A stretch of DNA of 64,000 nt, taken from NCBI GenBank assembly GCA_964399295.1, contig CAYNQD010000001.1, positions 203,944 to 267,943 of the forward strand. Direction: 5' to 3'. The position numbers and the translations under genes are program-made. This document shows positions 1 to 64,000 of this stretch, piece by piece. The notes under the pieces were generated by a model, which worked only from the letters and a program-made list of their open reading frames with translations, was not told the DNA's origin and ran no database searches. Within the stretch, counting starts at the first letter, position 1. Each line of letters begins with the position of its first letter. Source of the stretch: an uncultured Candidatus Saccharibacteria bacterium (GTDB lineage: Bacteria > Patescibacteriota > Minisyncoccia > Phycocordibacterales > UBA918).

Positions 1-2
1 TG

Positions 3-962
3 CGTCGCTGTCGAAATTTTCTCATGGAGCGAGATTTTGTGGAAATTGAAACCCCGCTTTTGACAGAATCTACTCCGGAAGGTTCTCGAGACTTTGTGGT
101 ACCCAGCCGTCATCATCCAGGCAAATTCTACGCTTTGCCGCAGTCACCCCAGCAATACAAGCAGTTGCTAATGAACGCCGGTTTTGAAAGGTATGTACAA
201 ATCGCCCGGGCCATTCGCGACGAAGACTTGCGTGCCGACCGTGGCTACGAACACACGCAGATTGATATTGAAATGTCGTTTATGGATCGGGACAGTGTTA
301 TGAAAATTATTGAAGAAATGATTACTTCAGTAGTGGAGTCACTTGGTCATACCATCAAATTTAAACCTTTCCCAGTCATCTCTTACCAAGAAGCGATGGA
401 AAAATATGGTGCTGATAAGTTTGATTTGCGTACCGAAGAAGAAAAGCAAAATGGCGTTTTAGCTTACGCTTGGGTAGTTGATTTTCCTTTTTTTGAAAAA
501 ACCGATAAAGGAACTTGGACTTTCACCCACAATCCGTTTTCAATGCCTAAAGCCGAGCATCTGGATTCGTTAATGAAAGGAGAAAATATTGGCGATGTTT
601 TAACCACGCAGTATGACTTGGTTTGCAACGGTTTTGAAACTGGAGGCGGTAGTATTCGCGCGCACAAGCCGGAAATTCTCAGAGCTGTTTACAAAGCCAT
701 GGGTAATACCGAAGAAGAAATCCAGGAAAAAATTGGACATATTCTTGAAGCTTTCAAATACGGCACTCCGCCGCACGGAGGCATCGCCTTGGGTGTGGAG
801 CGTAACGTTATGAACTTGACGGGAGAGGAAGCTTTGCGCGAAGTACAGGCTTTTCCTATGACCCGAAAAGGTCAAACGGCAGTGATGAACGCGCCCAAAC
901 CTCTGGAGATAGAACAGTTATTGGAATTAGGGATATCGGTTAAAAAAGAAACGGGTGATTAG
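3..962 (+). CDS. aspS: Aspartyl-tRNA synthetase, C-terminal catalytic part (5′-truncated by window edge)
   Basis: Class II aaRS motifs FVEIETPLL, QSPQQYKQLLM, GGGSIRAH, GTPPHGGIALGVERNVM; the frame is open back to the window start. Confidence 0.85.
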   Translation, partial: RRCRNFLMERDFVEIETPLLTESTPEGSRDFVVPSRHHPGKFYALPQSPQQYKQLLMNAGFERYVQIARAIRDEDLRADRGYEHTQIDIEMSFMDRDSVMKIIEEMITSVVESLGHTIKFKPFPVISYQEAMEKYGADKFDLRTEEEKQNGVLAYAWVVDFPFFEKTDKGTWTFTHNPFSMPKAEHLDSLMKGENIGDVLTTQYDLVCNGFETGGGSIRAHKPEILRAVYKAMGNTEEEIQEKIGHILEAFKYGTPPHGGIALGVERNVMNLTGEEALREVQAFPMTRKGQTAVMNAPKPLEIEQLLELGISVKKETGD

Positions 963-1070
963 GAGCTAAGGTCTTATTTATAAAAATGCCAATTTGAAAT
1001 ATAAATTGGCATTTTTGTTTTTATCTTAATTTTAGCTTTAGATATTACTTGGTGATATAATTACGCGCAT

Positions 1071-2501
1071 ATGTTAAAAATCACAACTTTGTCCAAAGCT
1101 ATAGATGAATTACCAGATAAATATTGCCGTGTGGTTTTGAGTGAAAATTTAGCCACTGCGCACAGATTGGTTGAGACTTCTGGTGGTTTGCTTGAGTATC
1201 GTTTGGGAGCGGGTAAAAAAGATAAAGTCACCGCTCGGTCTTTTCGTACTCTAGTTAGAACCATAATCCAATCAGTCAAAAATCATCAAATTGAAAATCT
1301 GGCGATAGATTTTTCTGACTTAAAATTTCCCAAACTTGAAGCTTTGGGTGAAGCTTGGACGGCCTCCACGTTGATAGAAAATATTTTGCTAAGCGATTAC
1401 GAATTTAAAACTTACAAAACAAAAAAAGACAAAAAGAAAACGCTTAAAGAAGTCGTTATTTGCGGTGTTTTTTCAGATGAGGCGAAAGCGGGCTTTAAAC
1501 GAGGATTGGTGGTGGGAGAATATGTAAATTTATCGCGAGAAATTGCCAATACTCCAGCTTGTGATATGTCGCCAACGCAACTCGGTGAAGTGGCTAAAAA
1601 ACTGGCCGAAGAGGTAAAATTAAACGTAAAAGTCCTGGGTGAAAAAGAATTGAAGAAGCTTAAAATGGGCGCGTTGTTGGCAGTAGGGCAGGGAACCAAG
1701 AGTGAAACCAAGTTGATAATTGCCGAGTACTGGGGAGCGGGCAAACCAGCCGGTAAGACCGTGAGCAAAGATAAGCAACCGATTGTTTTGATTGGGAAGG
1801 GAATTACTTTTGATACCGGCGGATTAAACGTCAAGCCGGTTGGAGCTATGCACGAAATGCATCTGGATATGTCCGGCGGTGCGACTGTGCTGGCGACGAT
1901 TGCTTGTGCGGCCAAACTTGGTATAAAGAAAAATATCGTAGCGCTGGTACCATCTGCAGAAAACGCCATTTCTGACGACTCAATGCGAGCGGGTGACATT
2001 GTGACTTCTATGAGCGGCAAAACCATCGAGGTTCTCCACACGGACGCGGAAGGACGCTTGGTCTTGGCGGACGCTTTGACTTACTGTGAGAGATATGAGC
2101 CAAAAGTGATTTTGGACGTGGCGACCTTGACCGGAGCTGCGTTGGCAGCCTTGGGACAACACGCCAGCGCTATCATGACCAAGGACGAAACTTTGTCTAA
2201 AGAGCTGGGTGAACTGGGGGAGGTGAGTGGAGACTTGGTTTGGCCTTTACCGCTTTGGGAAGAATACAAACAAAGCCTCAAGAGCCATCGGGCTGATCTC
2301 AGTAATATCGCCACTAATTTCTCTCGTTTTGGTGGTACGATTGAAGGTGGTACTTTTCTGTCGTTCTTTGTGCCCAAAAATGTACCTTGGGTTCATATTG
2401 ATATTGCACCCCGCATGGACAGTGTGGCAAACGACAAATTGGCCAAAGGTTCAACCGGCGAACCGGTGCGACTTCTGGTGTCGTTTTTGGAAAAGCACTA
2501 A
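1071..2501 (+). CDS. pepA: Leucyl aminopeptidase (M17 family)
   Basis: NTPACDMSP, GKGITFDTGGLNVKP, MHEMHLDMSGGA, HTDAEGRLVLADALTY signature blocks. Confidence 0.85.
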   Translation: MLKITTLSKAIDELPDKYCRVVLSENLATAHRLVETSGGLLEYRLGAGKKDKVTARSFRTLVRTIIQSVKNHQIENLAIDFSDLKFPKLEALGEAWTASTLIENILLSDYEFKTYKTKKDKKKTLKEVVICGVFSDEAKAGFKRGLVVGEYVNLSREIANTPACDMSPTQLGEVAKKLAEEVKLNVKVLGEKELKKLKMGALLAVGQGTKSETKLIIAEYWGAGKPAGKTVSKDKQPIVLIGKGITFDTGGLNVKPVGAMHEMHLDMSGGATVLATIACAAKLGIKKNIVALVPSAENAISDDSMRAGDIVTSMSGKTIEVLHTDAEGRLVLADALTYCERYEPKVILDVATLTGAALAALGQHASAIMTKDETLSKELGELGEVSGDLVWPLPLWEEYKQSLKSHRADLSNIATNFSRFGGTIEGGTFLSFFVPKNVPWVHIDIAPRMDSVANDKLAKGSTGEPVRLLVSFLEKH

Positions 2502-2547
2502 TAAAAATCATAAAATTATTTAGACCTATGCTATTATTATTTGTAAT

Positions 2548-3288
2548 ATGCAGCCTTTGTCTCTATCAAATTTTTCCATAAAAACTGAGGTGTTTGAAGG
2601 GCCTTTGGAACTGCTTTTGGAATTGGTGGAATGCCGAAAATTGCTCATAAATGACATCTCACTAGCGGCGGTAACAGATGAATACATGAGACAGGTCAGT
2701 GAGATGCAAGAAATTTCACTCCCCAACACCTCCCAGTTTATTGCTCTGGCTGCCACTTTACTTTTAGTAAAATCAAAATCACTTTTGCCAATATTAGAAT
2801 TGACGGAGGAAGAAGAATCTTCAATTGAAGATTTGGAGGAACGGCTAAAAAAATACCAAATTGTTCGTGATGCTTCTTTGGTTTTGCGCGAAATGTTTGG
2901 TAAAAAAAAGTTATACTCTCCAAGATTTACTGCGCCCATCACTCCGCTTTTTAAACCAGACGATTATTGCCACCTCGCTTCTTTGCGCTCGGCTATGTCT
3001 GATGTTGTCAGTGGTTTGCCCAAAAAAGAAAATCCAGCCAAAGCACAAATTAAAGTTGTCATCAGCCTTGAACAAATGATGCAAAAGCTGGAAGCGAGGA
3101 TAAAAAATGGCTCATATTTAAAATTTTCAGAAATTAGAGAGCGTGATCCAGAAAGAAAAATGGTAATAGTCAGTTTTTTGGCGGTTTTGGAATTATTTAA
3201 ACAGGGTAATTTGATCGTGACGCAAGTACAGAGATTTGCGGATATTCAGATTGAGTTAGACCAAAGCCAAACCCCGACTTATTACTAA
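2548..3288 (+). CDS. scpA: Segregation and condensation protein A
   Basis: N-terminal FEGPLELLLELVE kleisin motif; immediately followed by scpB. Confidence 0.8.
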   Translation: MQPLSLSNFSIKTEVFEGPLELLLELVECRKLLINDISLAAVTDEYMRQVSEMQEISLPNTSQFIALAATLLLVKSKSLLPILELTEEEESSIEDLEERLKKYQIVRDASLVLREMFGKKKLYSPRFTAPITPLFKPDDYCHLASLRSAMSDVVSGLPKKENPAKAQIKVVISLEQMMQKLEARIKNGSYLKFSEIRERDPERKMVIVSFLAVLELFKQGNLIVTQVQRFADIQIELDQSQTPTYY

Positions 3289-3318
3289 CTTATTTTTCTC
3301 TTATGCTATAATCTCCTT

Positions 3319-3864
3319 ATGCCAATTGATATTCTAATCGAGGGTTTTTTATTTTATAAATCCGCGCCGCAAAAAAAACAGGCCATAATTAAAATCTTTG
3401 ACATCACGATTGAAGAATTTTCGGCGGCTATGATAGTTCTCAAGGAGCGTCTGCAAATGGGAGCTACCAGAATTATAGAGACCGAAGAAGATGTACAATT
3501 GGTTATTTGTGTGGAAATGGCGCCAATTATTGAAGTGATGCGAAAGAAGGAACTGAAAAGCGATATCGGCAAAGCCGGAGCCGAAACCTTAGCCATCATT
3601 CTTTATCAGGGGCCGGTTTCCCGGGCTGATATAGACCGAATTCGGGGAGTAAATTCCTCTTTTATTTTAAGAAATCTTTTGATTCGTGGTTTGGTGGAAA
3701 AAAACAACGACAAAGCTTCAAAGCAAGCAAAGTTTATTGTCACTCCGGCTTTGCTGGCTGAGCTGGGAATAACCCACAAACACGAATTGCCGGACTTTGC
3801 CAGAATAACCGATGCTTTGGAGAAATTTGAGGCTGATTTTGTTAAAGAAACATCCTATGAATGA
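3319..3864 (+). CDS. scpB: Segregation and condensation protein B
   Basis: GPVSRADIDRIRGV winged-helix block typical of ScpB; adjacent to scpA. Confidence 0.75.
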   Translation: MPIDILIEGFLFYKSAPQKKQAIIKIFDITIEEFSAAMIVLKERLQMGATRIIETEEDVQLVICVEMAPIIEVMRKKELKSDIGKAGAETLAIILYQGPVSRADIDRIRGVNSSFILRNLLIRGLVEKNNDKASKQAKFIVTPALLAELGITHKHELPDFARITDALEKFEADFVKETSYE

Positions 3865-4873
3865 AGATGACCGTTTTTTGATTGAAATAAAAGAAAAAGT
3901 GACCGCTAAAACCGTTCCTCGTTTTCCGGTGGTGGTACAGCTTTTGTTGTTGTTTATAATTTTGGGGAGCTTGTTCGCGGGTTTGATTATTCCCAAGACA
4001 ATGGCCTTGTTTGGCGGGGAAGACTTGACTACAGTTGACCAAACAGCGATTTTGACCGAATCCACCACCTCGGCCACGGCTTTACAAAAAATTGACACCG
4101 TGCCGATTAGAGCTAGAGCCGCTTATGTTTGGGATATAAAAGAGCAACGGGTTTTGTATCAAAAAAACGCTGATGAAGTCTTGCCTCTGGCTTCTATCAC
4201 CAAGCTAATGACTGCTTTGTTGGCTTATGAGCTGGTGGAAGATAATGCTTTGGTCACCATAGACGAATTAGCTGCCGGTCAGGAAAGTGGTGGAAATTTT
4301 AGAATCGGGGAAGTTTTTAATATTAGAGATTTAGCCGATTTTGCCTTGGTTTCCTCCTACAATAGCGCCGCTTACGCCATCGCCAATTCAGTCGGAGGGC
4401 TTTTGGGCGAGGAAGACTCCATTGCTCAGTTTGTCACCGCTATGAATCTGCGGGCTGAAGAATTAAAATTAAATGATACAAAATTCTCCAACTCAACAGG
4501 CTTGGATATTTCCACCAACAAAGCCGGTGCTTACGGCACGGCTAGAGACGTTTCTTTTTTAATGGAGTATATACTGACCAAGCATCCCACCATTCTTTAT
4601 CCTACCGTGATTGACTCCACTCGTTTGTACAATCAATCAGGAGAACATCATGATGCTAGAAATACAAATAATATGGTCAAAGATATTCCCAATTTGATTG
4701 GCTCAAAGACTGGCTATACTGATTTGGCGGGTGGAAATTTGACCGTGGCGCTAAATATTGGCTTTGATCGGCCGGTTATAATTACCGTACTCGGTTCGAC
4801 CATGAGTGAACGTTTTTCCGATGTCGATAAATTAATCGAGGCGGTACAAGCAGTGGCTGTTAATCGTGAATAA
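3812..4873 (+). CDS. D-alanyl-D-alanine carboxypeptidase (serine-type, PBP5-like). The true start is probably near 3857
   Basis: SxxK (SITK), SxN (SYNS) and KTG (KTGYT) active-site triad; N-terminal TM segment. Confidence 0.75.
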   Translation: MLWRNLRLILLKKHPMNEDDRFLIEIKEKVTAKTVPRFPVVVQLLLLFIILGSLFAGLIIPKTMALFGGEDLTTVDQTAILTESTTSATALQKIDTVPIRARAAYVWDIKEQRVLYQKNADEVLPLASITKLMTALLAYELVEDNALVTIDELAAGQESGGNFRIGEVFNIRDLADFALVSSYNSAAYAIANSVGGLLGEEDSIAQFVTAMNLRAEELKLNDTKFSNSTGLDISTNKAGAYGTARDVSFLMEYILTKHPTILYPTVIDSTRLYNQSGEHHDARNTNNMVKDIPNLIGSKTGYTDLAGGNLTVALNIGFDRPVIITVLGSTMSERFSDVDKLIEAVQAVAVNRE

Positions 4874-4878
4874 TAACT

Positions 4879-5940
4879 ATGGAAGTTTCTATCATTAAAA
4901 TTCTATTGCCGGCGGTGATTTCTTTTATTATAGGAATTTTAATTACTCCAGGTATCACTCATTATTTGTATAAGTACAAGGCTTGGAAAAAACAAGGCGG
5001 CAAAACAGCCATGGGCGGACATGAGGCGGTGGAGTTTAATCGCCTAAAAGGCGAACATGAAACAAAAACCCCACGCATGGGCGGAATCGTGATTTGGGGC
5101 AGTGTTTTTTTAACTATCGGACTACTTTTTATTTTAAGCCTAATAAGTGACCATTATTTTTTCTCAGAGTTATTCTTCCTTAGTCGCTCACAAACCTGGA
5201 TACCTTTCACGGTCTTGTTTATCGGCGCGGCGATTGGTTTTTTGAATGATTTTTACGATATTCAACACGGCGGCACCGGAGTACGTCTGTCAATCAGGCT
5301 GGCTTTGATTAGTGTTTTGGCGGCTTTTATCGGCTGGTGGTTTTATTCCAAACTTGGAGTTTCCAGCATCAATATTCCTTTTTCTGATCCTTTGGAACTG
5401 GGTATTTTGTTGATACCTTTTTTCATATTATTGACCAACGCGCTTTACGCCAGTGGAGTAATAGACGGTATCGACGGCTTATCCGGCGGCGTGTTTGCTC
5501 TCGTCTTTTTTGCTTATTCCGGAGTGGCGATTGTTCAGTCTCAGTATGATTTAGCGGCTTTTTGCGCCATGGTTGCGGGATCAATCTTGGCTTTCCTTTG
5601 GTTTAATATACCACCAGCCAGATTTTGGATGACAGAAACCGGCTCCATGGCGCTCACTCTCACTCTAGCAGTGGTAGTTTTGATGACCGATAAATTGGTG
5701 GACGGATATGGCATTTCTCTTTTTCCGATTATTGGATTTTTGTTGGTGGTGACAGTTGCTTCCAATATAATCCAAATTACATACCGTAAATTTACCGGCC
5801 AAAAGTTTTTTAGAATCGCTCCTTTGCACCACCATTTTGAAGCCATCGGCTGGCCATCTTACAAAGTAGTGATGCGATATTGGATTATTGGCATGATTTG
5901 CGCCGTGCTGGGTGTTATCCTAGTAACATTGCTGAAGTAG
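4879..5940 (+). CDS. mraY: Phospho-N-acetylmuramoyl-pentapeptide transferase
   Basis: Multi-TM protein with PRMGGIVIW and DGIDGLSGG motifs; dcw context. Confidence 0.85.
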   Translation: MEVSIIKILLPAVISFIIGILITPGITHYLYKYKAWKKQGGKTAMGGHEAVEFNRLKGEHETKTPRMGGIVIWGSVFLTIGLLFILSLISDHYFFSELFFLSRSQTWIPFTVLFIGAAIGFLNDFYDIQHGGTGVRLSIRLALISVLAAFIGWWFYSKLGVSSINIPFSDPLELGILLIPFFILLTNALYASGVIDGIDGLSGGVFALVFFAYSGVAIVQSQYDLAAFCAMVAGSILAFLWFNIPPARFWMTETGSMALTLTLAVVVLMTDKLVDGYGISLFPIIGFLLVVTVASNIIQITYRKFTGQKFFRIAPLHHHFEAIGWPSYKVVMRYWIIGMICAVLGVILVTLLK

Positions 5941-5957
5941 TAAGTTATTTTTGTAAA

Positions 5958-7076
5958 ATGAAAAATTCCTCCCCTAAATCTGTTGATTCTATTCTACTTA
6001 TCCTGATAGGAATTTTGGTGATTTTCGGTTTTTTTATTTTTTCTTCGGCCTCTTTAGGGCTTTTGGCTCGCGATGGAGCTAGTTTTGGTTCGGTGGCTTT
6101 TAGTCAATTCTTTTTCGGGATATTGGGCGGGGGAGTGGCGATGCTTATTACTAGTCATATCTACTACCGTCACTGGCGAAAATACGCTTTTTATTTTTTC
6201 CTATTTACGCTTCTTCTTACCTTAGCGGTTTTTATTCCTGGGTTGGGAATGTCTCACGGGGGAGCGACTCGTTGGCTTGATTTGGGGTTTACCACGGTTC
6301 AACCTTCGGAATTTTTGAAAATCGGTTTTGTTATTTACGTGGCGACTTTACTATCCGGTATCCATAAACAAATTGACACCTGGCGGTATGGGGTTTTGCC
6401 CTTTGTGTCGGTACTGGGACTGGTGGGCGTGATTGTTTTGTCTTTGCCTGATACCGATACGTTTTTCCTAATGGCTTTAGCTGGTATGGCGATGTTTTTG
6501 ACCGCCGGCGCTAAATGGAAACATATCGCTCTTATGGCTTTAGCCGGATTGACGATGGTTGTCATTGTGGTGTCAATGCGCCCATATTTGCTAGATAGGA
6601 TTACGGTTTTTATGAATCCGGATAGCGATCCTTTGGGTAGCGGATATCAAATACAGCAATCTTTAATTGCTATTGGTTCTGGCGGCTTGGTGGGGCGTGG
6701 TTATGGGCAAAGTATACAAAAATTTGAATACCTGCCGGAGCCAATCGGAGACTCAATTTTTGCCGTGTACGCGGAAGAGTTTGGGTTTATTGGTTCGATT
6801 ATTTTAATCATGATTTTAGCTTTCTTTACTTTCCGTGGTTTCAAAATAGCCACTGAAACCAATGATTTATTTGGTATGTTGTTGGTGGTGGGATTTATGA
6901 CTTTGATTGTTAGTCAGGCTTTTTTAAACATCGCCGCCATGACCGGATTGTTTCCTTTGGCTGGTCTGCCTTTACCTTTGATTAGCCACGGCGGTACCGC
7001 GCTTTTTGTGACCCTGGCGGTATTGGGAATTGTCTTAAATGTGTCGAAATATCGAAATCACGACAGGCGAGTATGA
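5958..7076 (+). CDS. ftsW: SEDS-family peptidoglycan glycosyltransferase FtsW/RodA. The ORF track extends to 5880; ATG 5958 is the likely start
   Basis: SEDS signature GSGGLVGRGYGQSIQKFEYLPEPIGDSIFAV; lies between mraY and murG. Confidence 0.8.
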   Translation: MKNSSPKSVDSILLILIGILVIFGFFIFSSASLGLLARDGASFGSVAFSQFFFGILGGGVAMLITSHIYYRHWRKYAFYFFLFTLLLTLAVFIPGLGMSHGGATRWLDLGFTTVQPSEFLKIGFVIYVATLLSGIHKQIDTWRYGVLPFVSVLGLVGVIVLSLPDTDTFFLMALAGMAMFLTAGAKWKHIALMALAGLTMVVIVVSMRPYLLDRITVFMNPDSDPLGSGYQIQQSLIAIGSGGLVGRGYGQSIQKFEYLPEPIGDSIFAVYAEEFGFIGSIILIMILAFFTFRGFKIATETNDLFGMLLVVGFMTLIVSQAFLNIAAMTGLFPLAGLPLPLISHGGTALFVTLAVLGIVLNVSKYRNHDRRV

Positions 7077-7093
7077 TAAAATAATGGTTATAT

Positions 7094-8218
7094 ATGAGAA
7101 TTATGTTTGTTGGTGGGGGAACGGGCGGACATTTTAATCCGCTAATGGCCGTGGCCGAAGTAATCAGGCAAAATCACCAAGACCTTGAATTGTATTACAT
7201 CGGCCCTGATCCTTATGAGCAAGAATCTCTTGCCGGGTTAAACATAAAATACATTTGGTGTCCGGCTGGAAAGATAAGCTTGTACTTTTCTATTGGTAAT
7301 ATACTTAATCCGTTTAGATTATTCTTCGGTATTTTTGTTGCTATTTGGAAACTATTTTTAATTTACCCGGATGTTATTTTTAGCAAAGGTAGCTTTACAA
7401 GCGTGCCGGTGCTACTGGCAGCGCGGTTTTTGCGAATACCGGTGGTTATTCATGAGTCCGATGCCGTGCCCGGTCGAGCCAACAAACTGGCCAAAAAATT
7501 TGCTCGTTATATTGCTATTTCTTATCCGGAGGCAGGGCAGTTTTTTCCAAAGGAAAAAACTGCCCTGGTCGGCATTCCTATTCGTTCAGCGATAAAAAAT
7601 AATTCGACTGATCCCTTTGCGGTTTTAGGTATTCCCAATGATATACCACTAATCTATGTCACCGGCGGTTCGCTCGGGGCTGAGAGAATAAATAACGTTA
7701 TTTTGAGAGTTTTGGACGAGCTTCTTCCCAGGTATCGTGTTTTTCACCAAACCGGCGCCAAAAATCAAAATGAGTTATTCCTGACTGCTCAGACACTTAT
7801 CACTGATCCGGTTTTAAAAAGTCGCTATTATACAGCCGGTCACGTATCGGCTGATGTGGTTAGCGCGCTTTTGAGTGCCGCTTCCTTGGTCATTACCAGA
7901 GCCGGAAGTACTACTTTGTATGAGATTGCTTTGCATGGAAAACCAAGTATTGTTATTCCTATTCCTGAAGATATTAGTCGAGACCAAAGGAGCAATGCTT
8001 ATTCCTACGCTCGTTCTGGCGCGGCTTCTGTCATAGAGGAACACAACATCACCGAAACCTTGCTAATTAACGAAATAAACCTTATCATGGGCGACAAAGA
8101 CCATTGGCAGAAAATGAGTCTGGCCACGGCCGGCTTCGCTATACCCGACGCGGCCGAAAAAATCGCTGATGTTTTGATTAAAATCGGCGTCGAGCATCAA
8201 ATTTTTAAATTTAGATAA
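7094..8218 (+). CDS. murG: Undecaprenyl-PP-MurNAc-pentapeptide UDP-GlcNAc transferase
   Basis: N-terminal GGGTGGHFNPLMAVAE glycine loop; GT28 fold; dcw context. Confidence 0.85.
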   Translation: MRIMFVGGGTGGHFNPLMAVAEVIRQNHQDLELYYIGPDPYEQESLAGLNIKYIWCPAGKISLYFSIGNILNPFRLFFGIFVAIWKLFLIYPDVIFSKGSFTSVPVLLAARFLRIPVVIHESDAVPGRANKLAKKFARYIAISYPEAGQFFPKEKTALVGIPIRSAIKNNSTDPFAVLGIPNDIPLIYVTGGSLGAERINNVILRVLDELLPRYRVFHQTGAKNQNELFLTAQTLITDPVLKSRYYTAGHVSADVVSALLSAASLVITRAGSTTLYEIALHGKPSIVIPIPEDISRDQRSNAYSYARSGAASVIEEHNITETLLINEINLIMGDKDHWQKMSLATAGFAIPDAAEKIADVLIKIGVEHQIFKFR

Positions 8219-8227
8219 AAATTCCAA

Positions 8228-9571
8228 ATGATTGTAACAAGAATTCCACCCAGTCCAACTGGTCATTTGCATATCGGTACCGCCAGAACCGCACTTTTTA
8301 ATTATCTGTTGGCAAAAAACACCGGCGGCAAAGTTCTTTTTAGAAGCGAAGATACCGATAAGGCCAGAAGTACCAAGGAATTTGAAGATGAAATCGTGAA
8401 AGGACTGAGCTGGCTTGGTATTGATTGGGATAATTCCGATAATATCGTGCGTCAATCAGAACGAGCGGATATCTACAAAACCTACCTTTTAAAATTGATA
8501 GAGAATGGCAGAGCATATATTTCCAGAGAGGAAAGCAAAGTCGATCCTAAAAAAATGGTTGAGGTGGTAAGGTTGCGTAATCCAAATAGAAAAATAACTT
8601 TCAATGATAAAGTGCGTGGGGATATTACTTTCGACACCACGGAGCTTGGTGATATTGTAATCGCGCGCAGTGTGGATGACGCTCTTTATCATTTTACTGT
8701 GGTGGTTGACGATTATTTGATGGGTGTTAATTACGTCATGAGGGGAGATGACCACATTTCAAATACTCCTCGTCAAATTTTAATTCAGGAAGCTCTGGAG
8801 ATAGAAAGACCCATCTACGCTCATTTGCCTTTAATATTAGCTCCTGATCGTTCCAAAATGTCCAAAAGGCACGGCTCTGTCGCTTTGAATGATTATCGCG
8901 ATATGGGGTACGTCAAAGAGGCGATTTTGAACTTCATCGCTTTTATGGGTTGGAATCCGGGCACGGATAAGGAATTATTTTCCCTGTCGGAATTGATTGA
9001 CAGTTTTTCCGTGGAGCACATACAAAAGGGTGGGGCAGTCTTTGATATTAAAAAATTCAACTGGTACAACCGAGAATACATCAAAAGATATTCCGATGAT
9101 GATTTTAAAAACTATTTGGCTTTGGAAACTGTTGATTTGCCGGATTATTTTAAACTTGGCAGTGATGACCAGCTCAAAAAAATCATTCCCCTGATAAGAG
9201 AACGAGTCCACACCAGACAAGAAGCTATAGAGGAAATAAAAGCCGGTGAATATGATTTTGTTTTTATGACTCCGGATTACGATGTCAGTCTTCTAAAGTG
9301 GAAAAATGACCTTGATGTGTCTTTTGCTAGACCGCGATTGCTCAAGGCGATAGATTTACTTGAAAAAGCTGATTTTTCCGCGCCGGAAAAAATAAAAGCG
9401 GCTCTTTGGTCTTACGCGGAGGAAGTGGGAAGGGGGGAGTTGTTGTGGCCGCTGCGGATTGCTTTGTCGGGCAAAGAAAAATCTCCCGACCCGTTTATGA
9501 TTGCGTTTATGATTGGTAGTGAAGAAACTATTAACAGAATCAGGCTGGCTTGTGGTAAAATAGGGGAGTGA
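8228..9571 (+). CDS. gltX: Glutamyl-tRNA synthetase
   Basis: Class I HIGH (PTGHLHIG) and KMSKS (KMSKRHG) motifs; GluRS-like architecture. Confidence 0.85.
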   Translation: MIVTRIPPSPTGHLHIGTARTALFNYLLAKNTGGKVLFRSEDTDKARSTKEFEDEIVKGLSWLGIDWDNSDNIVRQSERADIYKTYLLKLIENGRAYISREESKVDPKKMVEVVRLRNPNRKITFNDKVRGDITFDTTELGDIVIARSVDDALYHFTVVVDDYLMGVNYVMRGDDHISNTPRQILIQEALEIERPIYAHLPLILAPDRSKMSKRHGSVALNDYRDMGYVKEAILNFIAFMGWNPGTDKELFSLSELIDSFSVEHIQKGGAVFDIKKFNWYNREYIKRYSDDDFKNYLALETVDLPDYFKLGSDDQLKKIIPLIRERVHTRQEAIEEIKAGEYDFVFMTPDYDVSLLKWKNDLDVSFARPRLLKAIDLLEKADFSAPEKIKAALWSYAEEVGRGELLWPLRIALSGKEKSPDPFMIAFMIGSEETINRIRLACGKIGE

Positions 9572-10878
9572 GATTTAAAAAATCATTTACGTTTTCAATT
9601 TGCCTGATTTTAGGTCTGGTTTTGTGGGTGGGGCATACTCATGTGTTTGCTCAAGTTTCCGAATTGGATAAATTGCAAAAAGATATTGAAAATAGTGGCA
9701 CGCGATTGGCGGAAATAGAAAAGGAGATTGCCAAATTTGAATTACAGCTCATGGAAGTCGGCGCAGAAAGGCAAACCCTGCAAAAAGCCATCAACCAACT
9801 GTCTTTGGAAAGAAAAAAAGTCCAAGCCGAGATATCCCGCACTGAAAACCTAATTAGCTCGACTGATCTGGAAATAAACAAACTAATCCTGGAAATATCC
9901 CGCACGGAGAAAGATATCGAAAAAAATAAATTAGCCATTGCCGAGATTATCCGCGGACAATATCAAACCGAAGACCTAACTCTCGTTGAGCTTTTACTGC
10001 AAAACAAAAAATTCTCAGAGTTTTGGAATAGTCTGGAGGCCCACAAATCAGTTCAAAGCAGCATGGCGGAAAAGGTGGGTGATCTTAGTTCGTTGCATAG
10101 ATTGCTAGAAGAAAAGAGAAGTGAAAACACCAAAAAGAGAAGTGACTTATTATCTCTACAGTCCCAATACAAAGACCAAAATACTGTCTTGACCAACAAT
10201 CAAGCCGAACAATCAAATCTACTTGAGATCACAAAAAGTGAAGAAAAAACCTACCAACAGCTCTTGGCTGAAAAGCAAGAAGCTAGGGAACAGATTGTTA
10301 AAGAAATTCGTGATTTTGAAACCAAATTAAAGTTCTTTTTAGACCCAAATTCAGTACCGGTCCCAGGAACGGCCGTATTTGATTGGCCGCTTAAAAAAGT
10401 GATTATCACTCAGCATTTTGGCGGTTCAGAATTCGCTAAGCGCAATCCTGGAATCTACGGCGGACGCGCTTATCACCCTGGTCTAGACCTGGGCACGCCA
10501 CGCGGTACACCAATACACGCGCCCCTTAGCGGTACTGTCAGAGCGACTGGCAACACAGACTTAGTGCCAGGCTGTTATTCTTGGGGTAAATGGACTTTAG
10601 TCGATCATGCCAATGGTCTATCCACCTTATACGCTCATCAGGACGTGATTAGCGTGGTAGCTGGCCAAAAGGTCGCTACTGGTGAAATTATCGGCTATAC
10701 GGGCAATACCGGCTTTTCTACCGGCCCGCACCTACATTTTACCGTCTATGCCAAGGATGGCGTTAATGTACGCAAATTTAACGAAATCAAGACCACAACC
10801 AGTTGCGGACCGGCCACAACGCCAGTGGCCGCTACGGAAGCTTATTTAGACCCGATACTATACTTGCCACCTGTCTAG
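9568..10878 (+). CDS. Secreted coiled-coil M23 metallopeptidase (EnvC-like murein hydrolase)
   Basis: Signal peptide and long coiled coil; C-terminal M23 motifs HPGLDLGTPRGTPIHAP and HLHF. Confidence 0.8.
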   Translation: MRFKKSFTFSICLILGLVLWVGHTHVFAQVSELDKLQKDIENSGTRLAEIEKEIAKFELQLMEVGAERQTLQKAINQLSLERKKVQAEISRTENLISSTDLEINKLILEISRTEKDIEKNKLAIAEIIRGQYQTEDLTLVELLLQNKKFSEFWNSLEAHKSVQSSMAEKVGDLSSLHRLLEEKRSENTKKRSDLLSLQSQYKDQNTVLTNNQAEQSNLLEITKSEEKTYQQLLAEKQEAREQIVKEIRDFETKLKFFLDPNSVPVPGTAVFDWPLKKVIITQHFGGSEFAKRNPGIYGGRAYHPGLDLGTPRGTPIHAPLSGTVRATGNTDLVPGCYSWGKWTLVDHANGLSTLYAHQDVISVVAGQKVATGEIIGYTGNTGFSTGPHLHFTVYAKDGVNVRKFNEIKTTTSCGPATTPVAATEAYLDPILYLPPV

Positions 10879-10996
10879 AAATAAAAAAGCCAAAAAAAGC
10901 CAGTTTCCAACACAACTTGTCTAAACACACGTTAACGTCGTAAAAGATATATTGTGCGACATATCCGTATCTCCATTACCCCAAGTTTTGACTTGG

Positions 10997-12382
10997 TTAA
11001 ATAGCTACGCTGGCTGGCTGCTTGTCTTTATTTTCCATACTCCCTGTCACATATCGCTCAGACAAAAGCTTATAAGAACGTGAGTAAAATGCCAAAATCG
11101 TGACCACAAGCCCGATTATTCCCGTAATTATAAAGACCAATGCGATTCCGCGATCAAGTCCGGTGCCAAACCAATCACCAATAAGCGCTACGCCGGCGCC
11201 TGTTGTCATGAAAGGAATAAAGACAAATTGCGCTATCGGGCCAATAAGAAAAGCGGTAATGGGCATGGCCGCAGATTCAATACTCTGAGCAAATCCAAAT
11301 ACCCTACCTTGCTTTTCGTATGGTACGATGGTTTGGATTACTGTACTTTCTGTGGCTTCAATAAATGGTCCCAGAGTCATCCAGATAAGTAAGCCGACCG
11401 CCAGCAATATAACGGATGGTTGAATTGTGAAGAAAATACAAACAATCCAGGTCACGATATTTATTCCCAGCATGAGGCGTAAGGGTTTTGGGCCGAGTCC
11501 GTATTTGGCAATGTACATCGTGCCGAGAATAAAACCAAAACTCAGCATGGCAAACATCGTACCCCAAGTTTGTACCGATACTAGCGAAAGACCATAAGCA
11601 TCCATCAGCGCCATAAACACGCCACCGAGAAAATTATTGAAAGTGGTAAAGAAAATAAGCCCAAAAAGCCCAGGTATGGCAGACACGGTGGCAATAATGG
11701 CGCGAATATTAAAATGCTTTTCAGTCTCGTCTTCCCTCTCCTCAGAATTTGATATTTTTGGCTCGTCAAAGCGAACGGTAAAAATGTGAATCAACACCAG
11801 CAAAGTTCCGCCAAGTGCGCACCAAAGCGCTGTTTCCATGCCGTAAAAACCAATCACCAACCCACTCAAAACAGAAGTAATGGAAAAGCTAATACCGTTG
11901 GTCGCACCAATCAGTCCGTTGGCTTTATCTCTTCCTTCTGTGAAGAGATAGGTTACGGCTGTAGAAAGCGCTATCATCCGCAAGTTTCCGGCCACGCTAC
12001 CGAGCATCAAAATTATAATAAGAATCCAAAGTTCTACTGCTGCCGGATTGGAAAAAATTTCAATTGGAGTGGAGAAAAAGAACATCGCACCCAGACAATA
12101 TGCAGTGAACGATATCGCGCTGGAAATTATCATCACAGTGCGCTTTTTGTATTTATCAACAAGAACCCCAAACCAAAACGCAGACAACATATTCGCCACG
12201 GCAAATATTCCAGCAATGAATGAAGTGGCCAGCACCGACTGGGTCTCAATAAATACCCAAAAAGTAATAACAAACCACACAAAGGCGTTGGTTACGGATG
12301 CTATAAGCGTATTGCCCAAAAGCTGGTAAAAAATCTTTTTATTGTTGGTCATATTCTTATAGCTCTTTTTTAGATTACACAA
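10997..12382 (-). CDS. MFS-type transporter
   Basis: ~12 predicted TM helices and a 461-aa hydrophobic profile typical of the major facilitator superfamily. Confidence 0.5.
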   Translation of the reverse strand: MCNLKKSYKNMTNNKKIFYQLLGNTLIASVTNAFVWFVITFWVFIETQSVLATSFIAGIFAVANMLSAFWFGVLVDKYKKRTVMIISSAISFTAYCLGAMFFFSTPIEIFSNPAAVELWILIIILMLGSVAGNLRMIALSTAVTYLFTEGRDKANGLIGATNGISFSITSVLSGLVIGFYGMETALWCALGGTLLVLIHIFTVRFDEPKISNSEEREDETEKHFNIRAIIATVSAIPGLFGLIFFTTFNNFLGGVFMALMDAYGLSLVSVQTWGTMFAMLSFGFILGTMYIAKYGLGPKPLRLMLGINIVTWIVCIFFTIQPSVILLAVGLLIWMTLGPFIEATESTVIQTIVPYEKQGRVFGFAQSIESAAMPITAFLIGPIAQFVFIPFMTTGAGVALIGDWFGTGLDRGIALVFIITGIIGLVVTILAFYSRSYKLLSERYVTGSMENKDKQPASVAI

Positions 12383-13151
12383 ATCGGTCGTTTAATAATT
12401 CTTGCAGCAAATTATCATATTGATTGGTATTTTTGGTTAAATAAATATTTCGTTCGTGGTTTTGGTTGAGTCGGTTTTCAATTTCCGGATGATTTTTTAA
12501 GTAGGTTTTCAATTTTTCCGGAATGATTAAGTCTTGAGAAATAATTTTTAGATTATCATTTTTATATCTTGTTTCCAACTTCTCTCGCAGGATTGTATAG
12601 TGCGTGCAGCCAAGAATAATCGCCTCTTCCCTGTTTCTGTCATCAATTATTTGGCAGATCAATTCCAAAGCCACGTCAAATTTATTGTCTTCTATTAAAG
12701 GCACCAAATCTGGAGTAGAGATGGAAGTTAGATTTATTGGCAGTGATTGTTTTTGCAATTCATACTCATACTTTTTGGAAGCGATGGTGCGATTGGTGCC
12801 GATCAGAAAACTGTTTTCAATCCCCTGCTCCAGCAAATTTTCAATCGTGGGAATAATAACTCCCAAAACTCTATTTTGTAGATAATCGTTGACCAAAAAT
12901 TCAGTTTGCAGACGGCGCAGAGTTTCGGCCGAGGCGGTGTTGCAGGCCACTATGACCAAAATGCACCCTTTACTAAACAGGTGTTCAATTCCCTGTTTTG
13001 TTAGTTCATATATAATCGCTTCCTCCTTATCACCGTAAGGCAAATTGGCCGTATCGCCGTAAAATTCATAGTCATATTGAGGCAATTCTTTTATTACTGC
13101 TTTCAGTATCGTCAGCCCACCCAGACCAGAATCAAAAAAACCAATTTTCAT
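12375..13151 (-). CDS. murI: Glutamate racemase
   Basis: FDSGLGGLT, VIVACNTASA and ILGCTHY motifs (two catalytic Cys regions). Confidence 0.85.
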   Translation of the reverse strand: MKIGFFDSGLGGLTILKAVIKELPQYDYEFYGDTANLPYGDKEEAIIYELTKQGIEHLFSKGCILVIVACNTASAETLRRLQTEFLVNDYLQNRVLGVIIPTIENLLEQGIENSFLIGTNRTIASKKYEYELQKQSLPINLTSISTPDLVPLIEDNKFDVALELICQIIDDRNREEAIILGCTHYTILREKLETRYKNDNLKIISQDLIIPEKLKTYLKNHPEIENRLNQNHERNIYLTKNTNQYDNLLQELLNDRFV

Positions 13152-13217
13152 GTTAGAAGATATGGTAACACAAAAACAACAAATAGCGTCAAAAGACGCT
13201 ATTTGTTTTTTTTGATG

Positions 13218-13664
13218 TTAATTTGCTGCTATCTGTTTGTTCCAACAGTGAGCGGAAGCATTCCATGGACGAGTACCCTGTGTCTCGTAGAGATGGCGGG
13301 CATAAGCCATGTTATGGTAAACATCTTCAAGATTGAGGCTCATGGTAATAGCTTTTTGTTCGTGGTAACGTTTGTTGATCTGCATGACACCTGTGTCTGC
13401 TGGATCAACGTTGCCTCTAAGCACACTACCGTCCTCAAGAGTATGGCGATAACCCGATTCGCAACGTGCAATCTGGATCATGACTGGAATGTCTTTAAAA
13501 TACGATCGAACTATAAGTTCGGTATTTAGAATTGGAGAGCTGGAAACACCTTTTTGTTCCCTTCTCTCCTCCGCTTTTATCTGACTATCCTCAATATGAC
13601 CATAAGCAATTCCTGTTGGAAGTACCGTCTGAATCGAAGCTACCGACAAAACCGCAAGTATCAC
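13218..13664 (-). CDS. Small secreted lytic-transglycosylase-like (SLT-domain) protein; GTG start
   Basis: Signal peptide, then CESGY…GVMQIN…AYARHLY, which resembles the SLT catalytic ES/GLMQ/AYN blocks. Confidence 0.45.
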   Translation of the reverse strand: MILAVLSVASIQTVLPTGIAYGHIEDSQIKAEERREQKGVSSSPILNTELIVRSYFKDIPVMIQIARCESGYRHTLEDGSVLRGNVDPADTGVMQINKRYHEQKAITMSLNLEDVYHNMAYARHLYETQGTRPWNASAHCWNKQIAAN

Positions 13665-13776
13665 GGTCGATATAATAAGCCAATTGTCTTATCTAACAAA
13701 TATCAGTGATTAACTGATAACTGCGAAATTCTATCATGAATTGCAGATTTTTTATATTGTAGCACAAAAACTACAA

Positions 13777-14643
13777 TTAGTCAATGTTTTCGGTTGACTC
13801 AGCCAATTTCTGCTTCAGATAGACCATGGCTCCGTATAGTCCGGCGTCGTCTTTTAGGGTCGATGTAGTGATAAAAGGGCTATCCATAAAGCCTTCAAGC
13901 GCTTTTACGGTGTATTTTCTAATCGGTTCTATTTCAATCTTGGGGTCGCCCACTATCATGGAGCCGCCAAGTACAATTACGTCTGGGGACCAGTACAAGA
14001 TAGTATTACGTAGACCATGGCCCAGATATTCCGCCAATTCGTCCCAAATAGTGTCTGATTGCGGTATTTCATAGGGTTTTATTCCAATTCTGGTTTCAAC
14101 AGCCGTTCCGGATACTAGATTTTCGAGTGTCGGTGTGACTTCATCCCCTAGAATGGTGCGGTCTACGTCGATAATCTGATGTCCAGGCTCAAAGCCGTGG
14201 CTTGATGAGTCGATTCTGCCATTTTCAATTTTTACACCACCGACACCGGTGCTGACTGTATGATAGGCCACTATATCAACCCCCTGCCCCGCGCCATGCA
14301 CCGCTTCACCCAATCCAGCCAAAGCCGTGTCATTTTCTATAAAAACCGACGCTTGTAAGTGTTTTGACAAAACCTCAGTAATCGGCTGTTTTGCCCAATT
14401 GCTGAGAATGCTGTCATTATCAATTCCTGTTCTTTCTTCATTTATCAAACCCCTTATTCCTACGCAAACTCCCTTGATTTTGGATTTGGGTTTTAGTCCG
14501 GTAATCGCGGCTTTGATGTTTTCTACTCCTTTTTTAAAATCTAAAGCGGTGTTGATTTTTTTTATTATGGCAATAGATTCCAAATCTTCCGTGAGGGCGA
14601 CGCGGGTTTTTGTGCCGCCAATATCTAGCAAAACGTAAGTCAT
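13777..14643 (-). CDS. ROK-family sugar kinase (glucokinase-like)
   Basis: N-terminal LLDIGGTKTRVAL ATPase loop and ROK-like layout. Confidence 0.7.
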   Translation of the reverse strand: MTYVLLDIGGTKTRVALTEDLESIAIIKKINTALDFKKGVENIKAAITGLKPKSKIKGVCVGIRGLINEERTGIDNDSILSNWAKQPITEVLSKHLQASVFIENDTALAGLGEAVHGAGQGVDIVAYHTVSTGVGGVKIENGRIDSSSHGFEPGHQIIDVDRTILGDEVTPTLENLVSGTAVETRIGIKPYEIPQSDTIWDELAEYLGHGLRNTILYWSPDVIVLGGSMIVGDPKIEIEPIRKYTVKALEGFMDSPFITTSTLKDDAGLYGAMVYLKQKLAESTENID

Positions 14644-14652
14644 AGTGATGAT

Positions 14653-15393
14653 TTAAACTTGCCTGGTATTTTTACGGTCAATATTTTTTAAGATATATTT
14701 GTAGGCATCATCGACACTGTCCGTGACGTGAAATAAGTTCATATCTTCAGGGCTGATGGTTTTGTACTTTTTAATTAAATCCTTTTCAAACCATTTAAGT
14801 AAAGGTTCCCAGTATTCTTTACCATACAAAATAACCGGTAGCGGCGCGATTTTTTTGGTCTGTATTAGGGTAATAATCTCAAAAAATTCATCCAGCGTAC
14901 CAAAACCGCCCGGGAAATAAACGTAAACTTCAGAGGCAAAAGTGAGCATGACTTTCCTTGAGAAGAAATAGTCAAAATTTAGGGAGGTGGTGGTGTAGGG
15001 GTTTAACCTTTGCTCGTAAGGGAGTTGGATGTTTAATCCTATGGACTTACCTCCAACCTTAAAAGCACCGACGTTTGAGGCTTCCATGATGCCCGGCCCG
15101 CCGCCTGAGATGATGGTAAAGCCTTTTTTGGCCAACTTAGAGGCCAATTCCTCGGCTTCTTTGTAATAACGGTCTTTAGGGGTTAGTCTGGCGCTACCCC
15201 AGAAAGTGGCCGCCAAATCGTGATCTCTAAGCAGTTCAAATCCTTGCACAAATTCGGACATAATACGAAAAACTCGCCAAGACTGAATCCCTCCGTCCTG
15301 GCCTTTGGGATCAAGTAATTCATTAACCACTCGGCAATTATTCGCCTTAGTTTTCGTTTTTTTCTGTTTTGATTTAAAAATGTCTTTCAGCAT
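14653..15393 (-). CDS. LOG-family (TIGR00730) cytokinin-riboside-5′-phosphate phosphoribohydrolase-like protein
   Basis: GGGPGIMEA and PGGFGTLDEFFE signature motifs. Confidence 0.75.
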   Translation of the reverse strand: MLKDIFKSKQKKTKTKANNCRVVNELLDPKGQDGGIQSWRVFRIMSEFVQGFELLRDHDLAATFWGSARLTPKDRYYKEAEELASKLAKKGFTIISGGGPGIMEASNVGAFKVGGKSIGLNIQLPYEQRLNPYTTTSLNFDYFFSRKVMLTFASEVYVYFPGGFGTLDEFFEIITLIQTKKIAPLPVILYGKEYWEPLLKWFEKDLIKKYKTISPEDMNLFHVTDSVDDAYKYILKNIDRKNTRQV

Positions 15394-15395
15394 AA

Positions 15396-16010
15396 TTATG
15401 TAATTGTAACATTATCCGCAGACCACGGAATTTCAAAGTGACTAAATTCGGGGAGAAGTTTTTGGCTGTGTAAAAGTCTGGCTATTACTTCAGCGTGCGA
15501 CAGGGCGCCGGTGAGGGCGTTGTGCGGGTTTGGTTCTTCTGGAATACCGCAGTAATTTAGGATTACGTCCAGATTCAAAGCACTGCGGCGATGCTGGGCA
15601 TCAATTGGTGGTTCCAAACCCCTTTTCACCATATGCATCCAGCAGAGAGTGTGAGTGTCTATGGTACGATAGGCCAAATCCCAAGACAGATTAGCGCGGT
15701 CACAGGCGGCCTTGAGCGAATCTCTATCAAAAGATACGTTTTGTCCGGCAAGCGTGCGGTCGTTCATGTGCTGAGACCATTCCAGAAATGATCGGGCCAG
15801 TTCCGCTTCGCTTGGTTTTGTTGGGTCTGTAACTTCGGCTTCGGAAAAGCCGTTGACTTCTAGCGCTCCGTCCATTATTTTGGCTCCTTCCCAAATTCTA
15901 CATTCTCCGTAAAAGCGGTTTTCAGGGTTGCTAAAATCTAAGGCTCCGATGGAAACAATGGAGTGTTTTTCGTAGTTGGTGCCGGAGGCCTCGATGTCTA
16001 TGATTATCAT
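15396..16010 (-). CDS. DEDD-family 3′-5′ exonuclease (DnaQ-like)
   Basis: Exo I motif IIDIEASG at the N-terminus; distal H/D motifs. Confidence 0.6.
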   Translation of the reverse strand: MIIIDIEASGTNYEKHSIVSIGALDFSNPENRFYGECRIWEGAKIMDGALEVNGFSEAEVTDPTKPSEAELARSFLEWSQHMNDRTLAGQNVSFDRDSLKAACDRANLSWDLAYRTIDTHTLCWMHMVKRGLEPPIDAQHRRSALNLDVILNYCGIPEEPNPHNALTGALSHAEVIARLLHSQKLLPEFSHFEIPWSADNVTIT

Positions 16011-16020
16011 GATTTATTTT

Positions 16021-16812
16021 TTAACGGTTATTCTTTATTTTATCATAAGTATGAGCCACTGCCGCGCCGTAGAAAATTATAGTCGCTAAAACATAAACCC
16101 AAATCAATAATATCAATATCAAACCGGCCGTGCCGTAGAGGTCAGAACCAAAGATATTATTTATATAGAAACTAATCGGACTTTTGGTGAAAACAAATAA
16201 AACTGCCGAAATTGAAGCCCCAACGACGCAACCCTGCCAACTCGGCGCTTCACTGGCCAAAAATCTAAACAACAAAGAGAAGAAAATGCTGGTGTTGGTG
16301 AAGAGAAATATTAAAGAGATAATAAAACCGCCTCGCAGCTCGGACATGGTGATAAAAAATTCAAAACCTATTATCAATATAAGGTAAATTTGAAAAATAA
16401 GAATAAACAATACAGACCTAAAACTCCTTTTTATCCAACTTAAAAATCCGTTTTCGTCCACTTCCCACAGCTTGTGGAAGCCAACGCTCAGTACGTTTAA
16501 AGTAAATATGCTGGTTAGTAAAAAGAAGGCTATGCCTATGAACGGCATAGAAAATGATCTGGTTTCCGTTTCCAGATTGTTGATGGCTATTCTAATTAGT
16601 TCGAGCAAATCTTGGCCTAAAATGGTTCCCCAACTAGCTAAAACCCGTGTGGTAAAATCCTCTCCGTAAACAAAGCCGACTATGCTTATGGAGAGGACCA
16701 GTAAAGGAATGATAGCCAAAGGTGCGTAATACGAAAATGCGGCCGCGTATGACTTCATGTCATAATGCATCCAGATTTTTGCGGATTCAAATAACAAACT
16801 AAAAAATTTCAT
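16021..16812 (-). CDS. YihY/BrkB-family membrane protein
   Basis: YAAAFSYYAPLAIIPLLVL block and a 6-TM profile. Confidence 0.6.
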   Translation of the reverse strand: MKFFSLLFESAKIWMHYDMKSYAAAFSYYAPLAIIPLLVLSISIVGFVYGEDFTTRVLASWGTILGQDLLELIRIAINNLETETRSFSMPFIGIAFFLLTSIFTLNVLSVGFHKLWEVDENGFLSWIKRSFRSVLFILIFQIYLILIIGFEFFITMSELRGGFIISLIFLFTNTSIFFSLLFRFLASEAPSWQGCVVGASISAVLFVFTKSPISFYINNIFGSDLYGTAGLILILLIWVYVLATIIFYGAAVAHTYDKIKNNR

Positions 16813-16825
16813 AATTATCTCTATA

Positions 16826-17209
16826 TTATAACCCAGGACAATTGGCGGCTTTGGTAAAACCAGCTGCCTCGGCCGCTTCCCTGCTCTCGAAAGAAATGAT
16901 ATTTTCCGGCTTGATGCGACTGACTCCCGAACAGGTGCTTAAATAATATCTAGTGCCGTTTTTTGAAGCTACAAATTGATTCTGATCTTTGGGGGCGGCT
17001 GGAGTGGCGGTTGTTTTTGGTTGGGTGTTTGGGGTGGCGGCAGTGAGGGTTATTGGTTCAATTACTTGTATGGAGGGCTTTTCTTTTTGAGGAGAGATTT
17101 CACCGGTGGACATTCGTCCCAAGCCAAAAGAAATCACTCCCACCAGAATGACCATTACACCGTAGTATATTTGGTCGTTTGAAAATAAAGACTTGAATTT
17201 TTCCATCAT
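16826..17209 (-). CDS. Membrane-anchored protein with a C-terminal Ada-type Zn-binding-like domain
   Basis: N-terminal TM helix, Thr/Pro linker, then YYLSTCSGVSRIKPENIISFESREAAEAAGFTKAANC, which matches the Ada_Zn_binding consensus (C…EN..F.S.EA.AAGF..C). Confidence 0.4.
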   Translation of the reverse strand: MMEKFKSLFSNDQIYYGVMVILVGVISFGLGRMSTGEISPQKEKPSIQVIEPITLTAATPNTQPKTTATPAAPKDQNQFVASKNGTRYYLSTCSGVSRIKPENIISFESREAAEAAGFTKAANCPGL

Positions 17210-17254
17210 ATATCGTATACTCCTCGGATTAGTTTACATTAGATATTATATAGT

Positions 17255-17530
17255 ATGGCAACCAAAAAAGCTGGCGGTACCGCTAAAAACCTGCGCGACT
17301 CGCAACCAAAATATCTCGGCGTCAAGAAGACAGCTGGGCAAGACGTAAAGACTGGACAGGTGATTATTCGTCAAAGAGGAACAAAAATCGAAGCCGGCAA
17401 AGGCGTATTTGTTGGTAAAGACCATACTCTTTACGCTGCGCAGAACGGAAAAGTCTCTTTCCGTGACATGAGAAAAGTTCGCTTTGATGGCAGAAGGGTG
17501 ACGAAGAAAGCTGTGGATGTAGTCGCTTAA
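17255..17530 (+). CDS. rpmA: 50S ribosomal protein L27
   Basis: Near-universal bL27 sequence (MATKKAGGTAKN…GRDSQPKYLG…RQRGTK). Confidence 0.9.
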   Translation: MATKKAGGTAKNLRDSQPKYLGVKKTAGQDVKTGQVIIRQRGTKIEAGKGVFVGKDHTLYAAQNGKVSFRDMRKVRFDGRRVTKKAVDVVA

Positions 17531-17549
17531 ATTTATTTGGGTCAAAACA

Positions 17550-17581
17550 AAAGCCCCGCGCCTTCGGCGCGGGGCTTTTGT
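17550..17581 (+). terminator. Rho-independent terminator of rpmA
   Basis: aagccccgcgccttcggcgcggggctttt: a GC stem followed by a T-run. Confidence 0.8.
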
Positions 17582-17589
17582 AAGATAGA

Positions 17590-17682
17590 AAAAAGCCAAG
17601 ACGGTACTTTTCCAGAGCCAGTCCTCGCACGCTATCATTGCTGCTGCGGAAGCTCTTCCAAAGTACCGTCTTGGCTTTTTTC
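17590..17682. terminator. Long bidirectional hairpin between the convergent rpmA and ppiB genes
   Basis: aaaaagccaagacggtacttt…aaagtaccgtcttggctttttt: a 19-bp perfect stem with A/T runs on both sides. Confidence 0.6.
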
Positions 17683-17699
17683 TTAAAGCCCAAATTCTA

Positions 17700-18404
17700 T
17701 TACCTAACAATCTTAACAGAATCAATAACCACTGGTTCTATTGGCATGTCTGATTGGTTGGTGTCGATTAGAGAAATTTTGTCTACTACTTCCATACCCT
17801 TAATCACGTGCCCGAATACCGGATGTTTTGATGAGAGTGGTTGTTTGTCAAAATCAAGGTTGACGTTATCGGCCACATTGATGAAGAATTGACTACCGCC
17901 AGAATTTGGCCCGCTGTTGGCCATCGAAATAGTACCTCTGATGTTGGTCAAATATTGGCCACTGATATGCTCGTCTGGTATGGCGTAACCTGGCCCGCCG
18001 GTACCATAACGCATTACCTCGTCGGTTTTGGTAATTGGGTCACCACCTTGGATCATAAAACCTTCAATGACGCGGTGAAACTTAACTCCATCATAAAATC
18101 CCTCCTCCGCCAACTTTATGAAATTTTCAGTGGTAATTGGCATTGTGTCCTCGAATAATTCAATTTCAAAACTGCCGTGATTGGTGTTAAATTGTGCTAT
18201 TGGATTTTTGTCGTTTGTCATACTTACGTTATAAGCTGCTAATTCTTCCGCTGAGAGCGGTCCTGGTAATGGATTGTCCGCGAAAGTGTCCGTGTGGTCT
18301 ATTGGCGGAACCTCTTTTGGCCCTAGCCAAATAGCCATACCTGTAATTAAGAGCAAACAACCAATCAAAACGCCACCAACGGCAATGATGTTACTTTGAG
18401 TCAT
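17700..18404 (-). CDS. ppiB: Cyclophilin-type peptidyl-prolyl cis-trans isomerase, membrane-anchored/secreted
   Basis: FHRVIEGFMIQGGDP and the surrounding cyclophilin fold; N-terminal TM segment. Confidence 0.8.
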   Translation of the reverse strand: MTQSNIIAVGGVLIGCLLLITGMAIWLGPKEVPPIDHTDTFADNPLPGPLSAEELAAYNVSMTNDKNPIAQFNTNHGSFEIELFEDTMPITTENFIKLAEEGFYDGVKFHRVIEGFMIQGGDPITKTDEVMRYGTGGPGYAIPDEHISGQYLTNIRGTISMANSGPNSGGSQFFINVADNVNLDFDKQPLSSKHPVFGHVIKGMEVVDKISLIDTNQSDMPIEPVVIDSVKIVR

Positions 18405-18408
18405 AATT

Positions 18409-18855
18409 CTAGCTTTCCTTAACCTGAACCTTAATCGGTACTTCTAAATATAAACTTTTGTTTTTTAAACTTATTTTATGTTCGCCAATTTCCTTAATTG
18501 TACTATTGACAACCACTACATCAGTCGATAAAGCAATTCCCCTAGCTTTGGCGCTGTCTACCACGTCGCTTACATGCACAGCTTGAAACAAGTGGCCTTG
18601 TTCGTTGGCTTCTACACTAATAACAAGAGGTTCGGCGTTTATTTTATCAGCAATCAGCTTAAGCTCAGCAGACTGTGTTTCCAAACTAGCTTCCAGGCGG
18701 TTTTTGCGTTGATTTATCCGCTTAATATTAGTTGGGTTGGCTGGCTCGGCATCCTTTTGCGGGATCAGCTTATTTAAAGCATAACCGTCCGGCACGCTCA
18801 CGATCTCAAATCGTTTCCCAATCTTGGCAACATCTCGCAGAAGTATCACTTTCAT
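18409..18855 (-). CDS. rplI: 50S ribosomal protein L9
   Basis: MKVILLRDVAKIGKRFEIVSV…GYALNKLIP bL9 N-domain. Confidence 0.85.
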   Translation of the reverse strand: MKVILLRDVAKIGKRFEIVSVPDGYALNKLIPQKDAEPANPTNIKRINQRKNRLEASLETQSAELKLIADKINAEPLVISVEANEQGHLFQAVHVSDVVDSAKARGIALSTDVVVVNSTIKEIGEHKISLKNKSLYLEVPIKVQVKES

Positions 18856-18946
18856 AAATTCAAGATAACTTATTTCTTATAAAACCAAGACATAATACCA
18901 GAACGAGCGACATTAGTCACTGTTGTGAGTTGGGTTGGGGTTATAA

Positions 18947-20251
18947 TTATTCACTTTTTACTTCCTTGCCTTTTAGAAAATTTATTGCCGCTTCTTGCTG
19001 AGGGTCAATTTTTTCGATTAGTTGTTGTGGCGTGCGGTTGATTTTTATGTTTGGTTCCAAGCCATTTTCAGATATGGAAATGCCGTTTGGTGTCATCCAG
19101 CGCGCGATGGTGATTTTTATGGAAGCGCCGGATTTTAGGTTGATTAATTCCTGCACTGAACCTTTTCCAAAAGTATTGGTACCGATGATTGTAGCTACGT
19201 TGTGTTCTTTTAAGGCACCGGCCAAGATTTCTGAAGCGGAAGCTGATCCACGGTCTACCAAAACGACTAGGTTTTTGGGATTAAAGTCATAGAAAGTCCG
19301 GCCTTGGCTACGATAGAGTTTTTCTTTATCGGTGTCTTTGAATTGTTCTCTGACTACCACTTTTCCAGATGGTAAGAAGAAACCGGCGATTGAAACCGCG
19401 CTTTGCAAGTATCCGCCCGGATTACCACGCAAGTCAATAATCAAAGACTTGGATTGACTGTTGGCGAAGTCACGAAGTGCTTCTTGGGTTTTGGCTTCCG
19501 CGATGGCGTTGAAACTGTAGATTTTTATAATGAAAACCCCATCTTTTTCTTCAGTTTTTACTGTTGGTATGGTGATGTTGTCACGAGTGATGGTGAAGTT
19601 GCGTACTTCCAATTCCCCTTCACGATATATGGATAATTCAACACTAGTCCCCTTTTCACCTCGAATCCGATGCACAGCTTCATCAATGGACATCTGCTCA
19701 GTGCTGATGTTGTCAATCTTGGTAATAAAATCACCAGCCAGGAGTCCGGCTTTTTCAGCTGGAGTATCTGGTAGAGGCGCAATGACAGTCAATAGGTTGT
19801 TCCTTATCCCTACTTCCATGCCAATACCGCTAAAATTACCGGAAATATTTTCCGCAAAATCAGCGCTTTCGACTGGAGGCAAAAAAGCGGTGTAAGAATC
19901 GCCAAAAGTACGCACCATTCCTTTAATGGCGCCGTTGATTCTGTCTTCATTGGATACTGTCTGGGTCGAGCTGGGAGAGGCAAATTTTTGGTCTAGTAAT
20001 TTCCAAACTTCCCAAAACTGACTTAGGTCGATTTCGTTGACATTTACAGCGGGAGATTGTTTTTCAGCTGCAAATAAAGAAAATATGCTGGCGGTTTGCT
20101 TTTCTGAGACTAAAAGATTGTTGGCCTGAAATCCGGAGAAAAAAGCACCTACTGCCAATAGCAGGGCCAAACTAACGCCTAAAAAACTACTTTTCTTTTG
20201 GGCTACGCGGTGTCTGATTGATGGTGGTATAAAATCTGGTTGGTCTTGCAT
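18947..20251 (-). CDS. ctpA: Carboxyl-terminal processing protease (S41 family)
   Basis: PDZ domain followed by DLRGNPGGYL and TFGKGSVQ catalytic Ser/Lys motifs; N-terminal TM segment. Confidence 0.8.
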   Translation of the reverse strand: MQDQPDFIPPSIRHRVAQKKSSFLGVSLALLLAVGAFFSGFQANNLLVSEKQTASIFSLFAAEKQSPAVNVNEIDLSQFWEVWKLLDQKFASPSSTQTVSNEDRINGAIKGMVRTFGDSYTAFLPPVESADFAENISGNFSGIGMEVGIRNNLLTVIAPLPDTPAEKAGLLAGDFITKIDNISTEQMSIDEAVHRIRGEKGTSVELSIYREGELEVRNFTITRDNITIPTVKTEEKDGVFIIKIYSFNAIAEAKTQEALRDFANSQSKSLIIDLRGNPGGYLQSAVSIAGFFLPSGKVVVREQFKDTDKEKLYRSQGRTFYDFNPKNLVVLVDRGSASASEILAGALKEHNVATIIGTNTFGKGSVQELINLKSGASIKITIARWMTPNGISISENGLEPNIKINRTPQQLIEKIDPQQEAAINFLKGKEVKSE

Positions 20252-20351
20252 GGCTATATTATTACATAGATAAGTCTAAAAACAAAAGCCAATATGCTGA
20301 TTGTGTGATTAGCAAAAAATTTGTTACACTAAACAGATAATAATTCTAGCT

Positions 20352-21815
20352 ATGTTTGATAACTTTTTTAAATCGTCGGCCAAACCAACAGAAGTAAAGC
20401 GTGATATTTATTTTCACAATACCGAAACCAACAAATTAGAATTATTTAAGCCGCTGAAAGACAGTGTCGTGACTATGTATTCCTGCGGACCGACGGTGTA
20501 TGATTTTGCTCATATTGGAAATTTACGCTCTTTTGTGTTTGCTGACATGTTGAAAAGAACGCTTATTTTCCATGATTATGAAGTCAATCACACCATAAAT
20601 CTCACTGATTTTGGACATCTCACCGACGACGGCGATGCCGGTGAAGACAAAATGATGAGAAGTTTAAAACGTGAAGGTTTGCCGATTTCTCTCCAGGCCA
20701 TGCGTGAATTATCTGATAAATTTATTGACGCTTTTTTTGATGATTTTGACAGTCTGCGTATCATGCCGCCAACGACCTGGACTAGAGCCAGTGATTATGT
20801 AAACTCTCAAATCCGGCTGATTGAGACTCTTGAAGGTAAAGGTTATGTGTACGAAATTGAAGACGGAGTTTATTTTGATGTGTTGAAATTTCCCCGTTAT
20901 GGTTGTTTGGGTAATATAGATTTATCAAAACTGCAAAGTGGTGCCAGAATAGCGGTAAACGAAGCCAAACATCATCCGGCGGATTTTGCGGTTTGGAAGA
21001 AAGGTGAATTGGGTTGGGATAGTCGTTGGGGTAAAGGCTTCCCGGGCTGGCATATTGAATGTTCGGCGATGGCGATGGCTACTCTGGGTAAGGAAATTGA
21101 TATTCATACGGGTGGAATCGACCTAATACCCACTCACCACAACGCGGAAATCGCTCAATCCGAATGTGCCACCGGTAAAAAGTTTGTTAATTACTGGTTG
21201 CATAGCGATTTTATTACCATTGATAATACCAAAATCAGCAAATCTCTGGGCAACACAATAAATTTACGACATTTGTTTGACTGTGGTTTTACCGGCGACG
21301 ATTATCGTTATTGGCTTTTAACGGCTCATTATCGTTCTCTGGTAAATTTCTCTTGGGAAGCTCTGCGTGGAGCCAAACAAGCTTTATACAGGCTAAAACG
21401 CTATGTTTATGAAGATTATAAGCAGGTTGCCGGCCAACCAGATATTGAATATGTAGATAGATTTAAGAATTTTCTGGCTAATGATTTGGATACTCCTAGC
21501 GCAATCGCTCTTTTGTGGGAGGTGGTAAAAGACGACAAGCTCGACAACAAAACCAAATGCGCCACCATTCAAGTGATGGATAGGGTTTTGGATATTGGTT
21601 TGAGTGAGGATTTGGAAGTTGGTTCCAAAACTTTAGGAGTTGTTTCCGGTACCGAAATCCCACCCGAAATACAAGCCCTGATAGACAAGCGTGAAATGGC
21701 TCGCGTGGCCAGAAATTGGCTGGAAGCCGATACCTTACGAGAAGCTCTGGATTTGAAAGGCTACAGCGTGGAGGACACCGCCTATGGCCCGAGAATTACC
21801 AAATTAACGGAATAG
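20352..21815 (+). CDS. cysS: Cysteinyl-tRNA synthetase
   Basis: CGPTVYDFAHIGN (HIGH region) and KISKSLGN (KMSKS). Confidence 0.85.
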   Translation: MFDNFFKSSAKPTEVKRDIYFHNTETNKLELFKPLKDSVVTMYSCGPTVYDFAHIGNLRSFVFADMLKRTLIFHDYEVNHTINLTDFGHLTDDGDAGEDKMMRSLKREGLPISLQAMRELSDKFIDAFFDDFDSLRIMPPTTWTRASDYVNSQIRLIETLEGKGYVYEIEDGVYFDVLKFPRYGCLGNIDLSKLQSGARIAVNEAKHHPADFAVWKKGELGWDSRWGKGFPGWHIECSAMAMATLGKEIDIHTGGIDLIPTHHNAEIAQSECATGKKFVNYWLHSDFITIDNTKISKSLGNTINLRHLFDCGFTGDDYRYWLLTAHYRSLVNFSWEALRGAKQALYRLKRYVYEDYKQVAGQPDIEYVDRFKNFLANDLDTPSAIALLWEVVKDDKLDNKTKCATIQVMDRVLDIGLSEDLEVGSKTLGVVSGTEIPPEIQALIDKREMARVARNWLEADTLREALDLKGYSVEDTAYGPRITKLTE

Positions 21816-21875
21816 TGTCAATCCACACAATCCACAGGACTGTGCAAAAATCATCAATATTGCATACGTGGTACA

Positions 21876-23258
21876 ATGCTGGGACTTATGTCTGTCAATC
21901 GTTCACTACGCACTCCCCCCCACAACATCGACGCTGAAAAAGCTTTGTTGGGAGCAATTATCTTAAAGCCGGATGTCATGCACGACGTGTCGGTGACGGT
22001 ATATCCGGAGAGTTTTTTTGCTGATAAACACCGTTTGATTTATGAGGCGATTGTTAATATTTTCTCCAAAGGTGATCCGATTGACGTGGTTACGTTGGTT
22101 ACTAAGCTCAAATCCAATAATGCTCTTGATCGGGTGGGTGGAGCCAGCTATATCACTGAGTTGATAGAAACAGTGCCAGCCGCCAGCAACGCGCTTTATT
22201 ATGCGGAATTGGTACAGGGCAAATCAGCTCTTAGGGGCTTAATTCACGCCGCGGATGACATTGCTGAGATTGGCTATTCAGACCCCGAAAGCGTTGATGA
22301 GGCTTTAGACCAGGCAGAGAAGAAAATTTTTCACGCTACCCAATCCCCCACCGCGCAAAAGTTTAAAACCATCGGCAATTCTTTGCATGAAGCTTGGGAA
22401 AGGTTTGAATATTTAAGCGCCAATCAGGATGAAAAACGTGGGGTTCAATCTGGCTTTACCGCTTTGGACAATCTGTTGGCCGGTTTTCAAAAGTCTGATT
22501 TGATTATTTTGGCGGCTAGGCCTTCAATGGGAAAAACCACTTTCGCGCTTGATGTGGCTCGTAATTCTGCTTTAAAATTTGGCGCGTCGGTGGGTATTTT
22601 TTCTCTGGAAATGAGTGACCAGCAATTAGTTGACCGTATGTTGGCGGCGGAGGCTGGGGTTGATTCTTGGAAACTTCGTACCGGCCGGCTTTCCAATGAC
22701 CATGAATTTGAAGCCGTGCAACAGGCCATGACCAAGCTATCGGAAGCACAAATTCACATAGACGATCAGGCCGGTAATAATATTTTGAAAATGCGTTCAG
22801 CGGCCAGACGCTTAAAAAACGAGCACGGGTTGGATTTGCTGATTGTTGACTATTTGCAGCTGATGTCACCTACGGCCACCAAGGCCAGTGATTCCATGGT
22901 GCAGCAAGTAACGGAAATCTCTCGTTCCCTCAAAATTCTGGCTCGCGAACTTGAAGTGCCGGTAATCGCCCTTTCGCAGCTGTCGCGAGCGGTGGAACAG
23001 CGCGGTGGTAAGCCTCGCTTGTCGGACTTACGTGATTCCGGTTCGATTGAGCAAGATGCTGACGTGGTGATGTTTATTCATCGTGAAGATAAAATAAACA
23101 AAGATTCAGAGCGGCCAAATATCGCGGAAATTATGGTAGAGAAACACAGAAATGGGCCGGTTGGCATGGCTGAATTGTATTTCGACGGCCAACACGTGCG
23201 CTTTCTTAATCTGGACACCAAACACTCCAGTTTTGCCGGTAATGGTGATGATTTTTAA
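21876..23258 (+). CDS. dnaB: Replicative DNA helicase
   Basis: N-terminal PPHNIDAEKALLGAIIL DnaB motif; RecA-like C-domain with GKT and SLEMS. Confidence 0.85.
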   Translation: MLGLMSVNRSLRTPPHNIDAEKALLGAIILKPDVMHDVSVTVYPESFFADKHRLIYEAIVNIFSKGDPIDVVTLVTKLKSNNALDRVGGASYITELIETVPAASNALYYAELVQGKSALRGLIHAADDIAEIGYSDPESVDEALDQAEKKIFHATQSPTAQKFKTIGNSLHEAWERFEYLSANQDEKRGVQSGFTALDNLLAGFQKSDLIILAARPSMGKTTFALDVARNSALKFGASVGIFSLEMSDQQLVDRMLAAEAGVDSWKLRTGRLSNDHEFEAVQQAMTKLSEAQIHIDDQAGNNILKMRSAARRLKNEHGLDLLIVDYLQLMSPTATKASDSMVQQVTEISRSLKILARELEVPVIALSQLSRAVEQRGGKPRLSDLRDSGSIEQDADVVMFIHREDKINKDSERPNIAEIMVEKHRNGPVGMAELYFDGQHVRFLNLDTKHSSFAGNGDDF

Positions 23259-23268
23259 GTAATAAAAT

Positions 23269-23889
23269 ATGACAGCTTTTGATAAATTAGTAGCTTATTT
23301 TGAAAAATTCCCGGGAGTTGGAGTGCGTCAGGCTAAAAGATTCGCTTTTCATGTTTTGACTTTGCCGGCCGAACAAAAAAATGAACTGGCCGACCTCATA
23401 ACTTCCCTCACCCAATCGGTGGTCGAGTGCGTTTCTTGTCATCGTTTTTTTACTCTTGGACGACAAAATCATCCGTTCTGCTCACTCTGCCAGGATACCA
23501 ATCGAGATCGGCAAAAATTGCTAGTGGTAGCCACGGACAATGATGTCACTGTTATTGAAAAAAGTGGAGTTTATGATGGTTTGTATTTTGTGCTGGGTGG
23601 CATGGTGTCTTTGCTTGTAGGCAAAGAAACCGAACAAAAAATCCGTGCTGGCGCACTGAAGGGATTGGTGGCGGAAAGGACGGGAAAGGAATCTCTGGAA
23701 GTGATTTTGGGCTTTGCTGTCAATCCGGACGGAGAAAATACCAGCCGCTTTGTGGAGAGTTTGTTAAAAGAGTCTATCGCTGCCAGACAGGTGAAAATTT
23801 CTTATTTGGGCCGTGGATTATCGACTGGTAGTGAGCTGGAATACGCCGATGCTGAAACAATTAAGAACGCGTTGCGTAATAGAGTGTAG
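23269..23889 (+). CDS. recR: Recombination protein RecR
   Basis: HhH FPGVGVRQAKRFAFH, C4 zinc finger CVSC…CSLC, Toprim domain. Confidence 0.85.
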   Translation: MTAFDKLVAYFEKFPGVGVRQAKRFAFHVLTLPAEQKNELADLITSLTQSVVECVSCHRFFTLGRQNHPFCSLCQDTNRDRQKLLVVATDNDVTVIEKSGVYDGLYFVLGGMVSLLVGKETEQKIRAGALKGLVAERTGKESLEVILGFAVNPDGENTSRFVESLLKESIAARQVKISYLGRGLSTGSELEYADAETIKNALRNRV

Positions 23890-23950
23890 ATGGTTCTTGT
23901 GAATTAGTACAAAAAGCCGCCCGCGTAAGCGGGCGGCTTTAGTGTTTACA

Positions 23951-24280
23951 CTATATCGCCTCAATCTTTACTTCGGCGTAGTGCTGCCTGTGACCAAGCT
24001 TGCGGTCGCGGTTACTTTTGGCCTTGTAGCGTATGATGCTTAGCTTTGGGCCTTTCTTTTCTCCTAGATAGGTCGCTTTAACCTTTGAACCAGTAAAGGG
24101 AGAGCCGACTTTAGTAGATGTGCCGTTGTCCGTCATCAAAACGTGATCAAATTCAATCGCATCGCCTTCTTTGTGGTCGCCAAGCAACTCTACTTGTAGA
24201 GTGTCACCCACCGAAACTATGTATTGTTTTCCGCCAGTCGCGATAACCGCGAAATCCTTGTTAGCTGTTTTTGTTGCCAT
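23951..24280 (-). CDS. rplU: 50S ribosomal protein L21
   Basis: FAVIATGGKQYIVSVGD…KVKATYLGEKKGPK bL21 signature. Confidence 0.85.
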   Translation of the reverse strand: MATKTANKDFAVIATGGKQYIVSVGDTLQVELLGDHKEGDAIEFDHVLMTDNGTSTKVGSPFTGSKVKATYLGEKKGPKLSIIRYKAKSNRDRKLGHRQHYAEVKIEAI

Positions 24281-24290
24281 AATGCGGGCT

Positions 24291-24319
24291 ATAATACAAG
24301 AAAACTAATAAAATTGCAA
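24291..24319 (-). promoter_or_regulatory. Candidate sigma70-like promoter for rplU (TTGCAA-17-TATTAT); the leader would be very short
   Basis: Read on the minus strand: ttgcaa, a 17-nt spacer, tattat, then the start codon ~10 nt downstream. Confidence 0.35.
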
Positions 24320-24328
24320 TATCAGCTC

Positions 24329-24370
24329 AAAAAACCAAATCCCCACATCAATTTTATATTGATGTGGGGA
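24329..24370 (-). terminator. Rho-independent terminator read on the minus strand (ccccacatcaat…attgatgtgggga + T-run)
   Basis: 12-bp perfect stem followed on the minus strand by tttggtttttt. It ends a transcript coming from 24372–24776. Confidence 0.6.
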
Positions 24371-24776
24371 CGAATTTACCATTAAAGATCCTCCTTATCC
24401 TCCTTAGAAATAAGTTCTGAGGTAATTAATTCGTACTGCAAACATTCTTTGCAGTGGCTTTTTTGGCCAAATACAAGCCGAAAAAAACCGTCAATTACAT
24501 ACCAGAAAAAAATGTACAAAACTAGCCTGAGCCCGCTCAACCTGCCCCTTTTTAACATAAGATAAATATATGAACATAACATATATTCTCTTTTGTTTAA
24601 GATGTGGTTGAGTTTCCGACTCAATCTAATAAGAGTGTCGTTTGCAGGACGACTCCTCAAATGAGAGCACTCCATCCTCATGACACACCTCCAAAAAAGT
24701 GAACATCATAACCTTTCTATTATACAACTCTATTTATAAAAGTACAATACCTTTGGTGGCTGGGTGTGTATATTAG

Positions 24777-25895
24777 TTAGTCCAATTTGGTGGGTTTTTC
24801 TATGGCTAGTTGTTCGTGCTCAATGCCCTCACCTGATATTTTGACGACATCGCGGTCTATTTTCATCAATTCTTTGCTGGCTAGATTGTAGTGATTGACG
24901 GTGGTGCTGAGACTATTACCAACTTTTTCAAAGTATTGATTGTAGGCATTCAAATGTCGAGCCAGCTTTTCTACATTTTTCTGGATTTCTTTGGCTCCTT
25001 CCTCGACTTTAAAAGCCCTAAAACCATAAAGAACGGATTGCAGATAAGCGGCGAAAGTGGTTGGTGAAACTATGATGACATTTTTATCGCGGTAGGCGTA
25101 ATCAATTAAAGAGCGAGTGTTGATTTTTACAGAACCAACTTCATTGATTAGCAAATCATAATAAATTGCTTCGGCCGGAATGTACATGAAGGCGAAAGGT
25201 AACGTGCCGTCTTTTGGTCTGATGTATTTTGCGGTTTCATCAATTCGTTTTTTCAGATCATTCTTAAATTCTTTTTCCAATTCCAGCCGGCGGTTTTCAT
25301 CGGTTTCGTCTAGGAGGCGACGGTAGTTGTCTAGTGAAAATTTGGCATCGACAGGTATCATGCCGTCTTTGGTGATGACGACGGCGTCAACAGTCTCACC
25401 GCCGGTAAATTGGTATTGAAGCTTGTAGGCGCCGACGGGGAGAATATTTTCCAAAGCCAGTTGCAGACTGGCTTCTCCCAAGCTTCCTCTTTGTTTCTGG
25501 TGTTTTAAGACCTTTTCAAGGTTTTGCAACTGTTCGGCAATAGTGAAGACTTGCTTTGAACTTTCGCTTACCTCTGATACATGCTTTTGCACGCCTAGCA
25601 ATTTTTCGCTGATACTTTCCTGAATGGCGTGAATTTGCTCGTTGACCTCTTTATTTATTTCTCTCATCAGCTCCTTGCTTTCTTTAAATTGCGTCCGGCT
25701 TCCCTCCTGTGCCAAGCGATTGCTTTCGCTCATCTGCTCGCGCATGGATCTGGACAGCTCTTGGATTTGTTGTTGCATCAAAAGTAGGCTTTCGTTGTTG
25801 TCGGCTTTTTTCTGCGGTCGCAAAAAGAATATATAAATTAAAAGTCCTAATACTATCAACAGAAGCACAAGTAACGCCACGGGTATAATTTCCAT
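24777..25895 (-). CDS. rmuC: DNA recombination protein RmuC
   Basis: N-terminal TM segment, long coiled coil, C-terminal RmuC nuclease-like domain (FAFMYIPAEAIYYDL…). Confidence 0.7.
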   Translation of the reverse strand: MEIIPVALLVLLLIVLGLLIYIFFLRPQKKADNNESLLLMQQQIQELSRSMREQMSESNRLAQEGSRTQFKESKELMREINKEVNEQIHAIQESISEKLLGVQKHVSEVSESSKQVFTIAEQLQNLEKVLKHQKQRGSLGEASLQLALENILPVGAYKLQYQFTGGETVDAVVITKDGMIPVDAKFSLDNYRRLLDETDENRRLELEKEFKNDLKKRIDETAKYIRPKDGTLPFAFMYIPAEAIYYDLLINEVGSVKINTRSLIDYAYRDKNVIIVSPTTFAAYLQSVLYGFRAFKVEEGAKEIQKNVEKLARHLNAYNQYFEKVGNSLSTTVNHYNLASKELMKIDRDVVKISGEGIEHEQLAIEKPTKLD

Positions 25896-26088
25896 GACCA
25901 GATTGTAGCATTATTTAACTGAAATTTGAAAAATATGTTAGTATCAGGCAATGGCTTCATTGATAATTAAAACCTTATACCAAACCCCACAGCAACTCAC
26001 TATTTGCGTAGGGCGGATATTGGGGCGGCGGGCGGAGCAAATAGTGAGTTGTTGCGGGGCCCACAATAATAATTCGTAATTTTTTGTT

Positions 26089-26541
26089 ATGTCTATACAT
26101 TTTGATTTGAGAAACACTTTAAAGGAAGCGATGAAAGCAAAAGATGAGGTAAGACTAAGGACGGTCCGAGGAATTATGACCGCTTGCACCAATGAGCTGG
26201 TGGCTACCGGCAAAACTCCTCAGGATGAGCTTGGTGATGCTGAGGCTTTGGCGGTAATAAAGCGTTTGGCCAAGCAGCGAAAAGAGTCCATTGTGCAATA
26301 CGAAGCTGCCAATCGTCCGGAATTAGCGGCACCGGAAAAAGAAGAACTCTTAATACTAGAGTCCTACCTCCCCACCCTAATGAGCTTAGAAGAAATCAGA
26401 CCAATCGCAGCAGCAATAAAAACCGAACTGGCAATCACCGATAAAACAAAATCAGGAATATTGGTGGGCGCGATTATGAAGAAATTGCAAGGCCAAGCCG
26501 ACGGCGCGGATGTGAAAGTGGCGGTGGAGGAATTGTTTTGA
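26089..26541 (+). CDS. GatB/YqeY-domain protein
   Basis: LKEAMKAKDEVRLRTVRGIMTA is the YqeY signature. Confidence 0.75.
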   Translation: MSIHFDLRNTLKEAMKAKDEVRLRTVRGIMTACTNELVATGKTPQDELGDAEALAVIKRLAKQRKESIVQYEAANRPELAAPEKEELLILESYLPTLMSLEEIRPIAAAIKTELAITDKTKSGILVGAIMKKLQGQADGADVKVAVEELF

Positions 26542-26632
26542 GTAAGTAATAAAATAACATGCAAATAAAACCACTACTGCTTCCAAGGCGGTAGTGGTTT
26601 ATTTTTTCGTAAAAAGTAACTAACCAAAAATT

Positions 26633-26890
26633 TTAAAAAATTAATCTTTTTTTTCGGTTCTTCCAAAAAAAAGTGGCGCACGATATTAAGATAATTAAAA
26701 TAGTAAAAATACCGATAGGAATAATGAAAGACATAGCGGTATCAAAACTTATAATTCTCAACGCAAATAAAATTACTGACCCGATAAGAAATAACCAAAT
26801 CTCACCCATCGGATGTTCTATTGTTAAAATTAATTTTAAATATTTTTTCATGTTATATAATAAATAAATTAAAAAATTATAGTGTGACAC
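26633..26890 (-). CDS. Small hypothetical membrane protein
   Basis: 85-aa ORF with two hydrophobic helices; no recognisable family. Confidence 0.3.
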   Translation of the reverse strand: MSHYNFLIYLLYNMKKYLKLILTIEHPMGEIWLFLIGSVILFALRIISFDTAMSFIIPIGIFTILIILISCATFFWKNRKKRLIF

Positions 26891-26924
26891 TTTTCAAAGA
26901 TATCACACTATAAAAAATTATGGG

Positions 26925-27200
26925 TTATTTATGTAATTCTATCCAAAGTTGTTTAACCAATATGCCTGGAAAAGGGTACGCTATGGCTGCTTGTGTAGCA
27001 GATGCTATTGTGGGTGCATACAAAATAGCGTAATACAACGCTGCCGGAATAGCCTCCCCCCGAGCCCCCTCCAACTCCGCTCTTGAAATAACTTCAAATC
27101 CCAGCGCGTCACCAGCTTTTAAGGTGGCGATGCCGTCGTCTTGAGTAAAACCCTCAAGTGCGGTGTTTGCAGCAGGTATTGGCTTTGATGCTATCTTCAA
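26925..27200 (-). CDS. Hypothetical protein
   Basis: 91-aa ORF; coding potential uncertain. Confidence 0.25.
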   Translation of the reverse strand: MKIASKPIPAANTALEGFTQDDGIATLKAGDALGFEVISRAELEGARGEAIPAALYYAILYAPTIASATQAAIAYPFPGILVKQLWIELHK

Positions 27201-27321
27201 CCAGGGTAAGAATACAATTCGAACAGTTGCCTTAATTTATCAAAAACTTGGTCACCCGGGTTTTGTGCAGCAACTTGAGAAACAAGGTTTACTCTAGTTT
27301 TATTCACATAATCAGCATCTT

Positions 27322-27357
27322 ACAGGCTTCCAAATGGAAGCCTGTTTATTTATTTTT
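27322..27357 (+). terminator. Orphan plus-strand Rho-independent terminator
   Basis: acaggcttccaaatggaagcctgt followed by ttatttattttt; no annotated plus-strand gene lies upstream. Confidence 0.5.
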
Positions 27358-27385
27358 AACTATTAGTATTATATTGCTAATATGT

Positions 27386-27416
27386 TCAAAAAAACCCTCA
27401 GTCTGTGACTGAGGGT
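27386..27416 (-). terminator. Terminator of the minus-strand membrane-protein gene
   Basis: ccctcagtctgtgactgaggg hairpin with a T-run on the minus strand. Confidence 0.65.
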
Positions 27417-27438
27417 TGAATGAGGTGCGGGAGGTGTG

Positions 27439-28104
27439 TTATTGAAGTGCTATGCCCAAAACTAGTAGGTAGAAGTAACCCAACAATAGTCCTTCGGAGA
27501 AAGATATCTGGTCCATATTATTCTCTCTGAGGCGTATAAGCAACCCGGCAATTAAAATAAATAGCAGGGTTAAAAACAACATACCTTCACCCAAGGCCAC
27601 ACTACCAGCAAAAGTGTAAATCATTAGCACAATCGCCATGACGTGCAATGTCGTAGCTGTTTTTTCTAGGGCAGGTGGGGGTGTTGTTGAGAAGATGCTG
27701 GTCACCCTGAAAACTATACTTACGGTAATAAGTATGGTTACCAAAAACAAAAATGCTAATACTGGTGCTCCATCATCATATTGAACTTCATGATGATGAC
27801 TTATCACTTCTTCTATGACATGGCTTGAGTCTGAGCTCAGCCTATAGACACCGCCTGCATAGCAGGTAAAATTCTGGCGGCGTAGACGGCAAACTGGTTC
27901 TTTAACCAGTTCCTGTCCAGGAGAAGCCAATAGTTTTCGTAAGTCATTTTCTGTTATATTACTGGGGACAGAAATGTCCACGAACCCTTCTTTTTTTATA
28001 ATCTTGATGTTGTCGCCTGCTTGATTTACCGAAAACACCTTTTCGGCTAGGGCGAACGTCGGCCAGATGAAAAAACAAACTAAAATAACCAGAATTTTCT
28101 TCAT
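27439..28104 (-). CDS. Hypothetical membrane protein (signal peptide plus ~3 TM helices)
   Basis: Hydrophobic profile only. Confidence 0.4.
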   Translation of the reverse strand: MKKILVILVCFFIWPTFALAEKVFSVNQAGDNIKIIKKEGFVDISVPSNITENDLRKLLASPGQELVKEPVCRLRRQNFTCYAGGVYRLSSDSSHVIEEVISHHHEVQYDDGAPVLAFLFLVTILITVSIVFRVTSIFSTTPPPALEKTATTLHVMAIVLMIYTFAGSVALGEGMLFLTLLFILIAGLLIRLRENNMDQISFSEGLLLGYFYLLVLGIALQ

Positions 28105-28229
28105 TTTTTACTCCTTTTCAATTTTTGAAAGAACCCACTTTTGATTACAGTACCGTTTTTTTTTGTTTTGTAAAGGGTTGGGAGAGTGTGGAAGAGGAGG
28201 GCGCGAAGCGCCCTCCTCTTTTCTCTTCT

Positions 28230-28679
28230 TTAGGCTCTCCGCTTACCTTCAGTCAAAACACAATCCTGACAAGAATGAGTCTCGTGGTATTTGCTGAAAA
28301 CGGCTAGGCTGGTGCCGTATCTTTTTTCCAGTTGTCTTAATTCTGCCTGCCGATATTTATAATTGGGCATGACTTTTTCTACTTCCTGCCAAAATTTCTT
28401 ACTATGATTTAATTCCTTGAGATGACACAATTCGTGTACGATTATGTAGTCACGTAGACAAGACGGTAGGAAAAGCAGTTTGTAATTGAAGTTTAGATTG
28501 CCTAAAGAAGAACAGCTGCCCCAGCTTCTTTTGGTGTTGCGGATGGCGACTCTTTTGTATATTACACCGCACTGAGGAGCAAAGAAGACCAAGCGTTCAT
28601 GAATCAATATCCGTGCCGATTGTTGGTATTTTTTATGACTAAGGTCGCCCGGGCGTTTTCGTTTCCTAAAAAACCACAT
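28230..28679 (-). CDS. YgjP-like M48/DUF45 zinc metallopeptidase
   Basis: SWGSCS…LNFNYKLLFLPSCLRDYIIVHELCHLKELNHSKKFW with an HExxH motif. Confidence 0.75.
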   Translation of the reverse strand: MWFFRKRKRPGDLSHKKYQQSARILIHERLVFFAPQCGVIYKRVAIRNTKRSWGSCSSLGNLNFNYKLLFLPSCLRDYIIVHELCHLKELNHSKKFWQEVEKVMPNYKYRQAELRQLEKRYGTSLAVFSKYHETHSCQDCVLTEGKRRA

Positions 28680-28695
28680 ATTTTTTATAAACTGG

Positions 28696-30420
28696 TCAAT
28701 CTTTATTTTGTTCTTGTAAGTATAAAATCCTCACAATTCTGATTAGCGTGTAATCATATTTTCCATTTGTAGCTTCAAAAACGGGTTTGAGTTTTTCGGT
28801 GCCGGCCGTGGCCAGAGCTTCATAGATATCGGTTTTGGCGGCTTCAAAATTTTTAAATGCTTTTATCGGCCCTTGCAGACTTTCCATGGGTATATCTTTA
28901 TTTTCAAATAGAGTTTCAATATGATTAACAATAGTAGTAACAGCTAAATTGCGCTCCTTGGCAATTTCTTCCACGCTCTTGCCTTGTTCCAGTAATTTTT
29001 TAGTTTCTTCGTAAGTGCTTTCTTTTTTGATTCTGGCAGCCGCTACTATCGGCTTTGTCAAATCTTCCGTGGTGGGAATTTTGCCGTTGTTGGCTTTTAT
29101 AAAACGTTCGTGCATTTGTTTTAGCTCATTTTCTTCCAGATTATTGAAAGTGTCTTCGGCTTCATCAGACTCTTGCTTGAAGCGTAGATTTTCTTTAATA
29201 ATTTTGGGATCCACCTGTAAGGCTTGCGGGTTCATGCCCAGTACTTTAAGTCCAGCCAGCGAACGCACTCGTGACAGCGCCACATAGCCCTGTCCATAAA
29301 CAAAAGATTTCGACAAATCAACCTCAATCGCGTCAAGTGACATGCCTTGGCTTTTGTGGACGGTAATCGCCCAGGCCAGACGCAGCGGCAATTGCTCGAT
29401 GGAAGCTATGATTTTTCCGTCTTCGGCGATTTCCCAATTGACCGGTTCGATGGTAATTTTTCTTTTGTCGGTGGTTTCTATTATTGGATAACCGGCATAA
29501 TTATCAAAGGCCACCACTCGCGCCAAAGTGCCGTTTACATAGCCGGCTTCAAAATTATTTTTGGTACACATGACCATAGCGTCAATTTTTAAATCAAGCT
29601 TGACCGGCGACAAACAATTTCTCATCAGCGATTCCTGAAGAATTTTGCTGCCTCGTCCGGACATTTTGAAACTGGAAAGAGAATTGCTTAGTTCGGCCAG
29701 TTTGTTGGCATTGACCACATCAACATCAGCGTTGTGAGTATAAAGACGGGTCGGCTCTATGTCTTCGTAAGTAATGTCGGTTTGTTCTTTTAGTAATGAA
29801 AAATGTTCGTCTTCGATCTCGCCTTTGCGAATTGATGCCAGCAAGCTCAAAAGCAATTCATCTTCTTGTCTGAATTGTTCCGTTAAATAGCAGATTAGCG
29901 GCCGGAGATTTTCCCAGGCTTTTGATTCAAAAGCGTAACGCGTCATGTCTCCCATTCTTGAAATTGGCGGCAGCTGAAAAAAATCACCCACGCAAACAAC
30001 CTGTATTCCGCCGAAAGCTTCAGTGGAAAATCTAATGGTTCGACAGATTACGTCCACCATGTCAAGAAGCTTTCCGTCAAGCATGGATATTTCGTCGATA
30101 ATTAAGACTTGCGTTTTTTTAATTCTTTTTGCTAAGCGTTCGTTGCTGGAAATTATGTCTAAATCACCGCGCGTGAGAGTGTCGCGAGTGCCGATGCCGC
30201 TCCAGGAATGGATAGTCAGCCCGCCGACGTGCGTAGCGGCGATGCCGGTGGAGGCCGTGACCGCCACGTTAAGACCGGCGGCTTCTAGCCAATGGATGTA
30301 TTTATTTATGACGTAGGTCTTTCCGGCTCCAGGCTCGCCGGTTAGAAAAACATTGGCTCCGGTTTTTAAAATTGATAAAGCGGTTTCTTGAGTCATGTGG
30401 GAATAGCGTAACATATTTTG
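28696..30420 (-). CDS. PIF1/RecD-family ATP-dependent DNA helicase. The ORF track extends to 30843; the real start is likely M at ~30420 or 30402
   Basis: Walker A LTGEPGAGKTYV, AAA_30/UvrD_C_2-type motifs VITVHKSQGMS, and a C-terminal HTH-like tail. Confidence 0.75.
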   Translation of the reverse strand, partial: QNMLRYSHMTQETALSILKTGANVFLTGEPGAGKTYVINKYIHWLEAAGLNVAVTASTGIAATHVGGLTIHSWSGIGTRDTLTRGDLDIISSNERLAKRIKKTQVLIIDEISMLDGKLLDMVDVICRTIRFSTEAFGGIQVVCVGDFFQLPPISRMGDMTRYAFESKAWENLRPLICYLTEQFRQEDELLLSLLASIRKGEIEDEHFSLLKEQTDITYEDIEPTRLYTHNADVDVVNANKLAELSNSLSSFKMSGRGSKILQESLMRNCLSPVKLDLKIDAMVMCTKNNFEAGYVNGTLARVVAFDNYAGYPIIETTDKRKITIEPVNWEIAEDGKIIASIEQLPLRLAWAITVHKSQGMSLDAIEVDLSKSFVYGQGYVALSRVRSLAGLKVLGMNPQALQVDPKIIKENLRFKQESDEAEDTFNNLEENELKQMHERFIKANNGKIPTTEDLTKPIVAAARIKKESTYEETKKLLEQGKSVEEIAKERNLAVTTIVNHIETLFENKDIPMESLQGPIKAFKNFEAAKTDIYEALATAGTEKLKPVFEATNGKYDYTLIRIVRILYLQEQNKD

Positions 30421-30427
30421 CCAGTTA

Positions 30428-32386
30428 ATGCGGTATAATGAGCTGATGAAAAGCAGATCTTTGGTAGTTTTGCCTGTAACTCGCGTTGGTAAAAAACGAG
30501 CTGTTAAGCCTAAGATTAAAAAAGACATCAAAACGACAAAAGCGGTATTGCTAAAAACTAAGACCGTCATCCCGAAAAAAAGCCCAATTCCTAAGCTTAA
30601 AAAAATGACCGAATTGGCTGCCACAGAATCACCAGCCTCTTTGCCAGTCGATAAGCAAAACCACAAACAAAAAACCGCTCCGCCCATTATCAAGCGCAAT
30701 CCTTTGGGACATTTGCTGATTGAAAAAATGTTTAGAGAAGCCGGTTTTCGCGGCGGCGTTTCTACCGATAAGCGCGTCCTGGAAAAATACAGCACTGATG
30801 AAAGTATTTTTTCCATCAATCCCCAAGTGGTGATACAGCCCAAAAATCAACGCGATATTGAAATCGCCACTAAAGTAATCGCTCGTGAAACCAAACGTTT
30901 CTCTTCCCTTTCCCTGACACCACGAGCGGCTGGCACGGGCTTGAGTGGGGGCTCGCTGACGGATTCTATTGTCGTGGATGTTTGTTCTTATATGGATCAC
31001 ATTGGTGAAGTGAAAGTTAAAGCTGATTCCATAACCATCACCTGCGAACCTGGAGCTATGTGGCGCGATGTGGAAAAAAAGCTAAAAAAGCACAGCGCTT
31101 ACCTCCCCTCTTACACCTCGTCTAAAGATATCTGCAGCCTTGGCGGCTCAATCGGCAACAACGCCGCCGGCCCGGATTCTCTCCGTTATGGCCACTGTGC
31201 AGACTGGGTGGAAGAACTGGACGTGGTGTTGGCAGATGGAAACACCTACACCCTAAAACCCCTCACTCACAAACAATTTAAAAGTCTTATTAAAGAAAAA
31301 CACGAACACGCCAGAATTGCCAGAGAAATTTTTTCCTTAATTGAAAAAAGTGAAAAAGAAATACTAAAAAACCAACCCAAAACCCAAAAAAATTCCGCTG
31401 GCTATGCTTTGTGGCATGTTTTTTCAACGTCAGTAGCTGATTTTAAGAAAGGCAAAGGCACCTTTGATTTGACGCGACTGATTTCCGGCAGTCAGGGAAC
31501 AATTGGCGTAATAACAAATATCACTATGCGCGCTTTGCCGATTCAGCAAAACACCACTCTCATCGCTGTGCCGATATTTGATTTGCAGGACGCGGCCAGG
31601 GTCGTCACCAAAGCTTTGGAATTTAACCCCATCAACGTCGAAGTGTTTGATGGTTTGACTTTTGATCTGGCGCTCAAGAATCCGGATTTTTTCAAAAAAC
31701 GCCTACCAAGACTAGACTATTATCGCGCCATGCTCAAAATGTACACGACTTTTCACGTGCGGTATGGTCGCAAAACACCTGAATTCACAATGCTTATTAC
31801 CCTGGATAGCGACACTACACAAAAAAATCCGACTTATGAGATTATTGAAGCTATCAGTTCTGGAAATGCCAAAGCTAGAGTTATCACCAGCCAGATTGAG
31901 GCGGAAATGCTGTGGCAAATACGTCGCGCCAGCTACACTCTTTCAAAGTTTCAAGATCAGAAAAAACGTCCAGCGGCTTTTCTGGAAGACATGACCGTTC
32001 CGCCGGAAAATCTGGCTAAGTTTTTTGTCGAAATCAAGAAGCTGTTAAAGGAATTCAACGTCACCGCGGCGGTGCATGGGCATGGCGGCAATGGGCATTT
32101 ACACTTCTATCCCCTGCTAGATTTTACCCAAAAAACCACCCCGTTTTTGGTAGAAAAAATGTCCGAACGCTTTTATAACATCGCCATTAAATACGGCGGA
32201 AATATCTGCGGTGAACACAACGACGGTATTATTCGCACTCCGCATTTAAGCAAGATGTTTTCCAAGTCTATGTTGGAACTTTTTAAAGAAACAGAACACA
32301 TCTTCGATCCTGACGATATTTTTAATCCGGGAAAAAAAGTTAACCCTCGTTTTGACATCAAAACAACCATGCGCACCATCAACTAA
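30428..32386 (+). CDS. FAD-linked (PCMH-type) oxidase, GlcD/D-lactate dehydrogenase-like, with a Lys-rich N-terminal extension. Internal starts near 30605 are possible
   Basis: FAD-binding block VVIQPKNQRDIEIATKVIA…RAAGTGLSGGS; C-terminal FAD-oxidase_C domain. Confidence 0.7.
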   Translation: MRYNELMKSRSLVVLPVTRVGKKRAVKPKIKKDIKTTKAVLLKTKTVIPKKSPIPKLKKMTELAATESPASLPVDKQNHKQKTAPPIIKRNPLGHLLIEKMFREAGFRGGVSTDKRVLEKYSTDESIFSINPQVVIQPKNQRDIEIATKVIARETKRFSSLSLTPRAAGTGLSGGSLTDSIVVDVCSYMDHIGEVKVKADSITITCEPGAMWRDVEKKLKKHSAYLPSYTSSKDICSLGGSIGNNAAGPDSLRYGHCADWVEELDVVLADGNTYTLKPLTHKQFKSLIKEKHEHARIAREIFSLIEKSEKEILKNQPKTQKNSAGYALWHVFSTSVADFKKGKGTFDLTRLISGSQGTIGVITNITMRALPIQQNTTLIAVPIFDLQDAARVVTKALEFNPINVEVFDGLTFDLALKNPDFFKKRLPRLDYYRAMLKMYTTFHVRYGRKTPEFTMLITLDSDTTQKNPTYEIIEAISSGNAKARVITSQIEAEMLWQIRRASYTLSKFQDQKKRPAAFLEDMTVPPENLAKFFVEIKKLLKEFNVTAAVHGHGGNGHLHFYPLLDFTQKTTPFLVEKMSERFYNIAIKYGGNICGEHNDGIIRTPHLSKMFSKSMLELFKETEHIFDPDDIFNPGKKVNPRFDIKTTMRTIN

Positions 32387-32474
32387 AGCTTATTTTTTGT
32401 TCCCCTAATTCCACTTCACAGATTCTAATTTTTCTGCTATAAATATGCCACTTGCGGTTTATTATTGTGAGCAT

Positions 32475-32549
32475 GGCCCTATCGTCTAATGGTTAGGACA
32501 GCAGGTTTTCATCCTGCAAATCGGAGTTCGATTCTCCGTAGGGTCACCA
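32475..32549 (+). tRNA. tRNA-Glu (anticodon UUC), 75 nt including CCA
   Basis: Manual fold: 7-bp acceptor stem GGCCCTA/TAGGGTC, anticodon stem CAGG/CCTG with loop TTTTCAT, T-arm CGGAG-TTCGATT-CTCCG. Confidence 0.85.
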
Positions 32550-33976
32550 TAACGCAATTCTTCACTTTCAGCGATGGCTGCAAACGGTTTTTGCAAAGTA
32601 AAGACAAGGGTTTTTCCATCAATCTCCAGGTTCGAGGTAACTGATTTTAGCAAATCACGGTTTTCATTCTCATTAGCCTGTTTTTTGTTGATAGCTATAG
32701 CTTTTACCAGTTCGAGGAATTTTATTGTCTTGTAGTCGTTTTTGAACATTTCTGTTTGTACTTCTGCGAGGTCTTCCTCTCTGCTCAATCTTTCATGCAG
32801 TAATTTTTGGTGGCGGTTGTTAAACGTTTCTTTGTCAATCATGCGGTCGATAAAAGCATCGGTGAGACGAGTGATTCTTTCATCAACTTCAGCCAGTTTA
32901 AGTTTGGCGGACTGGATTAATTCAGCTTGGTGCTGGTAGCGTTCCGCTTGGAGGACGGTAAATTCAGCTTCCAGTTTGTTGATGGAAGTCACCGGCAAAC
33001 TAAGCTGATCAATCATAGCTTGCATCTGTTCATCAACTTTGTCTTCTCGGATACAAGCCCGAGGACAGTCTTTGGTATGACAACGGTAATAGACCTGCCC
33101 TTTCTGGTATTCAGCAATCAGGTTATAGTGGCAATGCAGACATTTGATAGATTTGCGGTAGCGGAACTGGTGTTTTAGACCGGTATTCTTGTTTCGACCG
33201 TGCAAAATATCTTGTACGCGGTCAAACTGGTATTTCTTGATCAATGGCTCATGAATACCCTGGTAGCGTTCACCAGTGGAGACGATATGAATAATACCGA
33301 TATAGAATTCATTGCCGAGCATGGTGGATAAACCGTTTCTGGATACTCGATTGCCCGAGCGGTTTCGCAGTCCCGCCTGATACATTTCCCTGCCTAAAGT
33401 ATAGAGACTGTGTTCACCGGTAGCGTAGAGCTTGAAGGCTTGTTGCACCAGTGGGGCCATTATCGGATCAGGTAGTTTTGGCAGTCCACGACCTTGGTCG
33501 AGGTAACCTAAAGGAGCGCGGAGTGGATAGAGTCCTTGCCGTAATCGGCCTCGAAATCCTTTTTTCACCTCATCCCGCAAGTTGCGGATAAAATCCGCCG
33601 CTACCACGGCCTGGATATCAGCGGCCAGTCGTCCACCGCGTGATTGCAGGTCTAGGCTTTCATGAGCAAAATGTACTTCAATACCTTTGTCGATTAGAGA
33701 ACCAAGATCAGCCCAGTCTTTTAGATTCCTGGCACTCCGGTCTATCTTGTGAATAATTACCCCGCCAGCTTGGCCTTTCACTAAAAGTCCAAGCATTTTG
33801 GTGAAAATAGTACGACCGCGTTTAGCCGCTGTTTCCTTTTCTTCAAACCACTGTTTGATGGTTAGGTTGTGACGACTGGCGTAGTTTTCGATAGCAAAAC
33901 GTTGTTCTGCTAAGGAAGAACCTTGGGTTCCTTGTTTGATGGTTGATACTCGGATATAGGCATAAACATATTTCAT
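32486..33976 (-). CDS. Large serine recombinase (integrase); its 3′ end overlaps the 3′ half of tRNA-Glu
   Basis: N-terminal resolvase catalytic domain YIRVSTIKQ…SLAEQ…HKIDRSARN, recombinase domain, zinc-ribbon Cys cluster, coiled coil. Confidence 0.8.
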   Translation of the reverse strand: MKYVYAYIRVSTIKQGTQGSSLAEQRFAIENYASRHNLTIKQWFEEKETAAKRGRTIFTKMLGLLVKGQAGGVIIHKIDRSARNLKDWADLGSLIDKGIEVHFAHESLDLQSRGGRLAADIQAVVAADFIRNLRDEVKKGFRGRLRQGLYPLRAPLGYLDQGRGLPKLPDPIMAPLVQQAFKLYATGEHSLYTLGREMYQAGLRNRSGNRVSRNGLSTMLGNEFYIGIIHIVSTGERYQGIHEPLIKKYQFDRVQDILHGRNKNTGLKHQFRYRKSIKCLHCHYNLIAEYQKGQVYYRCHTKDCPRACIREDKVDEQMQAMIDQLSLPVTSINKLEAEFTVLQAERYQHQAELIQSAKLKLAEVDERITRLTDAFIDRMIDKETFNNRHQKLLHERLSREEDLAEVQTEMFKNDYKTIKFLELVKAIAINKKQANENENRDLLKSVTSNLEIDGKTLVFTLQKPFAAIAESEELRYGDPTENRTPICRMKTCCPNH

Positions 33977-34197
33977 ACTGCATCAGGTTTAGATTCCTTA
34001 ACTTTATCATTATTATCGGGAAAGTCACGAATCTCATCTAACCTGCCTTCGGCTTCCAGACGCAAGAATATTCGATACAACACCGCTAAATAGGCGCGGA
34101 AATTGACGGTAGCTTCTTTTAATTCTTCATCGCTAGCGTCTGGCATAAAGTGCTGCACAATTTCAGCGATTTCCGGTGGTGGTGGGTATTTTTTCAT
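33973..34197 (-). CDS. Small acidic protein upstream of and overlapping the integrase (candidate recombination directionality factor / accessory protein)
   Basis: 74-aa ORF with a 4-bp ATGA overlap with the integrase start; no recognised family. Confidence 0.3.
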   Translation of the reverse strand: MKKYPPPPEIAEIVQHFMPDASDEELKEATVNFRAYLAVLYRIFLRLEAEGRLDEIRDFPDNNDKVKESKPDAV

Positions 34198-34304
34198 TCA
34201 TACAGTGTGACGGAAGCTGGTTTTCCAGACCAGGGACTAAAGCTTGTTGATACAGCAAACACTCTACCCTCCAGCAAATAAGGGCGGGTCGCTATGCTTT
34301 AGCT

Positions 34305-35609
34305 ATGCAAAAAAACCTGTCCAAAGCAAGAAAAGTAGTGTCTGAGTGTCTGACCAATGGCACCATGATTGAGATGGTTTATGATCGGGAAAACAAACGA
34401 ACCGGCCTGGCTTGTTTGGAAGTGGGAAATATTTCAATTAATCACTCGTACCAATCACCAGCAGGAGAAAAACTAGAGCCGATCCCCGCTACCAATAACC
34501 TCATCAAACACGGAGCGTTGTTATTGGCAGAAAAACCGGTTCCCTATGCATCAGTGTCAAAGCTGATAGCAGACATCCAAGCCTATATCTACCGCTACGT
34601 TGATATCTCTGATCATTTTCGTCAGATCGCCAGCTACTACATCCTCCTCACCTGGGTTTATGATGCTTTTAATGAAATTCCCTATCTGCGCCTACGGGGT
34701 GATTTTGGTTCTGGCAAAACCCGCGCCTTGTTGGTGATTGGATCACTGTGTCACAAAGCTTTTTTTGCCAGTGGTGCTTCCACCGTGTCGCCCATTTTTC
34801 ATACGCTGGATACTTTTCGGGGAACGTTGGTGTTTGATGAAGCGGATTTTCGCTTTAGTGATGAGAAAAATGAATTGGTGAAAATCTTTAATAACGGCAA
34901 CGTGCGCGGTTTTCCGATTCTCCGCACCGCTATCACCATTCAGCGTGAATTTGATCCTCGTGCCTTCCATGTCTATGGCCCCAAGATTGTGGCGATGCGG
35001 AAATCGTTTGCTGATCCTGCTCTGGAAAGTCGGTTTCTAACTGAAGAGATGGGCCAGAGCAGTCTTAGACGGGATATTCCCATAAACCTTCCTGATGTAC
35101 AGCAGGAAGAAGCGTTAGCGCTAAGAAACCAACTGCTGATGTATCGTTTTAAGATGTTACCTACCATCAAAGTCAACGACTCGTTACTTGATTCTTCCCT
35201 TTCACCACGACTGAACCAAATACTTATACCGCTACTTTCAATTATTGATGATGATAGGTTAAGAAATGGTATCCGCGAGGCAGTACGGTCGTTTGATCAA
35301 AAACTGTATGCTGAACGATCAGCGTCAATGGAGGCTGGGGTGTTGGAAATAATCCAGGAGTTATATCAGCATGGCGGTAGTGGGTCTATTCCAGTTTCGC
35401 AAATAGCTTCTATTTTTATTAGTCGATTTTCCACTGAGTATCAACGCCCAATCACAGCCAGAATAGTTGGCGGGGTACTGAGGAAACGCTTGCGTTTAGT
35501 GACATACAAAAGCCACGGGGTTTATGTGCTACCAGTGACGGAGAAACCAAAAGTAGCTGAGCTTTGTATTCGTTACGGGGTAACGGAACGAAATATTGAT
35601 GTGAATTGA
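34305..35609 (+). CDS. P-loop NTPase of the integrated element (primase-C / replication-mobilisation-like)
   Basis: Walker A GDFGSGKT and Walker B LVFDEADF; no housekeeping orthologue recognised. Confidence 0.4.
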   Translation: MQKNLSKARKVVSECLTNGTMIEMVYDRENKRTGLACLEVGNISINHSYQSPAGEKLEPIPATNNLIKHGALLLAEKPVPYASVSKLIADIQAYIYRYVDISDHFRQIASYYILLTWVYDAFNEIPYLRLRGDFGSGKTRALLVIGSLCHKAFFASGASTVSPIFHTLDTFRGTLVFDEADFRFSDEKNELVKIFNNGNVRGFPILRTAITIQREFDPRAFHVYGPKIVAMRKSFADPALESRFLTEEMGQSSLRRDIPINLPDVQQEEALALRNQLLMYRFKMLPTIKVNDSLLDSSLSPRLNQILIPLLSIIDDDRLRNGIREAVRSFDQKLYAERSASMEAGVLEIIQELYQHGGSGSIPVSQIASIFISRFSTEYQRPITARIVGGVLRKRLRLVTYKSHGVYVLPVTEKPKVAELCIRYGVTERNIDVN

Positions 35610-35614
35610 GTGGT

Positions 35615-35750
35615 GGGTAGACTTGGGGACGTGGGGACGAAAAATACGGGTATCAAGTAACTGGTACCCGTTATTTATATAGCTTTATTTATCAACGCCT
35701 TGGCTTAGCTTTGTGTCGCTCACTACGTCCCCACGTCCCCCAGTCTACCC
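35615..35750. repeat. MITE-like unit: 25-bp terminal inverted repeats (1 mismatch) flanking an 86-bp core with an internal hairpin
   Basis: gggtagacttggggacgtggggacg (35615–35639) versus cgtccccacgtcccccagtctaccc (35726–35750). Confidence 0.55.
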
Positions 35751-35784
35751 GAGTTATCCCCAGCGGTAATTTCTCCATACTACT

Positions 35785-37663
35785 TAGTGTCTGCCCGAAA
35801 ACTCACAATTCAAATAAATAACAATGGATTACGTTTAATTCCGGCAAAGAAGATTAGAAGGAATTTGAAATAAAACGACGTAGATAGGCGGTTTTGTCGT
35901 ATTTCAGGCCACAAAAACCCCAAACTTCGACAATAGTTTGAGAGAATATTCTTTATCACAAACCAACTTCGTTCGAATGGAATCCTCATGCGCGTAGTCC
36001 GAAAGACCCAAATGCAGTTAGGTGAAATTGACGTATCACAAATCAAATTTGATTTGCATTCCCGAGACGATATCCCCAAGGTGTTGCGCGGATTGCAGCA
36101 TCTATATCTGAACGAAACATTACGCGAACAGGTATTTGCGTTGCTGGGAAATGAAATTGCACCCACAGTGAACAAGCAAAATGGCCGTCCCGGCATGACA
36201 CTCTGGCGTATTCTGGTTTTTGGCGTATTGCGTCTGGACTTGAATATCGACTACGACCGTCTTCATGAGCTGAGCAACCAGCATCGAACCTTGCGGCAAA
36301 TGCTCGGCCATGGCTTGTACGATGAAGACAGGAAATATGCTTACCAGACCCTGGTGGATAACGTTGGACTGCTCACGCCGGAATTACTGGACAAACTGAA
36401 CCAGGTCATCGTAGCAGGAGGACATGCGCTGGTAAAAAAAAAGGACGGCGCAGCCCTGCGTGGGCGGTGCGACTCCTTTGTGGTTGAAACCGATGTTCAT
36501 TTTCCAACCGACATCAATTTGTTGTGGGACGCGATGCGCAAGGCGATTACGCTGACCGCGCAATGGAGTGAAAACCAACAACACAGCGATTGGCGCCAAT
36601 ATCGTTACAACCTGCGTCTATTGAAACGAAAGCTGCGTGAGGTGCAGCAAAGCAAGCGTCGCGCCAGCACGGATCAGAAGCCCATTCAGGTTATGCAGGC
36701 GCATCAGCGCTATCTTAATCAGGCGCAATATTACCTGAACAAAATTCAAACCACCTTGCCCGGATTGATTGCGATAACCGCGACCGAACGCCTGTTATGC
36801 ATTGAAATCGAAGGCTACATCCGTCATGCACAGCGTCAAATCAGCCAGATCGAACGCCGCGTAATGCAGAATGAGACCATCTTGCACGAAGAGAAAGTAT
36901 TTTCTGTTTTTGAGCCGCATACCGAATGGATCAGCAAAGGCAAAGCCGGTGTGCCGGTTGAGCTGGGTGTTAAAGTCTGTATTCTGGAAGATCAGCATCA
37001 ATTCATCCTGCATCATCACGTCATGACAAAACAAACCGATGATCGTATCGCGGTTGAAATGGTCACCGAGGCCAGGAAACGTTTTCCCGCCCTCAGTGCC
37101 TGTAGCTTCGATAAAGGCTTTCATTCGCCCGCCAACCAGACCGAACTGGCCCGGCAGCTCGACCAGGTCACGCTGCCTAAAAAGGGCAAGCTGTCCAAAG
37201 CGCGTCAAGCGGTAGAGCAGGCAGAAGAATTCACCAGAGCGCGTCATGCACACTCAGCGGTAGAATCGGCAATCCACGCGCTGGAAGTGCATGGTCTGGA
37301 TAAATGTCCCGATCATGGCATTAACGGTTTTAAACGGTACGTCGCACTGGCCGTTGTCGCCAGAAATATCCGTCGTATCGGAGATATTTTATGGCAGCGT
37401 GAAGAAGCACAAGAACGCAAGGCAAGCGCGCAACGAAATTCAAAGTATCGGCGAACTGCCTGAAACTTTTTCCAAACGAAAAACAGCGTCTGATTGTAAA
37501 CAATCAGCGGTGACTGCTGGGCAAAATTCGGGGTTTTCGTGCAAGATTTCCTGAAAATCACAAATGAACGTGTTTTTGGCGGAATCGTTCCGCTGAATTT
37601 TGTTCAAGGTGATTAAGAATTAGGCAGGCTGGTGGTGAAAATGGGGTTTTCGGGCAGACACTA
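35785..37663 (+). mobile_element. Insertion sequence (~1.88 kb), GC-rich (~50%) relative to the host, with 18-bp terminal IRs TAGTGTCTGCCCGAAAAC
   Basis: IR_L 35785–35802 and IR_R 37646–37663 are perfect reverse complements; a single transposase ORF lies inside. Confidence 0.7.
35988..37463 (+). CDS. DDE transposase of the IS (IS4/IS5-superfamily-like; exact family not assigned)
   Basis: 491-aa ORF filling the IS; DSFVVETDVHFPTD-type first Asp region; codon/GC bias foreign. Confidence 0.6.
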   Translation: MRVVRKTQMQLGEIDVSQIKFDLHSRDDIPKVLRGLQHLYLNETLREQVFALLGNEIAPTVNKQNGRPGMTLWRILVFGVLRLDLNIDYDRLHELSNQHRTLRQMLGHGLYDEDRKYAYQTLVDNVGLLTPELLDKLNQVIVAGGHALVKKKDGAALRGRCDSFVVETDVHFPTDINLLWDAMRKAITLTAQWSENQQHSDWRQYRYNLRLLKRKLREVQQSKRRASTDQKPIQVMQAHQRYLNQAQYYLNKIQTTLPGLIAITATERLLCIEIEGYIRHAQRQISQIERRVMQNETILHEEKVFSVFEPHTEWISKGKAGVPVELGVKVCILEDQHQFILHHHVMTKQTDDRIAVEMVTEARKRFPALSACSFDKGFHSPANQTELARQLDQVTLPKKGKLSKARQAVEQAEEFTRARHAHSAVESAIHALEVHGLDKCPDHGINGFKRYVALAVVARNIRRIGDILWQREEAQERKASAQRNSKYRRTA

Positions 37664-37731
37664 CTTAAACATGCTTTCGAGCGTGACAATAAAAATGCTT
37701 CTGAAGCTAACCCGCAGAAGCCATAAATTCT

Positions 37732-38106
37732 ATGAAAAAGAATAATAAAAATAAGTTTGCCCGGTGCTATTTACGCACATACCGGCGCAATTGGGGTTTA
37801 ACCCAAAAAGAATTGGCGACCTTGATTGGTACCGCCAGCAGTGTACAGATTAGTCGTTACGAAAACAGCAAACGCGCCCCCAAATTAGAAGTCGCGCTTG
37901 CCTGCCAAGTCATTTTCGGGGTTCCCCCGTCAACCATGTTTCCAAATGCCTACGCCTTGTCCGAGGAAGAAGTCATGAGGAATATGTGTCAAATGGACTT
38001 GGCGCTCCAAAACACTACCAATCTTTCAGGATTACGCAAGCGAGAACTGTTTAGTATCGCTCTCAGGCGTGTTTTAGACGAATCCCCTTTAGTTAAAAAG
38101 GTATGA
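37732..38106 (+). CDS. XRE-family helix-turn-helix regulator
   Basis: GLTQKELATLIGTASSVQISRYENSKRAP HTH_3-like block. Confidence 0.6.
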   Translation: MKKNNKNKFARCYLRTYRRNWGLTQKELATLIGTASSVQISRYENSKRAPKLEVALACQVIFGVPPSTMFPNAYALSEEEVMRNMCQMDLALQNTTNLSGLRKRELFSIALRRVLDESPLVKKV

Positions 38107-38627
38107 GTGTGGTTTTAAACAAAAGCCTAGTGTTGGCTATCTATCCTTTCAGTCGTGGATTTGCCTTTGTGCTATTTGAAGGCCCAGATAGTCCATTTGA
38201 CTGGGGCGTGAAGGAAATCAGGGATAAGCAACGAAACGTTAAAACCTTGGATGAGATAAAGGAGCTGATTGATCGTTATTGCCCGGAAGCCCTAGTGATG
38301 GAAGATATCAGCGACCGTGCTGGCCGACGATCAACCCGAATCAAGAAGCTTTATCAAATGATTGTTCATCTAGCCATCACTGAACACCTTGATCTGCATC
38401 GGATTTCCCATGCTGATACCAAACGGTATTTTGCCGTTATCGGTGCTGTTACCAAATACGAAATCGCTAAAGCCATTAGTCGACAAATACCGGCTTTTGG
38501 TCACCGGTTACCGAGAGTCCGTAAACCGTGGATGAGTGCTGATCCTAGGCAAAGTCTCTTTGATGCGGCGGCTTTGGGATTGGTCTTCTACGATAATCGC
38601 GGGGTACCCAGTCCTTTTGAAGCGTAA
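38103..38627 (+). CDS. Hypothetical protein, possibly an RNase H-like (RuvC/YqgF-like) fold
   Basis: LAIYPFSRGFAFVLFEG…LVMEDI resembles RuvC motif I/II spacing; 4-bp overlap with the upstream HTH gene. Confidence 0.3.
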   Translation: MSVVLNKSLVLAIYPFSRGFAFVLFEGPDSPFDWGVKEIRDKQRNVKTLDEIKELIDRYCPEALVMEDISDRAGRRSTRIKKLYQMIVHLAITEHLDLHRISHADTKRYFAVIGAVTKYEIAKAISRQIPAFGHRLPRVRKPWMSADPRQSLFDAAALGLVFYDNRGVPSPFEA

Positions 38628-38696
38628 TACAAAGCTTTTCCTTGTCATCGAGGAGTACCGAATTCCCGGTATTCCTCACGTGACAAGGAGGAAGTT

Positions 38697-39602
38697 ATGT
38701 TTCAAAGAAACGCGAGTACCAAAACCGATATCTACGCCAAGATAACCAATGAAATTATTCAGGCCATTGAAGCTGGTACCGGTGATTTTGCTATGCCCTG
38801 GCATAAACAAGCTTATGCTGGACTGCCACGGAATACTGTGACTAAACAGCCATACCGAGGTATTAATACGTTGTCTTTGTGGTTAGCTAGGCGGAGTGCG
38901 GGTTTTGCCAGTTCATACTGGGCATCATATTTGCAGTGGAAATCACTGAAAGCTCAGGTGCGGCAAGGTGAAAAGGGTTCAACTGTTGTGTTTTATAAGC
39001 AGCTGGAGAGCGAGGAGGAAAACGAAGACCGTGACGAAACTGAAAACCAAGCTCGAGCGGTGATCCGGTATTCCCACGTGTTCAACGGTGATCAGGTGGA
39101 TGGTTGGTCACAGACTGAAGCTCCAAGTCTGGCCAACCACACTAAATTTGCTAAAGCGGTGTGTTTTATCAATGCTCTTAAAAGCGATATCAAGCATGGT
39201 AGTGATACTGCTTATTATAGTCCAGCGCAGGATTGTATCTTTATGCCGAATCAGTCAATGTTTCAGGATACCAAAGCTGGTTCTGCCATTGAAGGCTACT
39301 ATGCGGTTTTGTTCCATGAGCATATTCATTGGTCTGGACACAAGACACGGTTAAACCGTGACATGTCTGGGAAATTTGGCTCTAGTTCTTACGCTATGGA
39401 AGAGTTGGTGGCAGAGCTTGGCGCATCGTTTCTGTGTGCTACGCTTGACATCAATACTTACCCGAGACCAGATCATGCTTCATACATTGCCAGCTGGCTT
39501 CAGGTACTGAAGGAACACAAAACGGCGATCTTTGCGGCGGCTGGTGCGGCTTCGAAAGCCAGTCTGTTCTTGGAAACATTAGTGGAGACTAATCGAAATT
39601 AA
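38697..39602 (+). CDS. ardC: ArdC-like antirestriction protein (ssDNA-binding N-domain plus zincin metalloprotease C-domain)
   Basis: ITNEIIQAIEAGTG…PWHK…KQPYRGINTLSLW…GEKGSTVVFY (DUF1738-like) and HEHIHWSGH. Confidence 0.75.
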   Translation: MFQRNASTKTDIYAKITNEIIQAIEAGTGDFAMPWHKQAYAGLPRNTVTKQPYRGINTLSLWLARRSAGFASSYWASYLQWKSLKAQVRQGEKGSTVVFYKQLESEEENEDRDETENQARAVIRYSHVFNGDQVDGWSQTEAPSLANHTKFAKAVCFINALKSDIKHGSDTAYYSPAQDCIFMPNQSMFQDTKAGSAIEGYYAVLFHEHIHWSGHKTRLNRDMSGKFGSSSYAMEELVAELGASFLCATLDINTYPRPDHASYIASWLQVLKEHKTAIFAAAGAASKASLFLETLVETNRN

Positions 39603-39651
39603 AGCAGTTCTTTTTAACCCGGCCTTGGTGGTCGGGTTTTTTATCTCTGAC
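39405..39651 (+). repeat. Direct repeat copy 1 (ardC 3′ end plus terminator), ~95% identical to 42874–43120
   Basis: Alignment by eye of ttggtggcagagcttggcgcatcgtttct…gtcgggttttt. Confidence 0.8.
39617..39645 (+). terminator. Rho-independent terminator of ardC
   Basis: aacccggccttggtggtcgggtttttt. Confidence 0.65.
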
Positions 39652-40188
39652 AGAAGTCACGGCCTAAGTTTTTAATCATACTGTCTGAAAATCTTACACC
39701 AAATAAAGGCGAGCTATCACGTTATATCCGGCTAACCATGTCAACTTAAAAAGAATTTCTAGGTAATTAAAAATTAGAATCATAAAAAACTGTCGGATTA
39801 TTTTACACGCCCCAGATTGCCTATTATTTTCTAGTTTTATCTCTTATCTTCAATAGATTATGTGCAATAACTACATTAATAGACTTAGATATTTGCCTAT
39901 AAATTGAGCAATTTTATGTTTTTAGGTGTCGAGATTCTTACACAAGCCATTTTAATAATAATTTTTAGTATTTGATTTAATTTTTTTATGCTTCCTAAAG
40001 CTAGTATTTGTGGGTTTTTGGTGAGATGTATTTAACACTCTCTTAAGAGTTGGTATAAAAATTGCTTGAAAATAATTGTATGTGGGTGGGGATTTATTCT
40101 GGCGCAGGTGTTCTTTGCAGAAAAATTGTTATGCAGGGTTACGTGATTTACACAAGCATTGGGTGTGGTATTGTATAAACAATAGGTT

Positions 40189-40806
40189 ATGAGAAAATCT
40201 CTAAAGATCATTTTGGTGGGTGTATTTGTATTAGTTACTATATTAATGATATCAGAAAACATTAACAGCAAGAATTCAACCCCTTTGAGCCTGAACCAGC
40301 AGAACATTTCCGATGATACTAACAAAAAGAATGAATTTCTTTTGTTACATAAAACACTTGATGAACTTTCGGAAACTTGGCCGGAAAGCAAAATACGACC
40401 ATATCGAAAGGCCGTTGAGAAATTTCCAAACGTAGACAGCTGTTTACTTGAAAGAGACGTGAATTCTGTTAACTGGTCAATAATCAAGACAACAACTGAA
40501 TTAGAAGTATGCTTATCTCGCATACATAATCATCTCGGGGATGTATCTAAATCTGAGGAATGGTTTAAGCAACAAGGTTTTAGTGTGAATGTTAGAAGTA
40601 ATCCCGATTACCCCGAGCGTCTTCATAGCGTAGGTGGTATCTGGTTAATTCCATCATCTGGTCCGCTAAAGAATCGAAAGTCACCCCTGTCCGGAATACA
40701 CGCACGATTTACGGAGTTATTTTTAAACTCAGGAATTAGTGTTGGAATATATATTAGTCAAGAAAACGTAGTTACTCATGTGACGGTCGAGTATTTAGTG
40801 AAGTAA
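40189..40806 (+). CDS. Secreted or membrane-anchored hypothetical protein (cassette gene 1)
   Basis: Signal-peptide-like MRKSLKIILVGVFVLVTILMI; AT-rich; no known domain. Confidence 0.5.
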   Translation: MRKSLKIILVGVFVLVTILMISENINSKNSTPLSLNQQNISDDTNKKNEFLLLHKTLDELSETWPESKIRPYRKAVEKFPNVDSCLLERDVNSVNWSIIKTTTELEVCLSRIHNHLGDVSKSEEWFKQQGFSVNVRSNPDYPERLHSVGGIWLIPSSGPLKNRKSPLSGIHARFTELFLNSGISVGIYISQENVVTHVTVEYLVK

Positions 40807-40830
40807 TCAAATAAATAAAGGGGAATTGAA

Positions 40831-41199
40831 ATGCCTGCTATAAGGATAGCTGCAAATTACATTGCTGGTTCATCTATTTTAACTGGTGATCTTGATCGCT
40901 CCGGTCATTTGCAAATTGTTTACGATGATGATGATCCGAATACACCTCTGATAGAAGCAGAGGTGCAAGCACCTATTGTGTTAGGCCCCCTCGTATTAGT
41001 GGGTGACTGGGTTTTCCCGAGGTTTGGTCAACTTCATGGTAAACCCACCGACTATATAGCTGACGATGACACGATAGAAAATACTGATCGCTATGCAATA
41101 ACCACCGTTAACTTACGGCCTTATCAAACAAATGTTGCCTATAAATTGAGCAAATGCGTGTCGATATTTCTTACAGCAGTCATACAAAAACCATTTTAA
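40831..41199 (+). CDS. Hypothetical protein (cassette gene 2)
   Basis: 122-aa ORF 24 bp downstream of gene 1. Confidence 0.4.
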   Translation: MPAIRIAANYIAGSSILTGDLDRSGHLQIVYDDDDPNTPLIEAEVQAPIVLGPLVLVGDWVFPRFGQLHGKPTDYIADDDTIENTDRYAITTVNLRPYQTNVAYKLSKCVSIFLTAVIQKPF

Positions 41200-41462
41200 T
41201 AACAACGAATTACTAGCTATCTTGTTTTTTATTACTGTGCAAGTAACTGTTTATAAGTGATGATGGGATATCCTAAATATTTTTTTGAACAATTGGCATG
41301 AAAATTGCATGGCAATTTGTATGTTGGTACAGGTTGGCTATGGGGCAAATTTTTTCTGTGATTTTTTGGTGTGAGTGCTCTTGCAAAAAAATGTTATTGA
41401 GAGTCACGTAGTTTACACTAACATAATACATGTTATTGTTTATTTACAATAATTAATAATTT

Positions 41463-42494
41463 ATGAAAAGATATTTGAAGATCATACTACTAATTATATT
41501 TGGATTAAGTGCTGTATTAATAATGATGCAAAGTGTGAAAAGTCAGGAATCATTCAAGAAGATTGAGGGCACCGAGATCTTCCGTCAGACGATTATTGGC
41601 TCAAATGCAGGCAGGGATCACGTTGCACACCTATATAATAACCGCCTTTTTATTCTACCCCTGGGAACACCGGTATATCCAGAAGTGATCACAGCGATCA
41701 AGCGTATTGGCAGTAGCTGGACGCGGGACGATATGAAGATTATGCTCCCAAAGAAGGCCAAATTTGTATGCGCTAAGGGAACATACGCTTTTTTCACACA
41801 ACAGGACAATGTTCTACAAATTGATTTAGACAGTGGCGGTGCATTGAATAATCTGGGCTCAGGACTTGCCATTTCGGCGGATTGTAACGCATTAGAAATC
41901 CCGCTACGGTTAGGGGTGCTTTGTGAGAAAGACTCGCCAGTTTTTCAAAAACTCCTCTCCAGCCGAGACGGTTGGCTAGTTGGCTGTCCTTTAGCCAACG
42001 GAGACGGCATCGCCATTCAGTCTATCCGTCCTGATGGTAAGACTGTTAGCTTCGGCACAGTCGCAAAAGGGCGTGGTAGTGCAAGACAGTGGACTGTGGA
42101 TTATTTACCTTGGTCTGATGCTTATCTTATACACGTGAGCTACCCAGGTGCAGAATTTTTCGGACTCATTGACTCTAAGGGCTGGCGCATGCCGTTCCAG
42201 ATGCTGCCAAAAGGCCCATGGTTTGAGACTAGTTTAGGGTTTGGTGCTGGACGCGCTTCTCTCAAGATTCTGCACCCTTCTGATCCACTCGTAATTCACG
42301 CTACCACAGGACAACTCTTTTTCGCACACAATGAAGCTGTTTCTTTACTCAAAACATCAGTACCTCAAGTGCGTATTTCACAAGATGGTTGTTATGCTTT
42401 GATTGTGACTGACATTCGCAGCAAAACCCTTAATTCCGACGGACTCCCTTTTGCAACTCAAACTGTTAACGAGGTTCCTCTTTGTGTATTTTAA
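41463..42494 (+). CDS. Secreted hypothetical protein (cassette gene 3), with a signal peptide paralogous to gene 1
   Basis: MKRYLKIILLIIFGLSAVLIMM closely matches MRKSLKIILVGVFVLVTILMI; the mature domains are unrelated. Confidence 0.5.
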   Translation: MKRYLKIILLIIFGLSAVLIMMQSVKSQESFKKIEGTEIFRQTIIGSNAGRDHVAHLYNNRLFILPLGTPVYPEVITAIKRIGSSWTRDDMKIMLPKKAKFVCAKGTYAFFTQQDNVLQIDLDSGGALNNLGSGLAISADCNALEIPLRLGVLCEKDSPVFQKLLSSRDGWLVGCPLANGDGIAIQSIRPDGKTVSFGTVAKGRGSARQWTVDYLPWSDAYLIHVSYPGAEFFGLIDSKGWRMPFQMLPKGPWFETSLGFGAGRASLKILHPSDPLVIHATTGQLFFAHNEAVSLLKTSVPQVRISQDGCYALIVTDIRSKTLNSDGLPFATQTVNEVPLCVF

Positions 42495-42660
42495 AGTTTG
42501 ACGGTGCTTGTAACAAAGCCATGTACTGACTGCCACCTTATAAGTTTATTATCAATTGATTTTAAAGGAGTTTTATTGAGTTTTTATACATTTAATAATT
42601 ATCTAAGATTGTGCATCTTAACTAAGAATAATCAAATTTTAACTGTAAATAGGAGGTATT

Positions 42661-43071
42661 ATGTCACTTACGGGACTCGCCTTTAATAATAGTTTTGCTG
42701 GAACAAAATTCTTCCACCCAGGTTTAAGTAGTGTTGGAGTGTTGGAAGCCATCAATCTATCCGGTGCTGCCTATGAAACAACAGAGGGCGGTCTTTCAAC
42801 TTTTGACCTTGGTGCATGGAAACCAATCACGGCCAGTTTAACAGCGGTTGAATATGGGTTAGATTCGACGTTATTGGTGGCAGAGCTTGGCGCATCGTTT
42901 CTATGTGCTACGCTTGACATCAATACTTACCCGAGACCAGATCATGCTTCATACATTGCCAGCTGGCTTCAGGTACTGAAGGAACACAAAACGGCGATCT
43001 TTGCGGCGGCTGGTGCAGCTTCCAAAGCCAGCCTGTTCTTGGAGGCATTAGTGGAGACTAATAGAAGTTAA
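42661..43071 (+). pseudogene. Chimeric ORF: a novel 70-aa N-terminus fused to a duplicated ArdC C-terminal 65 aa
   Basis: C-terminus LVAELGASFLCATLDINTYPRPDHASYIASWLQVLKEHKTAIFAAAGAASKASLFLE is nearly identical to the ArdC end. Confidence 0.6.
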
Positions 43072-43120
43072 AGTAGTTCTTTTTTTAACCCGACCTTGGT
43101 GGTCGGGTTTTTCTTTGTAT
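42874..43120 (+). repeat. Direct repeat copy 2 (ardC 3′ end plus terminator)
   Basis: See copy 1. Confidence 0.8.
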
Positions 43121-43256
43121 GATAGATAAAACATATTTTAAATCCAATGTATTACTGATGGTTTGGGTTGTTTTGTTAGTTTTGTATGTGTTGGGAAAAT
43201 TTACATGTACAAAATAACTCTTAGATTTTATTTTACTTTTTTATTATCACTCAACT

Positions 43257-43958
43257 TTAGACATCCAGCCCCCAGCCTTGCGTCACCCGAACGATGGCAC
43301 AACTGGGAGTGAAACGAACGAAATTCATGCCGTTTGCTGCTGATAGTGCTGCTACATCCGTAATCTTGGGTCCCCGCGCTGTTTGGGGAAGGTGAATATT
43401 GAGGACTTCCGGTTGAAACTGTCTCTGAAAGAAAGTCCGGTAAATTCCATTCGTAGCCACTGCGCCACCAGACCGCCGGTCAGTGGTTCTTTGCCGCGCC
43501 ATGGCGCCACGGCATCGATAGAGAAAGATTCTTCCGCAACCAGACTCAATAACTGAACCAGTGTCCACGCCGCCGAGCGAATCTGCATCCATATAACTCC
43601 AGCACAGTGCGTTTCTGCTGCCACAAGTTGTTCACACCCCACCAGCGCCGCTTCAGGTTGTAAAACAAGGGCTCGATGCCCCATCGTCGTGCGTATAGGA
43701 AAAGTATTTCTTCTGCATTTAATTCCGTTTCGGTTGCCAATAGCAGGCGCGCCTTTGACCAACGCTGTTTGTCCGCATCTTAGAATTCGCACCATAATCG
43801 CGCGCACCGGTGTCCCTTTGAGAAAGCGTGCCATTGCAACCGTCGTGCACAGGCAAAGTCGGACAGTTTGAGCGTAGGACATAGAGCACCAAATGAGGAA
43901 TAAAAATTCCTTCATTGGCCGCGCAAACCTTGCCTTCTGTCAAGTGATTTTTGCTCAT
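43257..43958 (-). pseudogene. Degraded IS4/IS701-like DDE transposase (frameshifted fragments), GC-rich
   Basis: Three overlapping minus-strand ORF pieces; ILFLYARRWGIEPLFYNLKR matches the C-terminal YxxRWxIE transposase motif. Confidence 0.55.
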
Positions 43959-44388
43959 TTTCTGAATGTTTTTTCGCCTCGTATCGCTACTTTGCTTTTG
44001 CCTTAATGGTCGATTCTTTGATGCTGAATGTCTAAACTTGAGTTATTATCAATTTTGTGAACCAACTTCACAGAAATAAAGTATGTAATTTGGGTGGTAA
44101 ATTGCACAATTATTGTGCGGGAAAGTGTCGATCTTTTTTACACCTACTCATTTTAAAGCGTTGTTTTTGTAGTGTGCTGAATTTAGAAAGCTGGGAAATT
44201 AGCTGTATTATTTGCTTTATTGGAAGAAGCTAAATTATTTATAGTATTGGCGTGGATTTTGCTTTGTCTTTGTCTATTGTACATAGGTGCAGGTTGATAG
44301 CGGTCTAATTTTAGGCTATGTCTGCATTAAACGTTGAAACCACTTTTTTGTCCAATAGACTGGAACATTAAGACTGGAGAGCATAGTC

Positions 44389-45360
44389 ATGAAAGTCTCT
44401 GATTTTCTGGAGTGGTTTGAAAAAATATCGCACCTTAGTCGTGGTCAAAAAGAACAGGTCAGGCATTGCTTAAGCGAGGTGAAGCCGCAAGCTGCGGTCG
44501 TGAAATATCTTGAGGATTCTTTTGAAGCGAATTGTCCGGTCTGCCAGGCAGATCGCTTTTATCGTTGGGGACACCAAGCGGGGTTGCAACGTTTTCGCTG
44601 TTGCGCATGCAAGCACACATTCACGGCTATTTCGGGAACCCCTTTGGCTCGTCTGCGGCATAAGGAACAGTGGTTGAATTACAGCGCGGCGTTGATTGAA
44701 GGCTTGACCGTGCGAGCGAGCGCCAAGCAATGCGGAATAGACAAAAATACCAGTTCTCGCTGGCGCCATCGGTTCCTGACTTTGCCGGCGGCGACTAAAG
44801 CCAACCACTTGCATGGGATCATCGAGGCGGATAAGACCTTTTTTCCTTCTTCCTGCAAAGGCCAACGCCATCTGAATCGTCCACCGCGTAAACGCGGCAA
44901 GCAAATCCATGCACGTGGCACAGGCAAAGACCAGGTGCCGGTGTTGGTAGTACGCGACCGCTCTGGTGCAACAGCGGATTTCATATTGAATGCGCTTGAT
45001 AAAAAGACAATTGAGCCTCCTTTGCGGGCTATTCTGGCGAAGGATGCCATTTTCTGTAGTGATGGCGCTGCCGTCTACCGGTCTGTGGCTCATAGCCTCG
45101 GAATTACCCATCGCCCCGTCAATCTCTCTGCTGGGATTCGAGTCATTGCTGGCGTTTACCATATCCAGAATGTTAATGCCTACGACAGCCGACTTAAACA
45201 ATGGATGAAAAGATTTCATGGGGTCGCGACCAAATACTTGGCAAATTATCTGGGCTGGCGTAGATGGTTGGAACGTTGGGGCGAGCACAACTCGCCAATC
45301 GTTGCGCTCCAGGTCGCTCTCGGGAGAGAAAATCAGTTTCAACTATTAACGCAGATATAG
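44389..45360 (+). CDS. IS1595-family transposase (N-terminal zinc-ribbon plus DDE_Tnp_IS1595)
   Basis: CPVCQ…C.C zinc ribbon, ~320-aa length, DDE-domain layout; GC ~52%. Confidence 0.7.
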   Translation: MKVSDFLEWFEKISHLSRGQKEQVRHCLSEVKPQAAVVKYLEDSFEANCPVCQADRFYRWGHQAGLQRFRCCACKHTFTAISGTPLARLRHKEQWLNYSAALIEGLTVRASAKQCGIDKNTSSRWRHRFLTLPAATKANHLHGIIEADKTFFPSSCKGQRHLNRPPRKRGKQIHARGTGKDQVPVLVVRDRSGATADFILNALDKKTIEPPLRAILAKDAIFCSDGAAVYRSVAHSLGITHRPVNLSAGIRVIAGVYHIQNVNAYDSRLKQWMKRFHGVATKYLANYLGWRRWLERWGEHNSPIVALQVALGRENQFQLLTQI

Positions 45361-45480
45361 CCACAGTCTTGTCTTCGCAAACATTGATGTGGCGAATTGT
45401 TATAAAGAGGTGTTCGATTTACATTGCTTGAGTATTTGTTATTGTCAAATATAAAGAGTGATGTTAGGCTAACATGCTAT

Positions 45481-45897
45481 ATGCTATTAAAAAATTTATC
45501 AATTAAAAAGAAATTATTACTAGTAGCCACCATCACTTTATTAGCCCTTTCAGCTTTAGTTGCTAATGTTTTAATACCGTACAATATCAGTGAATGTGAA
45601 CTGGCGCAGTTGGTGTTTATCCAGTACGCAGGAAATAACGATGGTCACGAAAGTGTTGAAGATCTAATCGACGATGGAATCATCTACTATGGTACTAGGG
45701 GTCCTCACGGAATCTTTGACTTTAGTAAGACTTACAGACTAGGTATCGTAGAGCGTTGGAGAGGTAAGGCAAAGGGGAAATACCTTGAATATGACCTCAC
45801 TAGAACAGGTAACATGACTGGTTTTAGAAAAATGACAGTATCCCTTGAAGAAATAGAACACGGAAAAAGAGAGCTAAAAAAAATTGTTTGCCCCTAG
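45481..45897 (+). CDS. Small TM-anchored protein co-transcribed with the giant RTX gene. The ORF track starts at TTG 45424
   Basis: MLLKNLSIKKKLLLVATITLLALSALVANVL N-terminal helix; stop is 9 nt before the SD of the next gene. Confidence 0.45.
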   Translation: MLLKNLSIKKKLLLVATITLLALSALVANVLIPYNISECELAQLVFIQYAGNNDGHESVEDLIDDGIIYYGTRGPHGIFDFSKTYRLGIVERWRGKAKGKYLEYDLTRTGNMTGFRKMTVSLEEIEHGKRELKKIVCP

Positions 45898-45906
45898 GAG
45901 GAATAG

Positions 45907-48900
45907 ATGGTTACTAGAATCACTTCAGGTAGTTTAAATGTTTCTGAATTTACTCCAGAAACAATCGTTAGTTTATATTTGTATGGCACGAAGACACCCC
46001 CGCAAAATCTATATGACCGAATAAAACCAGAGAGTTTCTTAAGCAACTTAACTACTCTTAAAGACGAACAAGGTAATTTTGTTGCCAATGTTGTAAATAT
46101 GGCCGTTGACGGACAAGCGTATTTGGACAACGGAGCGGGACGGTTTGCTACACCTGCCGAGTTTGAATTAGTCAAAATATTCTTTGAGGGGTTTAATAAC
46201 TTCTTTTTTAACTTAGATCCTGGCTCGTATACCTATGACCAACTAAACGACAAGGTAACATTTTTTACTCAACTCACTGGTGGTCATGATAATCGTCTCG
46301 TCATTGAGCAGTTAGGTAGAAATGACGGCAAAGATAATGGTGTAGATAGGCCTTTTATTTTTAATAATACAAGTTTTACTCTCCAAACAAATCAAAATGC
46401 AGCTCAGGAATTAAGATTTGTTGTTACCCCAGCAGGCGAAAGATATATAGAAAACGTTGCTATTCGCACTTTTGATGATAATTTTGATTTTGTAGGGGGA
46501 AGTTTTGCTTCAGTTATATTTAACGCGGCAGAAGCAGGAAAATATGATCCTTACAGAATTGGACATCGGGTAGAATTTGATTACAACAACAATAATTTAA
46601 CAGTTGACCCTAAATACACACTTAACGATTATAACCAGCATCTTCAATTTATCGCGGATACTTCGAAGCAAGTGGCAACTAATAGTGATAGTGATAAACT
46701 TAGAGAAAGGCTTGAAGCAAAAGAAATTTTGTTATACGAAAAATCAGGGTATAGCATTGTTTATGGTACGTATGAATCTCAACAACTACATGCTGTTACA
46801 GAATTACTCTCACTATTTAGTAAACCAAGTCTTATCCTTGCCGGAGAAGGTGCTGATAAAGTTACCGGAGGATCGAAGAGTGATCGTCTTTATGGACATG
46901 AAGGTAACGATGATCTTTTTGGTCTTGATGAAGCTGACTATCTTTTTGGTGGTTCAGGTGACGATGAACTTGATGGCGGTCCAGGCAATGATTATCTTTT
47001 TGGTGACGTTTCGTCAGAAAATTTTCTAGGTGCAGAAGAAGTTAAATTTACTTCCGGTAACGACACTCTTGATGGTGGCGCTGGCAATGATATTCTTGAT
47101 GGCGGTCCAGGCAATGATACTTACAAATTCACCAATGGATTATTCGGCGGATCATACGGTAATGACACCATCATAGGTGGCTCTGGAAATGTTGATCGTA
47201 ATGACGTAATTGAAATAAACGGTACAATTTTCTCTGGCAATCCCACTAAAACTCAAAATAACAATGAATACAGCCTAAATAGCAAGACTATTCAGGTGCT
47301 TAGTGGAGATGTTACAACTGAGGCCACCATTAAAATTATTGATGGTTCCAATTCTATTGAAGTTCGAGGCTTTACTACTGGTGATTATGGTATTAATTTC
47401 CTAGATACAACAACTTTACGTCCAGAACGTGATTTCTACACTGGAACAACGAGTAACGGTCTTCTGTTTCTCAATTGGTTTCGTGAGGGGGATCTTTCAT
47501 ACTCGATTGATGTTTTAAACGATGGGACGGTGTTGCGACCTGCCGGTGCTGGCTTCCAAGATGCCGTTCTGACGATTCCTGCAAACTTGAATTTTGTTCA
47601 ATCAGGTGGTGTTGATTTAAGAGGGCTTCGGGGTTCACAGGAAGACGTCCTTGTTGAGGTTAAGTATTCAGTCAGTCCAGCGAATAGTCCTATCGTCGAC
47701 CTGGTAACCTTTACAACGGACACTGTCAGATACTTATTTATCGGAGACGGTGTCGATAATCGCGGCGGGCAAGCTTTTGGTGATCCACACTTAATCACAT
47801 TCGATAACGTTAGCTATGACTTTCAAGCAGCTGGTGATTTTATCCTTACTCGTGCCACAAGCGGGCCTGATTATGAAGTACAAGCCCGGTTTTCAGCTTT
47901 TTCATCAGCAGTATCGGTAACTACCGCTATGGCCACCAAGGTCGATGGAATAGCTGTATCGATACAAATCGATGGTGATACAGGTGATTTGTTGATTGAT
48001 GGCAGTAGTGTGAATATCGCTAATGGTGGTTCAGTAGCTGTTGGTGGAGGCTCCATTAGTCGAAACGGTAGAAAAATTGAAATTGATCATGGTAATGGCG
48101 ATAAAACCTCAGTGGATGTTTTTAGCAGTTTCATGAATGTCACTCCGTCACCTTCTCTTGCGAGAATTCCAGGCTCGTTGGAAGGACTGCTTGGCGATGC
48201 TGACGGCAATCCTGGTGATGATTTTCAATTAGCAGATGGCACTGTACTTCCCACACCGTTACCAATCAATACTCTCTATGGTAGTTATGCTGCTAGTTGG
48301 CTGGTAGCCGATAGCGAATCTATCCTTCCTGGTGCTCGTGAGTTGTTTGATGCACCTGATAGAATCATCACTATAGATAGCTTGCCACAATCTTTGCGAC
48401 AAGCCGCTGAGGCCGCTGTTGCCGCAGCTGGAATTACTAATCCGATTTTGCGTGAGGCTGCAATTTTAGACTTTGCCTTAACTGGGAATATAGAATTTAT
48501 TGAAGCAGCCAAGCTTACAAACGACATTTTTGATCCGATTATCGATACAGTAGCTGTTGATCCGATCAATAATCCGGTAGTGATTCTAACGACTAACCAG
48601 ATTGAACTTGATGAAGCAAACCCTGCCCACCAGACCGCTACACTCACCGTCTCACGTGGTTCAACTACAGGTGATTTAACAATTAACTATAATGTCATTG
48701 GAGTCGGTGCTTATCCTGCCAATACAGATGATTTTTCAGGAAATACTTCCGGTACAGTGGTCATTAATGATGGTGAGGACACTGCAACATTTACCGTTGG
48801 AATAGTTGATGATCTATTAGATGAAGAATCAGAACAATTTGATGTAGCTATTGCGTTAGATGGTACTCAAGCTTCTGCCTATGAGTTATTAGTATCTTCT

Positions 48901-49296
48901 GTGCGTATGACTATTTTGGATGATGACGATGGGCCGGTCTTAAACGAAGTAATTGGAACAACCTCCAGTGATTATCTTGTTGGTACAGGTAATGCAGATA
49001 TTATTCACAGTCTGGGTGGTAGTTATGACAGATCATTTGGTGGACTCGGGGCCGATATTTTTGCCTTTGGCTCTGAAGCCTTGAATGGTATTCGCGAACG
49101 CGATGTCATTATGGACTATGAAGTTGGTGTTGATGCTATTTTGCTTGAAGACGGTGCTTCAGTTGGTTCTATTCGTCAGACCTCAACCGGTGCAGTGATT
49201 TTCCTCGAAGGTGATCTTGATGCGATTTATGTACAAGGCGAAGGTGTTCTGCCTGGTAATCTCACATTCTTGCCTGAAAGTCTGTTATTAGCCTGA
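45907..49296 (+). CDS. Giant (1129-aa) RTX-type calcium-binding repeat protein with VWD and Calx-beta-like domains (putative T1SS-secreted adhesin)
   Basis: Strong SD aggagg; nonapeptide repeats GGSGDDELDGGPGNDYLFG and GGAGNDILDGGPGNDTY; GDPHLITFDNVSYDFQAAGDF VWD hallmark; DDFSGNTSGTVVINDGEDTATFTVGIVDD Calx-beta-like; no N-terminal signal peptide. Confidence 0.7.
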   Translation: MVTRITSGSLNVSEFTPETIVSLYLYGTKTPPQNLYDRIKPESFLSNLTTLKDEQGNFVANVVNMAVDGQAYLDNGAGRFATPAEFELVKIFFEGFNNFFFNLDPGSYTYDQLNDKVTFFTQLTGGHDNRLVIEQLGRNDGKDNGVDRPFIFNNTSFTLQTNQNAAQELRFVVTPAGERYIENVAIRTFDDNFDFVGGSFASVIFNAAEAGKYDPYRIGHRVEFDYNNNNLTVDPKYTLNDYNQHLQFIADTSKQVATNSDSDKLRERLEAKEILLYEKSGYSIVYGTYESQQLHAVTELLSLFSKPSLILAGEGADKVTGGSKSDRLYGHEGNDDLFGLDEADYLFGGSGDDELDGGPGNDYLFGDVSSENFLGAEEVKFTSGNDTLDGGAGNDILDGGPGNDTYKFTNGLFGGSYGNDTIIGGSGNVDRNDVIEINGTIFSGNPTKTQNNNEYSLNSKTIQVLSGDVTTEATIKIIDGSNSIEVRGFTTGDYGINFLDTTTLRPERDFYTGTTSNGLLFLNWFREGDLSYSIDVLNDGTVLRPAGAGFQDAVLTIPANLNFVQSGGVDLRGLRGSQEDVLVEVKYSVSPANSPIVDLVTFTTDTVRYLFIGDGVDNRGGQAFGDPHLITFDNVSYDFQAAGDFILTRATSGPDYEVQARFSAFSSAVSVTTAMATKVDGIAVSIQIDGDTGDLLIDGSSVNIANGGSVAVGGGSISRNGRKIEIDHGNGDKTSVDVFSSFMNVTPSPSLARIPGSLEGLLGDADGNPGDDFQLADGTVLPTPLPINTLYGSYAASWLVADSESILPGARELFDAPDRIITIDSLPQSLRQAAEAAVAAAGITNPILREAAILDFALTGNIEFIEAAKLTNDIFDPIIDTVAVDPINNPVVILTTNQIELDEANPAHQTATLTVSRGSTTGDLTINYNVIGVGAYPANTDDFSGNTSGTVVINDGEDTATFTVGIVDDLLDEESEQFDVAIALDGTQASAYELLVSSVRMTILDDDDGPVLNEVIGTTSSDYLVGTGNADIIHSLGGSYDRSFGGLGADIFAFGSEALNGIRERDVIMDYEVGVDAILLEDGASVGSIRQTSTGAVIFLEGDLDAIYVQGEGVLPGNLTFLPESLLLA

Positions 49297-49374
49297 TTTT
49301 AATTAACTACCCAATATATCTGATACAACCTATTTTTTGCCGTGGCAAAATTAACGCTATAAGGAATTCCAATA

Positions 49375-49971
49375 ATGAGAAAAATACTATGCAGTGGATT
49401 TCTGGTTCTTACCTTGATTTTCACAACTTCTATAACAGCCAATGCCACCACTCTTGGCCTAACCACTCAAGACCCATCACTGGACTCCAGCTTTGCTTTC
49501 GTTGATTATTTTGAGTTTAATTCCAGTGGTGATTTATCGTCTTTTGGCGGAATCATTGACTCATCAAGCGGTATTTCCCCGTTTGGATTGACAGAATTTT
49601 CATTTGGCATCGGTTTTTCTTTGTCTGATCCTACCAATACGGCGGCTGGTGGTTTTGATGTATTTGATGGCAATGGTTTGTTTTTGAGTGGTGACCTCCT
49701 TGCCGTTGGTTATACTGAAAACGTGATTGAGTTCCAGTTTGATCAATTGACCGGTTCAGCCGCTGGTAGTTTTGGTTCATCCGCTCTTATGCTAATCAGT
49801 TTTGTTGATCAGCTCGGTACCAATCCCTTTGCAGCATTAGTTGATGGTACTTTTTATGATGCTTCAGTTAAGATAGCCAGCGTGGTACCGCTATCTGAAC
49901 CCACTATCCTACCCATGTTTGCTTTGGCCTTATTTTTAATAAGTCTGGTTCGATTGAAACACTATAAATAG
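49375..49971 (+). CDS. Secreted Gly/Ser/Asp-rich protein with a PEP-CTERM-like C-terminal anchor
   Basis: Signal peptide; C-terminus VPLSEPTILPMFALALFLISLVRLKHYK resembles the PEP motif followed by a TM helix and a basic tail. Confidence 0.4.
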   Translation: MRKILCSGFLVLTLIFTTSITANATTLGLTTQDPSLDSSFAFVDYFEFNSSGDLSSFGGIIDSSSGISPFGLTEFSFGIGFSLSDPTNTAAGGFDVFDGNGLFLSGDLLAVGYTENVIEFQFDQLTGSAAGSFGSSALMLISFVDQLGTNPFAALVDGTFYDASVKIASVVPLSEPTILPMFALALFLISLVRLKHYK

Positions 49972-50099
49972 TATTTGAGACAATCATTAATCAAATCAAA
50001 CAACCAAGGGAATTGGTTGTTTGATTATGACTGCTGGTAGTGTTTCCATTTAACCAAAACTACCATCCAATTTGCTTATTAGAGTACTAAAACCCTACT

Positions 50100-50840
50100 T
50101 CAATCACACCCCCACAAAACCACCCCATCAACAACAGACTGAACAGAATTAGGCTTGGTGGCATTAAGTATGCTAAATAAATCATCAACAACCAACCCAG
50201 TTGCTTCTGGTTCATCGGCTTTGATAAATCGGTAATGAGTGTTGCATTCACGATCTTTCCATATTTGCGGGTATGTGCGTACCGTATAACCTTCGTTTGT
50301 GAGTAATTCGGCTACGTAGGTAAATTTCCGAGCAAGGTCAGCATTCCACTCCACGAGCTTTAAAGTATGGAGGCTTCCCAATAGGGCGAGAACAGGTGAT
50401 TTTCCAACTTGACCTGCCAATTCTTTAGCCATCCAAGCGTCACGATCGATTCCTAATTTAATATCAGCATCAATGGCTATTAATTTAAAACAGTCATTTT
50501 GCCTTTGCAATTCTACTAAATTCTCTATTAAAACTCGAAAATCAGGGTGATCAATTGGTGGGGCAATTTCAATATCAGCCACTTTGGCTTGATCTTGAAT
50601 TAATTGATCAATCGTGGATTGTTGATTGCTGGCAATTTCTAAAGCCACTGTCAGGCAATCGTGCTGTTGCCGGTAATCAGTGATAATTGACTGAAAAAAT
50701 TGGAAAGATTCTGGTCGTTTGTGCGTTTCACCGATAATAGTGATGCTATCGGGCTTAATCCCTTGAAGAATAAAGTCATGACTGCCTTTAGCAGAGGTAT
50801 CTAAACCAAATAGCAGAGCTAGGAAAATGAGATAGCGCAT
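50100..50840 (-). CDS. Secreted ChaN/TIKI/TraB-superfamily (haem-binding-like) protein
   Basis: Signal peptide; ITIIGETHKRPES resembles the ChaN GE.H motif. Confidence 0.4.
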   Translation of the reverse strand: MRYLIFLALLFGLDTSAKGSHDFILQGIKPDSITIIGETHKRPESFQFFQSIITDYRQQHDCLTVALEIASNQQSTIDQLIQDQAKVADIEIAPPIDHPDFRVLIENLVELQRQNDCFKLIAIDADIKLGIDRDAWMAKELAGQVGKSPVLALLGSLHTLKLVEWNADLARKFTYVAELLTNEGYTVRTYPQIWKDRECNTHYRFIKADEPEATGLVVDDLFSILNATKPNSVQSVVDGVVLWGCD

Positions 50841-50918
50841 TAGATTGGCCAGTTACCCTGTACTTCTATGAGATCAAGTAACTCTTATTAATCCCGCTCT
50901 GCCAAATAATTCTCAAAA

Positions 50919-51809
50919 CTAATTGACTAGCCTCTCTTCAAGCTTATTTAACTCAACTTTTAGGTTTTCAAGAGTAGCTTCTAACTTATTGATTTCTGCT
51001 TTCAGCGCTTCAATATTTTTGGCCACCTCCGGATCGGTCGGTATACCAATCTCTTCATGTTCCCAGGCTAACGCTACCAGTCTAGGATGATCAATATATG
51101 GATTGCGGTTGCCTTGTTTTTCTTCAATCCGGTTGTTTCTTTCTTTTTCCGTTGCATCAACCGGATCAGCTTTGTGCCACTTAAATAAAGTTTCGCGATC
51201 GGCTATTTTAGAAATATCGCCAGCCGCGTTAGGATACATGGTATAGAAATAATATACGGCTCTAGCCAAATTTCCCTTGTGGTCTTCACGGGGTTCAAAT
51301 ACTTCATTCCCTATTGTTTCACTGTATGAATCAATTTCATCCGTGGGAATGCTATTTCTTATGATTTTTAACCCCGGATCACCGGCAGTTATCCATTTTT
51401 CGGTTAAATGATCATCAATTTCTCCGAAAGGCAGGTTACTTCTTGTTGAATTAACATCCTTATGAGTCGGAAATAAATGATGTAGGTCTGATTTCATGGG
51501 AAATTTTTCATTAAACCAGGACTGCGGTATGGTATGTTCGGCATTAATTGGATCAAGAAAGGTAGTGTCCTTTGCTTTTTGCTTGAACCCAGTATAAACA
51601 CCTACCACCATACCATCAGCATTTTTATCAATAAAGCTATACATCGCTCTTCTGGCTTTGTCATAGCCAAGATCATTATGTTTGCCTTCATGCCAGTTTT
51701 CTTTCAACCATACTCGCAGGGCTTGGCCGGATAAATCATCTGGTGGCAATGGCCCAGCAAAACTAAAAACGCTAAATAGGATAAATGCAACGGCGACAAA
51801 GATTTTCAT
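50919..51809 (-). CDS. Secreted Endonuclease I-family DNase with a C-terminal coiled coil
   Basis: AEHTIPQSWF, DLHHLFPT, VNSTRSNLPF, FEPREDHKGNLARAVYYF match the EndA/Endonuclease_1 blocks. Confidence 0.7.
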   Translation of the reverse strand: MKIFVAVAFILFSVFSFAGPLPPDDLSGQALRVWLKENWHEGKHNDLGYDKARRAMYSFIDKNADGMVVGVYTGFKQKAKDTTFLDPINAEHTIPQSWFNEKFPMKSDLHHLFPTHKDVNSTRSNLPFGEIDDHLTEKWITAGDPGLKIIRNSIPTDEIDSYSETIGNEVFEPREDHKGNLARAVYYFYTMYPNAAGDISKIADRETLFKWHKADPVDATEKERNNRIEEKQGNRNPYIDHPRLVALAWEHEEIGIPTDPEVAKNIEALKAEINKLEATLENLKVELNKLEERLVN

Positions 51810-51939
51810 AATAATCTCCTTGGCGTGTGGATTATTAAAATCAAATGGTAGTTGACGCTTTAAGAACTAAACGTGCAGGCTAATAATAATACAATTAGGA
51901 ATTTTGTGGCTAAGAAGATAGCAGAGATAGTTTGACTGT

Positions 51940-51992
51940 TAAGGGTAGTCAAACAAGTGTAGCGGCCAAGGGCATTTGCCCTTGGCCGCTAT
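51940..51992. promoter_or_regulatory. Two adjacent perfect palindromes upstream of the second recombinase
   Basis: gtttgactgttaagggtagtcaaac, and agcggccaagggca-tt-tgcccttggccgct (14-bp arms). Confidence 0.45.
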
Positions 51993-52094
51993 AATGAAAA
52001 AACTTCAATTTTAACTGTTCTTCTTATAACGATTCTGAACTAAAATACTTTAGAGGTTTTATTCCTATTATAATATTCATTTATTCAGTATCTT

Positions 52095-54146
52095 ATGGCT
52101 GTTAGTGAGGTGGTGATGAATACAAAAAACGAACCAAAACGGGTCGGTATCTGGGTTCGCGTATCAACGGAAGATCAGGTACGGGGTGAAAGTCCCGAAA
52201 CCCATGAACGTCGCGCCCGCTTATACGCTGAAGCTAAAGGTTGGAACGTGGTGGAAGTCTATCGCCTAGATGCTGTCTCCGGTAAAACCGTTAAAGATAC
52301 CCCAGAAGCCAAACGGATGCTTATTGATGTGCAAGATGGCCATATCACTGGGTTAATCTTCTCCAAACTGGCCCGTTTGGCCCGTAACACCAAAGAACTA
52401 CTGGAATTCTCAGAAATCTTCCGCGACTGTGGAGCTGATCTCATTTCACTGGCCGAAAGCATCGATACCTCTACCCCCGCTGGTCGACTCTTCTATACGA
52501 TGATTGCCGCGATGGCGCAGTGGGAACGCGAAGAAATCTCAGAAAGAGTGGCGGCAGCGGTACCGATCCGAGCTAAAGCTGGTCAACCAACTGGTGGGCA
52601 AGCGCCGTTTGGTTATGAGTGGAGAGATAAGAAGCTGTATATTGATCCAGCCGAAGCCAAAGTCCGTAAATTGATCTTTGAATTGTTTCGTGAACACAAA
52701 CGCAAAAAATTAGTAGCTAGACTATTAAACGATCAGGGTTATCGTACCCGAAACGGTGGTAAATTCTCTGACACCACCGTTGACCGACTGCTCCGTGATC
52801 CAATTGCGATGGGTACCCGCAGGGCCAACTATACTTGTACCAAAGACAACAACAAAGCCTGGAAGCTAAAACCAGAATCAGAGTGGGTTTATTTAAAGGT
52901 AGAACCCATTGTTTCAGAAGAACTATGGCAGGAATGCAATCAATTCTTGGATGAGCAAAGAAGCAAGTTAAAGCGGGTTACTAAATCAGCTGTTTATCTG
53001 TTTTCTGGCTTAGCGTACTGTATTTGTGGGAAGAAGATGTATGTGCCGTCCAATAGCCCAAAATACACCTGCAAAGAGTGTCGCAACAAAATACCGGTTG
53101 ATGATTTAGAAGCGGTATTTCATGAACAAATCAAGAATTTCTTGGTATCAGAAAAAGAGATAGTTAATCACTTAGAACAGGCTAATGTTGAGGTGAAAGA
53201 AAAGGTTGAACTCCTGGGGGTATTAGAAAAGGAAACAAATAAGCTTAATCAGGAAATTGATAAGCTGTATGACCTCTACCAGTCCAGTATGATTGATAAA
53301 CATGGATTTGGGCTGAAATACAAGCCACTAGCTGAACGGCGAGAACAGTTAGACGAACAAATCCCTAAACTGCAAGCTGAGATTGATATTATGAAAATAT
53401 CGCAATTGTCTCAGGAAGTAGCTATTGCCGAAGCACGTGATTTATATGGTCGCTGGCCCTCACTTCCCTTTGCAGAAAAAAGGCGGATCGTGGAAGCGAT
53501 TGTGGAGAAGATAACGATTGGTAACGGTGAGATTGAAATCAATCTTTTCTATACTCCCCCAGCCTCAGAGATACCGCAACACAACTTAAATAACGGAGGA
53601 ATAACTAATATTTATTCCTCCTTAAATCATGGTAATTTGGCAACAGATGCTCATAGACGCGTCGCCTTTTTGCCATTTGTCCGTACAAAGCTTAAATCAT
53701 TGATTCCTAAGTCATATGATTTTGAGCCTAAGGCTCTGGGTGAGCATCTACTGAAGCGGAGGTTATTTCTTGAGTTGTCACAAGCTGAGGTTGGCAAGCT
53801 ATTCAATGTTTGCTCCTTCACGGTTGGTAACTGGGAAAAAGGACATTCAGAACCAAAAATATTCCAGATACCGATTCTAATCGAATTTCTTGGTTACGAT
53901 CCGATTAATCACCACTCTAATTCAATTGCTGAATTATTGCTGGCTAAACGGAAGAAATTAGGCTGGACTCAGAAAGTGGCTGCTAAAAATCTGGGCGTTG
54001 ATCCGTGTACTTGGTCGAGCTGGGAATGTGGTAGAGCAATCAAGACTTATAAACATCGGCGGTTGGTGGCTGAGTTTTTAAATATGGATGAGGGGGTTGT
54101 TGATGTGATAATGAAATTGCAGTGGAATGAGCTACATGAACGGTGA
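52095..54146 (+). CDS. Large serine recombinase with a C-terminal extension carrying two XRE-type HTH modules
   Basis: VGIWVRVSTEDQ…SPETH catalytic domain, recombinase domain, Cys4 zinc ribbon (CICGKK…CKEC), coiled coil, then LSQAEVGKLFNVCSFTVGNWEKG and LGWTQKVAAKNLGVDPCTWSSWE. Confidence 0.75.
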   Translation: MAVSEVVMNTKNEPKRVGIWVRVSTEDQVRGESPETHERRARLYAEAKGWNVVEVYRLDAVSGKTVKDTPEAKRMLIDVQDGHITGLIFSKLARLARNTKELLEFSEIFRDCGADLISLAESIDTSTPAGRLFYTMIAAMAQWEREEISERVAAAVPIRAKAGQPTGGQAPFGYEWRDKKLYIDPAEAKVRKLIFELFREHKRKKLVARLLNDQGYRTRNGGKFSDTTVDRLLRDPIAMGTRRANYTCTKDNNKAWKLKPESEWVYLKVEPIVSEELWQECNQFLDEQRSKLKRVTKSAVYLFSGLAYCICGKKMYVPSNSPKYTCKECRNKIPVDDLEAVFHEQIKNFLVSEKEIVNHLEQANVEVKEKVELLGVLEKETNKLNQEIDKLYDLYQSSMIDKHGFGLKYKPLAERREQLDEQIPKLQAEIDIMKISQLSQEVAIAEARDLYGRWPSLPFAEKRRIVEAIVEKITIGNGEIEINLFYTPPASEIPQHNLNNGGITNIYSSLNHGNLATDAHRRVAFLPFVRTKLKSLIPKSYDFEPKALGEHLLKRRLFLELSQAEVGKLFNVCSFTVGNWEKGHSEPKIFQIPILIEFLGYDPINHHSNSIAELLLAKRKKLGWTQKVAAKNLGVDPCTWSSWECGRAIKTYKHRRLVAEFLNMDEGVVDVIMKLQWNELHER

Positions 54147-54352
54147 AATGATTTTTTCCCATTTGCTGGAATTGAGATGTGTAACTAGTTCGATAAATAC
54201 ATTGTTTTTTCAAATCACTTTTCATTCATGATAATTTTAAAGTTGGTTAATTAGAGCTTTACAGATGAAATCATTGAGGTGTAAATTGACAAATCTAAGA
54301 ATTAAATAAAAAATTCGGAAAAATTCATAATAGAAACGATGGAGATTGAATA

Positions 54353-55099
54353 ATGCCACCAGAGCATCGATTACATGTGCTGGCAATTTCAGCGACGTTG
54401 ATTGCTTATTATTGGTTTATGAAAATTATTTTATCTCCTGGATTTCATTGGTTACCCCAATGGAGTAGTTTCTTCATTATGTTTTTTTCGTCTTATGGTG
54501 TGTTTAGATTTTTTCACTGGACAATAGCATTTCTATTGAATAAAGTGCGATTGCTTAAACAACTTTTTCTTGGGAAATATTACATTGAAGGTACTTGGGT
54601 TGGTTATTATTATGGGGAAGACGGGAAAATATACTATGTAGTGGAAATTATTGACCAGGAAGTAGGTGCTCCACTACATATTAGTGGTCATTCATTCGCG
54701 AATAACAACAAACTCTATGCGACCTGGCGGTCTGTTACAGTAAGTTTCTGGGTGGACTGGCATAAACTAATTTATGCATATAATTGTGTAATTCTTGAAC
54801 CATCTAAGATAATTGATGGAATAACAGTTTTCAGCTTTCATTGTATAAATGAGGATTGTTTCCATACTAAAAAATTTCGGAGTCAAGAATTTATTAAAAT
54901 AAATCTGATTAAAAGCCTGTTTTGTAATAATCCTAGCAGAATTATTGGGTACGCAACTAACACAGATTCAGGAAAACGGCTTGAACTTTATGAGCAAAAA
55001 TTGAGTAACGACGTTTTAATAGCTGAAAACGCTTTACTAGGAGCAAAAACATTCCATGATTCAGTTGTGAAATCACTTAACAAGACTAGTGTTCAATAG
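54353..55099 (+). CDS. AT-rich hypothetical protein with an N-terminal 2-TM region and a globular C-terminal domain
   Basis: Hydrophobic helices in residues 8–70; ~33% GC versus ~47% for its neighbours. Confidence 0.4.
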   Translation: MPPEHRLHVLAISATLIAYYWFMKIILSPGFHWLPQWSSFFIMFFSSYGVFRFFHWTIAFLLNKVRLLKQLFLGKYYIEGTWVGYYYGEDGKIYYVVEIIDQEVGAPLHISGHSFANNNKLYATWRSVTVSFWVDWHKLIYAYNCVILEPSKIIDGITVFSFHCINEDCFHTKKFRSQEFIKINLIKSLFCNNPSRIIGYATNTDSGKRLELYEQKLSNDVLIAENALLGAKTFHDSVVKSLNKTSVQ

Positions 55100-55228
55100 C
55101 AAAAATAAGATAAATTATTTTGGATTATAACCATTTGTTTTCAAAAATATACTGTTCAAAACAGTATATATTGAATTAATACAATTAAACACTAGCAACA
55201 ATTAATACATAAAAGCAAAGACCCTACT

Positions 55229-57949
55229 TCACCTTTCCTTCCCCTTCTGCAACGACCGCGCAATAACCTCAGAAACCGCCTTTCTTCTAGCAGCCGCATC
55301 ATCTGAGTCAGTAACTTGCTGGACGGTACGGACTTTGTATCCCCGTACCACTTGCTCGGTCGGGGTGAATTTGCCTAGACTATCGAGGAATTCAATGATC
55401 TGTTCAGAGGTTATGTACCGAACCCGTCCTTGATCTTTGAGGTCAAGATTTTCTTCCACGAATTTGGCCAGTTTCTTCACATGCCGTTCTGTTCCGCCAA
55501 TCAATACAACCTCTGAATAACCAGCAGCAAAGCATTTTTCAAGGCCACCCAGTTCCCAATCTTTGGTGGTGGTGACTGAAACTTGGCAAGCCACGCGTAA
55601 TTTATCTCGTACCAGTGATATATCTACCCGTCCAGCGCCATCCAGAATCGTTTCCTCAATAGTGGCACGGAAACCGCGCTCTTCAGCTAATTGTTTGATC
55701 AATTGCTGCAAGTATTTATGTTGTCGTCCACCACGGCCAGGCTCTGGAATATCCTTTGGTGGTGTCGATTTGGCTCTTTTCTTCGGTGGCGTGGTTTCGA
55801 TTGATGGGATCGGTTCAGCAGCAGTTGGTATTTCCGGTTCAACTGGAATCTCTACGGTTTGCGGTGTTTCAGGTGACACTGTTTCTTTCTTGGTTGTCTG
55901 TTTAGCTGGTTTTGGCTCAGGAAAAGCGATTTCTTCAGGAATTAGCGGTGGTTCGCTATATAGCTCCCGATTGCGATCAATTAGAGCTTCATATTGGAAA
56001 GCGGTGATTCTCGGTTGACTCTCCACAAACCCCAAGGGAATAGATACAGCCAGTGCTTTAGCAGTATAGTTTTTGACGTAACAGGCAAATTCGGTTTGCT
56101 CCTTCCCTTTTCTCATACCAAGCAAAAAATCAGCGTCAGTACGGTATTCTGAATCTAAGATACCGGCATCTTTGGCACTCAAGCCACCAGCAAACTTGAT
56201 GGTGGTGGAAGCTAATACACTAGCCCTGAGACCACCAGACAGCTGATCGAGATTTTGATGCGCAAATACTAAGCCTACCCGGTATTTTCTAGCTTGGTTT
56301 AGTAGATGTGAGATATTGTCGTCAAAATAGTCTTGGGCTTCATCGATATAAACAAAGGCGGAGCGTCGCTTATGTGGTGGCATGGCGGCACGCTGAATGG
56401 AAGCCTGGGCAATTAAAGCAATAAAGAAACGTCCAAAAATGGCTGCACCATCTTGTCCCAGCAAATCCTTGGCCGTATTGATAAGAATGATCTTGCCTTG
56501 ATTTAATAATTCAAAGATATCAATTCTGTTTCGAGTATGAGAAAACATCCGTTCCAAGGATGAATTGGATAGTACTCCCCACAGACGGGTTAATATCTGC
56601 TTCTTGGTTTCACTAAACTTTCTATCAAAGAATTGGGTAGCAAAGAAGCTACGAGCGGTGCCGGTCAGTTTCTCCATATAGGGCCGGAACCGTTCACTGT
56701 TTTCCATTAATTCTCGTAGCGTATGGATATTGGCGTCCGGTATTTCCAAAAGTAGCCGAGCTAAATAACGGAAAATCAGTCCTTGGCGTTGGGTTAATTC
56801 GGCTCCGAGTAGCGCCCCAAAGAAGTATTCATACAGTTCAATGGTGGCATTCAGTATCTTTTCTTTATCTACCGGCGCATAACCACTTAACCGATCTTGG
56901 TTAAAGTCAAACATATTGAGACAAACCGGATACTCAATATCATTCGGATCAACTATCACCAAGCGTTCAGCCAGGGCTGGATCGCTAAAGTATCCCAGTT
57001 TAACTATGGTGTTGATCAAATCACCCTGGCTATCAATCACCACAATCGAACGACCATCTTCTTGCGAGCGCACAATGTCATGATGAATCAGAAACTGCAT
57101 TAATTGGGTTTTGCCGTGACCGGTACCACCGACGATATGAGTATGTTCAAAGCGGGCTGGGAAAGGAATGGCAAACGGTAGCTGGCGGTATAGCAGTGAC
57201 TGGAATGGCGTGTCACCCAAATAAGTATCAACCAATACCGCTGGTTCATTAATTCGGCTTTCGGTGGGTAGGATTACCTTCGGTGGCCGGTTGAATTTGG
57301 CGTCTGGTGGATGGCCGGAAGCTCTTAAGATATTCTGATCAAAGACTTCCCGCTGTCTTCCAAAAACCTGGGCTTCAACAACGTCTGCGTCATAGAAAGT
57401 CACCATGAGGCGCTGGATGACTTCCGGCAGGTTGTCGCACAAATCATAGGCATGTGCCTTCGGAAACACCACTGAATCATCATCAGCCAACCCGTTTTCA
57501 TCAACATCAATAAAGGCTGATTCGGGAAAATATTCAAGCATCCCTTTAAAAAGCCAGACCAGCTTTTCCCGCCAAATTGATAGCAAACGATCCGGTGAAT
57601 TGAGAAAGTGTTTATGGCGTTTCAGGGTGGTACGGAGTCGTATCCCCTCTTCAATGGTGAGGTTTTTGATCTCGGTGTCATTGGGTAAATCTCCAATCAT
57701 CGAATCTTCATACAGCAATTGTTCGATGGTGTAATACAAAGCGCCACCGAGTGGTACTCCAGGCAGTGTGCCGTGCCGTTCGCAAGCATCAGCAATTATA
57801 TCCACGATAAAACTGCTGATTTCATCTTGGTTATTAAGGGGGTGATGTATACGCTGTGTGCGTTTAAGCTCATGCAGAAGAGCCAGCGTTTCTGCCTCTT
57901 CTTTCTTTTTCGGTGAAGGCAGAATCCAATTAAGAAAATTAGATGACAC
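55229..57949 (-). CDS. FtsK/HerA/TraG-superfamily P-loop ATPase (906 aa) with an N-terminal domain, a Pro/Glu-rich linker and a C-terminal possibly nuclease-like domain
   Basis: Walker A VGGTGHGKT, Walker B FVYIDEAQDY, T4CP/TraG-D_C-like AHQNLDQL; C-terminal block DGAGRVDISL…ACQVS. Confidence 0.55.
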   Translation of the reverse strand: MSSNFLNWILPSPKKKEEAETLALLHELKRTQRIHHPLNNQDEISSFIVDIIADACERHGTLPGVPLGGALYYTIEQLLYEDSMIGDLPNDTEIKNLTIEEGIRLRTTLKRHKHFLNSPDRLLSIWREKLVWLFKGMLEYFPESAFIDVDENGLADDDSVVFPKAHAYDLCDNLPEVIQRLMVTFYDADVVEAQVFGRQREVFDQNILRASGHPPDAKFNRPPKVILPTESRINEPAVLVDTYLGDTPFQSLLYRQLPFAIPFPARFEHTHIVGGTGHGKTQLMQFLIHHDIVRSQEDGRSIVVIDSQGDLINTIVKLGYFSDPALAERLVIVDPNDIEYPVCLNMFDFNQDRLSGYAPVDKEKILNATIELYEYFFGALLGAELTQRQGLIFRYLARLLLEIPDANIHTLRELMENSERFRPYMEKLTGTARSFFATQFFDRKFSETKKQILTRLWGVLSNSSLERMFSHTRNRIDIFELLNQGKIILINTAKDLLGQDGAAIFGRFFIALIAQASIQRAAMPPHKRRSAFVYIDEAQDYFDDNISHLLNQARKYRVGLVFAHQNLDQLSGGLRASVLASTTIKFAGGLSAKDAGILDSEYRTDADFLLGMRKGKEQTEFACYVKNYTAKALAVSIPLGFVESQPRITAFQYEALIDRNRELYSEPPLIPEEIAFPEPKPAKQTTKKETVSPETPQTVEIPVEPEIPTAAEPIPSIETTPPKKRAKSTPPKDIPEPGRGGRQHKYLQQLIKQLAEERGFRATIEETILDGAGRVDISLVRDKLRVACQVSVTTTKDWELGGLEKCFAAGYSEVVLIGGTERHVKKLAKFVEENLDLKDQGRVRYITSEQIIEFLDSLGKFTPTEQVVRGYKVRTVQQVTDSDDAAARRKAVSEVIARSLQKGKER

Positions 57950-58330
57950 TTAATTTATCTCAATAACTTCCTCTCCCCCGAAAGTACTGGCAGCACCAAG
58001 TACATTATGAAAGGTGTGGGCCGCTTCTTTGATTTGTTCTTCAACCGCGATCATTTCCACGATATCTTTGCATTCTACCGTCTTTCCCTTTTCCAGATCG
58101 TTGACGGAGATAGTGAGATTAATCATTTTGAAAGCCACACGAGAAGCCAGCCCGATAAGACCACTGCCTGGATCAACAATCTTGGCTCGTTCATACAGCA
58201 TAGTATCGCCAAGCTTGTATTTCTTGATGTTGGTTTTTTCTTCATCAGTTAGCTCCGCTCTAACTGACACCGTGAAGATTATCTTGCCCATCATGCCGGT
58301 CTTTTGATCCCGACGCAACAACAGCTTCAT
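57950..58330 (-). CDS. 126-aa hypothetical protein sandwiched between the two ATPases
   Basis: Stop and start abut the neighbours (58330/58401 and 57950/57949); no known domain. Confidence 0.4.
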   Translation of the reverse strand: MKLLLRRDQKTGMMGKIIFTVSVRAELTDEEKTNIKKYKLGDTMLYERAKIVDPGSGLIGLASRVAFKMINLTISVNDLEKGKTVECKDIVEMIAVEEQIKEAAHTFHNVLGAASTFGGEEVIEIN

Positions 58331-58400
58331 CGCTACCTCCTTGAATGTATGAGATAAGTAGCTAAAGTATATATATTTTATGGTAAGTCGGGAAGAAAAT

Positions 58401-59594
58401 TTAACAATTGAAACTACCTAAATCATGCGGATGGATTGTGGTGGCACTAAATGGTCGGCTGGGTGCGCCGTCTATCATGAGTTTTAGGTAGATTCCACGG
58501 TTTGGTAGATTGATAAGGTCGGTGGTGTTGAAAACTGGTTGGAATTCCCTAGCTATGAGTGGCGCATCCTCTGGCCCCAGTCGAAATGAAATGAGAGTGC
58601 CAGCATTGGCTAATACGGCGTGTCGCACGTCTGATTCCAGTTGATACAGGTGCTGATTGGCTAAAACTAAGCCGATACGGTATTTACGCAGTTCTGAGAC
58701 CATATTGGCGATGGAAAGTGTGGTGAAGCTCTGGAATTCATCAATATAGATCAGGAAATTACGTCTTTCAGTTTCTGGTATATCTCCACGGCTCATAGCC
58801 GCTAGACCTAAGGTAGTGACTAAAATCGCTCCAAACAATGAAGCACTGTCTTCTCCTAAGCGACCTTTGGCTAAATTCACAATCAGTATCTTCCCTTCGT
58901 CCATAATGGTACGAAATTGCAGATTGACCGGAGCAGTGGTGAAAATCCGTCGTAGCTTTGGATCGGCCAGAAATGCCCCAACTTTGTTTTGTATGGGTGC
59001 GATCATTTCCTGACGGTAGCGGGGGTTATAGGCAGCGAATTCTTCTGTCCAGAAATGACGGACTTGTTCGTTTTTAACTTTGGCAATGACAGTCTGACGA
59101 TAGGTTTTATCAGCAATCATCCGCAGGATATCGGGCAGTTTAGCGTCACCAGCTTCAATCAAGGCGTAGAGGGTATTTCTGAGTATATGCTCCATGCGTA
59201 CACCCCAAGCTTCAGTCCAGAGTTTTTTGAAGGCTTCCATCAGGCCAGAGACGGCTAGTGGTATACGGGATGAGTGTACCTGGCGGAGTGGGTTATACCC
59301 GTATGGTTGGTGGATATCAGGGACGTTGATATAGACCAGATTATTTCTTCGCCTTTCTGGAACGTTGGCTACCAGTCGTTCGGCTAAGTCACCATGCGGA
59401 TCAATGACGCAAAGACCGCGACCGCTGTGGATGTCTTGCAGAGCTAGGGTTTCTAAAAGAGTAGTCTTCCCTGCTCCAGTACGGCCAATTACATAGATAT
59501 GGGAAAAGCGATCATCGAGTTTGATGCCGAAGGTGCGATGGGGATGGCGGGCGTTGGTGTGGGCGAGGTATGAAATGGATTGATTTGAATACAC
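58401..59594 (-). CDS. FtsK/HerA/TraG-superfamily P-loop ATPase (397 aa; a bare ATPase domain with no TM segment)
   Basis: Walker A IGRTGAGKT, VIDPHGD, Walker B LIYIDEFQSF, LANQHLYQL; paralogous to the core of the 906-aa protein. Confidence 0.55.
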   Translation of the reverse strand: MYSNQSISYLAHTNARHPHRTFGIKLDDRFSHIYVIGRTGAGKTTLLETLALQDIHSGRGLCVIDPHGDLAERLVANVPERRRNNLVYINVPDIHQPYGYNPLRQVHSSRIPLAVSGLMEAFKKLWTEAWGVRMEHILRNTLYALIEAGDAKLPDILRMIADKTYRQTVIAKVKNEQVRHFWTEEFAAYNPRYRQEMIAPIQNKVGAFLADPKLRRIFTTAPVNLQFRTIMDEGKILIVNLAKGRLGEDSASLFGAILVTTLGLAAMSRGDIPETERRNFLIYIDEFQSFTTLSIANMVSELRKYRIGLVLANQHLYQLESDVRHAVLANAGTLISFRLGPEDAPLIAREFQPVFNTTDLINLPNRGIYLKLMIDGAPSRPFSATTIHPHDLGSFNC

Positions 59595-59782
59595 CTAGGC
59601 ATAGTAAATTATGCACATATTGAAAACATGATGTGGATAGTTGCTGAAATATCTTACATCTCTTCACATTCACGATTAAAACATTAAATGTTAGTAAGAA
59701 GTTTTCAATGGGAGACATTTCTGTAAATAGTATCAATAATCCGTTGAGAACAAAATATTTAAATAAAAGAGACAGTGCTATT

Positions 59783-60220
59783 CTAAGGTTTAGTGTAAAT
59801 TTCCGGTAACAACTCGCTAGCTTTTTTCTTTATTATATCTCCATTCTTATTTAGCAGAATAACCTCTAAATCAGGTGTATGCTCGGCCATAATCTGTCGA
59901 CAATTTCCGCATGGTGATACTATTTTAGGTTCGCAGCTATTATCGCCATTCCAAAAAACAGAAACGATTTTATCAAACTGAGTTTCCTGTTTATAAAGGG
60001 CATTTGAAAGCGCTATTGGCTCAGCACATATGTCAAATCCATCGTTATCCAGATGTAGACTACTATAAACACTACCGCCACAGTAAAGAACACATGCGAC
60101 GTGATGTTTATTCTTAACATAGCGTTTCTTTATTAGATCAAATGCTTGTTTTATGACGAATTCATCGTGAACTAACTGTTCTGAAGAACTCAGTTTGTAT
60201 TCATAGCTTTTCATAGCCAA
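59783..60220 (-). CDS. Cytidine/deoxycytidylate-deaminase-fold protein (Cys-type CDA / blasticidin-S deaminase-like)
   Basis: CAEP…SPCGNCRQ zinc-ligand motifs. Confidence 0.6.
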   Translation of the reverse strand: MAMKSYEYKLSSSEQLVHDEFVIKQAFDLIKKRYVKNKHHVACVLYCGGSVYSSLHLDNDGFDICAEPIALSNALYKQETQFDKIVSVFWNGDNSCEPKIVSPCGNCRQIMAEHTPDLEVILLNKNGDIIKKKASELLPEIYTKP

Positions 60221-60731
60221 ATTTTTTTAACTCATCTTCAATATCTGTATAACCGCGTCCTGCTAGTAGGCCTCCGGCAATAAATTTTTCTTGTGTTACA
60301 TCCGCTAAACATATACCAGGCGGAATAAATTCTTCCATTTCTTCTTTAGTTAAAAATTCGAAATCTAATAGAGCAAACCCGCGAAGCGATTCTTCAAATA
60401 TGTCTAATTCTGCTTCTTTACCATCAAAGTTAAGAAAATAACGGGTTTTATAAATTGCTCTATCTGAAGCTTTTGATAACTCTATAAATTCGGTTTCAGT
60501 AAGAGGTATTGTCATTTCGGTATGTGAAGAAGCGTCATTGGTGTTTATAGGCGTTTTTTTTGTAAATTCAAATTTATCAGCCTTACGCCTTAATCTGATT
60601 CGTGGATGCTTATTTAAATCAGCTGGAATATAAATATCGATCATTCTAGTACTAGCTGCTTTTTCTAAACCTTTTGGTAAAGCCCTTAATAGAAATGTTC
60701 TTTCGTACTCAATGTTTTTTATGTTTGACAT
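60201..60731 (-). CDS. CYTH-domain (triphosphate tunnel metalloenzyme) protein
   Basis: N-terminal EYERTFLL matches the CYTH E.E.K/R.FLL signature. Confidence 0.55.
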   Translation of the reverse strand: MSNIKNIEYERTFLLRALPKGLEKAASTRMIDIYIPADLNKHPRIRLRRKADKFEFTKKTPINTNDASSHTEMTIPLTETEFIELSKASDRAIYKTRYFLNFDGKEAELDIFEESLRGFALLDFEFLTKEEMEEFIPPGICLADVTQEKFIAGGLLAGRGYTDIEDELKKFGYEKL

Positions 60732-60790
60732 TATAGTTTTTAATTTGTTTGGTAATATCTATTATTTATAACTGATTAATTTTTACCACA

Positions 60791-62077
60791 TTATAACGAA
60801 ACTTGCATCAAATCCCTTAATTTAGGTGTTTTATGAACTACTTGTGAAACTTTTCGAAATCCCTTTACGTACAAATCCATTATATTTTCGTGGTCTTTAT
60901 TAACCCATATTGGGACTTTCATAAATGTTGTTGTAAATCTTGTTGCGTTCAAAAAGCCTTCTTGACGAGTTAATGGTGCGCTATAAAGATTAGGAAACAA
61001 TTCGTTTGGTGTTAAGAAAATTGGTAATTCGTTAACTAATCCAGTAGAACCAGGATCATCAAACTCAATAAGTCCTTCTGCATGTAACAGTTCAAGAAAT
61101 TGGGTTTTGGTAAGTCCATTAGCTTTTTCTGAAAGAAAATGAAATCCATATGAGTAAAAACTACTTTCTGTATCTGAATGTTGTGGTCTTACCAAAAAAG
61201 GATACTCATCAATTACTGCGTCAAATTTACTGGCAAATAACTTTTTCTGTTTTAAAAATTTGTCTAGATTTTCAAATTGTTCCATTGCTATTGCTATTGC
61301 TATAGGATGCGCTCGGTACTTATTACCCTTTCCTGTTAAGTAATACTTATACAAGTATGAATTCTTGCGTATTTCGTTTTTTGATCGTTTGTTATAATGT
61401 CCATGTATAAGGGCTTTTTCAAATATATTTATATCATTAGTTAATAATATTCCACCTTCACCACCAGAGATAATTTTTTGTCCTTGTAAACTCCATGCGG
61501 CTACATCTCCAAATGTACCAACTAATTGTCCTTTAAATCTTGCACCGTGAGCATGTGAGCAATCTTCGAGAAGTTTGATACCTTTCTCTTTGCAGAATTT
61601 TGCTATTTTTCCAATATCTGCGACAGGTTCACCCCACATGTGCGTTACAATTACAGCTTTCGTTTTTACCCCAATCTTTCGTTGGATGTCGTTGAAACAA
61701 ATATTTCCAAATTCGTCACAATCACAAAACACGGGTGTACAACCAAAATTCATAGCTGGACTAATAGTTGCGTGAAAAGTGTACACAGGACATAAAATCT
61801 CGTCACCAGGATTAAGGTCAATAGAATCAAACATTGCGAGAATTGAACTTGTTCCTGAATTGGAAAGTAAGGCATATTGTTTGTTATGATAATTAGCAAA
61901 TGCTTCTTCAAATTGTCCAAAAATAGACGAATTGTCGTAAATTGAAATCGTTTCCCTTAATTGCCTCAAAATAGCTTTTGTAGTATTGTCAGTAATTATA
62001 GGCCACTCAAATTTCATACTTCTATCAGCTGCAATAGAGTGCCCACCAAAAAAAGCTAACGTATCAACTAATGTCAT
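60791..62077 (-). CDS. DegT/DnrJ/EryC1/StrS-family PLP-dependent sugar aminotransferase
   Basis: Fold-type I layout with the DegT-typical lysine region and the SNSGTSS block. Confidence 0.7.
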   Translation of the reverse strand: MTLVDTLAFFGGHSIAADRSMKFEWPIITDNTTKAILRQLRETISIYDNSSIFGQFEEAFANYHNKQYALLSNSGTSSILAMFDSIDLNPGDEILCPVYTFHATISPAMNFGCTPVFCDCDEFGNICFNDIQRKIGVKTKAVIVTHMWGEPVADIGKIAKFCKEKGIKLLEDCSHAHGARFKGQLVGTFGDVAAWSLQGQKIISGGEGGILLTNDINIFEKALIHGHYNKRSKNEIRKNSYLYKYYLTGKGNKYRAHPIAIAIAMEQFENLDKFLKQKKLFASKFDAVIDEYPFLVRPQHSDTESSFYSYGFHFLSEKANGLTKTQFLELLHAEGLIEFDDPGSTGLVNELPIFLTPNELFPNLYSAPLTRQEGFLNATRFTTTFMKVPIWVNKDHENIMDLYVKGFRKVSQVVHKTPKLRDLMQVSL

Positions 62078-63156
62078 AATAAGTCTCCATTACTCAAAGA
62101 CAGTTCAGAAATAAGATTTTGGTATGTTTGATGTGGATTTATGGAGGTTCGTAAAGCAGCTGATTGATAACAAGCTTCTATAAGAGCTATGTGTTTCAAA
62201 TAATCAGATGTTATCTTGCCTAAATTGCGTTTATCCCGAATAAACTTTGAACATGCTTCTAATTGATCTACTAGTGCTGAAGGCCACGATCCGAATCTCT
62301 CTAAGCGTTCTTCATTTAGTTCTTTTCCATGATTAAATACACGCCGAACACAACCACGTTGTACTGAAACATGCCCACGTGTACCAAATGCTGTTAACCC
62401 TTCTTCTTTTTCCGGATATGTTCGTGAGACAACTAAATTACCAAGAATATGTTCTGCATCATTCTCTTCACTATTGTATGAGAATTGCACAAAAGCTGTG
62501 TCTTCAACATCATATTTCTGACCCTCTCTATTTCCAGAAGATAATTGGCAAGTTACACTATCTGGTAATCCAAAGTACCAAACAATCAAATCAACATAGT
62601 GATATCCTAAATCAACCAAAGCTCCGCCGCCAGAAAATAGACGACTTGCCCTCCAACCTTCATCCAGCCTATCAATGTTCATAACGTATTTAGCTTCTAT
62701 GGCATGTATTTTCCCTATACGTTTAATTAGCTGTGCGAATGTGGTGAAGACAGGGTTAAATCGGCGTTGCAATGTCATTGTTAGTGCAATATTGTTTTTT
62801 CTTATAATAGAGACCATTTGCTTCGCGTTGGAAATAGACGTTGCAAAAGGCTTTTCTTTTATAATATTTATCCCGTTTTCTGCCAGTAGCGTTGTAATAT
62901 CAATATAGTTGTGGTGTGGGACGGCTACTAGAGCAGCCTCGATATCTTTTTTCCTATATTTTATGAATTCGTGACTGCTTATAATCGGTGTTACGCCATA
63001 TTCATAAGCTACCTTATTGGTTTTTTCTTCGTCTATATCATGTACACCAATCAACTCTAGCTGATTACTTTCTTTGATTGCCGGAAGATGATCATCGATA
63101 CTTTGGTGCCCCAATCCGATGACAATTAATTTCAATGGTTTATATTCTTGTTGCAT
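62074..63156 (-). CDS. Gfo/Idh/MocA-family NAD(P)-dependent oxidoreductase
   Basis: N-terminal Rossmann IGLGHQSIDDHLPA, EKP motif, C-terminal alpha/beta domain; 4-bp overlap with the DegT gene. Confidence 0.75.
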   Translation of the reverse strand: MQQEYKPLKLIVIGLGHQSIDDHLPAIKESNQLELIGVHDIDEEKTNKVAYEYGVTPIISSHEFIKYRKKDIEAALVAVPHHNYIDITTLLAENGINIIKEKPFATSISNAKQMVSIIRKNNIALTMTLQRRFNPVFTTFAQLIKRIGKIHAIEAKYVMNIDRLDEGWRASRLFSGGGALVDLGYHYVDLIVWYFGLPDSVTCQLSSGNREGQKYDVEDTAFVQFSYNSEENDAEHILGNLVVSRTYPEKEEGLTAFGTRGHVSVQRGCVRRVFNHGKELNEERLERFGSWPSALVDQLEACSKFIRDKRNLGKITSDYLKHIALIEACYQSAALRTSINPHQTYQNLISELSLSNGDLL

Positions 63157-63307
63157 TGTACTATTCCTTAATATGTTTTTTGGAGAAGTTTCTGTTATTG
63201 CCTATTATCATTACGTTAAGGCAATATTAATAGAAAAGTGAGATAATTCTAAGGAATCTGAAAAAAATCCTTATACCTCATAAATATAATTATTTTATAA
63301 AAAATTA

Positions 63308-64000
63308 ATGAAGAGAGCCTTAATAACAAGTGCGCATCAAGGGATTGGAAGTGGTTTTCTTGAATACCTACTAGAAAAAGGTTTCCAGGTGTTTTCAGCT
63401 ACTCGCAAAGATATTGATCAACAAATCAAACATCCAAATCTAGAATGGCTCCACTTAGAGTTGACTGACAATAAGTCAATCGAATCAGCATTTAAATTAG
63501 TTTCTAAAAAAGCTGATTGTATTGATTTACTGGTTAATAACGCGGGTGTTAATAAAGTCACTGCCACCAATAATCATAAAGAAAAAGTTAGTAACTTGAG
63601 TGATTTAGACAGATCAATGTTAATTGATATGTTTAATGTTAACGCAATAGCACCTATCATCATTTTACAAAAATTCTTACCACTTTTGAAATCAAAACCT
63701 AGTTTTGTTATAAATATATCAAGCAGTCGAGCCTCGTTTCATGATGAGTTTGAGAATAGTTCCGGTAACTATGGATATCGAGCGAGCAAAATTGCTCTTA
63801 ATATGTTGACGTTCTGTTGTATAAAGGATTTACCTAATCATATAAAAATATTTTCAGTACACCCCGGTAGTGTTTATAGTCAAATGAACCCATTGGGTGA
63901 GCTTACTCCTAAACAATGTGCGGAAAATCTTTTGTTTATAACGGAGAACTGGAAAGAGGATTGGAACGGGAAATTTTTACGTTTTGATGGTTCTCTATAT
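63308..64000 (+). CDS. Short-chain dehydrogenase/reductase (SDR), 3′-truncated by the window end
   Basis: TSAHQGIGSGF glycine-rich NAD(P) loop, NNAG, and the YGYRASK catalytic YxxxK. Confidence 0.6.
   Translation, partial: MKRALITSAHQGIGSGFLEYLLEKGFQVFSATRKDIDQQIKHPNLEWLHLELTDNKSIESAFKLVSKKADCIDLLVNNAGVNKVTATNNHKEKVSNLSDLDRSMLIDMFNVNAIAPIIILQKFLPLLKSKPSFVINISSSRASFHDEFENSSGNYGYRASKIALNMLTFCCIKDLPNHIKIFSVHPGSVYSQMNPLGELTPKQCAENLLFITENWKEDWNGKFLRFDGSLY

Follow-up and report, generated by a model that had tools for sequence, protein, structure and literature searches.

A comM-clade large serine recombinase gene probably carries its attachment site within its own reading frame and parts from a dual-HTH tail on integration

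INTRODUCTION

Large serine recombinases (LSRs) typically recombine at quasi-palindromic half-sites around a 2-nt core. One survey assigned 12.4% of predicted site-specific LSRs to the Mg-chelatase gene comM (yifB) as their target (Durrant et al. 2022, PMC10083194), and yifB has been described as a regulated-integrity gene (PMC7192596). Surveys of comM-targeting LSRs, including Wolbachia sr1WO (PMC9203015), describe integrated enzymes of roughly 400–650 aa (PMC10083194, PMC9203015). The recombinase studied here, LSR2, is of the same enzyme class and has the same predicted target gene, but its copy in the window (the whole 64-kb stretch of DNA that was analysed) does not lie in comM.

Recombination sites inside integrase ORFs are known from the SSV-type ‘suicidal’ tyrosine integrases of archaea, whose genes are split or altered on integration (PMC7253208, PMC8371274). 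LSR2 resembles them in principle only and is not of the SSV type. The SSV enzymes are tyrosine recombinases whose catalytic gene is broken into two pseudogenes, whereas LSR2 is a serine recombinase whose core would remain intact while an accessory module is shed and kept as a gene. The intP/intX gene of Myxococcus phage Mx8 likewise has the recombination site inside the integrase ORF. For cluster G-type mycobacteriophages, Broussard et al. reportedly described in 2013 an attP inside the repressor gene, with integration removing a degradation tag. In these phages, as in LSR2, attP lies in coding sequence and the integration state sets the protein isoform; however, it is their repressor gene that spans attP, whereas here it is the integrase gene, whose product would lose an XRE module. 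SCCmec with CcrA/CcrB and other multi-LSR elements have two large serine recombinases on one island, as the window island has, but Ccr pairs are adjacent and act jointly on one site, whereas LSR1 and LSR2 each have their own attP and target (tRNA or comM) and would be used alternatively. In the literature searched, we found no mention of an attP inside an LSR ORF or of a dual-HTH tail on the pre-integration protein.

Here we argue that LSR2 is, with high probability, a comM-clade LSR with its attachment site (attP2) in its own ORF, that integration splits its core from its HTH tail, and that the window island was placed via LSR1.

RESULTS AND DISCUSSION

Recombinase core of LSR2

The LSR2 ORF (52095..54146, + strand, 683 aa) is a recombinase core joined in frame, through attP2, to a dual-HTH tail. 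Its true start is probably M8 (52116), which gives 676 aa; this codon follows a GAGGTG Shine-Dalgarno sequence at a distance of 3 nt, and homologs begin at M8 too. The catalytic Resolvase domain (52149..52586, +, aa 19–164; Pfam PF00239, E 4e-32) has the serine-recombinase motif RVS at aa 22–24, within RVSTEDQ (aa 22–28). It is followed by the Recombinase domain (52647..52955, +, aa 185–287; PF07508, E 1.9e-19) and by a zinc-ribbon motif, CICG...CKEC, of the CxC...CxxC kind (53019..53081, +, aa 309–329). Pfam Zn_ribbon_recom gave no match in LSR2 at E <= 0.01, and was recorded for the homolog P0015. A coiled-coil region (53130–53429, +, about aa 346–445) has weak SMC-like matches only, at aa 346–441. 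A preliminary description of this DNA had assigned the standard catalytic, recombinase, zinc-ribbon and coiled-coil architecture to this protein; Pfam and the CxC...CxxC motif confirm it, with weak support for the coiled coil.

Resolvase domain, Recombinase domain with zinc ribbon and quasi-palindromic att site are all present, which places LSR2 among the large serine recombinases; in NCBIfam, its similarity to CcrB/CcrC/XisF was sub-threshold. By sequence, LSR2 is a member of the known comM (Mg-chelatase)-targeting clade. Its core is 78–90% identical to P0017 and P0001, both of which are tail-less and adjoin comM 5′ fragments.

The dual-HTH tail

The tail (53655..54143, +, aa 521–683) comprises a linker, HTH1 (53736–53888, +, aa 548–598), HTH2 (53925–54077, +, aa 611–661) and a terminal helix. 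The linker of ~25 aa is predicted to be disordered and is encoded by the P′ arm of attP2. In NCBIfam, the first unit is DicA/HipB-like (aa 546–601, E 5e-11 and 3e-9) and the second MqsA/RstR-like (aa 611–664, E 1e-11 and 8e-8), and Pfam matches both. Comparison of the tail profile with the PDB matched unit 1 to P22 c2 and 434 Cro, and unit 2 to the XRE domains of HipB, SinR and ImmR. The AF2 model of the tail (pLDDT 85) consists of two 4–5-helix bundles, each with pLDDT >90. In Foldseek, single HTH units of this model superpose on single-domain XRE proteins, among them the P22 c2 repressor (1.5–1.7 Å over 58 residues), C.BclI and HipB. We therefore model the tail as two independent XRE/Cro-C1 lambda-repressor-like HTH domains, predicted to bind DNA. 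The two separate XRE-like units that had been proposed for the C-terminus are thus confirmed by NCBIfam, PDB profile, AF2 and superposition, and the domain and structure check found the HTH fold in the tail.

An attachment site between core and tail

The attachment site of LSR2, attP2 (53628..53677), lies inside the ORF between recombinase core and tail. It is laid out as GGCAACAG (53639–53646), a 12-nt spacer, GCGTCGCC (53659–53666) and then TTTTTGCCAT. Reciprocal homology breakpoints located its crossover. In blastn comparisons, homology of the comM-integrated relative L099 (scaffold_310), whose LSR2 is 90% identical, stops at window position 53653, and homology of the stand-alone tail loci L096 (Ga0563660_0000076), L097 and L123 begins at 53652. 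The overlap of the two breakpoint sets is the dinucleotide CA at the palindrome centre (53652–53653, codon His520), and attP2 is therefore predicted to be a recombination site with a 2-nt CA core. These comparisons establish the position of attP2 and the reciprocal junctions; the domain architecture of LSR2 and the island ends are equally firm.

The site GGCAACGC-N12-GCGTTGCC(TTTTTGCCAT) is present in all tailed genes. In 11 of 15 tailed genes, none of 1440 control centres reached the arm symmetry of the site. Outer arm positions vary among loci yet stay complementary inside each locus. The window attP2 falls short of the consensus in symmetry (8/15, a value equalled by 20 of the 1440 control centres) and may be decaying. 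Judged by its sequence, it is intact and unused.

The imperfect arms of the window attP2 could be taken to mean that the fused gene is a decaying relic with a non-working site, or an artefact formed as an assembly chimera of excised and integrated forms. The presence of IS elements on the island and a deletion (L090) showing that a sibling population can do without the module would be compatible with this. We find such an explanation scarcely credible, because 4 independent Logan assemblies agree with 100% identity over the core–tail joint and are thus contiguous over attP2, the ORF runs uninterrupted through 683 codons and its catalytic motifs are conserved, a genuinely integrated element (L006) has a matching P arm, and the fused state recurs in 16 genome loci of several phyla.

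Integrated relatives and stand-alone tails

Tail-less relatives that are 60–90% identical to LSR2 adjoin a split comM at a fixed position. Their attB is at the codon for the first Cys in the conserved motif AAMNP-CPCG, in the sequence ...GTAGCCGCAGGGGCANGGRTTCATCGC.... A comM 5′ fragment, on the opposite strand and ending at or near the LSR 3′ end, was found at 54 of 80 genome loci, and beside none of the LSRs at the 16 tailed loci, which are on long chromosomal contigs from several phyla. Protein ends differ accordingly: tail-less homologs end in ...AT..(Q/H)|GFIAA, where the residues after the junction are antisense comM, and tailed homologs run on as |(G/R)RVAFLP...HTH-HTH. The 64-kb window has no comM 5′ or 3′ sequence, and its copy is not integrated in comM.

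The counterpart of the tail-less enzymes was found among homologs of the tail. These numbered 931, and the best 120 of the 931 are short proteins of 126–292 aa without recombinase domains. All 30 tail homologs examined start at or just upstream of the motif encoded by P′, and one stand-alone homolog bears PHGH, the predicted antisense-CPCG peptide. In L096, a comM 3′ fragment is followed by a 160-aa dual-HTH gene, a variable gene, a 922-aa ATPase gene, a 126-aa gene and a 396-aa ATPase gene. The 160-aa protein is 61% identical to the window tail, and the ATPase operon shares 75% DNA identity with window positions 55229–59594. Moreover, an unbiased DNA scan of metagenomes with an 18-mer of P′ returned 82 sites, of which 34 join a comM 3′ fragment to the tail, 44 have an unclassified left flank and 1 joins an intact LSR to the tail; this single fused site bears out the earlier remark that the dual-HTH fusion is uncommon. 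Two loci speak against a split at comM. The stand-alone tail of L097 adjoins non-comM sequence, and that of L040 has no comM 3′ fragment beside it and follows a degenerate attP remnant with a frameshift, for which reason L040 was dropped as a test case. Among the loci compared, no single contig carried both comM junctions of one island.

Gene callers place the start codons of stand-alone tail ORFs (ATG, TTG or GTG) right at the junction, and the one in L096 even comes from host comM sequence. Together with the predicted disorder of the first ~25 tail residues, this would suit a different arrangement, in which attP2 lies between an LSR gene and a separate XRE gene, the open frame is incidental, and the two products are always separate and their fusion without function. 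We regard this as improbable. The P′ arm conserves its DNA sequence under two reading frames (HGRVAFLP and IPALPFCH). Nevertheless, in 16 of the 17 genes whose attP is intact, one open frame runs through to the HTH module, and indels to both sides of the att arms compensate for the frame difference; the sole exception, L025, has its frameshift upstream of the site. In addition, there is no stop codon and no Shine-Dalgarno/start arrangement between the LSR2 core and its tail. The in-frame state could partly reflect a lack of stop codons in a constrained DNA site.

The island, LSR1 and tRNA-Glu

The left end of the island is a tRNA-Glu gene (32475..32549, +), which represents attL1; homology to L099 begins at its last ~12–16 nt. 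The second large serine recombinase, LSR1 (32486..33976, − strand), has an ORF that crosses the junction into the tRNA, and is unrelated to LSR2 by tblastn. The island body with its two integrases (32550..64000) continues to attR1, about 228 nt past the window end, where the P1′ side of the L099 attP1 recurs with 88% identity (about 143–228 nt past the end). The whole island thus measures ~31.7 kb, from ~32.54 kb (attL1) to ~64.23 kb (attR1). IS elements and ArdC are also present on it.

These junction sequences identify LSR1 as the integrase that placed the window island, at the 3′ end of tRNA-Glu. Because the whole island integrated via LSR1, the window retains a fused LSR2 gene and an unused attP2. 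L099 is in the reciprocal state, in which LSR2 has recombined with comM and attP1 of LSR1 is intact. A simpler model, in which the gene is fused when the island is excised, was rejected since it fails to explain tailed genes in chromosomes; integration at a tRNA by LSR1 resolves this for the window.

At least 12 loci have LSR1-like genes and the p434 gene together with an LSR2-type gene, and the two recombinase genes are 5–20 kb apart, facing outward. A tRNA gene adjoins the LSR1 3′ end at 3/4 tailed loci (window counted) versus 0/7 tail-less loci. LSR1 adjoins a tRNA gene in L030 and L060, but L032, a tailed locus with a visible LSR1, has no tRNA there and is at odds with the explanation. At 12 of the tailed loci, no LSR1 is visible.

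Integration as a possible isoform switch

In our model, the island would recombine with attB in comM and the LSR2 gene would be cut at its CA core. The LSR core (aa 1–520) would stay at one island end as a roughly 520-aa LSR reading a few codons into antisense comM, and the HTH module would be left at the other end as a small gene of its own, beside the comM 3′ fragment. Since integration cuts the gene at attP, a tailed LSR of full length marks an attP2 that has not recombined, and the fused form is the rare unrecombined state. We infer that the LSR–XRE fusion protein is made and acts as the native integrating enzyme. Its tail would serve as an XRE-type DNA-binding module with a regulatory or tethering role, whose linkage to LSR2 is switched off by integration; autoregulation of LSR2, or regulation of backbone genes, is our best guess for this role.

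A broader proposal, to which we give slightly less than even confidence, is that widespread, cross-phylum islands use integration as an isoform switch for a serine integrase, and that a second LSR with its own attP gives alternative tRNA and comM landing sites. Before integration there would be an LSR–XRE fusion whose tail regulates or targets the reaction. Crossover would free the tail as a separate regulator and leave a truncated integrase, so that each integrase would record the site used.

According to this model of core and tail, the rare ‘recombinase + HTH_3’ fusions in databases and the many small XRE regulators beside broken comM genes would be two states of one gene. LSR2 would be the bacterial serine-recombinase counterpart of the archaeal integrases with attP in their own ORF, with the distinction that only an accessory domain is shed, and this shed domain would make it a natural integration-state sensor. 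For integrase tools, the consequence is that enzymes taken from integrated copies of the comM clade would be truncated and end in a few antisense-comM residues; the tailed protein may be what natively carries out integration, and it could have another activity or specificity. Moreover, the island family appears to have two integrases with alternative targets, both states of which are caught in related islands.

Palindromes upstream of LSR2

Two palindromes precede the LSR2 gene. The small one, GTTTGACT-N9-AGTCAAAC (51930..51954; 8-nt arms, 9-nt loop), overlaps a promoter-like site of the divergent endonuclease I gene and is not kept in L099 or L086. The large, GC-rich one (51960..51991) has 15-nt perfect arms with a 2-nt spacer and can form a stable hairpin on either strand. 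Folding compared with shuffled sequence gave z scores of −8.5 and −9.3 for the two, and 0/200 shuffles were as good. The palindromes had been noted before and are indeed real and stable, but the arms of the large one are 15 nt and not 14.

The preliminary description took them for candidate att or operator sites or for an element boundary. Extended to the whole locus, this would make the tail a stable, lineage-specific domain gain that retargets or regulates the LSR, and the palindromes the att or operator sites at the edge of a nested 7.8-kb element (51.9–59.7 kb). The location of tailed LSRs in long chromosomal contigs at 16 genome loci, the recurrence of the block from LSR and tail to the ATPase trio in L001 and L034, and the conservation of the large palindrome in L099 are in keeping with such an element, and an XRE domain could bind the palindrome. 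However, no partner or half-site was found anywhere in the 64-kb window (up to 3 mismatches), including beyond the ATPase operon, where the preliminary description had suggested looking for one; the large palindrome also had no match in JGI metagenomes, with a pattern too strict to catch the L099 variant. The palindromes are missing upstream of 76/80 homologous LSRs and in L086. The breakpoints at 53652/53653 are inside the ORF and not upstream, in the real site at 53628–53677; the closest LSR cores (78–90% identical) are tail-less and located in comM; and the one structural variant that turned up, an IS-mediated deletion, has unrelated ends. The nested-element reading is thus largely refuted and we consider it very improbable, and on this sequence evidence the palindromes are not att sites.

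Only the closest relative, L099, has retained the large palindrome; its arms are the same there, but the loop differs and the spacing is 5 nt versus 2 nt in the window. A hairpin fits this better than a dimer operator, for which such a change in spacing is unsuited. It therefore probably acts as a hairpin ahead of the LSR2 promoter, for instance as a terminator/insulator. The promoter, together with the leader, is likely to be a 28-nt block (52068..52095, +) that is identical in L099 and has TATAAT at 52069–52074. From this block onwards, the conserved LSR2 module is homologous in DNA to L099 and L086. A further inverted repeat, I17 (52049–52067/59852–59870), was discarded as a chance match, with 79% over 19 nt and its right arm inside an intact cytidine deaminase gene.

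Backbone and cargo genes

Our reading, in which integration divides LSR2 at attP2, also accounts differently for the 51.9–59.7 kb block, which had been suggested to be an independently mobile unit. Among contigs with the flanking EndoI and p176 genes, there was no empty site or precise excision; all were either 100% identical or carried an IS3 deletion. This single structural variant is the IS3-mediated deletion of 46961–59548 in L090, from a sibling population. Instead, the block is backbone that is conserved to either side of attP2. Two contig ends, at 52091 and 59799, were dropped as candidate element ends, since other contig ends are scattered.

The backbone includes a HerA/FtsK/VirD4-type P-loop ATPase (55229..57949, −, 906 aa), a frequent island backbone gene with uncharacterised N- and C-terminal regions. 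Next to it are a 126-aa protein without family match (p126; 57950..58330, −), conserved in this position between the ATPase genes of L001, L034 and L096, and a T4CP/HerA-like ATPase (58401..59594, −, 397 aa). The homology block common with L096 stops exactly at the start codon of the 397-aa ATPase. Both ATPases have P-loop/DUF87 domain matches in Pfam, with full T4CP/VirB4 matches in NCBIfam sub-threshold, and no relaxase or T4SS gene was present among the ORFs scanned. A MADS defence system was considered for them and rejected, because both match only the PADLOC mad8 HMM (E 1e-17 to 1e-19) and other mad components are absent. The ATPase termini, p126, TM248, p434 and p491 gave nothing significant in Pfam, PHROGs, PADLOC or the PDB.

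The two-TM protein that had been counted with the nested element (TM248; 54353..55099, +, 248 aa, without family match) sits in a variable cargo slot and is not conserved in L096. This slot holds an unrelated 194-aa gene in L096 and two protein kinases in L001.

LSR2 AND ITS INTERNAL ATTACHMENT SITE

The large serine recombinase gene LSR2 (52095–54146, + strand) has an ORF of 683 aa that combines a Resolvase catalytic domain (aa 19–164; Pfam, E 4e-32), a Recombinase domain (aa 185–287; Pfam, E 1.9e-19), a zinc-ribbon motif CxC...CxxC (aa 309–329) and a coiled-coil-like stretch (about aa 346–445) with weak SMC-like matches only. Translation likely starts at M8 (52116), since a GAGGTG Shine-Dalgarno lies upstream and homologs start there. 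The final ~160 aa hold two separate XRE-type HTH units, DicA/HipB-like at aa 546–601 and MqsA/RstR-like at aa 611–664 (NCBIfam), and a profile built from 25 tails matched both halves to solved XRE domains. In the AlphaFold2 model of the tail (25-tail alignment, pLDDT 85), a disordered linker of ~25 aa is followed by two confident 4–5-helix bundles, both folded as XRE-type HTH, and single units superpose on single-domain XRE proteins, among them P22 c2 repressor (1.5–1.7 Å over 58 residues). The preliminary description had read two XRE-like HTH units in this tail; Pfam, NCBIfam, the tail profile and the model agree, and LSR2 is a recombinase core with a dual-HTH tail.

Protein searches gave thousands of relatives, in Patescibacteria, Acidobacteriota, Proteobacteria, Bacteroidota and other phyla. 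The majority are tail-less (~520 aa); HTH Pfam domains occur in a minority of 600–685 aa. The ~520-aa core is 60–90% identical across these very distant phyla, an unusually high conservation which implies that the gene has moved between phyla very recently or very often, presumably helped by a conserved attB in comM, the Mg-chelatase/YifB gene targeted by this clade.

Tail-less proteins end in "...AT..(Q/H)" followed by "GFIAA...", where GFIAA is the comM motif AAMNP read antisense. Tailed proteins share the sequence up to that same residue and continue with "(G/R)RVAFLP...HTH-HTH". At the DNA level, the joint in every tailed gene reads GGCAACGC-N12-GCGTTGCC(TTTTTGCCAT). The arms of this attP are inverted repeats, with symmetry above all 1440 same-gene control centres in 11 of 15 genes; outer arm positions vary among loci and are complementary within each (AAAAGAGCAA/TTGCTCTTTT in the relatives' locus L001, ACATGGCAACGC/GCGTTGCCATGT in L033). 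The right arm, P', is constant in nucleotide sequence though read in two frames by lineage (HGRVAFLP and IPALPFCH), so it is the nucleotide sequence, and not the peptide, that selection maintains.

In the window, attP2 (53628–53677) comprises GGCAACAG (53639–53646), atgctCAtagac and GCGTCGCC (53659–53666). Its symmetry is below consensus (8/15, with 20 of 1440 controls equally good), and its left arm, P, is similar to that of the integrated element L006. Homology between the window and L099, the comM-integrated contig that carries the closest LSR (90% identical), stops at 53653, and homology to the stand-alone tail loci L096, L097 and L123 starts at 53652. The two homologies thus share 2 nt, CA, at the palindrome centre; this dinucleotide corresponds to TG in the first Cys codon of comM CPCG. 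At the level of sequence comparison, these breakpoints are the decisive test that places attP2, and its core, within the LSR2 ORF.

INTEGRATED FORMS IN comM

Of 80 genome loci of LSR2-type genes retrieved by protein, comM is truncated at 54: its 5' fragment, on the strand opposite the LSR, stops at or near the LSR 3' end. No comM was found nearby at the 16 tailed loci or in the window. A profile search with the tail returned 931 homologs, of which the best 120 are short (126–292 aa) and without recombinase domains. All 30 tail homologs examined start at or slightly upstream of the P'-encoded motif, directly preceded in one of them by PHGH, the peptide predicted from antisense CPCG. L096 runs from a comM 3' fragment (− strand) through a 160-aa dual-HTH gene, a variable gene, a 922-aa ATPase and a 126-aa gene to a 396-aa ATPase. 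This is the window order downstream of the joint, with 61% identity between the dual-HTH gene and the window tail and 75% DNA identity between the ATPase operon and window 55229–59594. Both comM junction types are thereby shown in relatives.

Metagenome contigs, scanned without bias for the exact 18-mer of P', yielded >120 hits, and 82 sites were read. Three were too near a contig end and 44 had unclassified left flanks (many with comM-like B arms on short flanks, a few with other contexts). Junctions of comM 3' with the tail numbered 34, against 1 intact LSR–tail gene, which marks the fused gene as the rare, unrecombined state.

At some tail junctions without a comM 3' fragment (L040, L106, L122, L149, L152, L156, L157), a recurrent TTCATGCTGATCGC precedes the core by ~20 nt, to the left of P'. 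It resembles sense comM RFMLIA and may stem from degenerate copies of attP or from accretion in tandem. At L163, L064 and L065, elements lie in comM in the opposite orientation (sense comM 5' joined to the tail, or LSR joined to sense comM 3'); the core position in L163 is TG, not CA, consistent with the central dinucleotide setting polarity. In L047, an apparently full-length comM (8328–9929) directly precedes an LSR integrated in comM; the island may have brought this copy as a substitute for the disrupted gene.

LSR1 AND THE ISLAND ENDS

The second large serine recombinase, LSR1 (32486–33976, − strand, 496 aa), shows no relationship to LSR2 in tblastn. A complete tRNA-Glu (32475–32549) overlaps the 3' end of LSR1, whose ORF reads across its own junction into the tRNA. 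L099 matches the window at 80–84% DNA identity over three stretches, 32534–35783 (LSR1 and a 434-aa gene), 37679–39640 (an HTH gene, a 174-aa gene and ArdC) and 52068–53653 (LSR2), and at the left this homology begins inside the last nucleotides of the tRNA. P1', the far side of the LSR1 site in L099, recurs at 3642–3727 of the relatives' contig L089 (88% identical), ~143–228 nt past the window right end (~64143–64228), and unrelated DNA follows. These junctions define attL1 as tRNA joined to P1, attR1 as P1' joined to host, and an intact attP1 in L099; they fit LSR1-mediated integration. From the positions of attL1 and attR1, the island spans ~31.7 kb (~32.54 to ~64.23 kb) and was placed by LSR1, and L099 is the reciprocal case, placed in comM by LSR2.

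At 12 or more of the 80 loci, an LSR1-like gene with a divergent 434-aa gene lies 5–8 kb upstream of the LSR2-type gene. A tRNA adjoins the LSR1 3' end at three of four tailed loci (window, Glu; L030, His; L060, Asp) and at none of seven tail-less loci; retention of a tailed LSR2 in an LSR1/tRNA-integrated island appears to be a general pattern. This dual-LSR backbone (LSR1, divergent ~434-aa gene, often ArdC, then LSR2) recurs across phyla (L006, L030, L032, L037, L042, L048, L052, L060, L064, L065, L074, L099).

PROPOSED MECHANISM AND RELATION TO KNOWN SYSTEMS

Of 17 genes with an intact attP, 16 stay in frame through the site even though two frames are in use there; this points to selection and supports translation of the fusion. 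In the proposed mechanism, the LSR2–HTH fusion would be translated and would be the native integrating enzyme, and the tail would act as a DNA-binding module for regulation or tethering, uncoupled from the enzyme upon integration. The fused tail seems unlikely to serve as a recombination directionality factor (RDF), because artificial integrase–RDF fusions promote excision, and this would be counterproductive for a circular element.

The Mx8 integrase ORF spans attP, and mycobacteriophages have repressor genes spanning attP. Archaeal SSV-type integrases also have an attP-spanning integrase ORF, as LSR2 does (PMC7253208); however, they are tyrosine enzymes and LSR2 is a serine one. The enzyme class and comM target of LSR2 are already known: comM/Mg-chelatase is the most common LSR target, with 12.4% of predicted site-specific LSRs (PMC10083194), and Wolbachia sr1WO prophages likewise target comM (PMC9203015). 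Our literature search found no description of a serine integrase shedding an accessory dual-HTH domain upon integration, of stand-alone XRE genes beside split comM as LSR fragments, or of a dual-LSR either/or architecture. The interest for recombinase and mobile-element specialists is substantial.

UPSTREAM PALINDROMES, BACKBONE AND CARGO

The two palindromes reported upstream of LSR2 in the preliminary description are present, a small one at 51930–51954 (8-nt arms) and a large one at 51960–51991 (15-nt perfect arms), and their predicted hairpins are far more stable than those of shuffled sequence (z about −9). A conserved, putative promoter block (52068–52095), identical in L099, lies downstream of both. 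Their proposed role as att sites did not hold: no partner was found within the 64-kb window, the palindromes are absent from 76 of 80 loci and from the relatives' locus L086, and the large one is not an LSR att site. L099 keeps the large palindrome: its arms (GCGGCCAAGGG) are unchanged while loop and spacing differ, which speaks for a hairpin element rather than a dimer operator. Such a hairpin is a candidate terminator/insulator (weak T tract, minus strand), or conceivably an oriT-like inverted repeat. The 51.9–59.7 kb block, proposed earlier as a candidate nested mobile unit, is rejected as a separately mobile element; it is backbone around attP2, which separates the LSR2 core from the tail and ATPase trio.

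The 248-aa membrane protein lies in a variable slot. The ATPase trio, found in about half of LSR loci but immediately following the tail at just 1 of 20 attL loci, is frequent, not universal; its P-loops are HerA/VirD4-like, and no relaxase was found alongside it.

Cargo between ArdC and LSR2 (39640–52067) is variable. In the window it includes an IS1595-type transposase (44389–45360), a 1129-aa VWD/hemolysin-type protein, a ChaN-like protein, endonuclease I and a 198-aa protein that has a signal-like segment at its N-terminus and a hydrophobic one at its C-terminus; the slot holds a TIR-domain gene in L099, and endonuclease I, a type I RM system and SMODS/SLATT genes in L086. A partial duplicate (~240 nt) of the ArdC 3' end at 42873–43111 gives a second blastn match for both L099 and L086. 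The low-GC (32–38%) segment 59783–64000 lies within the island and is not host flank; it encodes a cytidine deaminase, a 176-aa protein, a DegT-type aminotransferase, a GFO/IDH/MocA oxidoreductase and an SDR.

In L090, from a sibling population, an IS3-family element replaces 12.6 kb (window 46961–59548), with loss of half of the 1129-aa VWD/RTX-like protein, EndoI, LSR2, the 248-aa membrane protein (TM248) and the ATPase trio, of which 46 nt of the 397-aa ATPase gene remain. A 59-nt copy of window 32539–32597 at the far end of L090 suggests a further rearrangement. Just left of the island are a PIF1-family helicase with C-terminal HTH_40 (28696–30843, − strand) and an RmuC gene (24777–25895, − strand). 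The ORF of a 652-aa FAD-oxidase shares ~400 nt with the helicase ORF, and the true start of the oxidase therefore probably lies more downstream.
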